This document shows, piece by piece, positions 1 to 64,000 of a stretch of DNA of 64,000 nucleotides (positions are counted from its first letter, which is position 1; every line of letters starts with the position of its first letter). The position numbers and the translations under genes are program-made. A model generated the notes under the pieces. It had not been told where the DNA came from and searched no databases. It worked only from the letters and a program-made list of their open reading frames with translations. The stretch lies in the NCBI GenBank assembly GCA_000004985.1, contig GG738845.1; one strand, 5' to 3'. This stretch comes from Naegleria gruberi (Eukaryota).

Positions 1-2
1 GT

Positions 3-152
3 AGTGTTTTAATTGATGAACGCCACTTTTATCAACATAGTGATGAAGAGTCTGAGCATGATGAAAAAACTGATTCATCTGTTGAAGACATTCCAGTGGA
101 AATAATAGCTTCCTCTCTTAACAGGGCATCTTATCCAGCCCACAATTTGTAA
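3..152 (+). CDS. Possible 3' end of a gene truncated by the window edge (acidic tail ...HSDEESEHDEKTDSSVEDIPVEIIASSLNRASYPAHNL*)
   Basis: Frame 3 is open from the window edge to TAA at 150-152. There is no start and no recognisable domain. Support is only positional (it would be convergent with the next gene). Confidence 0.2.
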   Translation, partial: SVLIDERHFYQHSDEESEHDEKTDSSVEDIPVEIIASSLNRASYPAHNL

Positions 153-188
153 TTGTACATTATGAGAAATTGTTACACAACTATGGAT

Positions 189-898
189 TTATTTAGAGTC
201 ATTTCCAAACACTAATTTTTGATTTAGGATATAATTTTGTTCCTTAACAGGCTGAAGAGTTTTTTTGGCCGATTTTGTAAAGTATGTATGCTTTGTAAGG
301 AAATCCAAATTAGAAATGTGCCATTCTCTTGGTGGGAATGGTTTTTTGTTTACCCTTTCTAATTCAAGTCTTAATGATTCGGATTTCAAAAAGTAAAGAT
401 CAGTTCCTAAATGAGCTAAATCGGCATCACAAATAATTTGGCACAATAAACAATCACCTGGATTTTGTGGTACTTGTGTAGCCATAATACATTTACAAAT
501 TCTATCTATTTGATCTTGAGTGTAACCAAATTGTGGCAAATATTTACGAGCTCTATCTGCTCCAAAAGGTTCATTCTTTGGATATTGATCGAGATATCCA
601 GTATCATGGAACAAGGCAGCAGTTTTTCTATTTAATTGTATTATTATCGGAGGAAGAATATTGTCAGCTGCTCTTAACAGTTTAAAAAAACCTACAAAAT
701 TAATGTATCTTCCTCGTTGAGACCTTCTTCTTGTGCCAATTTAATAGAATAACCAATAACATCTTCAAAAGTGTGATTTATGGAGTGATAGAACAAATTC
801 TTATCCAAAGCTTGCATTTGTTCATGTACAAGTTTGTATGCACCTTCATAGTCTGGCGTGGTAGCTGATGAGGTCATTTTTTGTATCTTTACTCCCAT
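189..898 (-). CDS. HD-domain metal-dependent phosphohydrolase, 2 exons
   Basis: Exons are 898..696 and 627..189, with a 68-nt intron at 695..628 (GTAGGT...AATAG). Splicing restores the classic HD signature: ...HSINHTFEDV...EEDTLIL|KTAALFHDTGY..., followed by CDADLAHLG. Summed exon length is 642 nt (214 codons). ATG at 898. Confidence 0.75.
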
Positions 899-1129
899 AT
901 AGCGTCAAGCGTTTTTTAATAAGCTGTTGATCAGAATTATTAGAATTATTATTATTTTCTAAGGAGAACTTGATACTGATGAACTTGTCATGTTCAAGAG
1001 GAAGGTGTTAAGGTTGGCACAAGTGAAATAAGTAGATTATTTAAAACAATTTCATGCACTATTTCTATTTAACGTTTGTTTGTAATTCAAAAACTATAAA
1101 TATGAATATTAATAAAATTATTTTTAAAA

Positions 1130-3529
1130 ATGAAGAACACAAGCAGTGGAAGAAACCTGTGTTCGTTGTTGATGAAGAAAAACCATCATCGGGTTACTGC
1201 TTCCAGACTTTCAGGAACCATTTCATCTCTTCACAACAATATATCAACATGGAAAAGTGTTCCTTCCTTCATTAATAACTCTATCACCATGGCTAGTAAT
1301 AATAATAATTGCAAATTCTATAGTATCATCTCCAATAATAATTTACAATCCGACAAGGAAGACAGGGATGATGATTTTATGGATGACAATTTAATTGAAG
1401 GATTTATTGTTGAATATTTTGATAAGAGTAGTAAAACCATCAAATTAGGCTTGTTGGATGAACATGAATCTGTTATTTATCAAGAGAATTTTACAAATGT
1501 TAAAAACAAGGATGTTGTCATTATAGAAAAGTGGTCAAACATGTTGACTACTTTGAATGATTTACGAGAAATTAGAGAAAAGGCTAATTATATGGTATTG
1601 GATGAAACCTATCAAGCAGATTTTGAACTAAGATTGGAAAATCTATTAATTGAAGGATTTACATCTGGAAAGAAATTTTCATCATCAACATTATCGAATG
1701 AATTATTTGAAATTCAAAGTATGATTACCAGATATATTGCTTTTTATTTATTTGAAAATTCTGGATGTTTCAAATATGATACAAGATCCAACAAGTATAT
1801 TGTTATTGAAACAGATTCTAGTCAGATTAGAGTTAAAGATTTTATAAGGAGAGCTAAGAAGCGTATTCAGGAAATTAATGACTTGAAACAAAAGAATGGT
1901 CAAATAGAAAACAATTCACAGCTTCTCAATGCGAATCTTCATACTAAATGGGATCCAATTATTGATGTGCCACTTTTGAGAAAAATGGAGTTTTTCATCC
2001 TTTCCAACTTTTTGAACTCTAAAAACAAGACTATCATTGAATCAATTTTAGAATCTTTCAGATATCCAAAGAATAGACGTGGAGCTGCCCAATTTCTACA
2101 TGCTGTTGGTCATATGCATTTTGAAAAGTCTTCAAATCTCATGGAAGAGAGTATGGACCCAGATTTTGAAAATGTAAAAAATCTCCCATCGATAGTCAAG
2201 CCATTCCCAAACCAAGTTGAAAGTGCTTCTCAAATCATGCTCAAACAAGTTACTTCATTGATTGAAAAGGAAAAGGAAAATATTTCGAGAAGAGACTTAA
2301 GAAAATTGAAATGTATTGCTATTGACGATATTTCTACACAGGCATACGATGATGCTGTCAGTATTGAAAAGACTGTGAATGGATATAAGATTTATATTCA
2401 TGTTTGTGATGTTTCCTCATTTATTACTAAGAATGATGCCCTTGAAACAGAATCTCGTTCCAGAGTTAAAACAATCTATGGAAAGAATGGTGTCCGTTTA
2501 ATGTTGCATCCTTGTGCTATCAGAGCTATCACGCTTTCACCAGAGAGAGAAAACCTAGGGTTCACTCTTGAACTCAGTCTTATAAAGAGTGGCTCAGAAC
2601 TTAAATTGGACAAGTATGAATTTTACAAATCCATTCTTCCAAAGGTTGAAATATTCACTTATAACACTGTAGACTCACTCTTCAATCAATTTGTAAAGAA
2701 AAAGATGGGCAACAAGTCAACTGATATGGATCAATCTCATCAATTGCTGATAGAAATGCTTCATATTTCAATCAATGTAGATAAGAGTTTGAATTTGGGG
2801 TTAATTTCCAAAACAAAATCAACTCCTGCTCACGATACTGTTGCAATTATTATGAGTATTGCCAATAGTGTCTTGGCTGCTCACATCAAGCAAGTAGATA
2901 TACAAAATCTATTCCCACAATCCAATTCATACTATAGATTTACTTCTCCTATGAGAAGGTATGCTGATTTGGTTACCCACATCCAATATAACTCATTACT
3001 GAACAATAGCAAGGAGCCTATCTATTCAGATAAGGAAATTAAGAATATTTGTACAGAAATTCAATCATTTGAAAAGGATATTTTGGAAACTCAACTAATG
3101 ATGGATAAGAAAAAGAGAGATTTGGCAACATCAAAAAATAAGAATCAATCGGTCAATAATAGCAATCAAAAGCAATCCAATAAGGTGATTGGTAAGGTTG
3201 TTAAAAAGAGAAAGGGTATGAGCTCTGTTTACATCCCATCTATGGATAAAACAATTTCTCTTCACTTGGTTGAATTTGACGAAGTGAAAATGATAGAGCT
3301 ATTGTCTGGCATTCTTCCCGAAACTGAAAAATCATCAATGGATATGCTTGGATGGCCTGCCCTTACTAAGAAAATGAAGGAAAATAGATCTCCAAATGAT
3401 ATTATGGAAGGTTCCAAAGTTGTCTTGAACATCAAACACATTGAATATTACGAAAACGATACTTACAAACCAAAGGTTATTGTTGCTGAACATTGTTTTG
3501 AAGAAAAGGTTGACAATTATACCATTTAA
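1130..3529 (+). CDS. RNB-family 3'-5' exoribonuclease (RNase II/R / Dis3-like), 799 aa
   Basis: Single ORF. RNB motif I is IAIDDISTQAYDDAVSI (2321-2356) and the conserved motif YYRFTSPMRRYADLVTHIQ is present. The ATG is preceded by an A-tract. The N-terminus is basic and S-rich, so possibly organellar. Confidence 0.8.
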   Translation: MKNTSSGRNLCSLLMKKNHHRVTASRLSGTISSLHNNISTWKSVPSFINNSITMASNNNNCKFYSIISNNNLQSDKEDRDDDFMDDNLIEGFIVEYFDKSSKTIKLGLLDEHESVIYQENFTNVKNKDVVIIEKWSNMLTTLNDLREIREKANYMVLDETYQADFELRLENLLIEGFTSGKKFSSSTLSNELFEIQSMITRYIAFYLFENSGCFKYDTRSNKYIVIETDSSQIRVKDFIRRAKKRIQEINDLKQKNGQIENNSQLLNANLHTKWDPIIDVPLLRKMEFFILSNFLNSKNKTIIESILESFRYPKNRRGAAQFLHAVGHMHFEKSSNLMEESMDPDFENVKNLPSIVKPFPNQVESASQIMLKQVTSLIEKEKENISRRDLRKLKCIAIDDISTQAYDDAVSIEKTVNGYKIYIHVCDVSSFITKNDALETESRSRVKTIYGKNGVRLMLHPCAIRAITLSPERENLGFTLELSLIKSGSELKLDKYEFYKSILPKVEIFTYNTVDSLFNQFVKKKMGNKSTDMDQSHQLLIEMLHISINVDKSLNLGLISKTKSTPAHDTVAIIMSIANSVLAAHIKQVDIQNLFPQSNSYYRFTSPMRRYADLVTHIQYNSLLNNSKEPIYSDKEIKNICTEIQSFEKDILETQLMMDKKKRDLATSKNKNQSVNNSNQKQSNKVIGKVVKKRKGMSSVYIPSMDKTISLHLVEFDEVKMIELLSGILPETEKSSMDMLGWPALTKKMKENRSPNDIMEGSKVVLNIKHIEYYENDTYKPKVIVAEHCFEEKVDNYTI

Positions 3530-3646
3530 TTAAAATTTTAATTTTTTACCCACCCTTTCTAATAAATTAATAAATCCAAGTTGAAACCTGAGCTATTACA
3601 TAAATCCATGTGAAGGCTCTCCTGTCAATATTTCCTCCATCCAGGA

Positions 3647-6624
3647 TTATAGTTTTCGTTTAATGGTTCCTGGGTTAGATATTTCAATCAAATCTCTAAA
3701 GCAAAGAGCTCGCACCTGAACATTGAATAGAGATTGTAGTTTAGAATCATCCTTCTTTGCTTTTTTCATTTGTGCAAATCTCTCCAACCATTCAGCCACT
3801 TCAATTTCATACCTTACATTCATTTTACATTGTTCCAAGGTGTTTTTTGCCATGTACAAGTCTGGTGTTTCATGTTTTTCTTTTGTATTGTCACATAGGA
3901 ATAGAGTTGGATGGTAAAAGGCTAGATTGTACTCATAGCCTTCCCTCTTTGTGAGAGGTCTGATGAATTGATTGAGAGATTGTCCTTTCATAGGTTGAAT
4001 GAAAAATAATTCATTGAGCACCAACTTTTCGATCCATGGCCTTTTCGAATATTCTTTCGTATTGATGGAAATGAATTCGGTTTGATATATCGTAGAAGGA
4101 CTTGTAAACATGTCCGTAAATAGAGTTTTGAGCTTGCTTTGGACCTTCTTCCATGTTTCTTGAGAGATTTGTTCTGATGTTTCTGCTGTATCGATCTGAG
4201 AGGAGAGAATTGACTTTCTCTTTTGCTTTCTACCTTTGAAAATCGTTTCATCTTTGTATGTAGAGCAACATCCCTCACAATAATACTTGATAATGGTGTT
4301 GACTTCCTCTGGTGTAATGTCAATACATGAAAAGTGATAGTGATTTCTGCATCTTTCACACATAACCATTTCATTGGTTTTCCAAGATCCTCCACATTTA
4401 CAAAAAGTATTCTTCTTTCTTTTAGAGACTGATTTACCGGATTGGTGCTCTTTCAAAGCTTTACAATATTTACAATTAAATGCTCGTTTTTCACTGTAAT
4501 CAGTGGCCTTTTCCCCTACACATTTGCAGTGATACCAAATCTCACAACTCTCACACTGTATCATATCATCTCTTGAGCTATCATATATACCTCTACAGAA
4601 ACAATAATTTGTATCTTGTTGTTCAGTTCTAACACAAGTATTACAGTGGAAGGTTTTGGAAGGTGGGTTGTGAACTCCAACGCATGATTTGTGGAATACA
4701 TTATTGCAAAGATTACACTCAACCTTATCTCTTGGCTTGAGCTCGAGTTGACAAAAACAACTAGTCTTAGATTTGGGAATGAGTTGTTTTGGATCAAATT
4801 CTTCCTCATCGTCAGACATGTACTTAGCTGATTCAGAATTGGATTGGAATTGCTTTGTAAGATAATTCATTGTTTCTAGCGGTAAACTACTACTATCACC
4901 ACTGCTGATTAATTGTTCAGCAGTGGTATCGCTTGTTTGAATAGTTACATCTTTGAAAATGGAAGATAATGTATTATATTCCTCTTCAAATAGACCTTGG
5001 TTGCTTCTTATTTCATCAATTTTGACTTGCCAACAAGCTAAAAAGTCAACAATGTTTTCCTTTGGTATATCACCTCTATTATTGTTGGCATCATAAAGAA
5101 AAATATGATTAACTTACTTTAGTGCTGTAATAATCTTCTTGAACCAAGATTGCTCTTTGAAACTTCTTGGAGAAATAATGGACTGATGGATAATTAGGAC
5201 AAGATCGTCATTCTTCTCTTCACCAATTATTTCCAAGGTTTGTTTAACATTTTGCTCTTTAAAAACCAAGCAACGCAGGGCTATTTCGATCAATTCAACA
5301 ATGAGAGGATGAATGTAAAAGAAAAATCTGAATTGAGTTATACAGGGACTTATATCTTCTTCAGTAACATTGTTTCCACTTTAAACAACAACATTCTTAT
5401 CCAAACATTGATAAGGCTATTAACTTACAATTTCGATTTTACAGAAGGTAATGATTTCAATAGTGGCAATAACTCTTTAGAAAAGAGAATTTGTAAACAT
5501 TTTTCGTCTGGTAATGTGAAAAAAGCTCTAGTAAAAATAGAGAGTGGGCAATAGTGGAAATGTCTAGTATACAAATGCTATTCCATTTCAATAATTTCAG
5601 TAATCACATTGAAACTTACCTTGAGAGAGTTGGAAAAATGTTTGAGGGATGTAAAATCGTTCATTAAAAATTTCAAAACTTCATAGCTAGGTCTTAAATT
5701 AACATTGAAATTTTTCTGAATAAAGAGATCATTGGTACATTTCAAAAATAGTGGCTTTGCTAATGATTGAGTTTTGAACGTTTTGATTTGAAATCTGCTC
5801 AACTGTTGTACAATATTAGTTTGTTCAATTAAAAATAGTTTAACTTACATCAACATTCATCCCTTCCAAAATATCAACTCCCTTCTCATCCACTCTCAAG
5901 ATATTAATGATTGGAAATCTTGAAGAATATGATGAACACAACTCTAACCATTTTCCAATTTGAGGTACATTGTGAGTATTCTCGAAAACAAATACGATTG
6001 CCTTCTTTCCACCAGGTGAAGAATATGTCATTTCTTTAAGGGCGTCGGGTAATCCAAATACTTTGTTTGTATACTTTTGTGCAATTAGTGTCAATAGAGC
6101 TTTTAAGGTTGGAAACATTGTCTCTGATCTGAAAATGCAAACATGAAATCCGTCCAATTTTTGTCCTTTTTTTGGAGCTTCTTCCTCATAATCTTCATAG
6201 TCCTCGTATTCATCATATTCGTCATCATATTCCACATATGAATCTCTAATGAAAAATGATTCCATTAATTTGTCTATTATTTCGAAACAATTAACATTCG
6301 AAATGTGACATTTAACCTACTTGTTGTTGTTTTCAAAATGATTACAGGTGAAATACATTTACTCAAGCCTTTATCAAATCTTTCTGCAATATCCTGTAAC
6401 TCTTCAATAATTAACTCTTCAGTGTGGGTATTTTCTTCAGCACTTGCCTTTCTATTGATAAACTCTTCCACATTATGAATTGATGAATCTATAATTTTCT
6501 GATATTTATCATGTTTTAAAAAGTCCTTTCTTGCCTCCGATAAGTCTTGTTCTTCAAGAATCAACTTCTTCTTGTGTGATCTCCGCCTAGAACGAACAGG
6601 TATTGTCAAAGAGTTGTTTATCAT
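3647..6624 (-). CDS. ORC3: Origin recognition complex subunit 3-like protein with three inserted PHD fingers, 6 exons, 916 aa
   Basis: Exons are 6624..6321, 6273..5849, 5802..5620, 5577..5429, 5378..5118 and 5075..3647. Introns are 47, 46, 42, 50 and 42 nt, with GTAGGT/GTAAGT donors and AG acceptors; total 2751 nt is in frame. ORC3-like blocks recalled from human ORC3: AIVFVFENTH...RFPIINIL; FNVNLRPSYEVLKFLMNDFTSLKHFSNSLK|HLYTRHFHYCPLSIF; LPDEKC..SLPSVKS; FFFYIHPLIVELIEIALRCL. The C-terminal block is PDLYMAKNTLEQCKMNV..VAEWLERFAQM...RDLIEISNPGTIK. Three PHD fingers lie at 4759..4265: CFCQ..CNLCNNVFHKSCVG..HCNTC; YCFCRGIYDSSRDDMIQCESCEIWYHCKCVG..CKYC; FCKCGGSW..MVMCERCRNHYHFSCI..YCEGC. Confidence 0.72.
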
Positions 6625-6652
6625 TTTTTTAAAAACTAATTTTTTGAATAAA

Positions 6653-6662
6653 TTTTGGCGGG
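6653..6662 (-). promoter_or_regulatory. E2F-type element CCCGCCAAAA, 38 nt upstream of the ORC3-like ATG
   Basis: The plus strand reads TTTTGGCGGG at 6653-6662. It lies in the 66-bp spacer between the exonuclease stop (6691) and the ORC3-like ATG (6624). The same 8-mer recurs upstream of three other genes (see findings). Confidence 0.5.
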
Positions 6663-6690
6663 TAAAACATTATTGTTGCTTCCAAGAAAA

Positions 6691-8343
6691 CTATTGAGTA
6701 TTGAACTTTATTGGAATGTTGTACTTGTTGGAAATGTGATCCTCATAGTGATGATGACCTGAATCGAAAAATTCCATCAGATTTTCCTTCACTCGTTTAG
6801 ATCTCTCCTCAATTTGTTGTTCAAAGTTTGGAATTTGCATCTTGATTCTGAAAAGATTACTTGCTGGATTTGAGATATGTTTGAAAAAGTAATAACCTGC
6901 CAGTACATCAAGGGCAGCATATTCAATTCTTATGTTTCCTTTGGATGTTGAGGGCCTCATATCTTTTGGATTCCAAATCAAATCATTGTACTTTAAATTA
7001 TTTTCAAATTTGTGATAAATCTTTGGTGCACAGAAGGAGAATAGTTTTTGTAGACCTAATACTAGAGGATCACCTTCAACCCATCCATGTTCGTTCACAT
7101 TCAGGTCGGTTTGCAGGTTTGAATCAACTAATTGTTCATGCTTGTGATGTTGCAACCAATTATTGACCTTTTTAATGTCACCACTCAATGAATAACCAAT
7201 TTTCAAAATTTTTGGACTTCGAAAGAAATCGAGAAGGAATTTAGGAATGGGCTGTTTAAAATCAATTAGTAACACAAGACATACATCCAATGTCGATATT
7301 TGTAAGAGTCTGATACCGTGATCATTTTCATCATTGAAATTCCATTCTGTATCAACAACAAAAATTGAAGATTGATCTGCTGTATCCATGAATGAGTTCC
7401 AAATTCTCTTTTCCAATTTGCTCAATCTAGAGACAATTATCAGCTTGTCAGAATAGTCCAAATGAGTTAGAGATGTTCCAACCAGATGTTTCTTTTCTGG
7501 AATTGCTGATAATTTTTGTTTAATGTCTGTATTCCAAACTGAGAATCCATTCTTTGTTTTCTTTTTCAAATATAATTCATTATTATCCAACAAACCAGAA
7601 ATATATTCCACAAATTTAGAACGGTCGAGACCAAAATAATTAGTATTAGAGTAGACATTGCCAATATTAAAACATGCATCACCACTATTTACATTGAAAA
7701 TTCCCACAAATGAAGAGCAAATCTGTCCAAACAATCGATCCTTAAACTCTTGGCTTGTATTATCCTTTTTGGAAAAGAATGGTGCGATTTTTTTGCAAAC
7801 AATGGTGTCATCTTGAATTTCAGTAATATTGAGCTCTTTGGAATGTTGCTCAACAAATGTTTTGCTTAATAAATAATGTAATCTAGGTAGAATTTGTTTA
7901 AGTTTTGTTGTCATTTCTTTCATAGAACATGAGACAATTCCCTTCTCTTCTTTTCCACAATATTTTAAATAGTTGAAAATAAAAATTACTAATTGTGTAT
8001 CATCACTGCCATAAATTGTGTCAATAATTCTTTTAACAGTAGCAAGTTTATGCAATTCCTTCTTTCCTAATCTCTTTTCCGAGTCGTTTACATCCTCAGT
8101 AGCAACTAAGTCGATATCTTTTTCAAGTACAAAAGATGATGTTATTTGTTCATCCCTTTCATTCTTTTCCTCCGAAGTATGCTTTTTCTTTTTTGTTTTA
8201 GGTTCCAATTTATGTGGTTTTTCTTGTTGTTTAATTTGTGTTGATGATTTTTTCTTCTTATCTTTGTTATGTTGTTTCGATGATGAAGAATTGTTTCCCT
8301 TTTTCAACAGTTGGGATTTAACTTCCTCTCTTCCTCTTTTCAT
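6691..8343 (-). CDS. 3'-5' exonuclease domain protein (DEDDy, WRN-exonuclease/Mut-7-like), 550 aa
   Basis: Single ORF. Exo I is IFVVDTEWNF, followed by LLQISTLDVCLVLLIDF, KILKIGYSLSGDIKKV and the Exo III motif EYAALDVLAGYYFF. The N-terminus is lysine-rich. The ATG is preceded by an A-tract. Confidence 0.75.
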   Translation of the reverse strand: MKRGREEVKSQLLKKGNNSSSSKQHNKDKKKKSSTQIKQQEKPHKLEPKTKKKKHTSEEKNERDEQITSSFVLEKDIDLVATEDVNDSEKRLGKKELHKLATVKRIIDTIYGSDDTQLVIFIFNYLKYCGKEEKGIVSCSMKEMTTKLKQILPRLHYLLSKTFVEQHSKELNITEIQDDTIVCKKIAPFFSKKDNTSQEFKDRLFGQICSSFVGIFNVNSGDACFNIGNVYSNTNYFGLDRSKFVEYISGLLDNNELYLKKKTKNGFSVWNTDIKQKLSAIPEKKHLVGTSLTHLDYSDKLIIVSRLSKLEKRIWNSFMDTADQSSIFVVDTEWNFNDENDHGIRLLQISTLDVCLVLLIDFKQPIPKFLLDFFRSPKILKIGYSLSGDIKKVNNWLQHHKHEQLVDSNLQTDLNVNEHGWVEGDPLVLGLQKLFSFCAPKIYHKFENNLKYNDLIWNPKDMRPSTSKGNIRIEYAALDVLAGYYFFKHISNPASNLFRIKMQIPNFEQQIEERSKRVKENLMEFFDSGHHHYEDHISNKYNIPIKFNTQ

Positions 8344-8376
8344 TTTTTTTGATGAAGTTGACTTTGAAAAGTTTTA

Positions 8377-9159
8377 TTAGGCACATTTTTCAATAAATTG
8401 TGCATCTATTATGTAATCATCGTCGAATGTTTTCTTTTTGGATTTAGACTTTTTCTTTTTCGATTTTTTCAAACCTGAACTGTTTCTAGTTGTTTCTTCA
8501 GTGAATTCCTGATCCTCACCAAAGGATGATTCGAAATTTTCTTGGTCATTAGTGGATTCACTTTCTTGTTTTCTAATCATGATACAAATACCTTCTGCTC
8601 CATCATATTCAGAACGTTCTACATTGAGATCTGTTATGTGAGGTTTAGCCTCAATTTTAGCACCTTCTGGTAATGGAACTCGTCTGTGAAATGTCACAGA
8701 CTCCATCATGCCACTCAAAGGTTTGAGTTTACCCTTTACAACCAGGCAATTTTCATCTATTGAAACTTGAGCTCTCTTTTTTGATAAACCTGGACAAGTT
8801 ACAACTAATTCAAAATGATCGTTTTCCTCATGCCAATTAATAGCAACCGAGTCATGGTTTTGATGTTCTTGTTCATAGACAAAAGCTTGTTTTAGCATTT
8901 CGGGAGCCATTCCTAAAATTGGATGTTCAAAATACATCATATCCTCACTAGGTCCATCTCTTATTCCTTGTTGTTGAATTATTTGAAATGGATCCATAGA
9001 AAATATATCTTCTATGGATCGTCTCTTTTTCAAGCTACTTGATTTTTTCTTTTTTGCCATTAATTTTTGTCCTATTGAAAAACTTCTATTATTCATAATC
9101 GTACATCCAAGCTGTTCTCCGATAAAACGACTTTTAGACAAGTTGTGTAATTTTAGCAT
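8377..9159 (-). CDS. Alpha-crystallin/HSP20-like domain protein, 260 aa
   Basis: The core INWHEENDHFELVVTCPGLSKKRAQVSIDENCLVVKGK...FHRRVPLPEGAKIE...GICIMIRK follows the ACD pattern (PG-x-K, L-x-I/V-x-G, F-x-R-x-x-x-LP). The tail is acidic and lysine-rich. This is a motif-level call only. Confidence 0.55.
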   Translation of the reverse strand: MLKLHNLSKSRFIGEQLGCTIMNNRSFSIGQKLMAKKKKSSSLKKRRSIEDIFSMDPFQIIQQQGIRDGPSEDMMYFEHPILGMAPEMLKQAFVYEQEHQNHDSVAINWHEENDHFELVVTCPGLSKKRAQVSIDENCLVVKGKLKPLSGMMESVTFHRRVPLPEGAKIEAKPHITDLNVERSEYDGAEGICIMIRKQESESTNDQENFESSFGEDQEFTEETTRNSSGLKKSKKKKSKSKKKTFDDDYIIDAQFIEKCA

Positions 9160-9263
9160 TTTTTTTGAATATTTAATATAATTAAATTTAGAATGAAAAA
9201 AATTAGAACCAATAATTTTTGGTTACCATTTAGAAATGGTTAAAATAATTTTCATCTCAATCT

Positions 9264-12111
9264 CTAGAGAAACTCTAACATTAATTCGTTTTCTTCTGGC
9301 AATGGAGCAATTCTGAAAGCCTTGACATGCATTGCTAAAGTTCTATCTGTTGTAAGGTAGTGTTCATTGATGTGAGCTAGGAGGTATAAAAGAAATTCTT
9401 CTAGAATAAATTCAGAACCATGTTGTTTGAATTCATCATGCAATTCATAAATAATTTCAATGAATTTTTCATGCTCCTTGAAATGTTCTTCCAACAAGTC
9501 GTTTTTAAGTAAGCATTCAATAAAGAGTCGTCTTTCTGCTTCAAAGGATTCTTGTAATGATTCAATGGCATCTTCCAAAATATAAATCCCAATATTCCAC
9601 TCCACTAGAGACACATTCTTGTTGGCTTTTGCCATTCTGAAAATTGATTTGGTCAAGTTATTAATTGTATCGAATAATTTCATGTAGCAAGTATCAATAA
9701 CACCTAAATTATAACCCAACTGATTAGTCCAAGCAATCAATTGTTCTCTAGGCAACACTGTAAGATTATTAATGGTTACCAAGTGTTGAGATTGTGTTGA
9801 GGTTGGTATTGTTCCACTCACAACATTACTTCCTCCATTCAGGTTATTACTTGCTGAGGAACCAGCTGTTGAACCATTTAGAACAGCACTGAAATCATCC
9901 ATAGATGAAGTCTGTCTGTGTGGAGTGGCAGATCCACTACTTTGACCGCTTTCTCCTCTATTTTTTGTAATCTTCTTGAATAGTCCAGCAAATCGATTAG
10001 AATCCTTGGTATCATCATTAATGATAATTCCCATTTCTTTTGCAACTTTCTTGCATGATTTGTGTTGCTTGTTTTGAATTTTTACATTGGCACCTCCAAT
10101 AGTAATCAAGAGATTGGAAGTTGATGGATTATTCAATTTCAATGAGAGATGAAGCCCCGTATCACCATCATTATTTTGTTCATCAATAGACATTTCATTA
10201 CTTGATATCAAAACCCAAAAGAATGCCTCATTGGGAATATCATGATTGTACAGGTAGCATTTTGAAGCAGAGAATGGAATGTGTACTGGTGTATTAGTAA
10301 TATTACTGCTATTATCTCCATAATACGATGGAGAATCACTGCTACTATTGCTGTTATTATCTGCACTGCCTGTTGAATCATTTTCATTACTGTTTTGGAA
10401 GGAGAAATTATTATTGACAGTTGGCGTTGAAATAATAGTTGCAGAATCAATTGGTTCACTTCCACTATTTGGTGTAATAATATTTGAGTTGACAACATTG
10501 GAGATGGAATTACCAACCAAGTTGACTGTATAGTGAAGAACAGTATTTCCCTTAACTCTATCTTTGAAATTTAAAAAGGCCTGAATTCTATCTAATGGTA
10601 TGAATTGAATTAAAATGCAAAACGAAATGAAATAACCCTGTTGAGCACATATATGAAGGAGAGTTTTGCCTAGTTGATCATCAGATCGAATCCATCTCTG
10701 AAACTCATCCAATGCATAATTTTTACAGAACCAATCACACAATTTGAACAACAATGAAGGGAATGGAAGTGAGCAGAATAGACAATTTTCCTCGAATCGG
10801 TTCTTTGTTGCAATGTTAATATTTGGCTGTTTAAGAATGAATTGAACTCGAGGCCAATCGTTCGATTCACATGCATCGTGTAAAATGGTATTTCCTCTCT
10901 TTCCCTTAAAATTGACATCAGCTCCAAACAGAATAAGAGCATCTGCTGTTTCAAAAAACCCTCCCGACAAGGCTATACCTAATGGAAAATTTTCATAAGC
11001 ATCACGAATATTAACTTGAGCTCCTTTTGATGCCAGAACATGACAGGCATCAGTGTGTCCATGAGCACTTGCTAAGAAAATTGGAGTACTATCCGATTTG
11101 TCAACAATATTAGGATTAGCTCCATACTTGTCAATTAAATATTCAATAATATGAGTATGACCAAATCTTGAAGCAATATGTAATAGTGATCTATCATTCT
11201 TTGTCTTGTCTCTAAATATTTGATTAATATCAAATAGTATGCCACCTCCTCCACCACTAGAAAATGAAGTATTTGACGGAACAAATAGGGATGTTGAATT
11301 GCTACTGGTAGAATTACCACCAGATGGTGACGAAGAGCCACCACTAGCCACTCTAGGTGAAATTGGATAAGTATTGTTTTTAATTGAATCCAGTAATCGA
11401 ACCAATTCATCCAAATACCCATACTCAATGCAGGCCAATACACGTTGTTCCATTGATAATTTAACATGTTCAAAATCTATTAATTGATCTCCTAATTATT
11501 ATTCAAAGTATTAACATGTGAATGTTGAATTAGATAGACATACCTGTATATAAATTATTTCCCAAATGTGGAGCTTCTAAAGTTAACAAAATTGGAGAGG
11601 ATCCAATTTCCAAATCATTCAGTTTAATCATGATGGATGGATTTGAATCTTTCAACCTATCATTTTGATGATTATCTGTAATATTTTCATCACAATCCAA
11701 TTTCTCTCCAAATTCATGGTAATGCATCTGCTGATTTTGAGAAGAGGAATCACTGAGTTGTGTGTCTTCTTGTTTCTTGTTGATTTTTTCATATTTTTCA
11801 CTTAGAATTTCACTACTCAGTGAGTGAACGCTCATATTTTCTATGAGCATTAAATCATCAGATTTTAATCTGTGATATGGAATGGTATTGTCCCCTAGCA
11901 TACACCTCCTAATACAATACAAGTCAAAGTGATATTTACATAGTGTTTTAATGGAGTGTTTTCCGGAAATTAGATTGTAATGAATGCTACTGGTACTTGA
12001 GAGAGATGTTAAATTATTATTGTTTGATGATGAGATGTTCATTGATGAAGAGGAAGGAAAAAGATTGGCAGATGATGAGTGTGGAGATGGTTGAGACATT
12101 TTTTGTAACAT
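9264..12111 (-). CDS. Ankyrin-repeat protein with low-complexity inserts, 2 exons
   Basis: Exon 1 is 12111..11544 with a GTATGT donor. Exon 2 starts at 11476 (67-nt intron) or 11491 (52-nt intron); both acceptors are in frame. Ankyrin repeats include SLLHIASRFGHTHIIEYLIDKYGANPN, TPIFLASAHGHTDACHVLASKGAQVN and NTILHDACE. An alternative ATG lies at 12099. Confidence 0.7.
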
Positions 12112-12264
12112 TTGACATGATGAATGGTGGGCATTGGTAACTTATATGATAATAAACATTTGTACAACACCAACAAACAATTCTCTTAAAAAATAAGGTA
12201 TTGCAATACTCTTTTGTTGTTTCGAAGAAAACTCAAATAATCTTTTTATTAATATCAATCAATG

Positions 12265-13173
12265 TTAATAATACAAATCCCAATCCATATTGATAGCTTT
12301 TTCCCTTAGTTTGATGTCGTCTATCAAGTTTGGACTGGCTTGTATTGTCAATGAGAAATCTCTAGGGGTAATGACATGCTTATCAATTTCATGGATGGCA
12401 TTGGTGCTGAACTCTTCTTCTTCCTCTTCTTCTGGCAGAGGCAGTTCATAGTGTCTATAACTGTGTGTATATTTTCCATCTTTCACTAAATAGGATCCTA
12501 TCTGAGGTTTTTTGTAATTTTCATATTTTTGCTTTTTTTGTTGCAGACATTTTGTTATTAAATTTTTCAAATAGTACTCTGTGGCATAATATAACAAGTT
12601 GATACTTTCACCATCAACATTCATTACGCCCAAATCATTCGCAATCTTATTCATTTTACTTTCGAATAAATCTTTTGTATAGTGTTTTTCATTAGATAAA
12701 TTTACAGATTTGGAAGGGTTATAAGATGTTGAAGTGTGTAAACATAAATTATCAAATATCAAATTTTGGCTCGACAAGTGTAGTAATTCCTTTTCCATTA
12801 GCATCATCATATTATTAATTCCTCTATTTTTACGTTTAGCTCCATCTGTTGAGCTAGTTCCATTCAAATGATGGAATGTCGAAATCTTGGCATTGCACAG
12901 TAAGCTCTTAATAAAGTAATTATGGAGTGCAATAAATTCATATCCAAAAGTAATTTTAATGAAATGGTCCCATTCAGTTTTTGATAATTTAGCTTGTAAA
13001 TATTTAATAAATGTATTCCAATACAAGCCCTTTCTATCATCTAAATGTTTATCTATTGCTTTTTTAATTTGTATCAAATTTATACGTTGTTGTATTGGTT
13101 GATGATGTTCTTTTTTCGTGATTCCTATTTTCCACATTAAATAATATTTAGGATCCAAAATGATGATAATCAT
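12265..13173 (-). CDS. TADA1: SAGA complex subunit Ada1/TADA1-like, 302 aa (5' end uncertain)
   Basis: The N-terminal block IKKAIDKHLDDRKGLYWNTFIKYLQAKLSKTEWDHFIKITFGYEFIALHNYFIKSLLCNA resembles the SAGA-Tad1 domain. The later block NVDGESINLLYYATEYYLKNLITKCL is histone-fold-like. The start may be M1 or M13. Confidence 0.6.
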   Translation of the reverse strand: MIIIILDPKYYLMWKIGITKKEHHQPIQQRINLIQIKKAIDKHLDDRKGLYWNTFIKYLQAKLSKTEWDHFIKITFGYEFIALHNYFIKSLLCNAKISTFHHLNGTSSTDGAKRKNRGINNMMMLMEKELLHLSSQNLIFDNLCLHTSTSYNPSKSVNLSNEKHYTKDLFESKMNKIANDLGVMNVDGESINLLYYATEYYLKNLITKCLQQKKQKYENYKKPQIGSYLVKDGKYTHSYRHYELPLPEEEEEEEFSTNAIHEIDKHVITPRDFSLTIQASPNLIDDIKLREKAINMDWDLYY

Positions 13174-13504
13174 GATCCGATAAAAAATATCGTGGTGAAT
13201 AATAATTTTACACTCTCACAATAACATACCACCCTTTGAAAGCATTAACGATGATTTTTGATTTGCTCCTCTTAGTGATGCTGCTCCCGAGGAGGAGAGA
13301 AGTGTCGACGATGTATGTGGGTTGAGCATTTTTTATTATTTTAAATTTAAAAATATTATGTCACAGGTTGCCGCTAAATTTTTGGCTATTGTGAAACCGT
13401 CACAGAATTAGTAGTGTATTAATAACGGAAAACAAGAAACAAGCTTTACACAGTTTGATCCAATAGAGAAATTTTCCATTTGTGATTAATTGCAATTATA
13501 AAAA

Positions 13505-13996
13505 ATGTTTAAAAGAACAATTACTGTACGAAAGTTTATTTCTTCGTCCAGGTTGTTTAACAACTCGTTTCCTAAAACCCAATCCACAAATTACTCAACC
13601 ACACAGAGTAATGCAGATCAAGAAGGCAACACTCAATCAAATATTCATACTGCTGCTGCTGCTTTGGATTATGATGTTAAAGCAGAGAGGAAGCAATTGA
13701 AGAAAGATATGAGAGGCTTGAGTGACAAATATTTTGTTCCTCCACAGGTTGGGGTGGATGATGAGCAATATATCAGGTCCATGGAGACTCTAGAGCAACA
13801 GAGACAAGATGGCTCTACATCTGTAGAAGAATTTGTTTCGCTCACAACAACTACTTTGGAAGTAAAAGAAGTGGAACAAGACCACTCCAAACCACACCAC
13901 AAAAAACGTGGTTTACAACCACAACTTGCCAAAGGGAGCCTTATTAACAACACTAACCAAGATCCATCAAAAGACACTACCATCGATGAAGAATAG
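13505..13996 (+). CDS. Hypothetical small protein (163 aa), possible mitochondrial presequence
   Basis: Clean ORF with an A-tract before the ATG. The N-terminus MFKRTITVRKFISSSRLF is basic and hydroxylated. No recognisable domain. Confidence 0.45.
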   Translation: MFKRTITVRKFISSSRLFNNSFPKTQSTNYSTTQSNADQEGNTQSNIHTAAAALDYDVKAERKQLKKDMRGLSDKYFVPPQVGVDDEQYIRSMETLEQQRQDGSTSVEEFVSLTTTTLEVKEVEQDHSKPHHKKRGLQPQLAKGSLINNTNQDPSKDTTIDEE

Positions 13997-14286
13997 TTAT
14001 TGTAAACATGGATTATTGTATTAATACCTCAATTCCCAAGATTCCGTCAATAAACATATATTGGTACTGATGTTTTCTACAAGACTATCTCCATCGCAAG
14101 GTCATCTCTGATGCTTCTGAAGGGATGAACTTTCTGTAGTCGGTTGCTGTTGTTCTCAATATAATAACTCAAAAGTTTAAGGTCAAACCAAACAACTACA
14201 AAAAAAATAATAGTGTTGTGTTCTCTTTCCAAAGGATTGAATTTGCCTCACGCTCTTAATAGATCTCCTTCGCAAGCTCTCAAAAA

Positions 14287-17200
14287 ATGTATTCCCAACA
14301 ACAATACTATCACGAGCAACAACATCACCAACAAATGATGATGGCTCAGCAACAACAAGCCTATAATCCTCAACAAGTTGTTGTTGTGCAAACTACAACT
14401 ACTACTTACCATCAACAGCCAATGTATCAACAATACAATATGTATGGCCAATATAATACGATGGAACAAAACTATGGTACGATTAATACAAACTATGAAC
14501 AACCAAGATCATTAGATACTTTGCCATTCTTTACAACAACTGAGTCGACTGATAGTCACAGTGACTTTGTTCCTCCTCCATTGTTCAATTTTGATAACTT
14601 GAATGTGGAAGCCCTTATTCAACCAACCTATCTTCCAATTGCAACCACTCAAATCAATAATGAGGTTACAAATACCAATAACGTTATAACCAACAATACT
14701 ACCATTAATAAGACCAATATTGTCAATACTGAAATTACAAATAACACTACAACCATTAATAACAATGTTACAAATCAAACTAATAAGATTAACAATGTTG
14801 CCAACACTAATAAGCAAGTTGTAAAAACAGTGGAAAAGAAGTCTGTCGTTAACAATCAAAATACTACAACAAACACTGTTAACAATCAAGTTATCAATAA
14901 TGTCACAACCAACAATATCTCAAAAACCGTTAATAACTCTGTCACTGTTAACGACACTACAGTTAATATTCAAAAGAATCATAATATCCAAACAGTAGAA
15001 ACTTCTGAAAATAATAAGAAAAATGTTACCACCAATGTTAGCGAAACAACAAAGGCTTCTGTCACAGTCCCAACCGTAGATCAAACTAGTAAGGTCACCA
15101 CTAGTAAGACTGTTGAAAAGAACACTACTATTGTGAATAACAGTGTTCCTGTTACTACCACTACAAGTACTCAAAAAACCGTAACTAGACCTCAATCAGC
15201 AACAAAAACAATTACCAATGCAACTACAAATGTTGTCAATAATCAAACAACAAATGTTGTTAACTCAAATACCACCAATACTGTTGTTAATAATACAGTT
15301 AATGTCACAAACAATACAACAACCACAGAAAACACCAAAACATTAGTCAGAACAAATACACAACCAAAACCAATCAGCCCAAGACCTACAAGTCCTGCAG
15401 GAAAGAAGGTTGTCGAAAACAATTCCACTATTGTTAACAATAATGCATCCAACGTGGTTAATAATACTGTTACCAATACCACTAAGGTTGTTGAAAATAA
15501 CACTGTTATCAATAATAATTCGACCAATGTAAAAACAATTGATACCAATACTCTTCAACCAACCACAACAACTCCAAGAAGACCAGTCAGTCCAAGGTTG
15601 AGTAATACCACTACTGCTACTAACACTGTTAAAGCTGTAAATCAAGTTGTTGAAAATAAGGCTGTAGTTAATAATAATCAGACAACGAATGTTGTTAATA
15701 ACACAACCAACAATGTTGTCAATAACAACACAACCACTAGTACTGAAACCACCAAGACTTTGGTTAGAACAAATACTCAACCAAGACCAATTAGTCCAAG
15801 ACCTCCAAGTCCTTCATGCAATAAGGTTGTTGAAAACACGTGCTCTAACGTTGTTAATAATTCTTCTAATGTTGTAAATAATGTGACCAATACAGTCACC
15901 AATAATACTACAACAAATGTTGTCAAAAACACAAACATTGTCAACAATACCAATGTTGTCAATAATAATACCAGTACAACATCTCAAAATACCAAGACTT
16001 TGGTTAGAACAAATACTCAACCAAAACCTATTAGCCCAAGACCAATTGTGGAAACTAATTGCTCCTCAGTTGTTGAAAATAATTCATGTAAGGTTGTTGA
16101 TAATGATTCAACTAAGGTAGTCAATAATTGCTCAAATGTAGTTAACAATGTCTCAACAACAGTAACCCAAAATGTTGTTACTAATACAGTAACAAACATT
16201 ACTAATACCACAAATACAGTGATTAGTAACACAAAGGTCGTTGAAAATAAGACTGTTATTAACAATGACTGCACAAACGTAAAGACCATTGAAAACAACA
16301 CCAATACTTCAACCCTTCAAGCAACCACCACAACTCCAAGAAGACCTGTCAGTCCAAGAGTCAATAGCTCTGCTAATGTAACAAGGACAGAACAAAACGT
16401 TGTTCAAAACTCTGTGACTAACAATGTTACAAATAATGTCACAAAGAATGTCGAAAATAATACTATTGTAAAGAATGAATCAAATTGTGTTAAAACAGTT
16501 ACTAACAATACAAAGGTTGAAAACAATACACTCCAAAACACCACCACAACTCCAAGAAGACCAGCAAGCCCTTCCCCTCAAACCACCACCAATTCAACTA
16601 GTAACACTGTTACAAAAACTATTGTCAATAACACTACAACAAACAGTAATACTACCATTATTAATAACAATGTTGTCAATAATACCTCTAATCAAACATC
16701 CAACACAACCAAATCCGTCAAACTTGAAAGTACAGTTAACAATAACCAACCAACTTCAATTACAGCAACCAAAACAGTGGAAACCAATACAAGTATTGTT
16801 AATAACAAGGCACCTGTCTCCACAACCACCACAACTCAAACTGCCTCAATTACAAGACCACAAAGTGCCACTAAGACGGTATCAAACACTACAACTGTAA
16901 CCAATAACCAAGAAATTAACAAGACCATTGTGAACAATACCACCAATAACATTATTAATAATACTATTATTGAAAAGAATATTACCAATAATGTTACAAA
17001 CAATGTTGTCAATAACCAGACAGTTAACAAGTCTATTGAACAAAATAATAACTCAACTGTAGAATGTATCAATAACAAGAAATGTAACATTACTAATACA
17101 GTTGAAAAGGTCAATGTTATTAATAATGTTACTTCAAATGTTACAAACAATATTACTCATGTCACTAACACAACCAACACTGTTACCAATAATGTTATTA

Positions 17201-18783
17201 ACAACACTAATGTGATCAACAACTCCACAGTTAATAAGAATGTTAGTGAAACAAACAATTCTTCCAAGTGCATTACAGATGAGACAAACATTTGCAATAA
17301 TAAGGCTATCACCAACCAAACCAACAAGTGCTCCGTTGAAAATAGTGAAAGAAAATGGGTAATTGAAGTTACAATTACCAACTTTAAATCAAACTTTTCT
17401 CACTTGATGGGAGTTTCTCCTCTCTATTCTTCAACTTTACAAACTTTGGAGAAGTATCAAGCCAATCTCATGAAGACTCTTGAATTGGCAACTGGAGATA
17501 ATACTCACAAGTTTATGACTTTGGCCAATCAAATCGATTCTGAATTTGAAAAGAATATAGGTTGGTTGACTAGAACAATTGTCATGCTCGAAAGAGAAAA
17601 GATTGCGTTCAACAACTGGACTGATAACCCTAATATTCCAAAATTTTTGTCTATGAATGTTGAACAACTCATTGAGGAGTGTAGAAAGCTACCTTCTGAT
17701 CCAAAATTTGATTCATCAGTCAAGACTCTTATTGAATACTTCCAAAAGTATGGCAAATTAGTACAATACTTGGTTCTTTTAAGATATTATTATACTAGTA
17801 TCCATAAAAAGTATGACGCCCCAAAGGTTGTCCTTGAAAGAACTACAAGATGTGGAGTTTCAAAGATGTATTCGGACAATGATTTTGACTTTACTGTTGA
17901 TTCCCTCAAGGTCAGTGTTGCCTATTGGTTAAGGCCTTGTCAATTCAGTGATAAGCCAATCTTGGTTGATTCTGCCGCTGGTATTGAAGTAAAGAATATC
18001 AGAAAGGGTCTTATCAACAATGCCTATTTTATCTCTGCACTCTATGCCATTTCATCAAAGAGACCAGAAATTATCAAGAATAGTTTTGTTGAAACTGATT
18101 TTGTTACGGGAAGACATACCATGAAGCTCTACAATTCTAATGGTCACCAAAAGTTTGTTTCAATTGATGATAGCATTCCTATTGAATATTTGGGTAAGCC
18201 TATTGGTGCCATCTCTGGAAATCCAAATGAATTCTGGGTGCAATTGTTAGAAAAATCTTACGCAAAACACTTGGGAGGTTATCATATGTATTGCCATGGT
18301 GGTAGACCCCAAGATGCTCTCCAATCATTGTTTGGAACGAAGATTAGCTTTGAAACCAAGTTAGGAAGTAGTTGCGACGTTTCATCTGTTTGGTCAAGAG
18401 TCGTTTCAGAATTCAACAATGGAAATCTCCTTCTTGTTTCAAATACTAAGGGCTACAATGAAATTACTGAAAATGATTGTCATGCTTATATTGTCCAACA
18501 AGTTGTTGAAGTAGAAGATGATAATAAGGTTGTTCACAAGCTTGTAAAGTTATTCAACCCATGGGGTTTCGCTTACAGCTCAAATGAGCAATTAACTGAG
18601 AAGGCATATGCTTGCATGGAATGGAAAGGTAAATACTCTGACAATGATTCATCATGGAATGAATCACTCTTGAAAAAACTTGATGTTAAGAGTGCTAATG
18701 ATGGCATATTTTGGATGTGTTGTGAAGATTTCTGTCGTCACTGGACTGAGGTAGTATCTGTTACTCTTCCTCGTGCTAAGTAA
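14287..18783 (+). CDS. Giant calpain-like (peptidase C2 fold) protein, catalytic Cys replaced by Ala; about 1000 aa of N/T/V-rich repeats N-terminal
   Basis: Single 1498-aa ORF. Calpain core blocks: GLINNAYFISALYAIS (Ala codon GCC at 18022-18024 where calpains have GDCWFLSA); FWVQLLEKSYAKHLGGY; HAYIV (His codon at 18481-18483); KLVKLFNPWG (Asn codon at 18556-18558); EWKGKYSDNDSSW; DGIFWMCCEDFCRHW. Confidence 0.8.
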   Translation: MYSQQQYYHEQQHHQQMMMAQQQQAYNPQQVVVVQTTTTTYHQQPMYQQYNMYGQYNTMEQNYGTINTNYEQPRSLDTLPFFTTTESTDSHSDFVPPPLFNFDNLNVEALIQPTYLPIATTQINNEVTNTNNVITNNTTINKTNIVNTEITNNTTTINNNVTNQTNKINNVANTNKQVVKTVEKKSVVNNQNTTTNTVNNQVINNVTTNNISKTVNNSVTVNDTTVNIQKNHNIQTVETSENNKKNVTTNVSETTKASVTVPTVDQTSKVTTSKTVEKNTTIVNNSVPVTTTTSTQKTVTRPQSATKTITNATTNVVNNQTTNVVNSNTTNTVVNNTVNVTNNTTTTENTKTLVRTNTQPKPISPRPTSPAGKKVVENNSTIVNNNASNVVNNTVTNTTKVVENNTVINNNSTNVKTIDTNTLQPTTTTPRRPVSPRLSNTTTATNTVKAVNQVVENKAVVNNNQTTNVVNNTTNNVVNNNTTTSTETTKTLVRTNTQPRPISPRPPSPSCNKVVENTCSNVVNNSSNVVNNVTNTVTNNTTTNVVKNTNIVNNTNVVNNNTSTTSQNTKTLVRTNTQPKPISPRPIVETNCSSVVENNSCKVVDNDSTKVVNNCSNVVNNVSTTVTQNVVTNTVTNITNTTNTVISNTKVVENKTVINNDCTNVKTIENNTNTSTLQATTTTPRRPVSPRVNSSANVTRTEQNVVQNSVTNNVTNNVTKNVENNTIVKNESNCVKTVTNNTKVENNTLQNTTTTPRRPASPSPQTTTNSTSNTVTKTIVNNTTTNSNTTIINNNVVNNTSNQTSNTTKSVKLESTVNNNQPTSITATKTVETNTSIVNNKAPVSTTTTTQTASITRPQSATKTVSNTTTVTNNQEINKTIVNNTTNNIINNTIIEKNITNNVTNNVVNNQTVNKSIEQNNNSTVECINNKKCNITNTVEKVNVINNVTSNVTNNITHVTNTTNTVTNNVINNTNVINNSTVNKNVSETNNSSKCITDETNICNNKAITNQTNKCSVENSERKWVIEVTITNFKSNFSHLMGVSPLYSSTLQTLEKYQANLMKTLELATGDNTHKFMTLANQIDSEFEKNIGWLTRTIVMLEREKIAFNNWTDNPNIPKFLSMNVEQLIEECRKLPSDPKFDSSVKTLIEYFQKYGKLVQYLVLLRYYYTSIHKKYDAPKVVLERTTRCGVSKMYSDNDFDFTVDSLKVSVAYWLRPCQFSDKPILVDSAAGIEVKNIRKGLINNAYFISALYAISSKRPEIIKNSFVETDFVTGRHTMKLYNSNGHQKFVSIDDSIPIEYLGKPIGAISGNPNEFWVQLLEKSYAKHLGGYHMYCHGGRPQDALQSLFGTKISFETKLGSSCDVSSVWSRVVSEFNNGNLLLVSNTKGYNEITENDCHAYIVQQVVEVEDDNKVVHKLVKLFNPWGFAYSSNEQLTEKAYACMEWKGKYSDNDSSWNESLLKKLDVKSANDGIFWMCCEDFCRHWTEVVSVTLPRAK
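15100..16910 (+). repeat. Intragenic modular repeats inside the calpain-like gene
   Basis: TKTLVRTNTQP(K/R)PISPRP occurs three times (about 15334-15390, 15751-15810, 15991-16045). The last two copies are nearly identical at DNA level. LQ.TTTTPRRP(V/A)SP occurs three times (about 15551-15600, 16321-16370, 16531-16575). A roughly 45-aa module ...KTVE.NT.IVNN..PV.TTT..Q....TRPQSATKT occurs twice (about 15100-15240 and 16765-16910). Confidence 0.8.
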
Positions 18784-18852
18784 AAATAATTTAGAATAAA
18801 TTATATTTCTGAAATTTCCTGAAAATTAATAAATAACCTTTGTAAACCTTTT

Positions 18853-19857
18853 TTATTGTTTGTTGGCCTTCTTTGCTTTTGCCAAAAAGTCGTCCTTCAT
18901 CTTGATAGTAAGCATGTATTCATTCTTTTGCTTGAATGGTTTATCTTCTTCAAGGGCTTTCTTTAAATCCATACCAGGGAATTCATTAGCAAGTTTTTCC
19001 TTAGCTTTACCAACAAAGTCTTTTAACATTTGGAAAGCTTGTTCTTCATTTTCAACACGGAAACACAAAATCTTTACCTTTTTTCCTGTCACCAAAAACT
19101 TGATCATTTTCTTCATCTTGACATCCAAATCATGAGTATCAATATTAGCAGAAAATCTAATTTCCTTAGTCTTCTTCTCTTCCAATTCCTTTTCTAAATC
19201 CTTCAACTGGCTCAACTTGTCCTTGATAATTGCATGTTTTAAAAATACAACATAATCACCCAATTTAACAACTGGTGGGCTAACAGAATCTACAACTAGG
19301 ATTAAATCTAATCCTTCATTGAGTGCAATTTCTTCTGCTGATTCTCTATCAATTTTATCGGCAATCATTGTACCATCACTGACACGAATAAGTCTATAGT
19401 GTGTAAATTCTTCTGGAATTTCATAATTTACAGGTTTAGTAATTTGGTCAATTCCGAGTTCCTCTTCCTTGGCTACAAGAATGGTCTTGCTTGTTCGGAG
19501 AGCCTTTTCTTTTTTAGAAGATGTTGTTCTAGCTTTGAAATAATTGGACCATTTAATATCAAGTTCTTGAGCAACACGATCCAAGTAAGCTGCCTCATCT
19601 TCTCCTTCATTGGCACTCTTAGGAACAGCAGTAGTATGATACATCATTTGTTGACCAGTACTTGTTGTTGTATTCATAAATAATGCATTATTATTAACAA
19701 ATTGTTTAGTATTCAAAGATAGTTGTTGATGTACAATATTCAAAAATCTATTATTATTATTATTGTTAATAATAATAGGAAGGATGGAATTTACACTAGG
19801 AGAGGAAGCGGATTTGAAAATTCCTCTGATATTATTTACAAGGCTTAACCTTTTCAT
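18853..19857 (-). CDS. MTIF3: Translation initiation factor IF-3, organellar (mitochondrial) type, 334 aa
   Basis: IF3 N-domain: YRLIRVSDGTMIADKIDRESAEEIALNEGLDLILVVDSVSPPVVKLGDY. IF3 C-domain: KEIRFSANIDTHDLDVKMKKMIKFLVTGKKVKI. There is a long N-terminal extension. Confidence 0.8.
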   Translation of the reverse strand: MKRLSLVNNIRGIFKSASSPSVNSILPIIINNNNNNRFLNIVHQQLSLNTKQFVNNNALFMNTTTSTGQQMMYHTTAVPKSANEGEDEAAYLDRVAQELDIKWSNYFKARTTSSKKEKALRTSKTILVAKEEELGIDQITKPVNYEIPEEFTHYRLIRVSDGTMIADKIDRESAEEIALNEGLDLILVVDSVSPPVVKLGDYVVFLKHAIIKDKLSQLKDLEKELEEKKTKEIRFSANIDTHDLDVKMKKMIKFLVTGKKVKILCFRVENEEQAFQMLKDFVGKAKEKLANEFPGMDLKKALEEDKPFKQKNEYMLTIKMKDDFLAKAKKANKQ

Positions 19858-20059
19858 TTTTTTTGTTTGTGAGTTATTTTTAAAACTTGATTGCTTCTTT
19901 CTAATTGCATCAAGCTTTTATTAAGAAATTCGCAACTTGTTATCAAAGGAAGAGAGATAATTGTAATATTGTTGAATTTAAAGGTTCATTGCATTACTTA
20001 TTGAAATTTAAATGATGAAAAAAGTAGGAATAGAATGTGAAAAAAAGTTAGTTCAAAAT

Positions 20060-20932
20060 TTATTGTTTGAGACCCAATCTTCTAGAAGCGAACAATGGAA
20101 GAACAAAGCTTGAAGCATGGAGACCTGGGTTATAGTATTGGAGGGTATCCTTAGCAGATTCGAACCATTCAGTTCTCTTAGCAACCTTGACGTCATTGGA
20201 TTCATCCTTAGAACAAATGAAGAAACCAATAGCACCAGATGGATAAGTTGGAATGGAAATAGTAGAGTAGGAGACATTTGGGAAAATATCAACAATGAAA
20301 TCCTTCATACCAGCAATAATGTCCAAGTGCAACCACATGGATTCAGCTTGAGTACACAAAATACCATTTTCGTTCAAAGCTTCCTTGCAGGACTTGTAGA
20401 ATTCAGGTCCGAACAATGATGAAGCAGGACCAACTGGATCAGAAGAGTCAACAATGACAACATCAAAGCAATTCTTGTGTTCCTTCAAGAAGACAGCACC
20501 ATCATAAATGTGGAGCTTGAGCTTTGGACTTTCGAAAGACATATTCATGTGTGGGAGGAACTTCTTGGAAGCATTAACGACACCTTCATCAATTTCACAC
20601 AAGTGGACTTCTTCAACAGATGGATGCTTCAAAATTTCTCTAACGACACCACCGTCACCACCACCAATAACACAAACCTTCTTTGGGTCAGTCTTGAGAG
20701 CAGCCAATGGGATGTGAGCCATCATTTCTTGATAAGCACATTCATCTCTTTCAGTTTGTTGGATGACACCATCCAAAACCAAAACTCTTCCGTAATTTTC
20801 AGAGTCAAAGACCAAAATATCTTGGAACTTGGACTTTTCTTCGTGCAAAACTTGCTTGACCTTCAAGCTGAAACATTCTCCTGGCCACATAGTGGAGAGT
20901 TCTGAGAACCAACCTTCCTTTAAAGCGTTCAT
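20060..20932 (-). CDS. SRM: Spermidine synthase, 290 aa
   Basis: MNALKEGWFSELSTMWPGECFSLKV..ILVFDSENYGRVLVLDGVIQQTERDECAYQEMMAHIPL...VCVIGGGDGGVVREILKH..VEEVHLCEIDEGV...VIVDSSDPVGPA. The ORF track extends to 21166, but that extension lacks similarity, so the start is taken at ATG 20932. Confidence 0.9.
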   Translation of the reverse strand: MNALKEGWFSELSTMWPGECFSLKVKQVLHEEKSKFQDILVFDSENYGRVLVLDGVIQQTERDECAYQEMMAHIPLAALKTDPKKVCVIGGGDGGVVREILKHPSVEEVHLCEIDEGVVNASKKFLPHMNMSFESPKLKLHIYDGAVFLKEHKNCFDVVIVDSSDPVGPASSLFGPEFYKSCKEALNENGILCTQAESMWLHLDIIAGMKDFIVDIFPNVSYSTISIPTYPSGAIGFFICSKDESNDVKVAKRTEWFESAKDTLQYYNPGLHASSFVLPLFASRRLGLKQ

Positions 20933-21236
20933 ATTGTTTTGTTGTTGTTGTTTGGGTGTTGTGTTAATATTTTTTTTGAACAGCAAATATTTTGAATAGG
21001 TTTTAACGGGTTGTTTTGCGTTGTTGTTGCGGTGCCAACTTCTGCTTGGTTGATGTTTGTGATGGTCCAACAAAAGGATTCTTGTTGAGGCACAAAGATG
21101 TTTCTTCATGAAAAGATAGAGAGATCTCCAACACAGGTGGTGACTTGCTTTTTTAATTATGTGCAATAGAGGTTGGTTTGTTTACAAAAAGAATGCATTG
21201 TAAAGTTTTCTTATGAGAAAAAACTGGATTTAAAAT

Positions 21237-23277
21237 TTATTTAGAAGCTTCTCTAATTTCCTTAATGAGCTTCTTCTTGTAAGCATCAATGTTATCCTTA
21301 TAAATCTTGACAGTACCCTTTTCAACTTGCCAGATTTGCTTATTTTCTATCTTATCAATCAATCTAAAATCGTGAGAAACTAAAACAACACCGCCAGAGT
21401 AGCAGTTGATAGCTTCAGCAAGAGAGTCAATTGTTTCAATATCAAGATGGCTGTAAAAAGATAAATTAGAAATTAAATTCAATCTAATATACTTACTTAG
21501 TAGGTTCGTCAAGGAACAAAATAAATGGCTTCTTAAGAGCTAACCAAGCAAAAATCAATCTTGATTTCAAACCATCTGAGAGACATTTAATTGGAGCAGT
21601 TTGACGTGTACCACTGATACCATAAGTACCAATAGCAGCTCTCATCATTTCTGTACCATTAGAGTTATTTTCAATAAGGTCTGGGAATTCCTTAAACATC
21701 CATTCTAAAGGAGTCATGTCTTCATCTAATTGCTAAATAAATAGTTAAAATTATTGACAGGTTATTAAAAACATACTTCAGTCAAATGTTGGTGGTAGTG
21801 ACCAATCTTCAAGTGGGAGTGAAGATTAATATCTCCAGAGACAGGTTTAAGTTGCTTAACCATGAGTTTCATCAATGTAGATTTACCAGCACCATTCTAT
21901 AAAGAGTGTTAAAAATTTCAATTAAGGATATACTATTGACTACTTACTGGACCGACGAGAGCAATACGGGAATCCATATCAACACCCAAAGATAGCTTAC
22001 TGAATAACAATGGAGGTTCTGGCATAATTTCAGTAGCTGGGTAGTGGAATGAGACTTCGTTAAATTGCAAAACTGGTGGTGGCAACTTTGGAACATCTGG
22101 GAATGTGAATTTGAAAATCTTGTCAGCAGTAACCTTTTCAGTTAAACCACTTCTCATCATCTTTTCAAGTTGTTTTTCCTTAGATTTGGCTTGTCTAGAC
22201 ATTTTGATGGATGTTTGACCGAACTTGGCAATATATTCCTTCATTCTACTGATATCATCTTGTTCAGATTGATATCTCTTCATTTGATTGACTTCTAATT
22301 CTTCTCTAGTCTTGCAGTAGGTATCATAATTACCTCCGTAATAAGTTAATCTTTGATCTTTGAGATGGATAATTGATGTACAGACATTGTTAAGGAAATC
22401 TTGAGAGTGGGAAATGATAATTAAAGAGTTTTCATATTCTTTGAGGTACATTTCAAGCCAGACACAAGTTTCAAGATCAAGATGGCTGTATATTATTAAT
22501 GGATGGAAATAAGATTGTAATTATATGAAAATAAGAATTAGGTCAAAAATCATAAAACACTTACTTTGTAGGTTCATCGAGAAGCAAAACATCAGGTTCA
22601 ATGAAAAGAGCTTCGGCCAACTTGATTCTCATTCTCCAACCACCGGAGAAATCCTTAGTTGCCTTCAATTGCATTTGAGGAGTAAAACCCAAACCGTGCA
22701 AAAGTTTAGCAGCCTTAGGTTTCGTCCATTCTGGATCTAATTCTTCCAACTTATCCATGATGAGTTCTTGTCTTTCAGTTGTTGTCTTTGGATCGTTCAA
22801 TTCCTTTTCTAATCTTTTACGTTCCTTATCGACACTTGATAAAACATAGTCAAGTGCACTCATATCGGTTGGTTTAGCTTCACCTTGTAAGTGATAAATT
22901 GAAATTTGCTTTGGAATAGGAATCATTCTTCTACCCAAAACTTTGAGAAGAGTGGATTTACCTGAACCATTCAAACCGATTAAACCGTATTTAACACCTC
23001 TATTCAAACAAAATTCAGTGTCATCAATAAGATCAACTGAGGCAGAGAGTTGTGGTGAAGAAATGGATATAGAAAAGTGTTCAAATTTCAAGTCCATAGA
23101 AAGTGGGTGAGAAACCAAATTACCAGTGGCTGAAATGTGAAGAGTTGTTGTGGAAGCATCTTGTTGAAGTTCGTGATTTTCGTCATCACTATCATAATCA
23201 ACCTTTGTTGGAGTGGTACTAGCAGGAGAAGGAGTATTGGATTTACCACCTTTCTTGTTATTCTTCTTTGGAGGCAT
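21237..23277 (-). CDS. ABCF2: ABC-F family ATPase (ABCF2/Arb1 type), 5 exons, 606 aa
   Basis: Exons are 23277..22565, 22485..21948, 21896..21777, 21732..21497 and 21450..21237. Introns are 79, 51, 44 and 46 nt. Splicing restores LLLDEPT|[17 protein letters not shown]|[12 protein letters not shown] and FLDEPT|[11 protein letters not shown]. The total of 1821 nt is in frame. The protein is collinear with human ABCF2 as I recall it. Confidence 0.9.
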
Positions 23278-23478
23278 GTTGGGTGATGAGTGGTAATGTG
23301 GTGGTGGTGGTTAGTCTTTTGACTTTTTTTTGTTCAAACAATTTCCAGATAGATGGTTGGTTTTTGTTGAAGCGAGAATCCTCCAATAAATGTTTTACAT
23401 TTGGCTTTTCTTGCCTGGTACCTAGGTAATGATGTTGTTTAAATAAATTGAATAATAAATAATTAATAATTTAAAAAA

Positions 23479-24591
23479 ATGTTTGTCAAAGCTCAACACA
23501 ATAAGCAAAATGTTTCATTAATTGCTGGAGGACATTATTTTGGAGGAGAGGAAAATTCAATTGAAAAGACAACAAGACTAGTAAAGGATTTGAGTAAAAT
23601 TGAAAAGGTGATTGCTTTGAATGAACAAGTACCAATAGTTTGTCAATTTTCAATCTTTTCCGAAGGAGAAGGTTTTGAAGAATTGTTTAAATCTGTGAGA
23701 GAACAAATATCTCAATTTTATTCTGCTTTGGATGATGAAAATAGCTATTATGGAACAAATACTTTGCATGATGCATTCACAACATTTAAATCATCCTATT
23801 CTTTTTATGAGTATGAGGGAGAAATTATTGATTTATTGAAAAAGAGATTTGGCATTTCTTATAGAAATGAAAATCATACACAAAAACTCATCAAATTAAA
23901 CAAATTTATCAAAAAGAATATGGGAAGATTATCAGGAAAGGAATTGAGAATTTTAATTGCAAAACTAGATCATGAAATGAATATTGAAAAGGATAAAAAG
24001 AGATTTGAGATTACATTTAATTCAATTAATACCATAATGGATACAGTGGATGAATGTTTATTTACAATATTGCAAATGTCACAAACTTTAAAGTATATAC
24101 AGAATGTACTTTTGGAAATAGCTCAAGAAATTTATCAAAAATTGAATATTGCTTTCAGATCATTTGTAATGCCTTGGATGATATTCTTATCAATAACTGC
24201 CAGATTATACAGTATTACCTTGGAGAATATGAAAGTTGTAGAGTTAATTTATAACAAATTTAAAAAGTGGTGCAATTGTCTTCCAACTAGAGAACAAGTT
24301 GCATCCTATCTCATGAAAGAGGTATCTATTATTTTCCTTACAAAAACTAATAGAATGGATTTTCCATCTCCATTTCCAGAAAGCTTGATAGAATTTACAA
24401 AGAATAATGAATCGTCAGATCTTTCTCAATTCCTACTCAATGAATCAATCAAGAAGGAGAATCAAGAATTAGTATTTTCACTTGTCGAACAAGTCAAGAT
24501 ACAGAAAAAACTATCACTAGAGAATGCCTCTAACATGTCTTCTGCTCCATCTTCGACGAGTAAGAAAAATAAACAGAAAAAGAAGAAATAA
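23479..24591 (+). CDS. Hypothetical protein, 370 aa, lysine-rich C-terminus
   Basis: Clean ORF with an A-tract before the ATG. I can name no domain with confidence. The tail is SSTSKKNKQKKKK. Confidence 0.5.
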   Translation: MFVKAQHNKQNVSLIAGGHYFGGEENSIEKTTRLVKDLSKIEKVIALNEQVPIVCQFSIFSEGEGFEELFKSVREQISQFYSALDDENSYYGTNTLHDAFTTFKSSYSFYEYEGEIIDLLKKRFGISYRNENHTQKLIKLNKFIKKNMGRLSGKELRILIAKLDHEMNIEKDKKRFEITFNSINTIMDTVDECLFTILQMSQTLKYIQNVLLEIAQEIYQKLNIAFRSFVMPWMIFLSITARLYSITLENMKVVELIYNKFKKWCNCLPTREQVASYLMKEVSIIFLTKTNRMDFPSPFPESLIEFTKNNESSDLSQFLLNESIKKENQELVFSLVEQVKIQKKLSLENASNMSSAPSSTSKKNKQKKKK

Positions 24592-24660
24592 AGGTATTGA
24601 AAGAATTAAACAGATTTAATCGAGCGGTGTTATTAATAGTTGTAGGTTTGTACGAACATT

Positions 24661-24669
24661 CCCGCCAAA
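24661..24669 (+). promoter_or_regulatory. E2F-type element CCCGCCAAA, 39 nt upstream of ATG 24700
   Basis: Read directly: ACATTCCCGCCAAATTTG. Confidence 0.5.
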
Positions 24670-24699
24670 TTTGTAGTTTAAAAAAACAACTTTAAAAAA

Positions 24700-25728
24700 A
24701 TGAGTCACAAATATCAAAAGGATTTCTCTCTGCCCAATAACTTTCAAGAGACTTTACGGGACTTTACTAGAGAGGTTTTAAGATCTCAACCTGGTAACAT
24801 TTATCGATTTGGATATGATTATTTTATGAAGCTGGCTAAGGAAATGGGAGAAAGTACACCTGTGGTTACTGCTGGAAACAATGCCTCCAAAGTTAATGAG
24901 GAGGAACCAGAACAAGAATACAAGGTTGTACATACAAATAATAATGATTTACATACTTTGGATGAATCTCTGAACGCTAGTAGTATTAAACCAAACGAAG
25001 ACGACTACCAAAATATTTCCAGCATTTCCATACAAGATAAACCTGTGAGCATTAAATCTCAAGACAAATTCGAAGACAATGATGTCGAAGAGGAGGGTGT
25101 AGATGAAGATCCAGAAGGTGGTGCAAATTCTGCTTTTGAAGGAGACATGCTCCAAGCTATTGTACAAATTTCAGACCAAGAGCTTTTAAATATTATCTAT
25201 AATCAATTAAGCTCGTTCGGATATGAAAATCTTCCTATGGATGTCATTAAGGATGAAATCAAAAAAGTTTTCAACTATCAACTCCCTGAAGCAATCATGC
25301 TCTTTGTTATGGCAGAATCAGAAATTTCAGAGGATGGTACAATTGAAATTGGTCAATTCTCTCAACAAGTGACAAATGTTTTGAAAACAATTGTGGGAGT
25401 AGAGTCGTTTATGGAAGAAATTAATGTCAATGAGGCCGATGTTGTTCATGGACTCAACAAGATGGAACTGGATGAAGAATTGAAGGCCATTTTCGAAAGA
25501 GCTGACGAAGGCCAAACAGGTGCCATTTCATTCGCCAAGTTCAGAAGAGAATTGTTGGAAGCAGACTTGGACCTTTCTAGAAGAGAGGTGAATATTGTTC
25601 TCTCTGAGGCTGAGTCAGATGAGCATGGTCAAGTTCTGTATGAGAAGAGTATTAATAGTGCTCACAGACTTTTATTCATTGCAAATATGTTTGATGATTT
25701 TTGTAATGAAAATGATTTACATTTCTAA
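24700..25728 (+). CDS. RIIa dimerisation/docking-domain protein with C-terminal EF-hand-like region (radial-spoke RSP7-like architecture), 342 aa
   Basis: The N-terminus LPNNFQETLRDFTREVLRSQPGNIYRFGYDYF matches the RIIa/DPY-30-type docking motif. The C-terminus IFERADEGQTGAISFAKFRREL is a degenerate EF-hand loop. The middle is acidic. Confidence 0.6.
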   Translation: MSHKYQKDFSLPNNFQETLRDFTREVLRSQPGNIYRFGYDYFMKLAKEMGESTPVVTAGNNASKVNEEEPEQEYKVVHTNNNDLHTLDESLNASSIKPNEDDYQNISSISIQDKPVSIKSQDKFEDNDVEEEGVDEDPEGGANSAFEGDMLQAIVQISDQELLNIIYNQLSSFGYENLPMDVIKDEIKKVFNYQLPEAIMLFVMAESEISEDGTIEIGQFSQQVTNVLKTIVGVESFMEEINVNEADVVHGLNKMELDEELKAIFERADEGQTGAISFAKFRRELLEADLDLSRREVNIVLSEAESDEHGQVLYEKSINSAHRLLFIANMFDDFCNENDLHF

Positions 25729-25921
25729 TTGGATCATTTAAAATTATTGTACATTTATAAAACTAATATTAACTAATTGATTTAATCTCAATGTTATTTG
25801 AACGACCATCATGACAAGAAAATGAGGAGATTTTACTTTTTCAAAATTTTAACGTTGACTTCCAATTACTGGCTAATAGAAGATTTCATTTGAATGTAAA
25901 TAAAAATAAATTTTAAAAAAA

Positions 25922-26695
25922 ATGAACTCTGCTGATCCGTTCGACCTGGTGAAAGACAAGGTCAGAGAAAAGCTGGCCTCCATCAAAGTTTTACAGGAGA
26001 TGTATATTGATCCAACAAGTCAAGAACAATGGAGAGGAATAGAAACCGAATTACAAAGTAATATTAAATCGGTTGATTTATTTTTGGGGGATCTGCAATC
26101 AACAATTGATATTGTAGAGAAGAATCCGCAACGTTTTAAAAACATTTCAAAGGAAGAAATCGGAAAACGTAAATTATTTATTTCGACAACATCACAACAA
26201 ATGAGACAAATAGAACAACAAATTAAAACTAGAAAACAAAAACAGCAACAACAGAAAAAAGAAACCTTGCTGACAAACGACGAGGATGAACAACCAATAC
26301 AACCAAAACCAACAGGAAAAGGTTCATCAAAATATTCTAGATTGGAAGAATCATACATTCAAGATAATCAAAAATTTATCGACCAACAATTACAAGTTCA
26401 GGATCAAGTCAAGAAAAATCAAGACCAACAATTGGATAAGATGGCAACTACTGTTCAACGTGTTGGGCAAATCGCTCAAGATATGGGTGATGAACTCGAT
26501 GAACAACACAGAGAGTTGGAGGATATGGAGCAACATGTCGATAAAACAAAAGGATTATTGGAAAGAACGAATAAGAGATTGAGCAACATGTTAAATAATA
26601 CCTCTGATAAGTGGAAAATTATTATCATTGTAACTCTGATTGTTGTGATTTGTATTTTATTTGGCTTGTTATTCATTCCAATTAAATTTAATTAA
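25922..26695 (+). CDS. STX6: Syntaxin-6/Tlg1-like Qc-SNARE, 257 aa
   Basis: Syntaxin-6 N-domain pattern: DPFDLVKDKV...W..ELQSNIKSVDLFLGDLQSTIDIVEKNPQRFKNISKEEIGKRKLF. SNARE heptads: DKMATTVQRVGQIAQDMGDELDEQHRELEDMEQHVDKT. C-terminal TM: WKIIIIVTLIVVICILFGLLFIP. Confidence 0.8.
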   Translation: MNSADPFDLVKDKVREKLASIKVLQEMYIDPTSQEQWRGIETELQSNIKSVDLFLGDLQSTIDIVEKNPQRFKNISKEEIGKRKLFISTTSQQMRQIEQQIKTRKQKQQQQKKETLLTNDEDEQPIQPKPTGKGSSKYSRLEESYIQDNQKFIDQQLQVQDQVKKNQDQQLDKMATTVQRVGQIAQDMGDELDEQHRELEDMEQHVDKTKGLLERTNKRLSNMLNNTSDKWKIIIIVTLIVVICILFGLLFIPIKFN

Positions 26696-26714
26696 ATAAA
26701 TCAATTGTACATTT

Positions 26715-29700
26715 TTAAACAATTTCTGGTTTATCATTGACTGTTCTGTGGTGGGTTAAGGTTTGTCCAATTCCAACTGAGCTAGAGGTACCTGCTGTAA
26801 TCGGTTGACCAATGCTTGTTTGATCCTTTTCATCTGTGAAACTAGTACCCATATTTGTTTGATTTTTAAAGTTTCTGCCACTCTTATTTCCACCCTTTGA
26901 TTTGAACAATTTTCTTACAATTAAACAACAGCAACAAATAAAGCAAATCACACCGACAATAATAGCGTCATAAACATAACGATTATATCGAACATTATTG
27001 TAGTGCTCCATCAATTCATCAATATAGAGGAATGGATTTTCTTCACTGTCTTGTAATTCAAATTGGGATCTATTTGGGAAGTACCAATTGTAAAAGTTGT
27101 GTAACATTTCAACAACCTGTTCATTTGGTTTGGTTTGATTCATATCATCATTCAAACAAATGAATTTAGGTCTGTTTCTTCTCAATTCGTCCAATTGATC
27201 TCCAACTTTATCTTCATCATCTCTAATCATGTGGAATCCTACTTGAGATAAATCTTCCAATGTAAATGGAAAACGTTGTTCGCTCTTGTGTGCCTTTGTT
27301 TTAACAATATCGCTTAGGCCACTATTAACAAAATCTTCAAGAATTGGTTTAGTTCTGAATGCAGAGTCATCCATTGCTTGATATCGTGACAATACAAGCC
27401 TTGTATAATTGAGATGGCCATACAGGATATTTCTTACTGTTTGATGATACTCCTTAAATTCAGAAAAATCTTCAAAATAGGACCAAGATTTCCACTTCTT
27501 GTTACTCTTTGTACTGGCCCAGAAATAGGAACCAAATTCATCATCTTCTGAATTTTTTGTACTGTTTGTTGTTGCAGTTGTGTTAATAGGTGATGTACTA
27601 ATTTCTGGTGTTGGAGTCTTCTTTTTGCCCTTCTTAGTTTTCTTTTTTGGTTTTTCTAATCCTCCTCTTTCCTTTTTCATTTCATCATTAATTGTATTAA
27701 TACTAGATGTAATATTGGTATGTAAATCAGTTAATTTGGAGAGAGGTATCTTGTACTTGTGATACATCAAGTTAGCTAAATTTCTAATTTCATAATTATC
27801 CAAAACATTATCATTGTTTGTATCAACATGTTCCCTCAAAAATCTAGAGACATTATAGTGAATACCTTCATGCATTAAATAGTAGAAATAGGTAAATGTA
27901 TACTGCATATCACTTGAGGATCTAAATCTATTGGATGATGTGACATTGAATTCATATTCCCATTTCTTTTGAAGTTCGAACATAATGTCCCTATCAATCA
28001 TGTGAGGCATGTGAGCTGGTACCTTACGAGAGGCCCTACCATATTCTCTATTCAACAACTTATTCACATGAATTAAACTATCTCCAAACTTATCGAGGAG
28101 TTTTCTACCGATTCTAACAGGTGTGGAGCTTTCTGTGGTGACGCTGTTACTGCTGTCATCATAGTTTTCACTCTTGATTTCTCTTTCAATTCTCTTTTTG
28201 ATATTTTCATATTTTTCTTGATTCTTTTCCTTTTCTGCTAGATTGAAACGGAGGGAATTAACAATTTCTTCAGGATGAGATTGAACAATAGGAATTCTGT
28301 TAGAGTATGATGGTCGAATATTTGATGGAGACGAGATGCCCAATAACTTTCTGTTTTTCTTTTTTAACAACTTTTTCAAATATCTCAATTCATCACTATT
28401 GAGATTATCGATATTATAATTGTCGGCTTCTTGAGTTGGAGACTTTTCTGGTGTTTTAGGAACTTGCTGCTTCTCGGTTGCAATGACTGGATTGGTTTTG
28501 ATAACATTTTCAGAGATGTCATCAATTTCTGTTGCCTTTTCTTTTTGTTTGGTTTCTGTCTTGATATCAACAACTTTTTTAGTCAAATCATCTTCAATCT
28601 TTTTAGTGACAGGTTTGATTTCAGTATCCTTTTTAGCTTGTATAGTGTCGAGTGTACTAGTTGGGGTTTCTTTGGTGACAGTTTCCAAAGTATTCTTCAT
28701 TGGTTCAGTTTTCTTTTCCTCCAATTTAACTTGAGCTTTTTTGGTGTCAATAGATGCAGGACGAACAGCTTGGTTTTCAGTAATGACTGGATTGGTTTTG
28801 ATAACATTTTCAGAAATATCGTCAATTTCTGTTGCCTTGGTTTCTAACTTGGATCCAGATTGTTTCTTGGTATTTGTAACTGACTTGTCATTTTCTTGAG
28901 TATCAGAATTGATATTGTTCCAACTATTAAACCAATCAGTTTCAGGAGTTGTCTTGGTGGCTTTTTCTGCAGGTTTGGTGCTATTGTTCTTTCCAACAAT
29001 AGCATTAAGCTGAGTTTTAGAAAAGTAGGTAGAAACCACCAATGCCTTATTGTAGTTCTTGTCAGCTGCTAACTCTGATTCTTGTGATTCATGAATACCA
29101 AAAATGCTTGTTTCATTTGATAAGTTAAATTTTTTGGCAATGTAATTGAATGTATGATTTGAAACAACCTTTACGATGAAAGATTTTGTAATTGTCAATT
29201 TAGTGCCCAATTGTTCAAAAGTAGTGGAGTGAGTGTTTTGGAATGTATCAGTTTTGGAGGTATCATTAAGAACTCTCTCAGCTTCCAAAGAAACCGGGAC
29301 ATGTTCTTCATAGAAATTGGTATTGTTACTGTACTTGGTAACATTGGACTTGAGAGATTGATAATTAAAAGTGAATATGAGGAGCTTTTCCTTTTGTGAA
29401 ATTGTTGAACTTCTAACTAGCTTTTCATTTTCGTGATTGCCATTAGTAATTTGAGCATCTTTGAATATCTTACTCAAATCCAAGTAAATGGAAGGTTCTA
29501 TATTACGGACATAGATAACTGAAATGCTATTTTCCAATTGTACATGCTCCAATTCTGTCTTTAATTCCTTAAACTCGCAATCTCCAGCATCATAACCACA
29601 TTCTTTAACGTTACATGGTCTATCACAAAAACGATCACCAATCCATGAATCAGAACAAGAGGCTGAGCAATAATTCTTAGTATTAGTGGATGACCAAAAA

Positions 29701-31285
29701 CTATTAGAATTACTACCATAATTATAGTTACCACCATAGTTGCCATAACTTGATGAAGAGCTTGAAGATCCGTAAGAGAATCTCACATTTGGACCAACGC
29801 AATCACCACCATCAAAATCACATTGAGTAACATTGCAAGAAACGTCACAATAACCATCACCTAACCAAGATTCTTGGCATCCTTCATGGCATGGAGGAAC
29901 TTCCCAACTGAGGAATACTTTTTGTCCAGTTGAGTGACTATAAAAATCCTCTGGATACACATCGTTACCAAACATGACATCATCATTCAAGTAAATAAAC
30001 TTTTTAGAAAGGCCAGGAATTCTATGAATTTGAGATTCAATAGAAGGTGAGCTGAAAACTGGTAAATGGATTGGATTTCTGTAAACATCGGCATGTTTAA
30101 CAATTTTAACCTTTGGATTCTTTACGTTTAACCAGCTTGGCACTTGACCACTTGTCACAATATAAACATTTCTGACCCATGGAGCAAATCGTTCCAAACT
30201 ACGTAAACTGTATCTCAACTCATCATTATCTCTAAATCTGTTACTACTATTGGTATCATCAGTTTTGGTAGCATTCTTAGTTGTTGTACCATTGTTGATA
30301 ATTTCTGAGTCATTTTTAACTTTAGGAGTATTTTCCTTCTTTGATTTCTTAGTGGTCTTTTTTGTCAAAGCCTTGTTAGTTTTTGCTTTCTTTCCAGTGG
30401 CACCCTTTTTTTCAACCTTAGTATGTTGTTGTTTGGTAACTGGTGGTTTGGTTGTCTTTTTTGATGAATTGGTTTTCTTTGTAACAGGTGCTTTAGTCTT
30501 TTTGGTTACTTTGGCATTCTTATTGGTTTGAGGAATTGATTTCTTATTAGTTTCTTGTTTCTTCTTGCTTGTGGATTTCACAGAGAGTAATCTTCTTCTC
30601 TTCTTTGTTTTGTTTTCTTGTGTTTTCACATGTGCATTTCCTACTCCTTTCAAATGGTAATTATTGGTTGTTTTCTGATTGGATTTGCTAGAATCAGTAG
30701 TACTAGTAGTAGTAGTATTGGAAGACGTCTTGGTAGCAGCACTTTCAATTGTTTTAGTATTGTCAACATTAGATTTTTCTTCCTTCTCCTTTTCCAAAGC
30801 ATTAAATCGTTTCACTAAATTCTTGTGTATTGGATCGGAACCATTGACCCAAGTATAAACAATATCCATAGGTTCATAACACAATTTAGAAACTGAATTA
30901 ATTTTCATAATATTATCTCTATACATCCTATTACAATAATTTCCCAATTGTGATGCTTCATCATCCTATATTAAATATTTAAATAAATAATTTAAAAATT
31001 GAAATGTTAAAATTATTGAGAATAAATTCATTCGCATTATTATAAACTTACCACAAGGGTAGTCTTATCAGTGATGGAAATATCCAAAATAGATTGTAAC
31101 AAGTGCAATGCCGTATTTAAAGTAATAAATGTAATAATAATCAACAATATAGCACCCCATTTAGATGTTGCAAAGGAATAGAATGAACGTTGAATAGACT
31201 TTGAAAATTGATCATTAAAACAGGAACAACATTTCTTTCCTCTCTTATGATCCAATCCGACATTAGCAGTCGATGAGGGTAACAT
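26715..31285 (-). CDS. GNPTAB: UDP-GlcNAc:lysosomal-enzyme GlcNAc-1-phosphotransferase alpha/beta-like (Stealth family), 2 exons, 1494 aa
   Basis: Exons are 31285..31052 and 30965..26715, with an 86-nt intron (GTAAGT...ATATAG). N-terminal TM: WGAILLIIITFITLNTALHLL. Stealth CR1: DIVYTWVNGSDP. CR2: NRFRDNDELRYSLRSLERFAPWVRNVYIVTSGQVPSWLN...IYLNDDVMFG. CR3: VPAHMPHMIDRDIM...NRFRSSSDMQYTF. Two Notch/LNR-type modules, CQESWLGDGYCDVSCNVTQCDFDGGDC and CSDSWIGDRFCDRPCNVKECGYDAGDC, lie at about 29570-29900. EF-hand-like DTNNDNVLDNYEIRNL. C-terminal TM: AIIVGVICFICCCCLIV. Confidence 0.85.
28482..28838 (-). repeat. Direct duplication of a 57-nt unit (3 mismatches), 300 bp apart, inside the GNPTAB-like spacer region
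   Basis: 28482-28537 versus 28782-28838: AATGACTGGATTGGTTTTGATAACATTTTCAGA(G/A)AT(G/A)TC(A/G)TCAATTTCTGTTGCCTT. It encodes KATEIDDISENVIKTNPVI twice. Confidence 0.85.
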
Positions 31286-31645
31286 ATTTTCCGATTCAAA
31301 AAAAGCAAAATTCTCTCTTTAACAACAACCTTCTTCTCTGTTGTTGTTGTTGTTTTCTTTAAAATAGTGTACGTTTACTCAGAGCAGTGTCTCCTTCGAC
31401 TACTTGGATGACACGTGTATGGTACGCCGTGTGAGTGTGGATTTCTTTTTTTTAATGGAGTTTAAGTGAGTGGATATACAGGAGTTTCAATTTGAAACGG
31501 TGAAGAAATAATGATACAATGATACAATTGAATCTACTTACAAGCTTGTTAACTCTCCTCTAGAAACATTCATACAAACAATTTTATTGCATCAAATAAT
31601 AATACACTGTTCAATAATTATTCAATAAAATCAAAGAAGAAAAAA

Positions 31646-33240
31646 ATGGGTCTTCCCAGAAGTACAGTCACATCAGTGTTGAGTTTCATTCTCGGAACGA
31701 ATGATGCCTCCATGAATATGATTGCATCAAAGAAGCAACCACAATTGGAAGGTGGTGGTGATGGTGCAGGAGGAGCCACTATGGAAACTGTTATTTATAT
31801 TGATGGAAATTCATTAATTTATCACAAATTGCAAGATGTTATTCCTGTAGATGCTACTGCTTCAACATTGTTTGCTGAGAAGAGTGTTTTGAAAATTGTG
31901 GAGCAAGTTAAGGATTCTGTAATTGGTCAATTGAATCATATTTATTTGGAGAATAGACCATTTTCAAAGATTGTACTAGTTTTTGATGGTCCTTGCCCAT
32001 TGTAAGTATAGTTTCCTTGCTATCATAATTATGAATTTGGAAAAGTGCTAAAAATCAAGAACAAAGAAAACGTAGATTTGCCAATGTTTCCAGTTTGATG
32101 GCAAGTCCAGGAACTTTTTTCATGTTTAAAATTTGCCAGGAGATTTATAAATGGGCAGATGATGTGTTCTATTCACATGCCACAAAGGGAGTAGATATTA
32201 AGGTGGAATTTTCTGATTGTTTCGTACCTGGAGAGGGTGAAATTAAAATTTTAGAGGCTATAAGAAATAATCCAAATTGTAGACATGTTGTCTATACTAA
32301 GGATAGTGATTTTGTATTGCTCTTATTGACATCATGTGAGGAGAATATCATTCTTGTAAATGATTATCAGAAAATAGAAAAGATTATTCTGGTAAAGAGA
32401 GTTAGAGATCAGTTTGGATTATTTGATAATCAACAATATAAGGAAAAATTGAATAGCATACTGTTGGATATGGTATTTCTATCAATAAGTTTTGGAAATG
32501 ATTACTTGAAACCAATGTCACACGAACAAAAATTGTTAAACCTATTATTGAGATACAAGAAAAAGAAGCAAAAATATCCAGAAAAGTCTCTCGTTCATAT
32601 TGAGAAGAATACAATTGGACTAGATTTGGAGTTTTTCACCAAGATTTTAATTAAATCGAAGGATGTACAACCCTCCATGAAACGATCAGAGGAAGAAACT
32701 CTTTTAACGCTTAATTATTTGAAGAGTTTGTTGTGGTGTATTGGCACTTATGAGAGTGGAGTCTGTAGAAATTACTCACAATTCTCACATTGCACACCAC
32801 CAGTACTTTTGTCTCAAATGATTCAAGATATGAGAATTTTAGCGAAAAGGGATAAGATATTAATGTTGCCAACAATTGGTGATTCAAGCTTGTTACCAGT
32901 TACATTTTTAATGTCCATAATGCCTTTCACTGTATTTAGACAGGCGATACCAAAGAATATCATTTCATTAATTGAGTCGGATAGGTCTCTAATTGTAGAG
33001 TATCAGAATCACTCTTTAAAGCCATCAAGTTTCTTCCAATTGAAAACAATTGAACAAAAGCTACAGTCCTCCATCTCCAAGGAGAAAACAATCCAAGAGG
33101 ATGACCAGATTTGGTGTGAAAAATTACTCTATCCACCCAATACAGTGTTCAAAGTTTCGAAAAATAGAATTGAGGATATCTATCTCAGAACCAAAAAAAT
33201 AGCTAAAATCCTTAAAAAGAGCAAGTCAAATAGTAAATAA
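31646..33240 (+). CDS. XRN-family 5'-3' exonuclease-like protein (N-terminal catalytic region only), 2 exons, 516 aa
   Basis: Exons are 31646..32001 and 32046..33240, with a 44-nt intron (GTAAGT...AAAAG). Splicing restores VLVFDGPCP|FAKNQEQRKRRF (compare XRN FDGvAPrAKmnQQRsRRF). Also present: VIYIDGNSLIYH, FVPGEGEIKILEAIR and VVYTKDSDFVLLLL. The N-terminus is atypical (MGLPRSTVTS...). Confidence 0.7.
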
Positions 33241-33393
33241 TTTGAATGTGCAAAATTGTATTTATTTTGGTTGCGAACAGACTTGTCAGTGACTTTAGTT
33301 ATTTTACAAAGTTGTGCTTAGAAATTGGCTCGTGCCAAACCTAGATTAGTATTATTAATTGGTATCTCAAATAGTTCTTGAAATTGGAAATAT

Positions 33394-33993
33394 CTAGTCA
33401 TCCCACGACGACTGTTGTTTTGGAACATTCTCAAAATCTACTTCCTTATCATACTCATATCCCTCATCACCAGGTCTGATAACGTTGAATTTCTTGTCCA
33501 TCTCTGCCTTTACTCTCCTTAGGGTGACATCATCTAGCTTGTTCAAGTCTTTCTGTTGTGTTTCACTGTCTTCCTCATCCTCGTCAAAGTTATCGTCATC
33601 ACCTTGGTGATGGTACTTAGAGGTTGTATTATTGGTATTTGGGGAAGGTTTACTTTGGTTTTGTATAGATTGAGGCCTATTATCTGGAGGTAAAAATGAT
33701 TTTGTAGTAAAATCGACCAGTTTTCTGATCATTTTTGTAGTTTGATTTTCTGGAATGTGGGAGGCTAAATTCTTATGGTGCTTCATCAGGACATTAGACT
33801 TGATGTGTTCAACCAATTCATCTTCCTCTAATTCCGGATAGTTTTGTACAATGTAGTCTTCCAAGTAAATTTTTCGATGTCTGAGTTCCTTCTTTCCTTT
33901 CTTTGAAATTGTTGTATATTCAATTACGAGAGCACATAATTTCAATCTAATTCCAATTCTTAAAACATTTACATCATCGTTATTTGAGGGCAT
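33394..33993 (-). CDS. CEP19: CEP19-like centrosomal/basal-body protein, 199 aa
   Basis: The C-terminal block DLNKLDDVTLRRVKAEMDKKFNVIRPGDEGYEYDKEVDFENVPKQQSSWDD closely resembles the human CEP19 tail as I recall it ([20 protein letters not shown]...DPNFVYDIEVEF...SCGWD). The ATG is preceded by an A-tract. Confidence 0.6.
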   Translation of the reverse strand: MPSNNDDVNVLRIGIRLKLCALVIEYTTISKKGKKELRHRKIYLEDYIVQNYPELEEDELVEHIKSNVLMKHHKNLASHIPENQTTKMIRKLVDFTTKSFLPPDNRPQSIQNQSKPSPNTNNTTSKYHHQGDDDNFDEDEEDSETQQKDLNKLDDVTLRRVKAEMDKKFNVIRPGDEGYEYDKEVDFENVPKQQSSWDD

Positions 33994-34171
33994 TTTTTTT
34001 GTAGATTTTTGGAGGCAAAAATTTCGTTCAAATAAGCTTCAGTGCTACATTAAGGGAGCCTAAATATGGTAAAAACAATTCTTGTTTGTGGAAAAATTCT
34101 TCTTCTTGAAACCTATAACATGCAATATGTGTTGTTGATACATCCTACAAAGTAGTGAAACATGCTTGTTA

Positions 34172-34864
34172 TTATTCTCTCTCTGTATTATTCAATATGT
34201 ATTTTAAGGAGAGAGGATAGAAATTCTCAAAGAAATCATATTTTCTATAATCTAGATAATTGTGGGGCCACTTATCAATTCCAATCTTTTCCTTGATCTG
34301 ATAAAATTTTCTTTTAAGAGTTGATAAACTACATCCAAGAACATTGCATGCTTGCTGTTGAGTAAGATGCAAGAGACGTATCATCTCATCATCTGTAATA
34401 CTATCCACACTTCTTTTTCCTCTTTTTCCAATCATGGATGCATCGACTCGAATTATGGAAACATGTTGATCCTTTGAATAATTAAAATATGAATTCTTAT
34501 GAACATCTACTGGGCTTAACATTTGATTTTCCATGAATGTATAAACAACTTGTTCAAAGGGTTTTTCGCTAGTATTCGAACTATTGGAATCTCTATTCTT
34601 CATTTCGTACTTTCTTTTGATTTTTTTAGTTTTTTTCACTCCACCAATCCTGAATTTCGACATGTATTCGAATTGTGAGTTGGATGTTAAGCATGTGTCA
34701 TCAACATCCTCATGCACATGCATGCCATCCGTTGTCACATTAGCAGATGTGTTGTACGCAGATTCTGGTGATGGTAATCTCATACTATTGTTGTGTTGGT
34801 GTTGTTGTTGATTTCCCCTATTAATGTTTAAATAGATGTTATGGTTTGATGTTGTTTGATGCAT
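34172..34864 (-). CDS. RWP-RK domain DNA-binding protein, about 230 aa
   Basis: ITDDEMIRLLHLTQQQACNVLGCSLSTLKRKFYQIKEKIGIDKWPH matches the RWP-RK helix-turn-helix pattern (AA..LG.S.T.LKR.CR..GI.RWP), with KWPH in place of RWPxRK. The track start at 34867 is TTG; the first ATG is at 34864. Confidence 0.65.
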   Translation of the reverse strand: MHQTTSNHNIYLNINRGNQQQHQHNNSMRLPSPESAYNTSANVTTDGMHVHEDVDDTCLTSNSQFEYMSKFRIGGVKKTKKIKRKYEMKNRDSNSSNTSEKPFEQVVYTFMENQMLSPVDVHKNSYFNYSKDQHVSIIRVDASMIGKRGKRSVDSITDDEMIRLLHLTQQQACNVLGCSLSTLKRKFYQIKEKIGIDKWPHNYLDYRKYDFFENFYPLSLKYILNNTERE

Positions 34865-35857
34865 CAAGGCTGCGGAGGAGGATGTTATATTGGCTAGTGT
34901 TGAGATTTGTAGATGGATTCAAAAGCTCTGAGTACTCCATTGATGTGAAGTTGTGTTTTTTGTTGGTTTTTAATGATGGCAATGACTAGAAGAAAGAACA
35001 TAGATGAGCGAGTAAAGCTCGTCAGTGTAGATCGTTCGTTATTGGTTGGGAAGTTTTTTTGTTGTGTGTTGTTGGTGGTTCAAGGGTTGATTTCTTTGGA
35101 AAGAATAGACCTTTACTGGCCCAATTTATTATCGTTGCAACACTGGTTGAAGACAGAGAGTGTCCTTGACAATTCCATCGATTATCTTTTGGGTAATGGT
35201 GTTTTTGTGGTTTGAGATAATTTTGTTTAAGAAACTAACCAATCACATTATTCATTGTAAAATACACAACAAAAATTGAACCCAAATCATGTTTCAGATT
35301 TCTTATTATCAAGCAATGTGATATGACAGAACTATTTATTAATAATTTACATAAAATGTGATTCAAAATTTAAAACTCAAGAAAGATATTCTTCATAGTC
35401 TTCCTTCGAACTGTTAGAGAGGGATTAATTTAGAGTGATGAGGAAAAGCTATAAACGAAATAAACAATCAAGCTAATGATGGAGAGGTAAATAAAATCTA
35501 TTTAACAAGTCCGATTATTAATTATTAAAATATAATTGTTATTAAATTATCAATATCAACAACAACACATACTCATCAAAATAATTTCCCACGGTTCCAA
35601 CATGTAGTTAACACTCATAATTTGATAGTGTTTGAATTTTCTCTGAAGAAAGCCGATCATCTTGTTGCAATTTTTTATTTGATTTTAATGTCCTTGCTGC
35701 GAAAGGCAAACAGAAAAGTTATCGTTGAAAGTAATATCCTCTATCACCCTTCAACTAATTGGATGATAGAATTGTCGGTTCATGTAAGGAACGAGTAATA
35801 AGAAGAGCAAGATATAAGTAATTGGAGGAAACAACATTAAATAGATGATAAATATTT

Positions 35858-35866
35858 CCCGCCAAG
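35858..35866 (+). promoter_or_regulatory. E2F-type element TTTCCCGCCAAG, 37 nt upstream of ATG 35895
   Basis: Read directly: AATATTTCCCGCCAAGTGTT. Confidence 0.5.
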
Positions 35867-35894
35867 TGTTATTTACGAAAAAACATCAAAAAAA

Positions 35895-37295
35895 ATGAGC
35901 TCAAACCGAAGACCCAACAATAATAACACAGCACCTCCCCAACCCACAACAGCCGCTGCTAATCCAGCTGATGCTAAGAATTATGAAGAGTTGAAGGCGG
36001 AATTGGAGGAGACAAAGAGAAATAGAAATTACTACCAATTGGAAAGGGATAGAATAAATTCCTTCTGGGATATTACAAAGAAGGAAGTGGAAAATCTCAA
36101 GGGCGAGGTAAGGAACATGCAGAGGGAGATGGAAGAAAATGAAGAAAGACATCAGGTAGAATTAAAAGTGTACAAACAAAAAGTTAGACATCTTCTCTAT
36201 GAACAAAAGATCACCATTGATAGATTAAAAATTGAAAGTGAGAATGCTTTAAAGATCCAAGCTGATGAATTTAGGCAAAAATTAGCTCAATTGAAATCGG
36301 ATAAGAGAAAATTAAAAAGAGAACTCCACTCTATGGAAATAGCTTACCAAGAAGAAATCAAGGGGCTTAAAACGAATCAAGACAAAAACTTGACAAAACA
36401 AACTGAGACATTTGCAAGAAAACTTAAAGAGACCCAACTGAAATATGAAATGAAAATGAAAAAATTAAGAGAAGATTTAGAATTGAGAGGGAGAAAAGAA
36501 ACTGAAGAAATTGAAGAAAGAAAAAATACTCACATCAAACAATTAATGGAAAAACACAAACTTGCCTTTCAACAAATGAAGGATTACTATATAACTATTA
36601 CTAGAAATAACTTGGAATTAATCAAAACTCTGAAAGATGAAGCTGCACTGATGAAACAGGAAGAAGCAGACAATGAAAAACTCATGTTGGAAATTGCTCA
36701 AGACAATAAGAGATTGAGTGAACCTCTTGTTAAGGCTCTGGCAGAAGTTAAAAAGCTCAGAAATGAATTGGCCAACTACCAAAAGGACAAGCTATCTCTC
36801 AAAAATGCCAAGAGCAGGCTGGTCATGATGGAAGATCAATTGAAGAAATTGAAATGGGAACATGAGATTTTAGAACAAAGCCATAAGCAAGTGCACAGAG
36901 AACGTGACGATCTTTACGATAAGTTTGAAAAAACTATTCATGAAGTTCAACAAAAAACACTGTTCAAGAATCAAGTTCTTGAAACAAAGGTTTATGCACT
37001 TCAAGAAACTTTGGAAAAGAAGGATGCCCAAATTCATGAAATACTCAAAGCTTGTAACATAGATGAACACACAGCCGAAGAAATCTCTGAAGGTCTTGAT
37101 AATGTCATTGAAGAAAAGAACAACACGATACGAGAACTCAAATTTGAAATTGAAAAGATGAAGAAGAGTTATAATGATTTGATACGAGTAATTAATGCCA
37201 AGATGCAACAGTATGGAATTGAGGATGAGTTAGGTATTGAACCAATCGCTAACGTTGTTGATGAAGGTGTCCCAGGTAGAGTATGGGTAAAATAA
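35895..37295 (+). CDS. GAS8: Nexin-dynein regulatory complex subunit 4 (GAS8 / PF2 / trypanin), 466 aa
   Basis: RNYYQLERDRINSFWDITKKEVENLKGEVRNMQREMEENEERHQVELKVYKQKVRHLLYEQ is near-collinear with human GAS8 ([24 protein letters not shown]...[28 protein letters not shown]). It continues through ...NKRLSEPL.. and WEHEILEQ..ERDDLYDKF..IHEVQQKT.FKN. Confidence 0.9.
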   Translation: MSSNRRPNNNNTAPPQPTTAAANPADAKNYEELKAELEETKRNRNYYQLERDRINSFWDITKKEVENLKGEVRNMQREMEENEERHQVELKVYKQKVRHLLYEQKITIDRLKIESENALKIQADEFRQKLAQLKSDKRKLKRELHSMEIAYQEEIKGLKTNQDKNLTKQTETFARKLKETQLKYEMKMKKLREDLELRGRKETEEIEERKNTHIKQLMEKHKLAFQQMKDYYITITRNNLELIKTLKDEAALMKQEEADNEKLMLEIAQDNKRLSEPLVKALAEVKKLRNELANYQKDKLSLKNAKSRLVMMEDQLKKLKWEHEILEQSHKQVHRERDDLYDKFEKTIHEVQQKTLFKNQVLETKVYALQETLEKKDAQIHEILKACNIDEHTAEEISEGLDNVIEEKNNTIRELKFEIEKMKKSYNDLIRVINAKMQQYGIEDELGIEPIANVVDEGVPGRVWVK

Positions 37296-37402
37296 GTAGC
37301 ACTAAATTCAACAAACACTAGGTTTTTTATCTTGTAAATAAAGTTAACAATTGTTATTGATTGACTATTTGCAGAATAATTGTTTTTCTATTATTAAAAA
37401 AA

Positions 37403-38209
37403 TGACAATACATCATACTTCTGATGGTATCAGAGAGGGTTATCAATTTAAAGATCCCTATATTAAAAATCTATTTAATATGATTGCAAAACAATCACCT
37501 TGTTTTCCAATTGAACCTGATCATGTTCAAGTTATCGAAACACCATCACAATTTTATGATGATTTATTGGAGGGAATTAAACATGCAAAAGACAGAGTTG
37601 TATTGAGTAGTTTATATCTAGGAACAGGAGAACAAGAGAAGAAAATTATTCAAGTCTAAGGACTCTTCTATAGCTCTCACTAGCGCCTATTTTAACTTTA
37701 CAGATGAATATATGGAAAGAGTATTGACTACACCATGTACAGACATTTCAATACTCACTGCCTCACCGGCTGCAAATGGATTTTTTACAGCAACTGGCAT
37801 TTCAAAGAATATTCCAATGGCATATGATACTATGGAGCAATCATTTTTTTCTGCAGTTGAGAGAAATCAAAAATTGGGATCCATCAAATTATTCGAATAC
37901 AATAGAGAGAAGTGGACTTTCCATGCCAAAGGATTGTGGCTCTATTCTCCAAACAAAACTATTAATGCACCATTTCTAACCATGATTGGAAGTAGTAATT
38001 TTGGACAACGATCAACAGAAAGAGATGTCGAATCTCAAATAATTTTAATGACTGAGGATGAAAAGTTAATGCAAACATTAGAGAAGGAGAGACAAGGTCT
38101 CGCCAATTACTCCAAACTTGTAACAAGAGCTACTTTTGCCTCTCCTGAGAGAAAGATTGGCAAAGTTTCACAGTTTTTAGTTTCCAAGTTTTTCCATAAA
38201 TTCCTTTAA
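37403..38209 (+). pseudogene. PGS1: PGS1-like (PLD-type phosphatidylglycerophosphate synthase) locus, apparently disrupted: N-terminal and C-terminal pieces only, in different frames
   Basis: Piece 1 (frame 1, stop at 37657-37659) reads ...IETPSQFYDDLLEGIKHAKDRVVLSSLYLGTGEQEKKII. Piece 2 (frame 2, open from 37622) reads ...IALTSAYFNFTDEYMERVL...ILTASPAANGFF...WTFHAKGLWLY...MIGSSNFGQRSTERDVESQ (second HKD). About 200 aa containing the first HKD (GLQHMKIY..SGANLSNDYFTNRQDRY in yeast Pgs1) have no counterpart. I found no GT..AG pair that joins the frames. Confidence 0.5.
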
Positions 38210-38212
38210 TTT

Positions 38213-41200
38213 TTATTCCAAATCTTTGAAATACTTTTCCATCTCGGCACTAGCTTTGAGATTCTTTGGATTTAATGGATAAGGATACAAATCGCCCTTA
38301 AGAGTCTTTCTCAAGTATTTATAACCTTGCTTTCCATCAGCTTTAGAAATGATTACTTTTGATAAAGTACCTTCAGGTAAGCACATTGAAGTAATTACGT
38401 GACCTCCTCTCTTGAGTGGAGTATCAGTAATACGAGGCCATCTAAATGATTGAAGAGAAAATTCTCTTGCATAACCTCTCAATTCCTTTCTAAGTGCAAT
38501 TTCCTTTTCCACAACAGAATCTGGAAGTTGCTCTCTTATTTGTTTCTTTCTCATTTCTTCTTCTTCTTCTTTTTCTACTTGCTCTCCATATTTAAATCCA
38601 TCAAGTCCATGTCTCTTGAAAGCAATGAATGAGTAATTTTCATTTTCATATTGTTTTTTAGCTTGCTTGGTCAACTTTTGGAATTCTTCGCGCTCCACTC
38701 TTTGTGCAAAGTGACACCATTTTGGAGTGCCGGCCATTGGACAAACTGAATCATGAGGGCATGGGGCCAATATTGTTGGCTTATCATTAATGTTAATGTA
38801 TTTTTGTGTGAGTACTGTTGATCTAGCCTCTCTGATAAAATCAAATCCAACAGGTGTACCTGGTTCAATAATTATCAAAACACCAGATGTTAGTTTCCAC
38901 AGTGCCTTTACAATTCTTTCTCTTTCTTGAGAGTTAGACAATTCATTCATTACAAATGAGGCAACAACAAGGTCATATTGCTTACTAGAATGTTCATTCA
39001 AAAAACGTCTCCATGTAATGTGTGGTTTGTTGTTCATATATTCGAATAATCTGGAAGCAACGTCCATCATTGCAGTAGACGGTTCAACAGCCATCACTTC
39101 TTTCACACTTCCTCCAAAAGCTTCATGAGCTGCCCAAATGGTAGTACCTGGTCCAGTACCAAAATCAAGCATTGTCTTTGGTTCAAAGTCAGGCATTCTC
39201 ATTACAGCCTCTGAAAATACTCTATATGATGTACCATAGATGGCAGGAAGTCTGTGGGCAATATATGCAGCAGATTCCAACTCCTTATAAATAATTTGAG
39301 GATTATAAGTTCTATTAAATTCCTCTTCACTATCCTTTTTCATCTTTTCAATATCAATAGGTCTCTTCTTTTTTTTTGAGGTTTCCTTGTAACTTCTCAA
39401 ATGTTTGAGAACTTCCAATTGTTCCCTGAATAATTCATCTTCAGGACTTTCATCCTTATTCAATTTCTTTTCTTCATCAGATCTGCTGAAAACTTTTGGA
39501 TTCTTATCCAAGCCATTAGTTCTCAATCTAAAGGCAGCACTTAGAATTTGAGCAGTTCTTTGAATCAAATTCTTTGGATATTCAGATACAATCTCAGATA
39601 CACCCTCAACAAGTTCTGGAGGAAGACTAATAGAACCAATACTCATATTGGCTATTTCCTTTCTAAGCTTATCCTCGTTTTCTTTTGTAGATTTCTTCAA
39701 GTATGGGTGTATATCCTCTGAAAACATTGCATATTCTGATTTGGTTTCATATTCAGATAATAGTAAATTCTTTTCTTCCAACGATTGGAAAATTTGGTTT
39801 GGGTCATCATCCCCCAAGTATTCATCCAAAAGATTCGAAATTGGTGTCTCATTCTCTTCATTTTCCAATTCGTCTTGCAGTTTATCATAAGCTGTAGTTT
39901 TTTCTATTTTTTTAGGTTGAGTTTTTTCCTTCTTCTTTTTAATGATTTCATCATCTTTAAGAATGGTATTAAGATCTGAAATATCATATCCATATTCTAA
40001 AAAGTAGTTTTTAGCATCTATCAATTTCTTCTCCAAATCTCTCTCATCAAAATTTGAGCTTTCCAAATCTACCTCATCCTTGGTACTTTCATCAACTAGT
40101 AAATCTCTTAGAGGTATTCTTCCCTTTGATCCTGCAACTATAAGTGGTTTCGTTTGGTCCTTATTGGTGGCATTTTTAACCTTTTCCACAACTTTCTTTG
40201 TATTGGTTCCAATTGGGTAGAGGATTAATATTTTTCTACCATGATTGTTTTGTATTACTGGTGAGTATCCCTTTAATTCCCATTGTTTGTTAAATTCAAC
40301 TGGATTTGACATGGCATTACTATATTGTTCATCTGTTAAATTCAAGATGGTTGTGGAGAATGTTGGACTAGATTCATTTTGATCCACTTCTGGTTTTTCT
40401 TTACTTGAGTCCATTGTTTCTTTGTGAGCTAATTCTTCATAACTAGATGGTTTCTTATTGACGGTGGAGAGTCTTTGGGATAATTTTTGGAGATCGGTCT
40501 TTTTGTGAGGTTTTGAGGAGAGCTTATCACTCTCAACAATTTCAATATTCTTTGGCAATTGTTTCTTTGGTCTTTCGACATCCTCTTCCTCTTCCTCAGT
40601 AATACTATTTACAAATTGTTTGAATGAAATATCTTCTTTTCCTCTCTTCTCCTCCTCTTCCTCTGGTACAGAATTCACATAGTCTTCGTATGCTTTTTTG
40701 AGTTCTGCCTTCTTTTTCTTTTTTTCTTCAATTTCCTCTGGTGTACTGTCCATGTCAGGGAGAAGAATATTTTCCAAATTGTATCTGACATCATGTTTAA
40801 TACCCCATTCAACAACTTTCGAGATGTCATCCTCAGTGTTTACCTTATTTTGTAAGAGGTTTGCAAATTTCTTATCTTGTAATTTAGTTGTTGTGTATTC
40901 TGCAACAGGCATTGAGCTTGTATCTATTTGATCTCGTTTAGGTTTGTTAACAAGAATTTTGAATGATGATTCATCTTTCTTTCTAGATTCCTCCTTTTTC
41001 TTTTCTAGTTCCTTTGCTTCCTTCAACCTGGATTCTTTCATCTCTTTCCTCAATTTTTGAACAAGTGCTACAACATCCTCTTCCTCCATATTATTTTTTC
41101 CATCAGTTACCTTTTGATTTGTGATAGTAGTGGTATTTGGTTGTTGTGGGTTGGATAATTTTGTGGTACTTTTTGGAATCTCTGAAGATACCTTCTTTTT

Positions 41201-41452
41201 CGTTTTGTTGCTGGCTTGTTCTATTTTCTTATTGTTGGATTTAGTTGTGTTCATTGGTTTGTTGTTACTATTCTTTTTAATTCCCGATGATTTTTCCATG
41301 GATGAAAGTAGAGAATCAATAGAAGATTTCTTCTCTAGAAAAAGTGTTGTAGAGAATAACCTATTGTTATTTCCAATCAGAGGCAATTTTCTAGAAAGAG
41401 GCAATCCCGACAAGGAAGCTACTACTGATGACTTTCCAACGAATCTCTTCAT
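38213..41452 (-). CDS. RSM22: Rsm22/METTL17-like mitochondrial methyltransferase with a long K/E-rich N-terminal extension, 1079 aa
   Basis: The C-terminal half reads MLDFGTGPGTTIWAAHEAFGG..VMAVEPSTAMMDVA...YDLVVASFVMNEL...GVLIIIEPGTPVGFDFIREAR...ILAPCPHDSVCPM...WCHFAQRVER. This is a SAM-binding GxGxG motif plus the Rsm22 Cys cluster. Confidence 0.75.
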   Translation of the reverse strand: MKRFVGKSSVVASLSGLPLSRKLPLIGNNNRLFSTTLFLEKKSSIDSLLSSMEKSSGIKKNSNNKPMNTTKSNNKKIEQASNKTKKKVSSEIPKSTTKLSNPQQPNTTTITNQKVTDGKNNMEEEDVVALVQKLRKEMKESRLKEAKELEKKKEESRKKDESSFKILVNKPKRDQIDTSSMPVAEYTTTKLQDKKFANLLQNKVNTEDDISKVVEWGIKHDVRYNLENILLPDMDSTPEEIEEKKKKKAELKKAYEDYVNSVPEEEEEKRGKEDISFKQFVNSITEEEEEDVERPKKQLPKNIEIVESDKLSSKPHKKTDLQKLSQRLSTVNKKPSSYEELAHKETMDSSKEKPEVDQNESSPTFSTTILNLTDEQYSNAMSNPVEFNKQWELKGYSPVIQNNHGRKILILYPIGTNTKKVVEKVKNATNKDQTKPLIVAGSKGRIPLRDLLVDESTKDEVDLESSNFDERDLEKKLIDAKNYFLEYGYDISDLNTILKDDEIIKKKKEKTQPKKIEKTTAYDKLQDELENEENETPISNLLDEYLGDDDPNQIFQSLEEKNLLLSEYETKSEYAMFSEDIHPYLKKSTKENEDKLRKEIANMSIGSISLPPELVEGVSEIVSEYPKNLIQRTAQILSAAFRLRTNGLDKNPKVFSRSDEEKKLNKDESPEDELFREQLEVLKHLRSYKETSKKKKRPIDIEKMKKDSEEEFNRTYNPQIIYKELESAAYIAHRLPAIYGTSYRVFSEAVMRMPDFEPKTMLDFGTGPGTTIWAAHEAFGGSVKEVMAVEPSTAMMDVASRLFEYMNNKPHITWRRFLNEHSSKQYDLVVASFVMNELSNSQERERIVKALWKLTSGVLIIIEPGTPVGFDFIREARSTVLTQKYININDKPTILAPCPHDSVCPMAGTPKWCHFAQRVEREEFQKLTKQAKKQYENENYSFIAFKRHGLDGFKYGEQVEKEEEEEMRKKQIREQLPDSVVEKEIALRKELRGYAREFSLQSFRWPRITDTPLKRGGHVITSMCLPEGTLSKVIISKADGKQGYKYLRKTLKGDLYPYPLNPKNLKASAEMEKYFKDLE

Positions 41453-41582
41453 TTTTTTTGATGTGAATATTGACTTGAAGAAATTATTGTAGAAAGTATC
41501 ACTCTAGGCCTTTATTGTCTTTGTCACATCTACTGCAAGGTGGAGCAGCTTGATAAAATACACAACACTGTTAATTTACAAT

Positions 41583-43325
41583 TTAAAGATCTCCATCGTT
41601 TGGATCTTTTTGATTCTTATATTTGTGGAATAATCTCAATGTTTCCAGTGTTCTGGCAAATCTTTCTTTGGGATCTGAAATATGTGGACCATCAGATTCA
41701 TTCTCTCTTTCTGGAGATTTAGATGGTGAAGGTTCAACCTCTTTCTTTGGAGACCAACTCGTGTTTGGAATGTCAGTGTCCAATTCATACTGCTTAATAA
41801 TGGCAAAAATTTGGTCATCTGTCAAACTAAAGTTACTGTCAGAAGTACCTGCACTAATATTGTCATCATCTCCAAAGTAAGAATCATCATCCTTATGGAT
41901 AATACCTTGGCCTCTTTTTTGGTAAAAATTATGAAGGAAAGTTTCTCTGAACTTCTCCTTCTTTTCGAGACCTTCTAGACCTTGCTTATATAGCCTATCA
42001 CCGAAAGGTTCAGATCTTTTCAAGTTGGAAGCCTTACTTGTGATATTAGGGTTGTGTTGGGCTTTCTCTTGCTTGATGTAAGACTCTATATATTTTCGTT
42101 TCTTATGGTTTTTGATGAACTCCCATTCGTAATTCCTCTCAAAAACGTCGTTTGAGGTCTGAAATGTGCTTGGTGTCTTTTTTGTTTGTTCTGCTATCTT
42201 TCTGGATCTACTACTTAAATTTGGTCTGAATGTACATCCATCAACTTCCTTTTGTTTAACTTGATCCTTTAGGCTTTTGAGGCGTTCTTTCTTTTCTTCT
42301 CTCCAATTAAGAAGAACTGTCACATCTCTATTCATCTTTTGAGACTTTTTAGTTATTTCAGGTTTGAATTTTAGCTCATTCTCCTCAATTTTGGAAAATT
42401 CTTGTTTCTTCTTTTCAATATGTTTCATCTTTTCTACTACAAAGGTGGATACTCTGTCGTCAAGTGTACTTCCTGGAGAGATCAATTGTCGTGATCTTTC
42501 ATTGATAACTGGTTGAAATGTATTATTCTTACAATAGTCCTCCTCTCTTTCATTAACAATTTTCTCTATTTTCTTTGCCTTTTTTTCGTATGGTCTATTT
42601 AATCTTTGCGCCAACTCGTCCCACTTTTCTTGACCAACTTCCTTCTTTGGTTTCTCTTCATTGATTTCACTGTTTATCTTATTCAATATGTAAATGGTTT
42701 CGTTTGGATCTTCTGTTTGGTTTAAATGCTCTCTAAAGGCGGATATAGATCTTTGCATTCTTGACTTAATGCTTGGAGCGACTGACTCCCATACGGGGCC
42801 TAACACAGCATCCTTCTTAGGTGAATCTTCCTTGTTTTTAGAATGACTCTCTAGATAACTTTTAAAATCTACAACACTACTGTTCATATTTTGCAATCCT
42901 ATTTTCGATAAATTATGTGAAATTCTAGAGTTACTAATCTCCAATGCCTTGCTATTATTTAAATCTGTATCTCCGAGAAGCTTTACCAATTGATTCACTG
43001 CTAATTCAAATTCATGATCACCAACATCAACTTGATCCGAATTTTCTTCCATTGTTGAAAGTTTCTGAACAAATTCATCATCAGACATGTCTTGGTAAAG
43101 TCCTAGCTGTTGAAATAACCTAGATGTATTCTTAGGGGAGTCTCTTCTCTCTGATAAAGGATTTCCTGGGCTTAATTGTATTGTTAAATTATTCTTATTA
43201 ATAGGAGAGGGTGGGCTTAAGGCCTTATTATTTGTAAGCTCTCCATCAGACTCATAATTCCTAACTTTTGATAAGGCGTTGTTACGAACGCTTAGTTTGA
43301 ACAAATCGGTCTGATTATGACTCAT
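41583..43325 (-). CDS. Hypothetical protein with four F/H-x-P-x-(I/L)-x3-S-x2-(L/M/I) mini-repeats, about 580 aa
   Basis: The track start at 43382 is TTG; the first in-frame ATG is 43325 (MSHNQTD). The repeats are TFQPVINERSRQL, KFKPEITKKSQKM, TFRPNLSSRSRKI and HNPNITSKASNL. I can name no family confidently. Confidence 0.5.
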   Translation of the reverse strand: MSHNQTDLFKLSVRNNALSKVRNYESDGELTNNKALSPPSPINKNNLTIQLSPGNPLSERRDSPKNTSRLFQQLGLYQDMSDDEFVQKLSTMEENSDQVDVGDHEFELAVNQLVKLLGDTDLNNSKALEISNSRISHNLSKIGLQNMNSSVVDFKSYLESHSKNKEDSPKKDAVLGPVWESVAPSIKSRMQRSISAFREHLNQTEDPNETIYILNKINSEINEEKPKKEVGQEKWDELAQRLNRPYEKKAKKIEKIVNEREEDYCKNNTFQPVINERSRQLISPGSTLDDRVSTFVVEKMKHIEKKKQEFSKIEENELKFKPEITKKSQKMNRDVTVLLNWREEKKERLKSLKDQVKQKEVDGCTFRPNLSSRSRKIAEQTKKTPSTFQTSNDVFERNYEWEFIKNHKKRKYIESYIKQEKAQHNPNITSKASNLKRSEPFGDRLYKQGLEGLEKKEKFRETFLHNFYQKRGQGIIHKDDDSYFGDDDNISAGTSDSNFSLTDDQIFAIIKQYELDTDIPNTSWSPKKEVEPSPSKSPERENESDGPHISDPKERFARTLETLRLFHKYKNQKDPNDGDL

Positions 43326-43557
43326 TAGCGTAACGGTATTTTTTTTAAGGTAATACTGTGCAATGTTGTAACTTGGTTGCAAGATTAAATATTTGGGATA
43401 AAATGGTCAAGTCTTCAAATACTCCCCTATGCATCCTTTTGGTGATTTTCAACTTTTTTTGACCAGGTAATGTTCTGTTAACAATAAACATATGATGTTA
43501 TTATGTTTCAAATAATAAATAATATTATCCAATGGAACAAATAACATTAAATAAAAA

Positions 43558-44340
43558 ATGGACAGAAAATCATCATCAATGATGTTCGATCCAATCATCA
43601 CAACAGACGTCGATGACTTGGTGGAGGAAGAAGAAAACGATCAATTATTAGCAACAAAAACATGGAGAGATGAACTCTTCTTACGTTTTAGACCAATAGT
43701 TAATGAGGATACAGCATTGGAGTATTTTTGCAATAGATCAAACCCTTTCTATTCGAAAAAGTCTGTCAATGAAACACTCCGAATGCAACAAACAGGAGGT
43801 ATCATTGATAGGAATGCTCTCCTAGAATCAACAGAGGGTATTCGATATTCTGTTGACTCTAAACGATCAAAACCTCCTTCCCTCTTCATCATTAAAAAAG
43901 AGAAGGTGGAAAAGAAGGATAGGAATGCTCCAAAATTATTGAATTTGTACTATATAGCTGCGGAAGCTGGTGTTGTTTATCAGTCACCTTCTGTTTATGA
44001 CGTGATACAAGCAAGATCTTTTAATTCTCTTTCTCTGTTGAATCAAACTTTCAAGGAAATACAACCTCATGTTGAATACACAACAAATGATGTGACTGTT
44101 CTCTCTAGTCCATTAGCAAAAAAGGATGGAAACAAATCGGAGGAAGAGGATCGTTTTGTTGTTGCCAACTTACCTCCTTATTCTGTAGAGATGCAAAACC
44201 ATGTTTCCCGACTTATCGACCTGTTAGATATTGACACAAACACATTGATACAAAACAAACAAAACAAGAATGCCTTCCAAATTCAACCATCAATAGATCC
44301 AAATTATCAACAACCTGCCACAATAAAGGAAGAGCATTGA
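43558..44340 (+). CDS. MED6: Mediator complex subunit 6, 260 aa
   Basis: TWRDELFLRFRPIVNEDTALEYFCNRSNPFYSKKSVNETLRMQ...LFIIKKEKV......LNLYYI matches the MED6 domain pattern. Confidence 0.75.
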   Translation: MDRKSSSMMFDPIITTDVDDLVEEEENDQLLATKTWRDELFLRFRPIVNEDTALEYFCNRSNPFYSKKSVNETLRMQQTGGIIDRNALLESTEGIRYSVDSKRSKPPSLFIIKKEKVEKKDRNAPKLLNLYYIAAEAGVVYQSPSVYDVIQARSFNSLSLLNQTFKEIQPHVEYTTNDVTVLSSPLAKKDGNKSEEEDRFVVANLPPYSVEMQNHVSRLIDLLDIDTNTLIQNKQNKNAFQIQPSIDPNYQQPATIKEEH

Positions 44341-44385
44341 GAATTGAATTATTAATTATTTGAAATTTGAATAATACTTTAAAAA

Positions 44386-44868
44386 ATGTCACCACAAGAG
44401 GAAAGTGTGGAGGATAATTCTGATGATAATAGTGTTGATGATGATAATGCAAAGTCTGACACAACACACAACAGCAATGACACTATTGGAGGTGATGATA
44501 CAACTACCAATCAAGAGGATATCCATAGAAGAAATGATCGCTTGATGGCTAAACAATTCCGAAAGTCAGCCATCGAAACTATTGACGAGAAGAGAGAATT
44601 ATTTATTGAATATAAGAAGGAACAAAAAGGAAGAATGATTTCTTTTCTCACATGTATTTTAACAGATCCTCTTACCCCAATATTTAATCAATTCTTTAAC
44701 GAATATTTGACTCCGATCAACTTTTCAATCTTTGAGGGGATTCAAGCTGAACAAGTTAAGAAGCTCATAGTATCCCAAGAACAAATTGAAATGTTGCAAC
44801 ATGCCTTTCAGAAAGGGGATGAAGAAAAGAACATTTTTCAAATTCAAACAAAACCTAAAATGGAATGA
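44386..44868 (+). CDS. Hypothetical acidic protein, 160 aa
   Basis: Clean ORF with an A-tract before the ATG. No recognisable domain. Confidence 0.4.
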   Translation: MSPQEESVEDNSDDNSVDDDNAKSDTTHNSNDTIGGDDTTTNQEDIHRRNDRLMAKQFRKSAIETIDEKRELFIEYKKEQKGRMISFLTCILTDPLTPIFNQFFNEYLTPINFSIFEGIQAEQVKKLIVSQEQIEMLQHAFQKGDEEKNIFQIQTKPKME

Positions 44869-45080
44869 TACAATTTTTCCCCATGGAAAAATAAGAGTTT
44901 TGTCAAATGTTGATTATATGAGATATTTAACAAGGGTATTATTTAAATCTCAAAAGGAAGAGATTGAAATCAATCATATTGTATGGACATTGAGTTTCAA
45001 TAGTAGTTACTGAAGAGTAGAGTACAAGAAAAAACCTCAAACAATCTTGAGAAGAATTATAAATGTAATAATTTTAAAAT

Positions 45081-45090
45081 CCCGCCAAAA
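45081..45090 (+). promoter_or_regulatory. E2F-type element CCCGCCAAAA, 47 nt upstream of ATG 45128
   Basis: Read directly: TTAAAATCCCGCCAAAATTATTAC. Confidence 0.5.
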
Positions 45091-45127
45091 TTATTACATT
45101 TTGCACAAACTTTGACAAAAAAAACAT

Positions 45128-46291
45128 ATGGCCATCGCTACCTCTCCAAAGTCTTCAGTGCTAAAAGCCACAAACACAAGCACGGGAGCAACCTCAACTC
45201 CACCAACATCACATACATCCCCGAAGAGAAATAATAACAACAATAAGGATGGACAACAAGTGTTGAGGAAGATTTATAGGTGCGACTCTGAAATTAAACG
45301 TATGAAGGAACAAGATGAAAAGCAACTACGAATAGAAAGATTAAAACAAGTCAGACAAATGGCTATGGATATTGCAAAAAACAAGACAAAACAATATGCA
45401 CAAGCAAAGGAAAAGGAAAATCAAAGTAATTTGAAGGTAATCAAAAAAGCATGGGAAGAAAGAAAGGAAGAAGAGATTGATCAACTCCAAACAGAGTTGG
45501 ATTATGCTAGAAAAAAAGCTGGTGAAGCCAATAGGAATGCACTCCAATTTAATAAGGAATTCCATCTTCAACAACAGAAGAAACATGAGCAAAATAAGGC
45601 AAACGCTTTAATAGCTCAACAGAGGTTTGATAAATGTGTCAGTATTGTCAAACAAAGACAGGTCGAGAATCAAAAGAAAAAGGATAATCTCTTTGAAAGA
45701 ATTGAAAAATCAAAGAACATGGAATATCCAGAAATTGAGCCTGTCCACAATGGATATGAAAAGTTGTTTGCAGTTCCATCTCGTGACCTGAATGATGTAG
45801 TGGCTGGTTGGAATCCTACCAAAAAGAGAGAAGACCAGGGAATTTACGAGACGACGTTTAATCACCAAATGGTTTTAGAACCAACCTCACCAGAAAAGCA
45901 AACAGCTATTAAAGTTAATCAACATGTGGTCAAACATTTTGATAAACAGGCTGGTGTTGATGTAAATAATGAACAAGCCGAATTGACCTTAGAGGAAAAA
46001 AAGAGGACAGCTTTGCAAAGAGCATTTTCAGAAAAGAGATTTGCAAGAAAAGCCGCAGAAAAGGTGCGAAATGAAAAATTTAATGAGATTATTGTTGAAG
46101 AATTAGAACGAGTATCCAAAATTGATAGACAACTTAAAGTTGAGTCCATACAGAATCCTTCTAGAAATACTCTGGCAGACAATCAATACAAGAAGAAAAA
46201 GCAAATGGAACTGGAAAGAAAATTTGAAGAGCTCTTCAGAAATAGGGTCCATTTTGCAGATAAACCAGAAGAAAAGAGCAGTTACTTTTAA
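45128..46291 (+). CDS. Coiled-coil K/E/Q-rich protein, 387 aa (family not recognised; possibly ciliary or centrosomal)
   Basis: Clean ORF with heptad-like charged sequence throughout. The only hint of a flagellar link is the shared upstream motif. Confidence 0.5.
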   Translation: MAIATSPKSSVLKATNTSTGATSTPPTSHTSPKRNNNNNKDGQQVLRKIYRCDSEIKRMKEQDEKQLRIERLKQVRQMAMDIAKNKTKQYAQAKEKENQSNLKVIKKAWEERKEEEIDQLQTELDYARKKAGEANRNALQFNKEFHLQQQKKHEQNKANALIAQQRFDKCVSIVKQRQVENQKKKDNLFERIEKSKNMEYPEIEPVHNGYEKLFAVPSRDLNDVVAGWNPTKKREDQGIYETTFNHQMVLEPTSPEKQTAIKVNQHVVKHFDKQAGVDVNNEQAELTLEEKKRTALQRAFSEKRFARKAAEKVRNEKFNEIIVEELERVSKIDRQLKVESIQNPSRNTLADNQYKKKKQMELERKFEELFRNRVHFADKPEEKSSYF

Positions 46292-46295
46292 TAAA

Positions 46296-47006
46296 TTATT
46301 GTTTTACAAATTCTCCTGAATCAGTTTGGTCGTAATCTTCATTGAAAGTTGCATTGCCCTTATTGGAAGTAGTTGGTGCAGCTCTCACTTGCTCATTGGT
46401 TTCATAATACTTGACAGCTCTCTTGGAATCAACATAATTGAAAAGTCTTTCCATAATATCAGAATCCCTCCATCGTTCTGGTAATTTTTCTTTCCATTCA
46501 GGATCTTGTCTATCAGTTTCAGTTGCAATAAGCCAATTATACAAGTCACTGTCATGTTCACAGAGTAAATCATAAAATTCCTCAAGATCTGACCATTGAG
46601 TCATCTTTGGAACATTCTCTCTAGCAAAACCACCCAAGAAGAGTTCAGTTTCAACACGACCTCTATTTCTACAATACATGAGGATACGACGTTTTATATT
46701 GTCCATAAAAGCTTGTTCCTCTACTGGTGTCATATCTTTGATTGATTTTCCTTCTGTTACTGCCTTTTCTAAAATTTCATGAAAATATGGTGGACGGAAG
46801 TCTGGAATACTCTTGATAATCTCTTCATCAGTTAAATATTCTTCTTGTTGTTCATTTTCGGAAATGTCTTCTTCCGCATTATTATTTGAAAATTTAATAC
46901 ATTGTGTTGAAAAACGTGCCAATGAGAGATGATTAAAATTCTTGGTGAGAGGTATGTGGTTAAATTTCTTGATTGAGCAAAATTGATACTTGATTAAACG
47001 ATTCAT
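46296..47006 (-). CDS. SDHAF2: Succinate dehydrogenase assembly factor 2 (SDH5/SDHAF2), 236 aa
   Basis: RILMYCRNRGRVETELFLGGFARENVPKMTQWSDLEEFYDLLCEHDSDLYNWL matches the Sdh5 flavinylation-factor core (R-G-x-x-E-x-D-L). The N-terminus looks like a presequence. Confidence 0.8.
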   Translation of the reverse strand: MNRLIKYQFCSIKKFNHIPLTKNFNHLSLARFSTQCIKFSNNNAEEDISENEQQEEYLTDEEIIKSIPDFRPPYFHEILEKAVTEGKSIKDMTPVEEQAFMDNIKRRILMYCRNRGRVETELFLGGFARENVPKMTQWSDLEEFYDLLCEHDSDLYNWLIATETDRQDPEWKEKLPERWRDSDIMERLFNYVDSKRAVKYYETNEQVRAAPTTSNKGNATFNEDYDQTDSGEFVKQ

Positions 47007-47160
47007 TTTTTTTTTAAATTGATAGTAAAATTAATTGAATATTTAATTTTCATTCTCCGAAATTTATTGGGTTAAATACAAAATCAAGAAATTGAAAAGA
47101 ATAATAAAGAGAATGAATTAATAAGGTTGGTGGTTAGTGTTTTATTGGTACAATTTATAT

Positions 47161-47628
47161 TTACTTTTGCATCATCATCTTGACGAATTCAGTATAGTTG
47201 ATTTGGTTATCACCGTCAATATCGGCTTCACGAATCATTTCATCAACTTCTTCGTCTGTGAGTTTTTCACCTAGGTTGCACATAACGTGTCTGAGTTCTT
47301 GAGCAGAAATGAAACCGTTTCCGTCCTTATCGAAAACTTTGAAAGCTTCCTTGATTTCTTCTTCGTTATCAGTATCCTTCATCTTCTTGGCCATCATTGT
47401 CAAAAATTCAGTGAAATCTATTGTTCCATTACCATCAGCATCAACTTCGTTAATCATGTCGTGGAGTTCTGCTTCAGTTGGGTTTTGTCCCAATGATCTC
47501 ATAACAGTTCCCAATTCGCTTGTAGTAATAGTACCATCACCGTCCTTATCGAACAGAGAGAAGGCTTCCTTAAATTCAGCGATTTGTTCTTCAGTTAATT
47601 CGTTATTGCTAATAGCTTCTCTACTCAT
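47161..47628 (-). CDS. CaM-1: Calmodulin with N-terminal extension (flagellar CaM-1 type), 155 aa
   Basis: [55 protein letters not shown]...; four canonical EF-hands. The track ORF extends to a TTG at 47730, but the calmodulin starts at ATG 47628. Confidence 0.95.
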
Positions 47629-47719
47629 TTTGTATACAAGGGTCTTCGTTAGGGATTTTTTTAAGGTTATGTTTTTATTCGGTTGATGTATTGGCCAATT
47701 TATTGTAACTACAGTATTT

Positions 47720-47731
47720 TTTGGCGCCAAA
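47720..47731. promoter_or_regulatory. Perfect 12-nt palindrome TTTGGCGCCAAA (double E2F-type half-sites), 92 nt upstream of the calmodulin ATG
   Basis: Read directly at 47720-47731, in the calmodulin/CDK20 divergent intergenic region. Confidence 0.45.
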
Positions 47732-47843
47732 GATTTACAACGTTGTTTTCGTAGGCGAACTGGTTAGAAAGCGCGTCTTCTAGATTAATTGGCCTTTCAT
47801 CGCTAATCACACTCACTACAAAATTCAGAACCACAAGAGATGA

Positions 47844-47851
47844 GCGCCAAA
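47844..47851 (+). promoter_or_regulatory. E2F-type half-site GCGCCAAA in the calmodulin/CDK20 intergenic region
   Basis: Read directly: GATGAGCGCCAAACAAG. It lies about 400 nt upstream of the CDK20 ATG. Confidence 0.3.
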
Positions 47852-48257
47852 CAAGTGCTATCAGTGCGACAATTAGGAAAATAGCGAACCCTTAATGAAT
47901 GGAAGGTTATTATCTTCTCATAAACAATGATCACTTTATAAACCAATACTTTTTCTCATCAGCATATATGGTTTTAACATTGTTTTTTTTGAAATATGTC
48001 GTAATGGGTTATGGTTGAATACAGGTCCTACTACTAGTTCCTTATTGGATGTTTCCCTCATGTGGAAGTTGTGCCCCATGAGTTGAACTTTGTTAAGGTA
48101 CTTTGTCATCCCTATATTCACAACTTTTGAAGAGTGACCAATTGTTATCTTTGAGTATTGGTGGGTTTAAAAGGATGATTTTTGTTCGAACACGCTCATA
48201 CAATGGTTTCATACAAATGAATCAAAGAAGTTGGTTTTGTATGCAACAAAGTAAAAA

Positions 48258-49285
48258 ATGGCCACAAACTACTTGATGGAAAATTATACAATTATTGAGA
48301 AGATTGGTGAGGGAACATTCGGACAAGTATTAAAAGCAAAAAGGTAAGTAGTAAAAGGAAGATAATGATCTTTAATATAATTTAGGAAGGCTGATGGACG
48401 AGTTGTGGCCTTAAAGAAAATTAGAATTAGGAAACAAGAATTTGAAGACTTTCCGAAAAATGTAATTAGAGAAGCAAAAAGTCTTCAACATGTGTGCCAC
48501 AATAATGTCATCAAGTTGTATGATGTCTTTGTGAATGGATCATCTCTTGTTCTCTCATTAGAATTTATGAAAACAGATTTGGCAAGAATTATTAAAGCCC
48601 AAAGGACACCCTTCCTTGAGTCTCATATCAAATGTATAATGCTAATGATGTTAAAGGGTCTCCACAATTGTCACACCAATAGTATCATGCACAGAGTATG
48701 TAGGAAAGTGTAATTATTTAGAAATTAATTATGTGGAATTATTAGGACATCAAACCTGCCAACTTACTTTTCAATCACAACGGAGAGTTAAAACTGGGAG
48801 ATTTTGGATTGGCTACGTTGTATCTTGGAAAGAATGAATCTTACTCACATCAAGTTGCAACAAGATGGTACAGAGCTCCAGAACTTTTGTATGGAAGTAG
48901 ATCTTATGATTGTAAAGTAGATATTTGGGCAGCTGGTTGTGTCATGGCAGAATTGTACAATCTTTGTCCCTTATTCACTGGTGAAAATGATATTGATCAA
49001 TTATATAAGGTACTTTCACTTTTGGGAATTCCTTCAGAAAATAATTGGCCAGGAGTTTCCAAGTTGCCAGATTTTGGCAAGATAACCTTCTCGAAAATTA
49101 AAGTGAGAACGATCAGTGAACTAGTTCCAGGAGCTCCTGATTTGGCTCTTGATCTTATGTCACATCTATTAAGATTTGACAATGATGAAAGATATAGTGC
49201 TGAGGAGGCCTTAAGACATCCATACTTTTTTAGTGAACCTTTGCCTTGTGATTTTTCAGAGCTTAAATTGCCAAACAAGATGTAG
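48258..49285 (+). CDS. CDK20: Cyclin-dependent kinase 20 (CCRK / LF2-type), 3 exons, 311 aa
   Basis: Exons are 48258..48343, 48386..48695 and 48746..49285. Introns are 42 and 50 nt (GTAAGT..TTTAG; GTATGT..ATTAG). Splicing restores GEGTFGQVLKAK|RKADGRVVALKKI and IMHR|DIKPANLL. SHQVATRWYRAPELLYG and HPYFFSEPLPCDFSELKLP parallel human CDK20. Confidence 0.85.
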
Positions 49286-49357
49286 TCGTACTTTGAGAGC
49301 TTTGAGAATAGCTAATCATTTCTTTTTTCAGGATGTATTGATACATTTTATTTACAA

Positions 49358-50620
49358 TTATTCTACAAGGGCTTCAAACTTATCAATTGGATCAGCATTG
49401 ATTGGTTCTGTATTGGAATTCCAATCAAACTTGAGAGAGACATACACTCCCTTATTATTACAAACGAGAATGGATTCATCATTAGTCTCAAAAGTACAAA
49501 CTGACACACCATCAATATTTGGATATTTAAATGTGCTAGTAGGTGTAGTTTCAAGAGGTTCATAAATTGTGGTTGTTACATAGCTCCAAATTGTTGATAG
49601 ACTAGAATTGGCAGAATTTTCAGTGTTGCTTGCTAGTCTGGCTTTCCACTCTTTAAAGTCTACTACAAACACATGGAGTGTCTCTCTAGAAACACACGAT
49701 ATCAAGTCTCCCTTATGATTAAAAGTGAGAGAATAAATTTCCTTTGCCAAATTACCTCTTCTGAATTCATGAATTTTCACACCTGTATCAATGTTGAACA
49801 CTCTTACCAACGTTCCCTTCTCAGAAACAGTTGCCAACATGGATCCATCCTGATTCAAGGCAACACATCTTATTGAAGATTCATGAGCTCTAATTGTAAT
49901 TTCAGAAATTATTTCATAATTTTCGTGGCCAATGGTAACAACCTTTACCTCTCCAACTTGTTCATCCAAAATAGCCAGCAAGTACTCTTTCTTTTGCTTA
50001 TTGTAAATAAAGGTGGATATACCATATGAATTGAGGGTTGTCTTCCATGAGTGTACTTGTCGTTTGGTTTGTAAATCAAAAATATACACCATATCCTCAG
50101 CAACAACAGCAAATCTGATAATTCAAGTTTGATTATTACAATAAATCAATTAAATATAATTAAAATCAAATAATAAACTTACAAATTCTTCTTTGAATGA
50201 ATACTTATAATATTCCTTGGGCAAATCAACTCATTTGTGACCTTTCTTTCTTTATAATTGTAAAAAACAACCTTATTCATTGCAAATGCTGGTCGAGAAC
50301 CTCCTCCGACAAGGGCAACTGTGCCCTTATCCTCATCCATGAAACAAACAAATGAAATTCCTCCATCAATAAATTCTAATGTTACGATGATGATTAGTCT
50401 AATCAACAATTTAAAACTCACTATGATCAAATACCCTCTCACAAAATCCGTAAGCACACGAAATAATTCTAAACCCTTGATCCTTTCCGTAGGCTAACAT
50501 TGTAGAATCTTGGTTAAATCCGATGAATAGAGTATTATTATTATTGGTGTTGCTATTCGATTGCTCTCCAACAGCATTGTCAGAACCAACATTACTTCTC
50601 GGAACGACCACAAAAGACAT
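49358..50620 (-). CDS. ATG18: WD-repeat phosphoinositide-interacting protein (PROPPIN; WIPI/Atg18), 3 exons, 382 aa
   Basis: Exons are 50620..50422, 50375..50183 and 50114..49358. Introns are 46 and 68 nt. LFIGFNQDSTMLAYG, ALVGGGSRPAFAMNKVVFYN and the FRRG lipid-binding motif (HEFRRGN) are present. Confidence 0.85.
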
Positions 50621-50874
50621 TTTTTACTTTTAGTTGTTTGAAACGTGTTATAACTAGATTTAAAAATAGGAAGGAATTGGAAGCAGTAATAACCATATGT
50701 TTAATTGATAAGAAAAAGGGAGGTTACATTTGGAGAGAAGGAAGAAAGGCAGTCCTCAATATGCAGATGAGACTTGGATCTTTGTAATTGAAAGAATGCT
50801 CTACTCTATTGTTTTAATTGTTTTAAAATGATGAAACGGTAACTTTTAAAAGAAACAATCACCATTTTAAAAAA

Positions 50875-52455
50875 ATGTTCCACAACACCTTAGACGTTGT
50901 TGATAAGCCTTACATTCTCAGTAAAAAAATTAAATTTGATGAGGACGACGATAGTGAGGAGAATAGGGATGATTCCGAGCAGGATTATTCATCAGAGGAT
51001 GACTACTCTTCTGAAGAGTCTTCAAATAATCAACAACAACAGGAACAATTAACAATTCATACAGCTCTTCCACAACCAGAATCTAAGAAACCCACCAAAT
51101 CCAGTATCACTGATGTGTTGATAGATAAATTCTATTATGAAACAATGATAGAGATGAATATTAAGGATATTAACTCCAGTAACGGACACTTGCCTGACTT
51201 TAAAGCAAATATTAACAATGTGAATAATGCCAAAAAGAAGTCCCTAGAAGAAATTAATGAGGATGAAATAACGAGTAAAGCCCTTTTGCTTTCCCTGAAG
51301 AAGGATTTGGAGAATGAAATTAGATTTGCAGAGAATGATCTTAGTGATCTCAATGAACAGGAAACCATTTTGTTGATGGGAAATTCAAGATTACAATCGG
51401 AAATTAACTTTAACAAAACTCTTGCTGAGGAAGAAACATCAAATATTTCAGATCTTGGAGAGTTGTCTAAAATAGTGGAGATGGAAGTTGAAAAGAAGGA
51501 GTCTTCAGAACAGAAAAAAATCATAACAAACTTGGAAAACTCAGACAATGACGCTTTTACAAACTCATCCATTGCTTATAACATGTTGAAATTACAATAT
51601 CAAATAGAGGATGCTTCTAGGAAATTGGAGGAAGTAAATTCCATTCACAATCAACATCTCATGGCAAAGAGAAGAAGGATGATAGAAAAGCTCCACCTCA
51701 AAGAAATTAATCAACAAAAGTTAAATTTTGAGAAGAGGGTCAGCGCAGAAACAAAGAGAATTGAAGATAAACACAATCATGATCTTCAAAAACTATTGGA
51801 AGAAAATAGAAAACTCGAAGAACAGGAGCAAATGTTGGAGAGTAAGCTAGAGTTTGTTGTAAATGAAGATGGTGAACAAATTATGAAAACTATGGAAAGG
51901 GTAATGTCAATGTTAAAAGGAAGAGAGGAACTTCCAGATGGAAACTATATTAGTGTTTCCAGAGCAATTGGGTATTATTCCCAATTAAAAGATGCAACCG
52001 AGAAAAATCAATTCACGGTCAAACTCTTTAAAAAGTTTTTAAGGGAACACAAAGAATTCGGCTTTTTCGTATTTGATTTTGAAGACTTTTACGCAGCAGC
52101 CAAAGTGGAGGGTAGCAGTCTTCAATCAGATCAATTAATGACAACCAGTCGAAACATCGAGGAACCTATTCCACAAAAGGTCATTCTCGATCCAACAGAA
52201 AATTTGTACAATAACAGAGAGGAAATGCCCAAGTTTGTCGAACAGGAAGTGCCATCACAACAACGAACACCCTTGCTTAGAAAGAAATCAATTGGAAACA
52301 ATTCAATGTTGACACGATCATCCAATAATACCTCCAATCAAGGCACCAATAGATCGCTCAATAAGAGTGAGGGAAATGCAACAGCACAAGATGTGCTTAA
52401 AAGAAGTATGGGTGTGCTGTCAAAAATCAATCAGATCAAAAAAAATAATAAATAA
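50875..52455 (+). CDS. Hypothetical acidic coiled-coil protein, 526 aa
   Basis: Clean ORF with an A-tract before the ATG. It has an acidic D/E/S-rich N-terminus and central heptad-like region. No recognisable domain. Confidence 0.5.
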   Translation: MFHNTLDVVDKPYILSKKIKFDEDDDSEENRDDSEQDYSSEDDYSSEESSNNQQQQEQLTIHTALPQPESKKPTKSSITDVLIDKFYYETMIEMNIKDINSSNGHLPDFKANINNVNNAKKKSLEEINEDEITSKALLLSLKKDLENEIRFAENDLSDLNEQETILLMGNSRLQSEINFNKTLAEEETSNISDLGELSKIVEMEVEKKESSEQKKIITNLENSDNDAFTNSSIAYNMLKLQYQIEDASRKLEEVNSIHNQHLMAKRRRMIEKLHLKEINQQKLNFEKRVSAETKRIEDKHNHDLQKLLEENRKLEEQEQMLESKLEFVVNEDGEQIMKTMERVMSMLKGREELPDGNYISVSRAIGYYSQLKDATEKNQFTVKLFKKFLREHKEFGFFVFDFEDFYAAAKVEGSSLQSDQLMTTSRNIEEPIPQKVILDPTENLYNNREEMPKFVEQEVPSQQRTPLLRKKSIGNNSMLTRSSNNTSNQGTNRSLNKSEGNATAQDVLKRSMGVLSKINQIKKNNK

Positions 52456-52473
52456 TATCAGAGGAAGAATGTA

Positions 52474-53126
52474 TTACTCTTCATCGCTTTTTGTTTCAGA
52501 TTGTTGAACTTGTTTGTTATTCTCCCTTACTTGACTAACCTTTTTAGAAATGGAAGAAAGAAATGCATCTGCAGACACATTTCCTTTATCATTAGTTGAG
52601 GCAAAAACTCCTTGTTGGGAAACTTCAGGTAATTCCTCTCCTCTTTCAATTCTCCTCTTTTTTTCATTTTCTCCCTATTGATATGTTTTTCAACAATTTA
52701 ATGATAATAACAAATTATTTTTACAATAAATCCACAAATTGAATCCACACTTACAACATAATAAATCAATCCAACAATAAATCCAGCAACAATCATCACA
52801 TTACCCAAATTTTGTGCCAATTTAATTCTTTCTTCTTGTTTTTCCTTTCTCTTACTACCATCCAATTTAGCAGTTAAAAATTCAGATAATTCTCTTTTAA
52901 TATTATACATCTTTTCTTGTGCTTCCTTTCTATCCTTCTTTCTTTCCTCCTCGACATCATTATTCAATAATTTATTCCAAGTTGAAAATGATTTTCCAAA
53001 TTCTTTTCCTGATATTAAATAGTGTTGTCTAAAAGTATCATTGTTGCAACAATTATGTGTTTTAGTTACGATAGTTGCTCGGATTATTCTTCCTTGATTG
53101 AATGCACTTTTTGATTGTTTAATCAT
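52474..53126 (-). CDS. Hypothetical single-pass membrane protein, 2 exons, 190 aa
   Basis: Exons are 53126..52755 and 52674..52474, with an 80-nt intron (GTAAGT...CAATAG). TM segment: NVMIVAGFIVGLIYYV. Exon 2 is an open 66-codon frame ending in TAA at 52474-52476. No family recognised. Confidence 0.45.
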
Positions 53127-53204
53127 TTTTTTAGTAAAATTAATTATTTATCAATTAACACAATAATTTACATATGAACAATATTGAGAATAATAAAAGA
53201 AAAA

Positions 53205-54999
53205 ATGAATGAACAAGTATTATCGAGTACACTTTCACATTTTGAAAGTCTATTCGAAGTTCTTTTAGAAAAACAACAAGAAACTTCTGAACAATTACAA
53301 GAAATTATTTCCGAAAGAAATTCAATATGGCACGAAAAGATTATTCCCAAAATTGAACAATTGTATTATAAAAAGAGAGAATTTCATTTAAATAATGAAT
53401 TTCTCTCGTTAAAATCCAATAGGATGGATTCTCTTGTAAAGGAATTAATCGGAAGAGAGGATGAAAAACAAAACAGATTAATTGAGACTAGAAACATTGT
53501 TAAGGATAAATTTCAAGACTTGTTTAAATTGATAGGGATGGAAATGGATTATTTACATAATTTATCTAACTCTTCAAAAATTGGAGAGGATGCCAAGATC
53601 TTTCTGAAAATTCCAAAGAATTTGGATACTGAAGGGAGAATTGATTATTTATTGAATAATGTAGAGGAAAATATTAGAAACGAGTATAAGGATAAAAATC
53701 AATTGAAATATTACGAGATTGGGAAAAAGTTTGTTGAATATTTCAATCAGAGGGAAAATGAAAAAATTAGGAAAAACAACAAGATCGTCCTCAAGGAACA
53801 AAAGGACAAGCCAATGAATGAAAAATTGAACCAGCTGAGAGGGTTCATTGAAGACACATTCCATTTCAGTACAAGAAAAAAGAGTGAGTAATTTAATTGA
53901 GAATATTGATGGAATATTAATAGTTATCCAAAGTGCTAAATATGTATTATATTGCAAGATTAAATTCAATTATCATTACAATTTTCAACAAATACTGAAT
54001 CAGGAATCAACCATAACAACATTTGATGCTTGGTGTGATAAATATTCAATACTGGAACGGTTCAATAATGAAATAAGGGAAGTATATTACAAACGACAAT
54101 TATTTTCCAATAGTGAGGAGTATGATTTGAATATTCTCAAACCTAGTGTTGAAATAACTAATCATTCAACATTCAACCTCTCCAGAAAAATCTCAGAACC
54201 AAGAAATAACAATCCTATGAAAACTATTCTAGGTCTATATTTATTTTCCCTAATACTTTCAGATCCTATTCTACTAGGTCAAGACGAAACAAAAGTACAA
54301 AGCCTAAGAATATTATTTATTGAACTTGTAAATCGAACGCAATTCAAACATTTTTCTCGGTTGTTGCCTGATATGAAATTGTCAATATTAACAACTAATC
54401 TCGTAAAACTGAAAAGTGAAAAACAGAGCTATTTAAGGTACTTAATTAGCAAATATCAAACATCTCCTCAAGATGAAAAACTACTAAGATTAATGTTTAC
54501 TCTACATAATTGTGGAGTCAACAAGCTTTCTCAAACAAAAAAGAGGGAATTGGAGAAAATTGCAATGTCCATGATATTTCGAGAAGCTGCCAATTGTATT
54601 TCCATTAATGATTTCATGGTCATGTCCAAACTGTATAATATTGAAAATATCATTTCACCTTTATTAGTGGGTAAAAATTTGGAGTTTATCCCTACCGTTT
54701 CAAACCAGAAAAATCATGTCGAAGAATTGTTCCAATTATGGGACATCTTCAGTGAGTTGTTAGAAACATTTAAACAGAACCAGGTTGAAATGATTAAAAG
54801 AGCGAGAATGGAAATAACAGAGAGTATCAAATATATTTGTCAAAAATTGACATCACTTGTGATTTCATCTCAAGAGGGTTCCCTTTTACTTGTAGAAGAA
54901 ATGTTTTCACTTTTGGAATCTTCATACCATTCCCTTAAACATTTTCCTGATCTGCAAAATATGATTGAGCACACCCTTCAGTCCATAATAAAACTGTAA
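53205..54999 (+). CDS. Hypothetical protein, 2 exons, 584 aa
   Basis: Exons are 53205..53883 and 53924..54999, with a 40-nt intron (GTGAGT...TAATAG) that joins the two track ORFs in frame. The track start at 53184 is TTG; the first ATG at 53205 follows an A-tract. The N-terminus is coiled-coil. No family recognised. Confidence 0.5.
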
Positions 55000-55196
55000 T
55001 TCTATTATGATTTCACATTTATTCTTAATAATTATCAGAGTCTCACACAAGTTCTTTAGCATTTCTATAGATTACAAAGTTTAATCACTATTTATCCACA
55101 TAGTACAGATATTCTCCGAATCTGTGATCTATTATGAAAATAGCTAGTGTATTTTCTTACTCACCTCTTTCAGGATGGTAACATCATGATAAGGTG

Positions 55197-56723
55197 TTAT
55201 TGAATTTGTTGTTGGAAAGTCTCAACCTCATTAGAGACAAGTATCTTGATATCCTCAGTTTTAATATCCTCACTGAATTGATAATCAAAATTAGCTTGAC
55301 AAAAGTAAGTATTTTCAGAAGTGTTTGGATCGGTATTATATTCATCCTGATCGAACATTTCTTTCAGATAGGGATGTCTAAGAGCATCTCTAACTGTTAT
55401 TCTCTTTTCAGGATCCCATGTGAGCATTCTTTCAAGCAAATCAATTGCTAATTGATTCGTAACATGTGAAAAGATTTGACCGAAATTCTTCTTTTCATAT
55501 GTTTGCTTAAAGTGAGTCTTCATAAATTTAATTCCTTCACTGCAACCTCTAATTTCCTCATCCTTTGGAGTACCAACCAAACGTAAAATCAATTCCAATT
55601 GATCCTTAAAATCTTTGCCAGGAAACAAAATAGGTCTTCCATTTTTGTGAAGTGGTTTCACTAAGAGTTCCTATTAAAATGACTGTTATTAGAAAGAATA
55701 AAATTATACACATACAGCAAAAATACATCCAATTGACCACATATCCATAGCAGCATGCAATTTGTTCCAATACAAAATCTGATGCAACTATTTAGAAAAT
55801 ACATGTAGATCAGTACTTACAACTTCTGGACTTCTGTACCATCTTGTCACAACATATTTGGAATCTTCTGGATAATCTTGACCAATGGCTCTACTCAAAC
55901 CAAAATCACATATTTGTAAATCCAAATCTCTATTCAGCAGAATATTGCTTGGCTTTAAATCTCTGTGAATTATATTACTGCTATGCATGATATTAACTGC
56001 TTTTAAAATTTCATGAAGAAAGTATTGGATAGATTGTTCACTAAATGTCTGATTACTTGACAAGAGTTTTTCCAAATCAAAATCCATCAAATTGGTGACA
56101 ATATAAATACTTCCAGGTTGATAAGGATCAAAGAATAAATCCTTAAGTAATACAACATTATGGGCACTAAATTGTCTGAAATGTTTCAAAATTTTGATTT
56201 CTCTTAAAATTCTCTTTTGATAATTTCTATCTCTTTCATAGAGACTGGATACTTTTTTAATGGCAACTCTTTCATTATTCTTATTATCCAATGCACTCAC
56301 AACACAACCAAATCCACCAGCTCCTTTTACACCATCCATTGTATATCTCTTTGGTAATGAAAATGTGTTTCCATTTACAGAATATTGTACATATTCCGGA
56401 GAGGAAGTTTGTCTACTTGCTTGTTGACCAGTAAACATTTGATTATTATTCGGATATGATGAATTTCCTCCATTAAATAATTGTTGTTGTTGATTATAGT
56501 ATTGTTGCTGTTGTTGTTGATAGATATCATGTTGATGAGCCTGAATGAATGAAGCTTGATCGGAATATTGTTGTTGAGTATTGTAATTTGAACCATTGTA
56601 TTGCGGTTGTTGTTGTTGTTGATTTCCCATCACCATGTTCATATTGTTCAGTTGTTGGTGTTGGTAGGAATTATTGTTGTTGTGGTGTTGTGGAAGCATT
56701 TTTATTATTTTAATATTCTTCAT
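55197..56723 (-). CDS. MAP-kinase-like Ser/Thr kinase with Q/N-rich N-terminus and atypical S-K-Y activation loop, 3 exons, about 479 aa
   Basis: Exons are 56723..55821, 55778..55716 and 55670..55197. Introns are 42 and 45 nt; a 33-nt alternative for intron 1 is also in frame. GAGGFGCVVSA, VAIKK, HRDLKPSNILL, DFGLSR, SKYVVTRWYRSPEV|ILYWNKLHAAMDMWSIGCIFA|ELLVKP. An alternative ATG lies at 56699. Confidence 0.8.
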
Positions 56724-56915
56724 TCAGGAAATGAATCCGTGATGAGTATTTAGGGTGATGTTGAAGGCTTATTGTTGATGTTCACACAAATCAGAATGCT
56801 CACCAAGACCCTTATTTAAAATCTTCCGAACACATGATTCAAGTTGAGAAGTTCCCTTATGAGGAAATATTTTAAGGTTAAGAAGGTGTTTTATTGACTC
56901 ACTCCGAAACTTTGG

Positions 56916-58031
56916 TTAATTAACCAATAATTCAGATCGAATAGAGGATGTAATTTCTTCCCAATTTGAAGCAAAGTGTGGAGAGGGAATGAGAGTTGTT
57001 TGAACTTGTTGAATGCTGCTAGCGGCATTTTGAGGGAGCTTTGAGAGTGGAATGCCCAATCTTTTGAAGAGGGATAGTATAGTTGTTTCCTCATTATTTC
57101 TCGGATGATAAAGTATGCCATTAGTTTCTAGAATGCATCTCAAATCATTGACAGAGTCGCCAATGTATATTGTCTTACTGGTATCTCTACTGATGAAGAG
57201 ATGATGTCTGAGGGACATGAGTTTGTCCATTGAGGTGACACATTGCTTGGAAGAAAATTTTCCAGTTGAAATTCCATTCTCGTTAAATTGTAAATCATTC
57301 GTGTAAATGTAAATGTTTGGAAATGAGCTATTCTCTACACTCCACTGAGTAGGAATGGTTGGAATTACTTCAGGGTTGGTAAGAGTTTCATTAATTCTAT
57401 CTACTGAAAATATATTCAAATGAGTATTTACATGTTTTTGAACATTTTGTTTGATAAATGATTGAATGACATCAAAAGACCAATTACTGGATATAATACA
57501 AAGCTCAATATTTTTCTTCTTTCCAAACTCATAAAGTAATTCGAATAATGACTCACATTGAGGAGCAAGCTCAGTGTGAAATTTTTTTGGCAACTCTTCG
57601 AGATCTTTCTTAGAAAGACCCTCCAATAGATTATTTTGCTCTACTGAATTTACTCCAAATAACTCTACATGATCCATTTCATTCAAGAAATCAGATATAT
57701 TTGACATGGATATATTTCCTTCATATTTTGACAGAATAGTCTCGTATTTCTTTAAAAAGTCGTTTGAAACCATTTCCCAAGCTTGATTCTTTTCTGGATT
57801 TTTTAAAAGTTGTGGAATTAATGTGCAAGTATCAGATTTAGTTATGGTAGAATCAAAATCAACAAATAATCTCAAATTGCTTCTGCTCTTCCTTCCATTA
57901 TTCATTTCGGAATATGAATTATATTTCTTGATTGCATGAAATTTTCTGCACAAATTTTGACCAACTCTGTCTAATGATAACATTTGAGAAGAAGGTCTTT
58001 GCAACAGATGATCAAAGATTATTCTTTTCAT
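56916..58031 (-). CDS. HAD-superfamily hydrolase (subfamily IB-like phosphatase), about 371 aa
   Basis: Motif I is LFVDFDSTITKSDT (DxDxT) and motif IV is IYIGDSVNDLRCI. The track start at 58058 is TTG; the first ATG is 58031. Confidence 0.6.
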   Translation of the reverse strand: MKRIIFDHLLQRPSSQMLSLDRVGQNLCRKFHAIKKYNSYSEMNNGRKSRSNLRLFVDFDSTITKSDTCTLIPQLLKNPEKNQAWEMVSNDFLKKYETILSKYEGNISMSNISDFLNEMDHVELFGVNSVEQNNLLEGLSKKDLEELPKKFHTELAPQCESLFELLYEFGKKKNIELCIISSNWSFDVIQSFIKQNVQKHVNTHLNIFSVDRINETLTNPEVIPTIPTQWSVENSSFPNIYIYTNDLQFNENGISTGKFSSKQCVTSMDKLMSLRHHLFISRDTSKTIYIGDSVNDLRCILETNGILYHPRNNEETTILSLFKRLGIPLSKLPQNAASSIQQVQTTLIPSPHFASNWEEITSSIRSELLVN

Positions 58032-58356
58032 GATGAAGGAGTCAAGGTGTGGAGGCAATTTTTTGGATATGTTTTCTTCTCTAGAATTTCCGAGAATGGT
58101 CCGTAAGAAGTAAGGATTTTATTTTCCGCACTTTGGAAAATCTCCAATTATTCGTTTGAAGCTTAAATTGAACGTTCTTGTAAGAAATTGTTGAATTTTC
58201 AATAGAATTAGTAAGGAAGTGACAAGTATTCAACGTTAAACAAGGTTCGAATTAAGGTCGATTGGTTTTGGTTGACCAATTCCAACAGACAAATTATGAT
58301 CGATAAAAATTATCATTTTTGAACAGGAAAATTGTTGTGAAATAATTATTGATAAT

Positions 58357-59358
58357 TTATTTCTTACGTCTAAGATTAGCAACGAAACCTTGCTTAACAG
58401 CTTGCACAGTTCTTGAAGCTTGGCAGTTAGAACAGTGAATAGAATAGAGACGAGTTGTGGAATCACGGTTGAGTCTAGTGTCCAAACTATTACAAATCTT
58501 ACAAACAACATATTCGGTAATGTACTTTCTCAACAAGTTTTCAATATCCTTACTCTTGAATGCACCACGAATAACAAGTCTGTTGCTACCATCCAAGTTA
58601 CCAGTTGTACCCAATTCGGCGAACAAGTAGTCCAAGACGTGTTGTTCAGCACGATGTAAGTTGGCACAAATTTCAGTAAAGTTGATAAGAACAGTCTTCT
58701 TTGGACCGTCTCTGGCAACTTGTGGAGTTTTAACCTTGATTGGCTTTCTCTTACCACCACCCAATTCTGGGTTGTTCTTCTTGAGTGTATCGAAAATACG
58801 TTCTAAAAGTTCTGGGTACTTGTAGTCACGATCAGACTTGTTCCAAGCGAGTGGACCATGGTCTTCATCCTTGGCCAAAAGTGAAGCCAAATCTCTTCCA
58901 GAATTTTCCATATCACCTTCACCTTCCTTATCTTCACTCCAGTAGGATCCTCCAGTGCTTTGGGATTGTTGTTTCTTGCTGAGAATTTGAGCAACTTCGG
59001 TACTCTTCTTTGTCTTTAACAAATCAATAATTTCTGATACTTGTTCATCATCTTCAACATTAATATCAATGTCTTGAGAGTTATCAGTTGGAAGAACCTT
59101 TTCCAAAGCTTCCTTGAAAAGTTTGGCCTATTTTAAAATATTAATTTAATAAATTGATGATGATTAAAAACTTACAGCATCCTTGAGAATGACTTGCAAT
59201 TCTTCGGAGTCTACCTTATCTTCAGAGGATTTCTTCTTCTTTTCGGTTTTTTCAGTCTTTTCTGTCTTTTCAGTCTTTTCAGCTTTTTCTGATGACTTTT
59301 TTGTGGTCTTCTTCTTCTTCAAGTCGAGACCGAGGGCCTTTTCGTCTACAACGCTCAT
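58357..59358 (-). CDS. EIF2S2: Translation initiation factor eIF2 beta subunit, 2 exons, 317 aa
   Basis: Exons are 59358..59176 and 59127..58357, with a 48-nt intron (GTAAGT...AAATAG). N-terminal lysine boxes (KKKKTTKK, KKKK) are present. The core reads YKYPELLERIF..L..NNPEL...VLINFTEICANLHRAEQHVLDYLFAELGTTGNLDG..RLVIRG. The C4 zinc ribbon is CKICNSLDT...CSNC. Confidence 0.9.
59241..59290 (-). repeat. 9-nt tandem repeat (GAAAAGACN)n encoding (EKT)n in eIF2-beta exon 1
   Basis: The plus strand reads TTTCGGTTTTTTCAGTCTTTTCTGTCTTTTCAGTCTTTTCAGCTTTTTC. It encodes EKAEKTEKTEKTEKTEKKK. Confidence 0.8.
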
Positions 59359-59750
59359 TTTTTTATTCAATTTTATTTTAAAATTTTAAAATGTTTTTGT
59401 TTTTTAATATTCTTACAGGTGTAAAACGAGAAATGTACCTCTATTTTTATAATTGTGTTATCATTAAATTCAATGTGAAAGTGTATCATATTTTGAGATT
59501 TTCAATATTTGTGTTTCATTTTCTTAGTGTATTTTTAATAGCTCTTGTTTTTTAAAAATTGTTTTGCACTGTAATTTGGAACAGTAATTGTGAATTGAGT
59601 CAATGGGTCTTTTCAAATCTAAAGTAAATTGTACGATTCCTATGAATGTACCAAGTTACACTTGTGGAACTTACCAAACACGCAAAATACAAACGGCTGA
59701 TATTACATTAGAAACGATTTCTGAGGTTTCGAAGAAACTAAGTAAAAAAT

Positions 59751-61124
59751 ATGTCCTTCGCCAAAGGCTGTCTTACATACATTCTGGTCTCGTTACTCAT
59801 ACTATCGCTTCTATTGAACTTTTTTCTCACTATAAAGCATTCAAGAAAGGAGACGAAACGAGCCGAATCCAAACCATCATTTATTGATAAATCGGAAAAT
59901 GAAACACTTCCACCTTCTTCACGTGAAGAAGAATTAATCGACCATTCTGATAAGCTATCATCATCATCGGCACTACTTATTAATAATACAAATAATACAA
60001 CAACCAATAGAACAACAAAGTGTCCCACTCGCTTCGGAAACTTTATGAAACCTGAAGTATTTGAACAAGAGAAGAAGAGAAAGAGGCTACCACCCAATGA
60101 ATCACCCATCGTAACACTACCAACCTTTATTCCGATGGAAGTTAAGAAGGATAAAAAGAGGTATGCCATTCTGAATGAATATTGGATACCTAAGGATGAA
60201 GAGTTTGATTTGATTGTATTAATGCCAACTATGGCTCGTAAAGATAATGGAACTGATACACTACTCACCTATTTGAATAGTACAATTTATGGATATTATC
60301 ATCAGTTGAGGGTTGAGCCAGATCCCATCATTCAGGGAAAGAAAATTCTATTCATTATTCAAGCATTTGTCAATGAGATGGAACATGAATTATTTTATGA
60401 ACTTAGGGAACAGTATAGTCATGTGAAGGAGTTTGTGTTTTTTGTTCCACCTTTCAGATTTACTGATCCATATAGAGATGTTCCAAAAGTTAACTATAGA
60501 GATCCAAATAATCCATATCCTGGAAAGATGGCTCGACAACAAACGTGTGATATTGCCTTTCTGACAGATTTCATTTTGAGAAATTTCAAATTCAAATATT
60601 TAATGTATACAGAGGATGATTTTGTTCCATGCAATAACCTTTTAAAAACCACATTCGAAACTTTAAATGATATTGAATGGTTCTATTCTGAAGAGAATGC
60701 GGATAGACAAGAGTTTGATAAGGGATTCTGTTCATTGAAATTGGCAACAGGATTGGGAGGATTAATTCTCAGCCCAGTTTCTGCTGAAATTTTTCTGAAA
60801 CACATTAAGGATAACATTCAATTAGAACCAATTGACATTCTCGTTATATTTGTACTTTATAGCAGAGAAATGACATCATCATATGATACCTGTGTGAGAA
60901 GGGGTCTCAGCTCCTATGTCTATCGTAAAAGTCAATTGGAACACATTGGAGGAATTAGTAATTGGGTCGAGAGAAATAATCATTCCAAGTTTGGTAATCG
61001 TTTATACTCTTGTGGATGGGGTTTGGAAGGAGGTGTCTTATGGGATGTTGGACATGCCAATAAGTTTAACCCAACTCACAGAAAATGTCCAAGGAATAAT
61101 CGAAAGCTAGTACCATGTGTTTAG
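59751..61124 (+). CDS. Type II membrane glycosyltransferase, MGAT4 (GT54)-like, 457 aa
   Basis: Signal anchor: CLTYILVSLLILSLLLNFFL. Blocks resembling GnT-IV: DLIVLMPTMARK...YL..T, MARQQTCDIAFLTDFIL...KYLMYTEDDFVP, LKLATGLGGLILS. This family assignment is from memory of motif patterns only. Confidence 0.45.
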   Translation: MSFAKGCLTYILVSLLILSLLLNFFLTIKHSRKETKRAESKPSFIDKSENETLPPSSREEELIDHSDKLSSSSALLINNTNNTTTNRTTKCPTRFGNFMKPEVFEQEKKRKRLPPNESPIVTLPTFIPMEVKKDKKRYAILNEYWIPKDEEFDLIVLMPTMARKDNGTDTLLTYLNSTIYGYYHQLRVEPDPIIQGKKILFIIQAFVNEMEHELFYELREQYSHVKEFVFFVPPFRFTDPYRDVPKVNYRDPNNPYPGKMARQQTCDIAFLTDFILRNFKFKYLMYTEDDFVPCNNLLKTTFETLNDIEWFYSEENADRQEFDKGFCSLKLATGLGGLILSPVSAEIFLKHIKDNIQLEPIDILVIFVLYSREMTSSYDTCVRRGLSSYVYRKSQLEHIGGISNWVERNNHSKFGNRLYSCGWGLEGGVLWDVGHANKFNPTHRKCPRNNRKLVPCV

Positions 61125-61258
61125 TTAGAGCTGTTCTCAAATCTTTAAGAAATCTTAATAAAACACAAACGAACAAAACACGAACATTGTACCAATTTCA
61201 ACAATATTTAATGCATTTCATTGTGAACTCATATTAGATCAAGCAAGTTGTAAAAAAA

Positions 61259-62518
61259 ATGGGTAATTCATCTTCGGGTGGAGGAGGTTCCTCTTCAACA
61301 ACCACAACCAATCCATCTGCAAGTCAAGTTGCTGATTTAAAGATACAATCAACAGAGTATGATTTTGCATCTAAATTGTTCAAGAGCTTGATTGGAGTGG
61401 CTGGACATGGTAATAATTTGATAATTTCTCCTCTATCAATTTTTGTTGCATTATCGATGGTTATGTGTGGCGCCAATGGTAAAACTCTTCTTGAGATGAG
61501 TAATGCACTTTCATATGGAGATTCTGATTTCTCTCAAGTGAAAGATAATCAATTGAAGCAGTTTATTGATGGAATTGTGGAACATTTATCTTATTCTGAG
61601 AATACATTATCATTGGCCAATAATATTTATATTTCCAATAGTATTGAATTACAAGATGCTTTTAAAAACACAATGAAGGAAATATTCAAAGCAGATTTGA
61701 AGCAGACAGATTTCACTCATTCAACTAAAGCTGCTAATGAAATTAATGAATGGGTTTCTGAAAAGACGGCTGAAAAAATTAAGGATCTCATTAATCCATC
61801 ATCCATTAATGCAAGTACGAAATTAATTTTGGTGAATGCCATAACTTTCTTTGGATCCTGGAAAAATACATTCGATATCAAACAAACAGATGAAGATGGA
61901 GAATTTTACACAGTGAATGGAGTGGTTAAGAGTGTGCCACTCATGAAAAAACGATTTGTAAAATTGCCATACGGAGAAGATGATTCTTACAAATGGGTCA
62001 CATTAGAATATTCAGAATATAATTTTGCAATGAAATTGTTTCTTCCCAAGACACCAAACACAAAAGTTTCTGATAAGGTAGAATCAAAATTTGATGAGTG
62101 GATTACTAAGAAACTATCTCAAAGATCGAATCTATCCAAATTTCCAACGAGTGAGAAAAAACTCGAATCGTTCATTCTTCCAAGATTTGAGGCTGAATAT
62201 TCATCCTCACTAAATGAAATTCTTCAAAAGGCTCCCTTTTCGATGACATCTGCATTCTCAGCAGGTGCTGATTTCAGTCAAATGGACAAGAATAATTCTG
62301 TAATGATTGATAAGGTTTTTCACAAAGCTGTCATTAAGGTTAATGAGGAAGGTACAGAGGCTGCAGCTGCCACTTATGTGAGTATGAGAGCGAAATCTAA
62401 AAAGGTAAAGAAAGAGGTTGTTTATTCATTTAAAGCTGACCAACCTTTCTTTTATATGATTACATATAAGGATCACATCTTATTCCTTGGCAAGACTAAT
62501 AATCCTAATAAAAAATAG
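61259..62518 (+). CDS. Serpin (inhibitory-type reactive-centre loop), 419 aa, N-terminal MGNSSSG
   Basis: NLIISPLSIFVALSMVMCGANGKTLLEM; NAITFFGSWKNTF; hinge and RCL VNEEGTEAAAATYVSMRAK|SKK at 62345-62398; FKADQPFFYMI. There is no signal peptide. The N-terminus fits the MGxxxS myristoylation pattern. Confidence 0.85.
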   Translation: MGNSSSGGGGSSSTTTTNPSASQVADLKIQSTEYDFASKLFKSLIGVAGHGNNLIISPLSIFVALSMVMCGANGKTLLEMSNALSYGDSDFSQVKDNQLKQFIDGIVEHLSYSENTLSLANNIYISNSIELQDAFKNTMKEIFKADLKQTDFTHSTKAANEINEWVSEKTAEKIKDLINPSSINASTKLILVNAITFFGSWKNTFDIKQTDEDGEFYTVNGVVKSVPLMKKRFVKLPYGEDDSYKWVTLEYSEYNFAMKLFLPKTPNTKVSDKVESKFDEWITKKLSQRSNLSKFPTSEKKLESFILPRFEAEYSSSLNEILQKAPFSMTSAFSAGADFSQMDKNNSVMIDKVFHKAVIKVNEEGTEAAAATYVSMRAKSKKVKKEVVYSFKADQPFFYMITYKDHILFLGKTNNPNKK

Positions 62519-62543
62519 AAAAATATTTCAGATAAAGAGAATT

Positions 62544-63659
62544 TTAATATCTATAATCCCCTCCATGTGAATCTTGTCTCGAATGATGATGGTGATTGTC
62601 GTATGATCCTCGTTGATGATGATTATCTCTATAGTAGCTTCCACCTCTATCACGATCGCCACCAGATTTATAATAGCTTCCACCTCTCCTATCTGAATAT
62701 GAAGATGATCCACTCTGATAGCTGTTGTGTCTGTAATCTCTTTGAGTGTTAACGTTGGTTGATCCACTTTCTGATGAGGAACTGGATATATTTTCAGGTT
62801 TTTTAAAACTCTCAGGATCCTTTTCATACATTTCCAACTTATTTGTGAGATATTTGAAAGCGTCATTAAACTTTTTTTCCTCTTGTGGAGCAAGTCTAGC
62901 CACATGTTTAGCAATTGACTTTTTCGATCGGTTGACTTTAATTTCCTTATCTAGTAATTTAGCTCCTGATAACAAAATAGCCTTGTTGGCAGCTTCAATC
63001 TCTAAAAATTCAATAAATGCAAATCTACATGGATGTTTATCATCTCCAGCCAATCTTATGCAAGCAACTGGTCCACACGAACTGAAAAAATCCACAAGAT
63101 CATTATGATTAGCTCTCAAATTAATATTTCCAACATAGATCGTCCTCGCAATTTCTTTATCCTTTTCAACATCACCAGTACTATATACAAGATTATTATC
63201 TACATTTGGATCACCAATTTGTTGAATGAATGGATTTAAAGCCTTTGAAGATGATTCTTGGGATGCTCCAATCAAAATTTCAGCTGCCGTATTTCCACTC
63301 GACAATTGAAATGATGAAGATGATGAAGATTGTGCAGAATTATCATTCAATCCCGTTATTTGTAATTTAAATCCTAACATTGGTGTTCCATTTAATTTTA
63401 TAGCTTTTTGAGCAGAACTCTCCTCCATAAAAATTATTTTAAATTTTGTATCTGATGAAGAACTATTCGGAAATTATTATTACAAACATATTTTAAAAAA
63501 CATTAGAAATTAAAAATCACCACCATAAAATACATACTTTAATTGTTCCATCATTTCAATTTCTCCACAATAATTAAAAAATGTTTGTAGAGTACTTTCG
63601 GAAATGGTTGGGGCAATATTAGAGACGAGAACAGTTCTCTCTGATGTATGGCTTGACAT
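62544..63659 (-). CDS. Two-RRM RNA-binding protein with R/G/Y/H-rich tail, 2 exons, 346 aa
   Basis: Exons are 63659..63538 and 63462..62544, with a 75-nt intron (GTATGT...GAATAG). RRM1: RTVLVSNIAPTISESTLQTFFNYCGEIEMMEQL|N..KFKIIFMEESSAQKAIKLNG. RRM2: RTIYVGNINLRANHNDLVDFFSSCGPVACIRLAGDDKHPCRFAFIEFLEIEAANKAI. Tail: GGSYYKSGGDRDRGGSYYRD. Confidence 0.8.
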
Positions 63660-64000
63660 TTTTTTTTTGTAAATTTAAAATTTTCAAAATTTGATCCTCC
63701 ACATTGTTGGCTGTATTGATTCTCCTCTTGCCACAAGAAGATGCCAAACTACCTGGAACGGGTTAAGGAACACATCATACATAAGTTGGATTGAATTAAA
63801 ATTTCATTTAAATTCTGAAATGCAACATTGTTTAAAAATAACCTTATTGTAAAAAACTGTTGAAATCTATTCTTAATTTCTCAATGCTATTATTTTTAGA
63901 TGGCTAACACCATACAAAGTAATCAGTAACATTGAAAATTACATCTATTCTAATAGAAATTTAAAATAAATACTTGCCTCCGTAACAACAACATTTTCAA

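What the first reader, a model, noticed from the sequence alone, without database searches (positions are those of the whole stretch)
47629..48257. Calmodulin/CDK20 divergent promoter carries a perfect palindromic double E2F-type site
The 629-bp spacer between flagellar-type calmodulin (minus, ATG 47628) and CDK20/LF2 (plus, ATG 48258) contains TTTGGCGCCAAA at 47720-47731. This is a perfect 12-nt palindrome and is the idealised overlapping E2F site, comparable to the DHFR-type TTTCGCGCCAAA. A second half-site, GCGCCAAA, lies at 47844-47851. Both flanking genes are cilium-linked. The site is a variant (GGCGCC core) of the CCCGCCAA element found upstream of DRC4 and the RIIa gene. One caveat: GGCGCCAA also occurs once inside the serpin CDS (61469-61476), so the shorter core is not promoter-exclusive.
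Basis: partly seen in the sequence, partly recalled or inferred. Interest (0 to 1): 0.5.

Follow-up and report, generated by a model that had tools for sequence, protein, structure and literature searches.

The report
E2F-like box marking Naegleria flagellar genes
The palindrome upstream of the Naegleria flagellar calmodulin gene is real, conserved in sister species, and belongs to an E2F-type DNA box (TTTSSCGCCA) found just upstream of axonemal genes and of none of 113 other annotated gene starts examined, which gives a testable candidate for the unknown switch that turns on flagellum genes.

Summary
TTTGGCGCCAAA lies at 47720-47731, 92 nt upstream of the flagellar calmodulin ATG of Naegleria gruberi NEG-M, and GCGCCAAA lies at 47844-47851.

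- The core TTGGCGCCA recurs 100-128 nt upstream of calmodulin in N. lovaniensis and N. fowleri. In those species calmodulin is not next to CDK20.
- CDK20 promoters in N. fowleri and Willaertia lack the box. It is therefore a calmodulin element, not a shared bidirectional one.
At the same position upstream of DRC4, N. gruberi and Willaertia have TTTCCCGCCAA, while N. lovaniensis and N. fowleri have TTTGGCGCCA.

Across the window and eight loci, SSCGCCA lies within 150 nt upstream of 9/9 axonemal gene starts (calmodulin, DRC4, RSP7, LC8) and 0/113 other annotated starts. An ODAD2-like gene carries it as well.

Both forms equal published E2F motifs. N. gruberi encodes one E2F, one DP, one DEL and RB, with a conserved recognition helix.

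Binding by E2F is inferred, not shown. A 1995 paper on shared calmodulin/tubulin DNA elements could not be read.

The parts
47720..47731 (.). Palindrome TTTGGCGCCAAA. This is the E2F-type box of the flagellar calmodulin promoter; its near edge is 92 nt upstream of the ATG at 47628. On the calmodulin strand it reads TCTTTGGCGCCAAAAAATAC.
   Evidence: The core TTGGCGCCA is conserved at -114 (N. lovaniensis L006) and -128 (N. fowleri L007), measured from the first S of SSCGCCA.
47844..47851 (+). Distal half-site GCGCCAAA, which reads TTTGGCGC on the calmodulin strand and begins at -223. It is a possible accessory site and is not conserved in sister species.
   Evidence: CGCCAA on either strand occurs 14 times in the window, so 0.14 copies are expected per 629 nt.
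47161..47628 (-). Flagellar calmodulin gene (CaM-1), the gene served by the palindrome.
   Evidence: 100% identical to P53440 / XP_002683533, N. gruberi NEG-M.
47655..47667 (-). ACCTTAAAAAAAT block, 27-39 nt upstream of the calmodulin ATG. It is shared by the three Naegleria calmodulin promoters. It may be a core-promoter or 5'-UTR element; its role is unknown.
   Evidence: read from the sequences.
35855..35865 (+). TTTCCCGCCAA box, 37 nt upstream of the DRC4/GAS8 ATG (35895), followed by TTTAC.
   Evidence: Orthologous position: W. magna TTTCCCGCCAAAA; N. lovaniensis and N. fowleri TTTGGCGCCATC; metagenomic relative L014 TTGGCGCCAA.
35895..37295 (+). DRC4/GAS8 gene (NAEGRDRAFT_88226), an axonemal nexin-dynein regulatory complex subunit.
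   Evidence: PF13851, 4e-72.
24659..24669 (+). TTCCCGCCAAA box, 39 nt upstream of the ATG of the RIIa/EF-hand gene.
24700..25728 (+). Radial spoke protein 7 (RSP7)-like gene with RIIa and EF-hand domains.
   Evidence: PF02197. (Chlamydomonas RSP7 chain 7jtk_M, E 3.5e-26).
45079..45089 (+). ATCCCGCCAAA box, 47 nt upstream of the ATG of a lineage-restricted coiled-coil gene (cc387, 45128..46291).
   Evidence: The N. lovaniensis orthologue (L015) has TTTGGCGCCC at -54. The protein has only 2 relatives among 1.84 billion representatives.
6653..6662 (-). CCCGCCAAAA box, 38 nt upstream of the ATG at 6624 of a multi-exon gene of unresolved identity. The gene has a borderline ORC3_N match and its reading frame runs on into PHD fingers.
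   Evidence: ORC3_N 24.9 bits against a cut-off of 25.
48258..49285 (+). CDK20/CCRK/LF2-type kinase gene. Proposed exons: 48258-48343, 48386-48696, 48746-49285.
   Evidence: Orthologue promoters lack the box.

Best explanation
The palindrome is the promoter box of the flagellar calmodulin gene. It belongs to a family of boxes, consensus (A/T)TT[G/C][G/C]CGCCA(A/T), often followed 4-9 nt later by a TTTAC-like motif. In Naegleria and Willaertia these boxes sit upstream of the start codon of axonemal genes. They lie 28-54 nt upstream for DRC4, RSP7 and ODAD2, and 100-128 nt upstream for calmodulin and LC8.

Shown here:
- the positional constraint of the box;
- the conservation across species;
- the interchange of the GGCGCC and CCCGCC forms at one orthologous position;
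- the restriction to axonemal promoters.

Inferred:
- The box is recognised by an E2F-family winged-helix factor. N. gruberi has one E2F, one DP and one DEL/E2F7-8 type.
- This factor couples transcription of the flagellar gene set to cell-cycle exit when amoebae differentiate.
- The coupling could work as an activator complex, as E2F4/5 does in vertebrate multiciliated cells.
- Alternatively it could work by release of a repressor (E2F-RB or DEL) that keeps these genes silent in proliferating amoebae.

CDK20 is only a chance neighbour in N. gruberi.
For: 1. Conservation at calmodulin despite changed neighbours. N. gruberi has TCTTTGGCGCCAAAAAATAC (-100), N. lovaniensis AAATTGGCGCCACATTTTTAC (-114) and N. 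fowleri ACATTGGCGCCACATTTTTAC (-128). The surrounding sequence is otherwise hard to align.
2. DRC4 promoters carry the box at -37 to -51 in five lineages, with a GG/CC swap. cc387 shows the same swap.
3. Specificity. SSCGCCA lies within 150 nt upstream of 9/9 axonemal starts and 0/113 other annotated starts (Fisher 8e-14). In an unbiased 6-mer screen CGCCAA/TTGGCG ranks first (9/9 against 1/113).
4. Two unselected extra cases turned up in flanking DNA:
- N. fowleri LC8, which has TTTCGCGC plus TTGGCGCCATTTT;
- an ODAD2/ARMC4-like gene in both N. lovaniensis and N. fowleri.
5. The sequences match published E2F motifs. The E2F1 SELEX motif is TTTGGCGCCAAA (PMC5449588). The E2F7/8 ChIP cluster is tTTCCCGCCAaAa and the E2F1-6/DP cluster is TTCCCGCC (bioRxiv 10.1101/2025.11.09.687492). 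E2Fs of an oomycete, a plant and human all bind CGCCA (PMC11267843).
6. The candidate factors exist. NgruE2F, NgruDP, NgruDEL and NgruRB are in supplementary files 4 and 6 of PMC4862756. The NgruE2F DNA-binding domain matches human E2F4 (1cf7_A) at 6.5e-25, and the aligned stretch [26 protein letters not shown] differs at one residue. NgruDEL matches E2F8 (4yo2_A) at 4e-19.
7. RFX, FOXJ1 and XAP5 are absent from Naegleria, and the regulators of its cilia genes are unknown (PMC12183034).
Against: - No binding or expression experiment was possible.
- The targets are not the classical E2F class (replication and cell cycle). Flagellar genes are off in proliferating cells, the opposite of ordinary E2F targets.
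- Seven of the nine 'axonemal promoters' are orthologues of two genes chosen after the motif was seen, so the Fisher value overstates independence.
- Two cilium-linked genes in the window (CEP19, CDK20) lack the box.
- One Naegleria-like lineage has a degenerate TTTCCCTCGCAAAA at the DRC4 position (L017-L019). A more distant DRC4 locus has none (L016).
- All six non-palindromic sites point the same way as their gene. That would also fit an RNA (5'-UTR) element, since no transcription start sites are known here.
- One box-bearing gene (g6624) looks like a chromatin or replication gene rather than a ciliary one.
Confidence: 0.55

Rival explanations
1. The box is a real, conserved flagellar-regulon element, but it is read by a lineage-specific factor unrelated to E2F. 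The likeness to E2F sites is then convergence on a short GC-rich palindrome in an AT-rich genome.
For: - The target set (axonemal genes, off in cycling cells) is unlike classical E2F regulons.
- The invariant part is CGCCA plus an upstream TT, which is only 7-9 informative positions.
- Naegleria cilia-gene regulators are unknown.
- An RWP-RK transcription-factor gene sits near DRC4 in both N. gruberi and W. magna. This is only a coincidence of position.
Against: - Both alternative forms (GGCGCC and CCCGCC) are exactly the two forms known for E2F proteins, and the S/S degeneracy is that of TTTSSCGC.
- N. gruberi has E2F, DP and DEL with a conserved recognition helix.
- E2F specificity for CGCCA holds across kingdoms.
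Confidence: 0.25
2. The element acts in the mRNA, as a 5'-UTR motif affecting stability, translation or localisation of flagellar mRNAs, rather than as a DNA site.
For: - All six non-palindromic CCCGCC sites are in the sense orientation, 28-51 nt upstream of the ATG.
- Transcription start sites are not known here.
- Flagellar mRNAs of Naegleria are known to be co-localised (PMC2139841, abstract).
- The title of Fulton et al. 1995 mentions shared RNA elements.
Against: - The palindromic forms carry no strand information yet are used interchangeably with the oriented forms.
- The calmodulin mRNA was the one of the four tested that was not listed as co-localised in that study (abstract).
- The coordinate rise of flagellar mRNAs is largely transcriptional by nuclear run-on (Lee and Walsh 1988, as summarised in PMC12183034).
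- Naegleria 5' UTRs are generally short (from my own knowledge), which would put a box at -37 to -54 upstream of or at the start site.
Confidence: 0.1
3. One reading: one palindromic double site shared by a bidirectional calmodulin/CDK20 promoter and co-regulating both cilium-linked genes.
For: - The site is symmetric and lies between two divergent genes that are both cilium-linked.
- A second half-site points towards CDK20.
Against: - The head-to-head arrangement exists only in N. gruberi. In N. fowleri and W. magna a small gene and TFIIA-gamma lie upstream of CDK20. In N. lovaniensis and N. fowleri an ABC-transporter 3' end lies upstream of calmodulin.
- CDK20 promoters lack the box.
- The palindrome is 527 nt from the CDK20 ATG, whereas every other instance is 28-128 nt from its ATG.
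- The spacer has no homology to CDK20 upstream regions of sister species.
- N. gruberi and N. fowleri CDK20 share a TTTTGTATG about 25 nt upstream of the ATG, which suggests CDK20 has its own proximal promoter.
Confidence: 0.07
4. The palindrome is a chance occurrence with no function.
For: With one mismatch allowed, 9 of 100 shuffled windows contain such a 12-mer.
Against: - The exact 12-mer was never seen in 100 shuffles.
- The core is conserved in two further species at the same distance.
- The family is about 15-fold over-represented and positionally locked to start codons.
Confidence: 0.02

Closest known systems
Overlapping inverted E2F sites of TATA-less promoters (DHFR-type TTTCGCGCCAAA) and the E2F1 SELEX palindrome TTTGGCGCCAAA
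   Same: - The N. gruberi calmodulin box is identical to the 12-mer E2F1 consensus.
- It is promoter-proximal.
- It consists of two inverted TTTSSCGC halves sharing a GC core.
   Different: - Only the 9-nt TTGGCGCCA is kept in sister species, so the second half is not under visible constraint.
- The gene served is a flagellar calmodulin, not a G1/S gene.
- DHFR details are from my own knowledge and were not checked here.
Atypical E2F7/E2F8 (plant DEL) site TTTCCCGCCAAAA
   Same: - The DRC4, RSP7, cc387 and g6624 boxes read (T)TTCCCGCCAA(A/G). This is the E2F7/8 ChIP cluster almost base for base.
- They are asymmetric and oriented.
- N. gruberi has one DEL-type protein with two DNA-binding domains.
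   Different: - No evidence shows which family member, if any, binds.
- E2F7/8 are repressors of cell-cycle genes in animals, whereas here the genes are axonemal.
E2F4/5-DP1-MCIDAS/GEMC1 programme of vertebrate multiciliated cells
   Same: An E2F-type site is used in post-mitotic cells that build basal bodies and motile cilia de novo (summarised in PMC12183034 and PMC5839779).
   Different: - In vertebrates the direct E2F targets are mainly centriole-biogenesis genes and upstream regulators (FOXJ1, RFX), and axonemal genes are driven by FOXJ1/RFX.
- In Naegleria the box sits directly on axonemal structural genes (DRC4, RSP7, ODAD2, LC8, calmodulin).
- It is absent from the centriole or ciliogenesis genes seen here (CEP19, CDK20).
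- MCIDAS/GEMC1, FOXJ1 and RFX are not known in Naegleria.
RFX X-box upstream of ciliary genes in animals
   Same: It works like an X-box: a short palindromic box at a fixed short distance upstream of many ciliary genes that can be used to predict new ciliary genes.
   Different: - The sequence is unrelated (the X-box is GTNRCC-N-RGYAAC, from my own knowledge).
- RFX is absent from Naegleria.
Shared upstream elements of Naegleria calmodulin and tubulin genes (Fulton, Lai and Remillard 1995, J Biol Chem 270:5839)
   Same: It concerns the same gene and the same idea: co-expressed flagellar genes share DNA elements (title only).
   Different: The text is not held. I cannot say whether the palindrome is one of their elements or whether E2F was proposed. 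Axonemal genes such as DRC4, RSP7 and ODAD2 were not known in Naegleria at that date.

Membership tests
E2F binding site | The sequence fits TTTSSCGC (palindromic form TTTSGCGCSAAA; atypical form TTCCCGCCAAA). | tested here: met
   47720-47731 equals TTTGGCGCCAAA. Four boxes read TCCCGCCAA or ACCCGCCAA. The alignment of 16 sites gives tTT[G/C][G/C]CGCCA.
E2F binding site | The organism encodes E2F/DP-family winged-helix proteins with the DNA-contacting RRxYD helix. | tested here: met
   NgruE2F, NgruDP and NgruDEL sequences come from supplementary file 4 of PMC4862756. 1cf7_A (E2F4) matches at 6.5e-25 with [26 protein letters not shown] differing at one residue. 4yo2_A (E2F8) matches at 4.4e-19. 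These proteins are not encoded in the window.
E2F binding site | The site is physically bound by an E2F-family protein. | not testable with these tools
   This needs EMSA, DAP-seq or ChIP with NgruE2F/DP and NgruDEL.
E2F binding site | The site lies close to the transcription start of the regulated gene. | tested here: inconclusive
   The boxes lie 28-54 nt (most genes) or 100-128 nt (calmodulin, LC8) upstream of the ATG. No start-site data are available.
E2F binding site | The target genes are cell-cycle or DNA-replication genes. | tested here: not met
   Identified targets are axonemal: DRC4, RSP7, ODAD2-like, LC8 and flagellar calmodulin. Only g6624 has a borderline ORC3_N match. No replication-gene loci were available to test.
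Bidirectional (shared) promoter element | The head-to-head gene pair is conserved in related species. | tested here: not met
   Calmodulin and CDK20 are unlinked in N. fowleri, N. lovaniensis and W. magna.
Bidirectional (shared) promoter element | The element is associated with both genes wherever they occur. | tested here: not met
   The box is present upstream of calmodulin in 3/3 species and absent upstream of CDK20 in N. fowleri and W. magna. The metagenomic relative L005 has no match, only a near-miss ACCGCCAG before the called start.
Cilium-gene promoter box (functional class, like the X-box) | Enriched at a fixed short distance upstream of ciliary genes and rare elsewhere. | tested here: met
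   9/9 against 0/113 promoters. Five of six window loci fall in 8.6% of the sequence. This covers only about 230 kb of four species, not a genome-wide test.
Cilium-gene promoter box (functional class, like the X-box) | Conserved in orthologous promoters of diverged species. | tested here: met
   Calmodulin has it in 3 species, DRC4 in 5 lineages, cc387 in 2 and ODAD2 in 2. Exceptions are L017-19, where it is degenerate, and L016, where it is absent.

The most novel reading that the evidence does not exclude
A member of the single-copy E2F/DP/DEL set of Naegleria directly switches on (or releases from repression) the axonemal gene battery during the amoeba-to-flagellate differentiation. The E2F-to-motile-cilium link known from vertebrate multiciliated cells would then also exist in a discoban protist. 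That would mean either an ancient coupling of cell-cycle exit to ciliogenesis or a striking convergence. The box could also be used, like the X-box, to predict unknown flagellar genes such as the lineage-restricted coiled-coil protein cc387.
Probability: 0.4. Interest if true: 0.85.

Novelty: new variant of a known kind. Interest (0 to 1): 0.66.

Why it matters
Coordinated transcriptional induction of flagellar genes in Naegleria has been studied since the 1970s. A 2025 review still states that its transcription factors are unknown, because RFX, FOXJ1 and XAP5 are missing.

A short conserved box that equals the E2F consensus narrows the search to three single-copy proteins: E2F, DP and DEL. 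It offers a simple sequence tag for predicting flagellar genes. It also raises the question whether the use of E2F for building motile cilia in non-dividing cells is older than animals.

For annotation, the box also flags mis-set start codons, for example in the ODAD2-like gene.

Tried and rejected
- MAFFT alignment of the three calmodulin upstream regions put the N. gruberi box out of register. Conservation was therefore read from anchored sequences.
- I looked for a small conserved gene or any homology between the N. gruberi spacer and the CDK20 upstream regions of N. fowleri and W. magna. Nothing significant was found.
- Two metagenome scans found nothing: RSP7 relatives, and a degenerate pattern for the calmodulin N-terminal extension.
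- Papers not held: Fulton et al. 1995 and Fritz-Laylin and Cande 2010. No supplements are held for the Kennard et al. RNA-seq preprint. Expression of the box-bearing genes during differentiation could therefore not be checked.
- No searchable paper links Naegleria promoters to E2F.
- Identity of cc387: no Pfam or PDB match.
- Identity of g6624: only a borderline ORC3_N match and no PDB match. My greedy splice model that fuses it to the PHD-finger ORF is unreliable at its 3' end.
- NFI (TTGGC-N5-GCCAA) and the RFX X-box were considered and rejected on spacing and sequence, and on the absence of RFX.
- The WD40 gene with a box in L014 could not be identified beyond a generic WD40.

Full report
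**Source and observation**

The window is Naegleria gruberi NEG-M.
- The ORF 47161..47628 (-) is identical to flagellar calmodulin P53440/XP_002683533.
- The ORF 35895..37295 (+) is identical to NAEGRDRAFT_88226.
- GC content is 33%.

The reported features are all present.
- TTTGGCGCCAAA is at 47720-47731, GCGCCAAA at 47844-47851, and GGCGCCAA inside the serpin ORF at 61469-61476.
- The exact 12-mer never appeared in 100 dinucleotide-preserving shuffles. With one mismatch allowed it is not rare (expectation 0.09).
- The + strand gene at 48258 is a three-exon CDK20/CCRK-type kinase.

**The palindrome belongs to a positionally locked family**

- CCCGCCAA occurs four times in the window. Each copy is intergenic, in the sense orientation, and 37-47 nt upstream of an ATG (counted from the first S). 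These ATGs are at 6624 (-), 24700 (+), 35895 (+) and 45128 (+).
- SSCGCCAA is found 7 times against 0.47 expected.
- Five of the six distinct SSCGCCA loci lie in the 8.6% of the window that is within 150 nt upstream of a start codon (binomial 2.6e-5).
- Two of the four genes are axonemal. One is DRC4/GAS8 (PF13851, 4e-72). The other is an RIIa/EF-hand protein that matches Chlamydomonas radial spoke protein 7 (7jtk_M, 3.5e-26).
- The other two are a coiled-coil protein with only two relatives among 1.84 billion representatives, and a multi-exon gene with a borderline ORC3_N match (24.9 bits against a cut-off of 25).

**Orthologous calmodulin promoters**

The calmodulin protein of N. lovaniensis and N. 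fowleri (P0243) led to loci L006 and L007. There the upstream neighbour is the 3' end of an ABC-transporter gene, not CDK20.

The upstream regions are hard to align with N. gruberi, yet the core TTGGCGCCA is present once in each:

| Species | Sequence | Distance from ATG |
|---|---|---|
| N. gruberi | TCTTTGGCGCCAAAAAATAC | -100 |
| N. lovaniensis | AAATTGGCGCCACATTTTTAC | -114 |
| N. fowleri | ACATTGGCGCCACATTTTTAC | -128 |

The 12-nt palindrome is therefore N. gruberi-specific. An 8-nt palindrome, TGGCGCCA, with an upstream T-rich flank is what is kept. The distal half-site at 47844 has no clear counterpart in the other species.

**CDK20 is not a partner**

- In N. fowleri (L003) and W. magna (L004), CDK20 is preceded by a small gene and TFIIA-gamma.
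- In a metagenomic relative (L005) it is preceded by an Arf-type GTPase gene.
- None of these upstream regions has the box. L005 has only a near-miss ACCGCCAG just before its called start.
- The N. gruberi spacer shows no homology to these regions.
- N. gruberi and N. fowleri share TTTTGTATG about 25 nt upstream of the CDK20 ATG, which suggests CDK20 has its own proximal promoter.
- The palindrome is 527 nt from the CDK20 ATG, well outside the 28-128 nt range of all other instances.

The 'divergent promoter' reading is not supported.

**The two forms are one element**

At the same position upstream of DRC4 the species show the following:

| Lineage | Box | Distance from ATG |
|---|---|---|
| N. 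gruberi | TTTCCCGCCAAG | -37 |
| W. magna | TTTCCCGCCAAAA | -51 |
| N. lovaniensis | TTTGGCGCCATC | -41 |
| N. fowleri | TTTGGCGCCATC | -41 |
| Metagenomic relative, 63% protein identity (L014) | TTGGCGCCAA | -40 |

- The orphan gene cc387 shows the same swap: ATCCCGCCAAA in N. gruberi and TTTGGCGCCC in N. lovaniensis.
- In most cases a TTTAC-like motif follows 4-9 nt downstream.
- There are two exceptions. One Naegleria-like lineage has a degenerate TTTCCCTCGCAAAA at the DRC4 position (L017-19). A more distant DRC4 locus (L016) has nothing.

**Specificity**

- I used the window and eight loci (about 230 kb) and the public or ORF-based start codons. SSCGCCA on either strand lies within 150 nt upstream of 9/9 axonemal starts and 0/113 other starts (Fisher 8e-14).
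- The nine axonemal starts are RSP7, DRC4 in four species, calmodulin in three species, and N. fowleri LC8.
- In an unbiased 6-mer screen CGCCAA/TTGGCG ranks first.
- This figure overstates independence, because seven of the nine are orthologues of two genes chosen after the motif was seen.
- Two cases were unselected. The LC8 gene happened to lie in the CDK20 locus; it has TTTCGCGC plus TTGGCGCCATTTT.
- The second unselected case is an ARM-repeat gene in the DRC4 flanks. Its best solved relatives are ARMC4/ODAD2 (2e-38).
- That gene carries the box in both N. lovaniensis (GGCCCGCCAAGAG) and N. fowleri (GGCGCGCCATAAG). The box sits about 28-32 nt upstream of an AAAAAAATG that is followed at once by a splice donor.
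- CEP19 and CDK20, which are cilium-linked but not axonemal structural genes, lack the box.

**What reads it**

Both forms equal published E2F motifs.
- The E2F1 HT-SELEX motif is TTTGGCGCCAAA (PMC5449588).
- The E2F7/8 cluster is tTTCCCGCCAaAa, and the E2F1-6/DP/LIN9 cluster is TTCCCGCC (bioRxiv 10.1101/2025.11.09.687492).
- E2F proteins of an oomycete, a plant and human all bind CGCCA (PMC11267843).

N. gruberi has one E2F, one DP, one DEL and RB (supplements of PMC4862756).
- The E2F DNA-binding domain aligns to human E2F4 in 1cf7 at 6.5e-25, and the stretch [26 protein letters not shown] differs at one residue.
- DEL aligns to E2F8 (4yo2) at 4e-19.

Binding is an inference. So is the direction of control, whether activation as with E2F4/5-MCIDAS or release of an E2F-RB or DEL repressor on cell-cycle exit.

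The rivals that remain are an unrelated lineage-specific factor and an RNA-level (5'-UTR) role. The second is suggested by the sense orientation of all six asymmetric sites. It is weakened by the free exchange with palindromic forms and by the run-on evidence for transcriptional control summarised in PMC12183034.

**Novelty and limits**

- No searchable paper connects Naegleria flagellar promoters with E2F.
- The 2025 review states that the regulators are unknown.
- The title of Fulton, Lai and Remillard (1995) says that the calmodulin and tubulin genes share DNA elements, and that text is not held. The calmodulin box itself may therefore already have been noted.
- The wider family on DRC4, RSP7, ODAD2 and LC8, the form swap, and the E2F reading appear to be new.
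- The sample is small and targeted. A genome-wide scan crossed with expression data is the obvious decisive computation.

Noticed in passing
L011 about 16012-19067 (-); L012 about 16437-19144 (-): An ARM-repeat gene whose best solved relatives are ARMC4/ODAD2 (outer dynein arm docking complex). The box lies about 28-32 nt upstream of an AAAAAAATG that is followed at once by GTATGT/GTAGGT. The start codon therefore seems to sit at the end of a tiny first exon, and the public gene models start elsewhere.
   Followed up: partly
window 6624..about 4900 (-), running into ORF 3647..4870 (-): A multi-intron gene with the box at -38. Its N-terminal 354 aa score 24.9 bits on Pfam ORC3_N (cut-off 25). 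The reading frame stays open into a triple PHD-finger ORF. If it is ORC3, it would be a classical E2F-type target next to the flagellar ones.
   Followed up: partly
window 45128..46291 (+): A 387-aa coiled-coil protein with no Pfam or PDB match and only two relatives among 1.84 billion representative proteins. It carries the box in two species, so it is a candidate lineage-specific flagellar or basal-body protein.
   Followed up: partly
window about 34000-34030 (-), upstream of CEP19 (33394..33993): TTTTTGCCTCCAAAAATCTACAAA has the same flanks as the DRC4 box of N. lovaniensis, but with a GCCTCC core instead of GGCGCC. It may be a decayed or variant site.
   Followed up: no
window 47629-47735 (-); L006 and L007 9870-10000: The calmodulin promoters of three Naegleria species share ordered blocks after the box: GTAkTTACrAT, CATACAACC/ACATCAACC and ACCTTAAAAAAAT. 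The last is at window 47655-47667.
   Followed up: partly
L003 1434-1467: The N. fowleri LC8-type dynein light chain promoter has a canonical TTTCGCGC 25 nt upstream of TTGGCGCCATTTT, that is, two E2F-type sites.
   Followed up: partly
window 34172..34867 (-); L010 2016-2513 (-): An RWP-RK transcription-factor gene lies within a few kb of DRC4 in both N. gruberi and W. magna.
   Followed up: no
L014 about 6315-6347 (-): In the metagenomic heterolobosean-like contig, GGCGCCAAG lies 32 nt upstream of the ATG of an unidentified WD40 protein. The public gene call starts inside the box.
   Followed up: partly
L001 1-433 against window 47629-48061: A metagenome contig (ERZ929261) carries a second N. 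gruberi-like haplotype or strain with about seven differences in 433 nt of the spacer. None falls in either box.
   Followed up: partly
L015 about 9695-9770 (-): A tRNA-like sequence lies about 250-300 nt upstream of the cc387 orthologue in N. lovaniensis.
   Followed up: no
window 47161..47628 (-): The calmodulin N-terminal extension MSREAIS (MSRDTIG in N. fowleri and N. lovaniensis) resembles the tubulin N-terminus MREx-I. This is probably the 'encoded protein sequence element' in the title of the 1995 paper (my inference).
   Followed up: no
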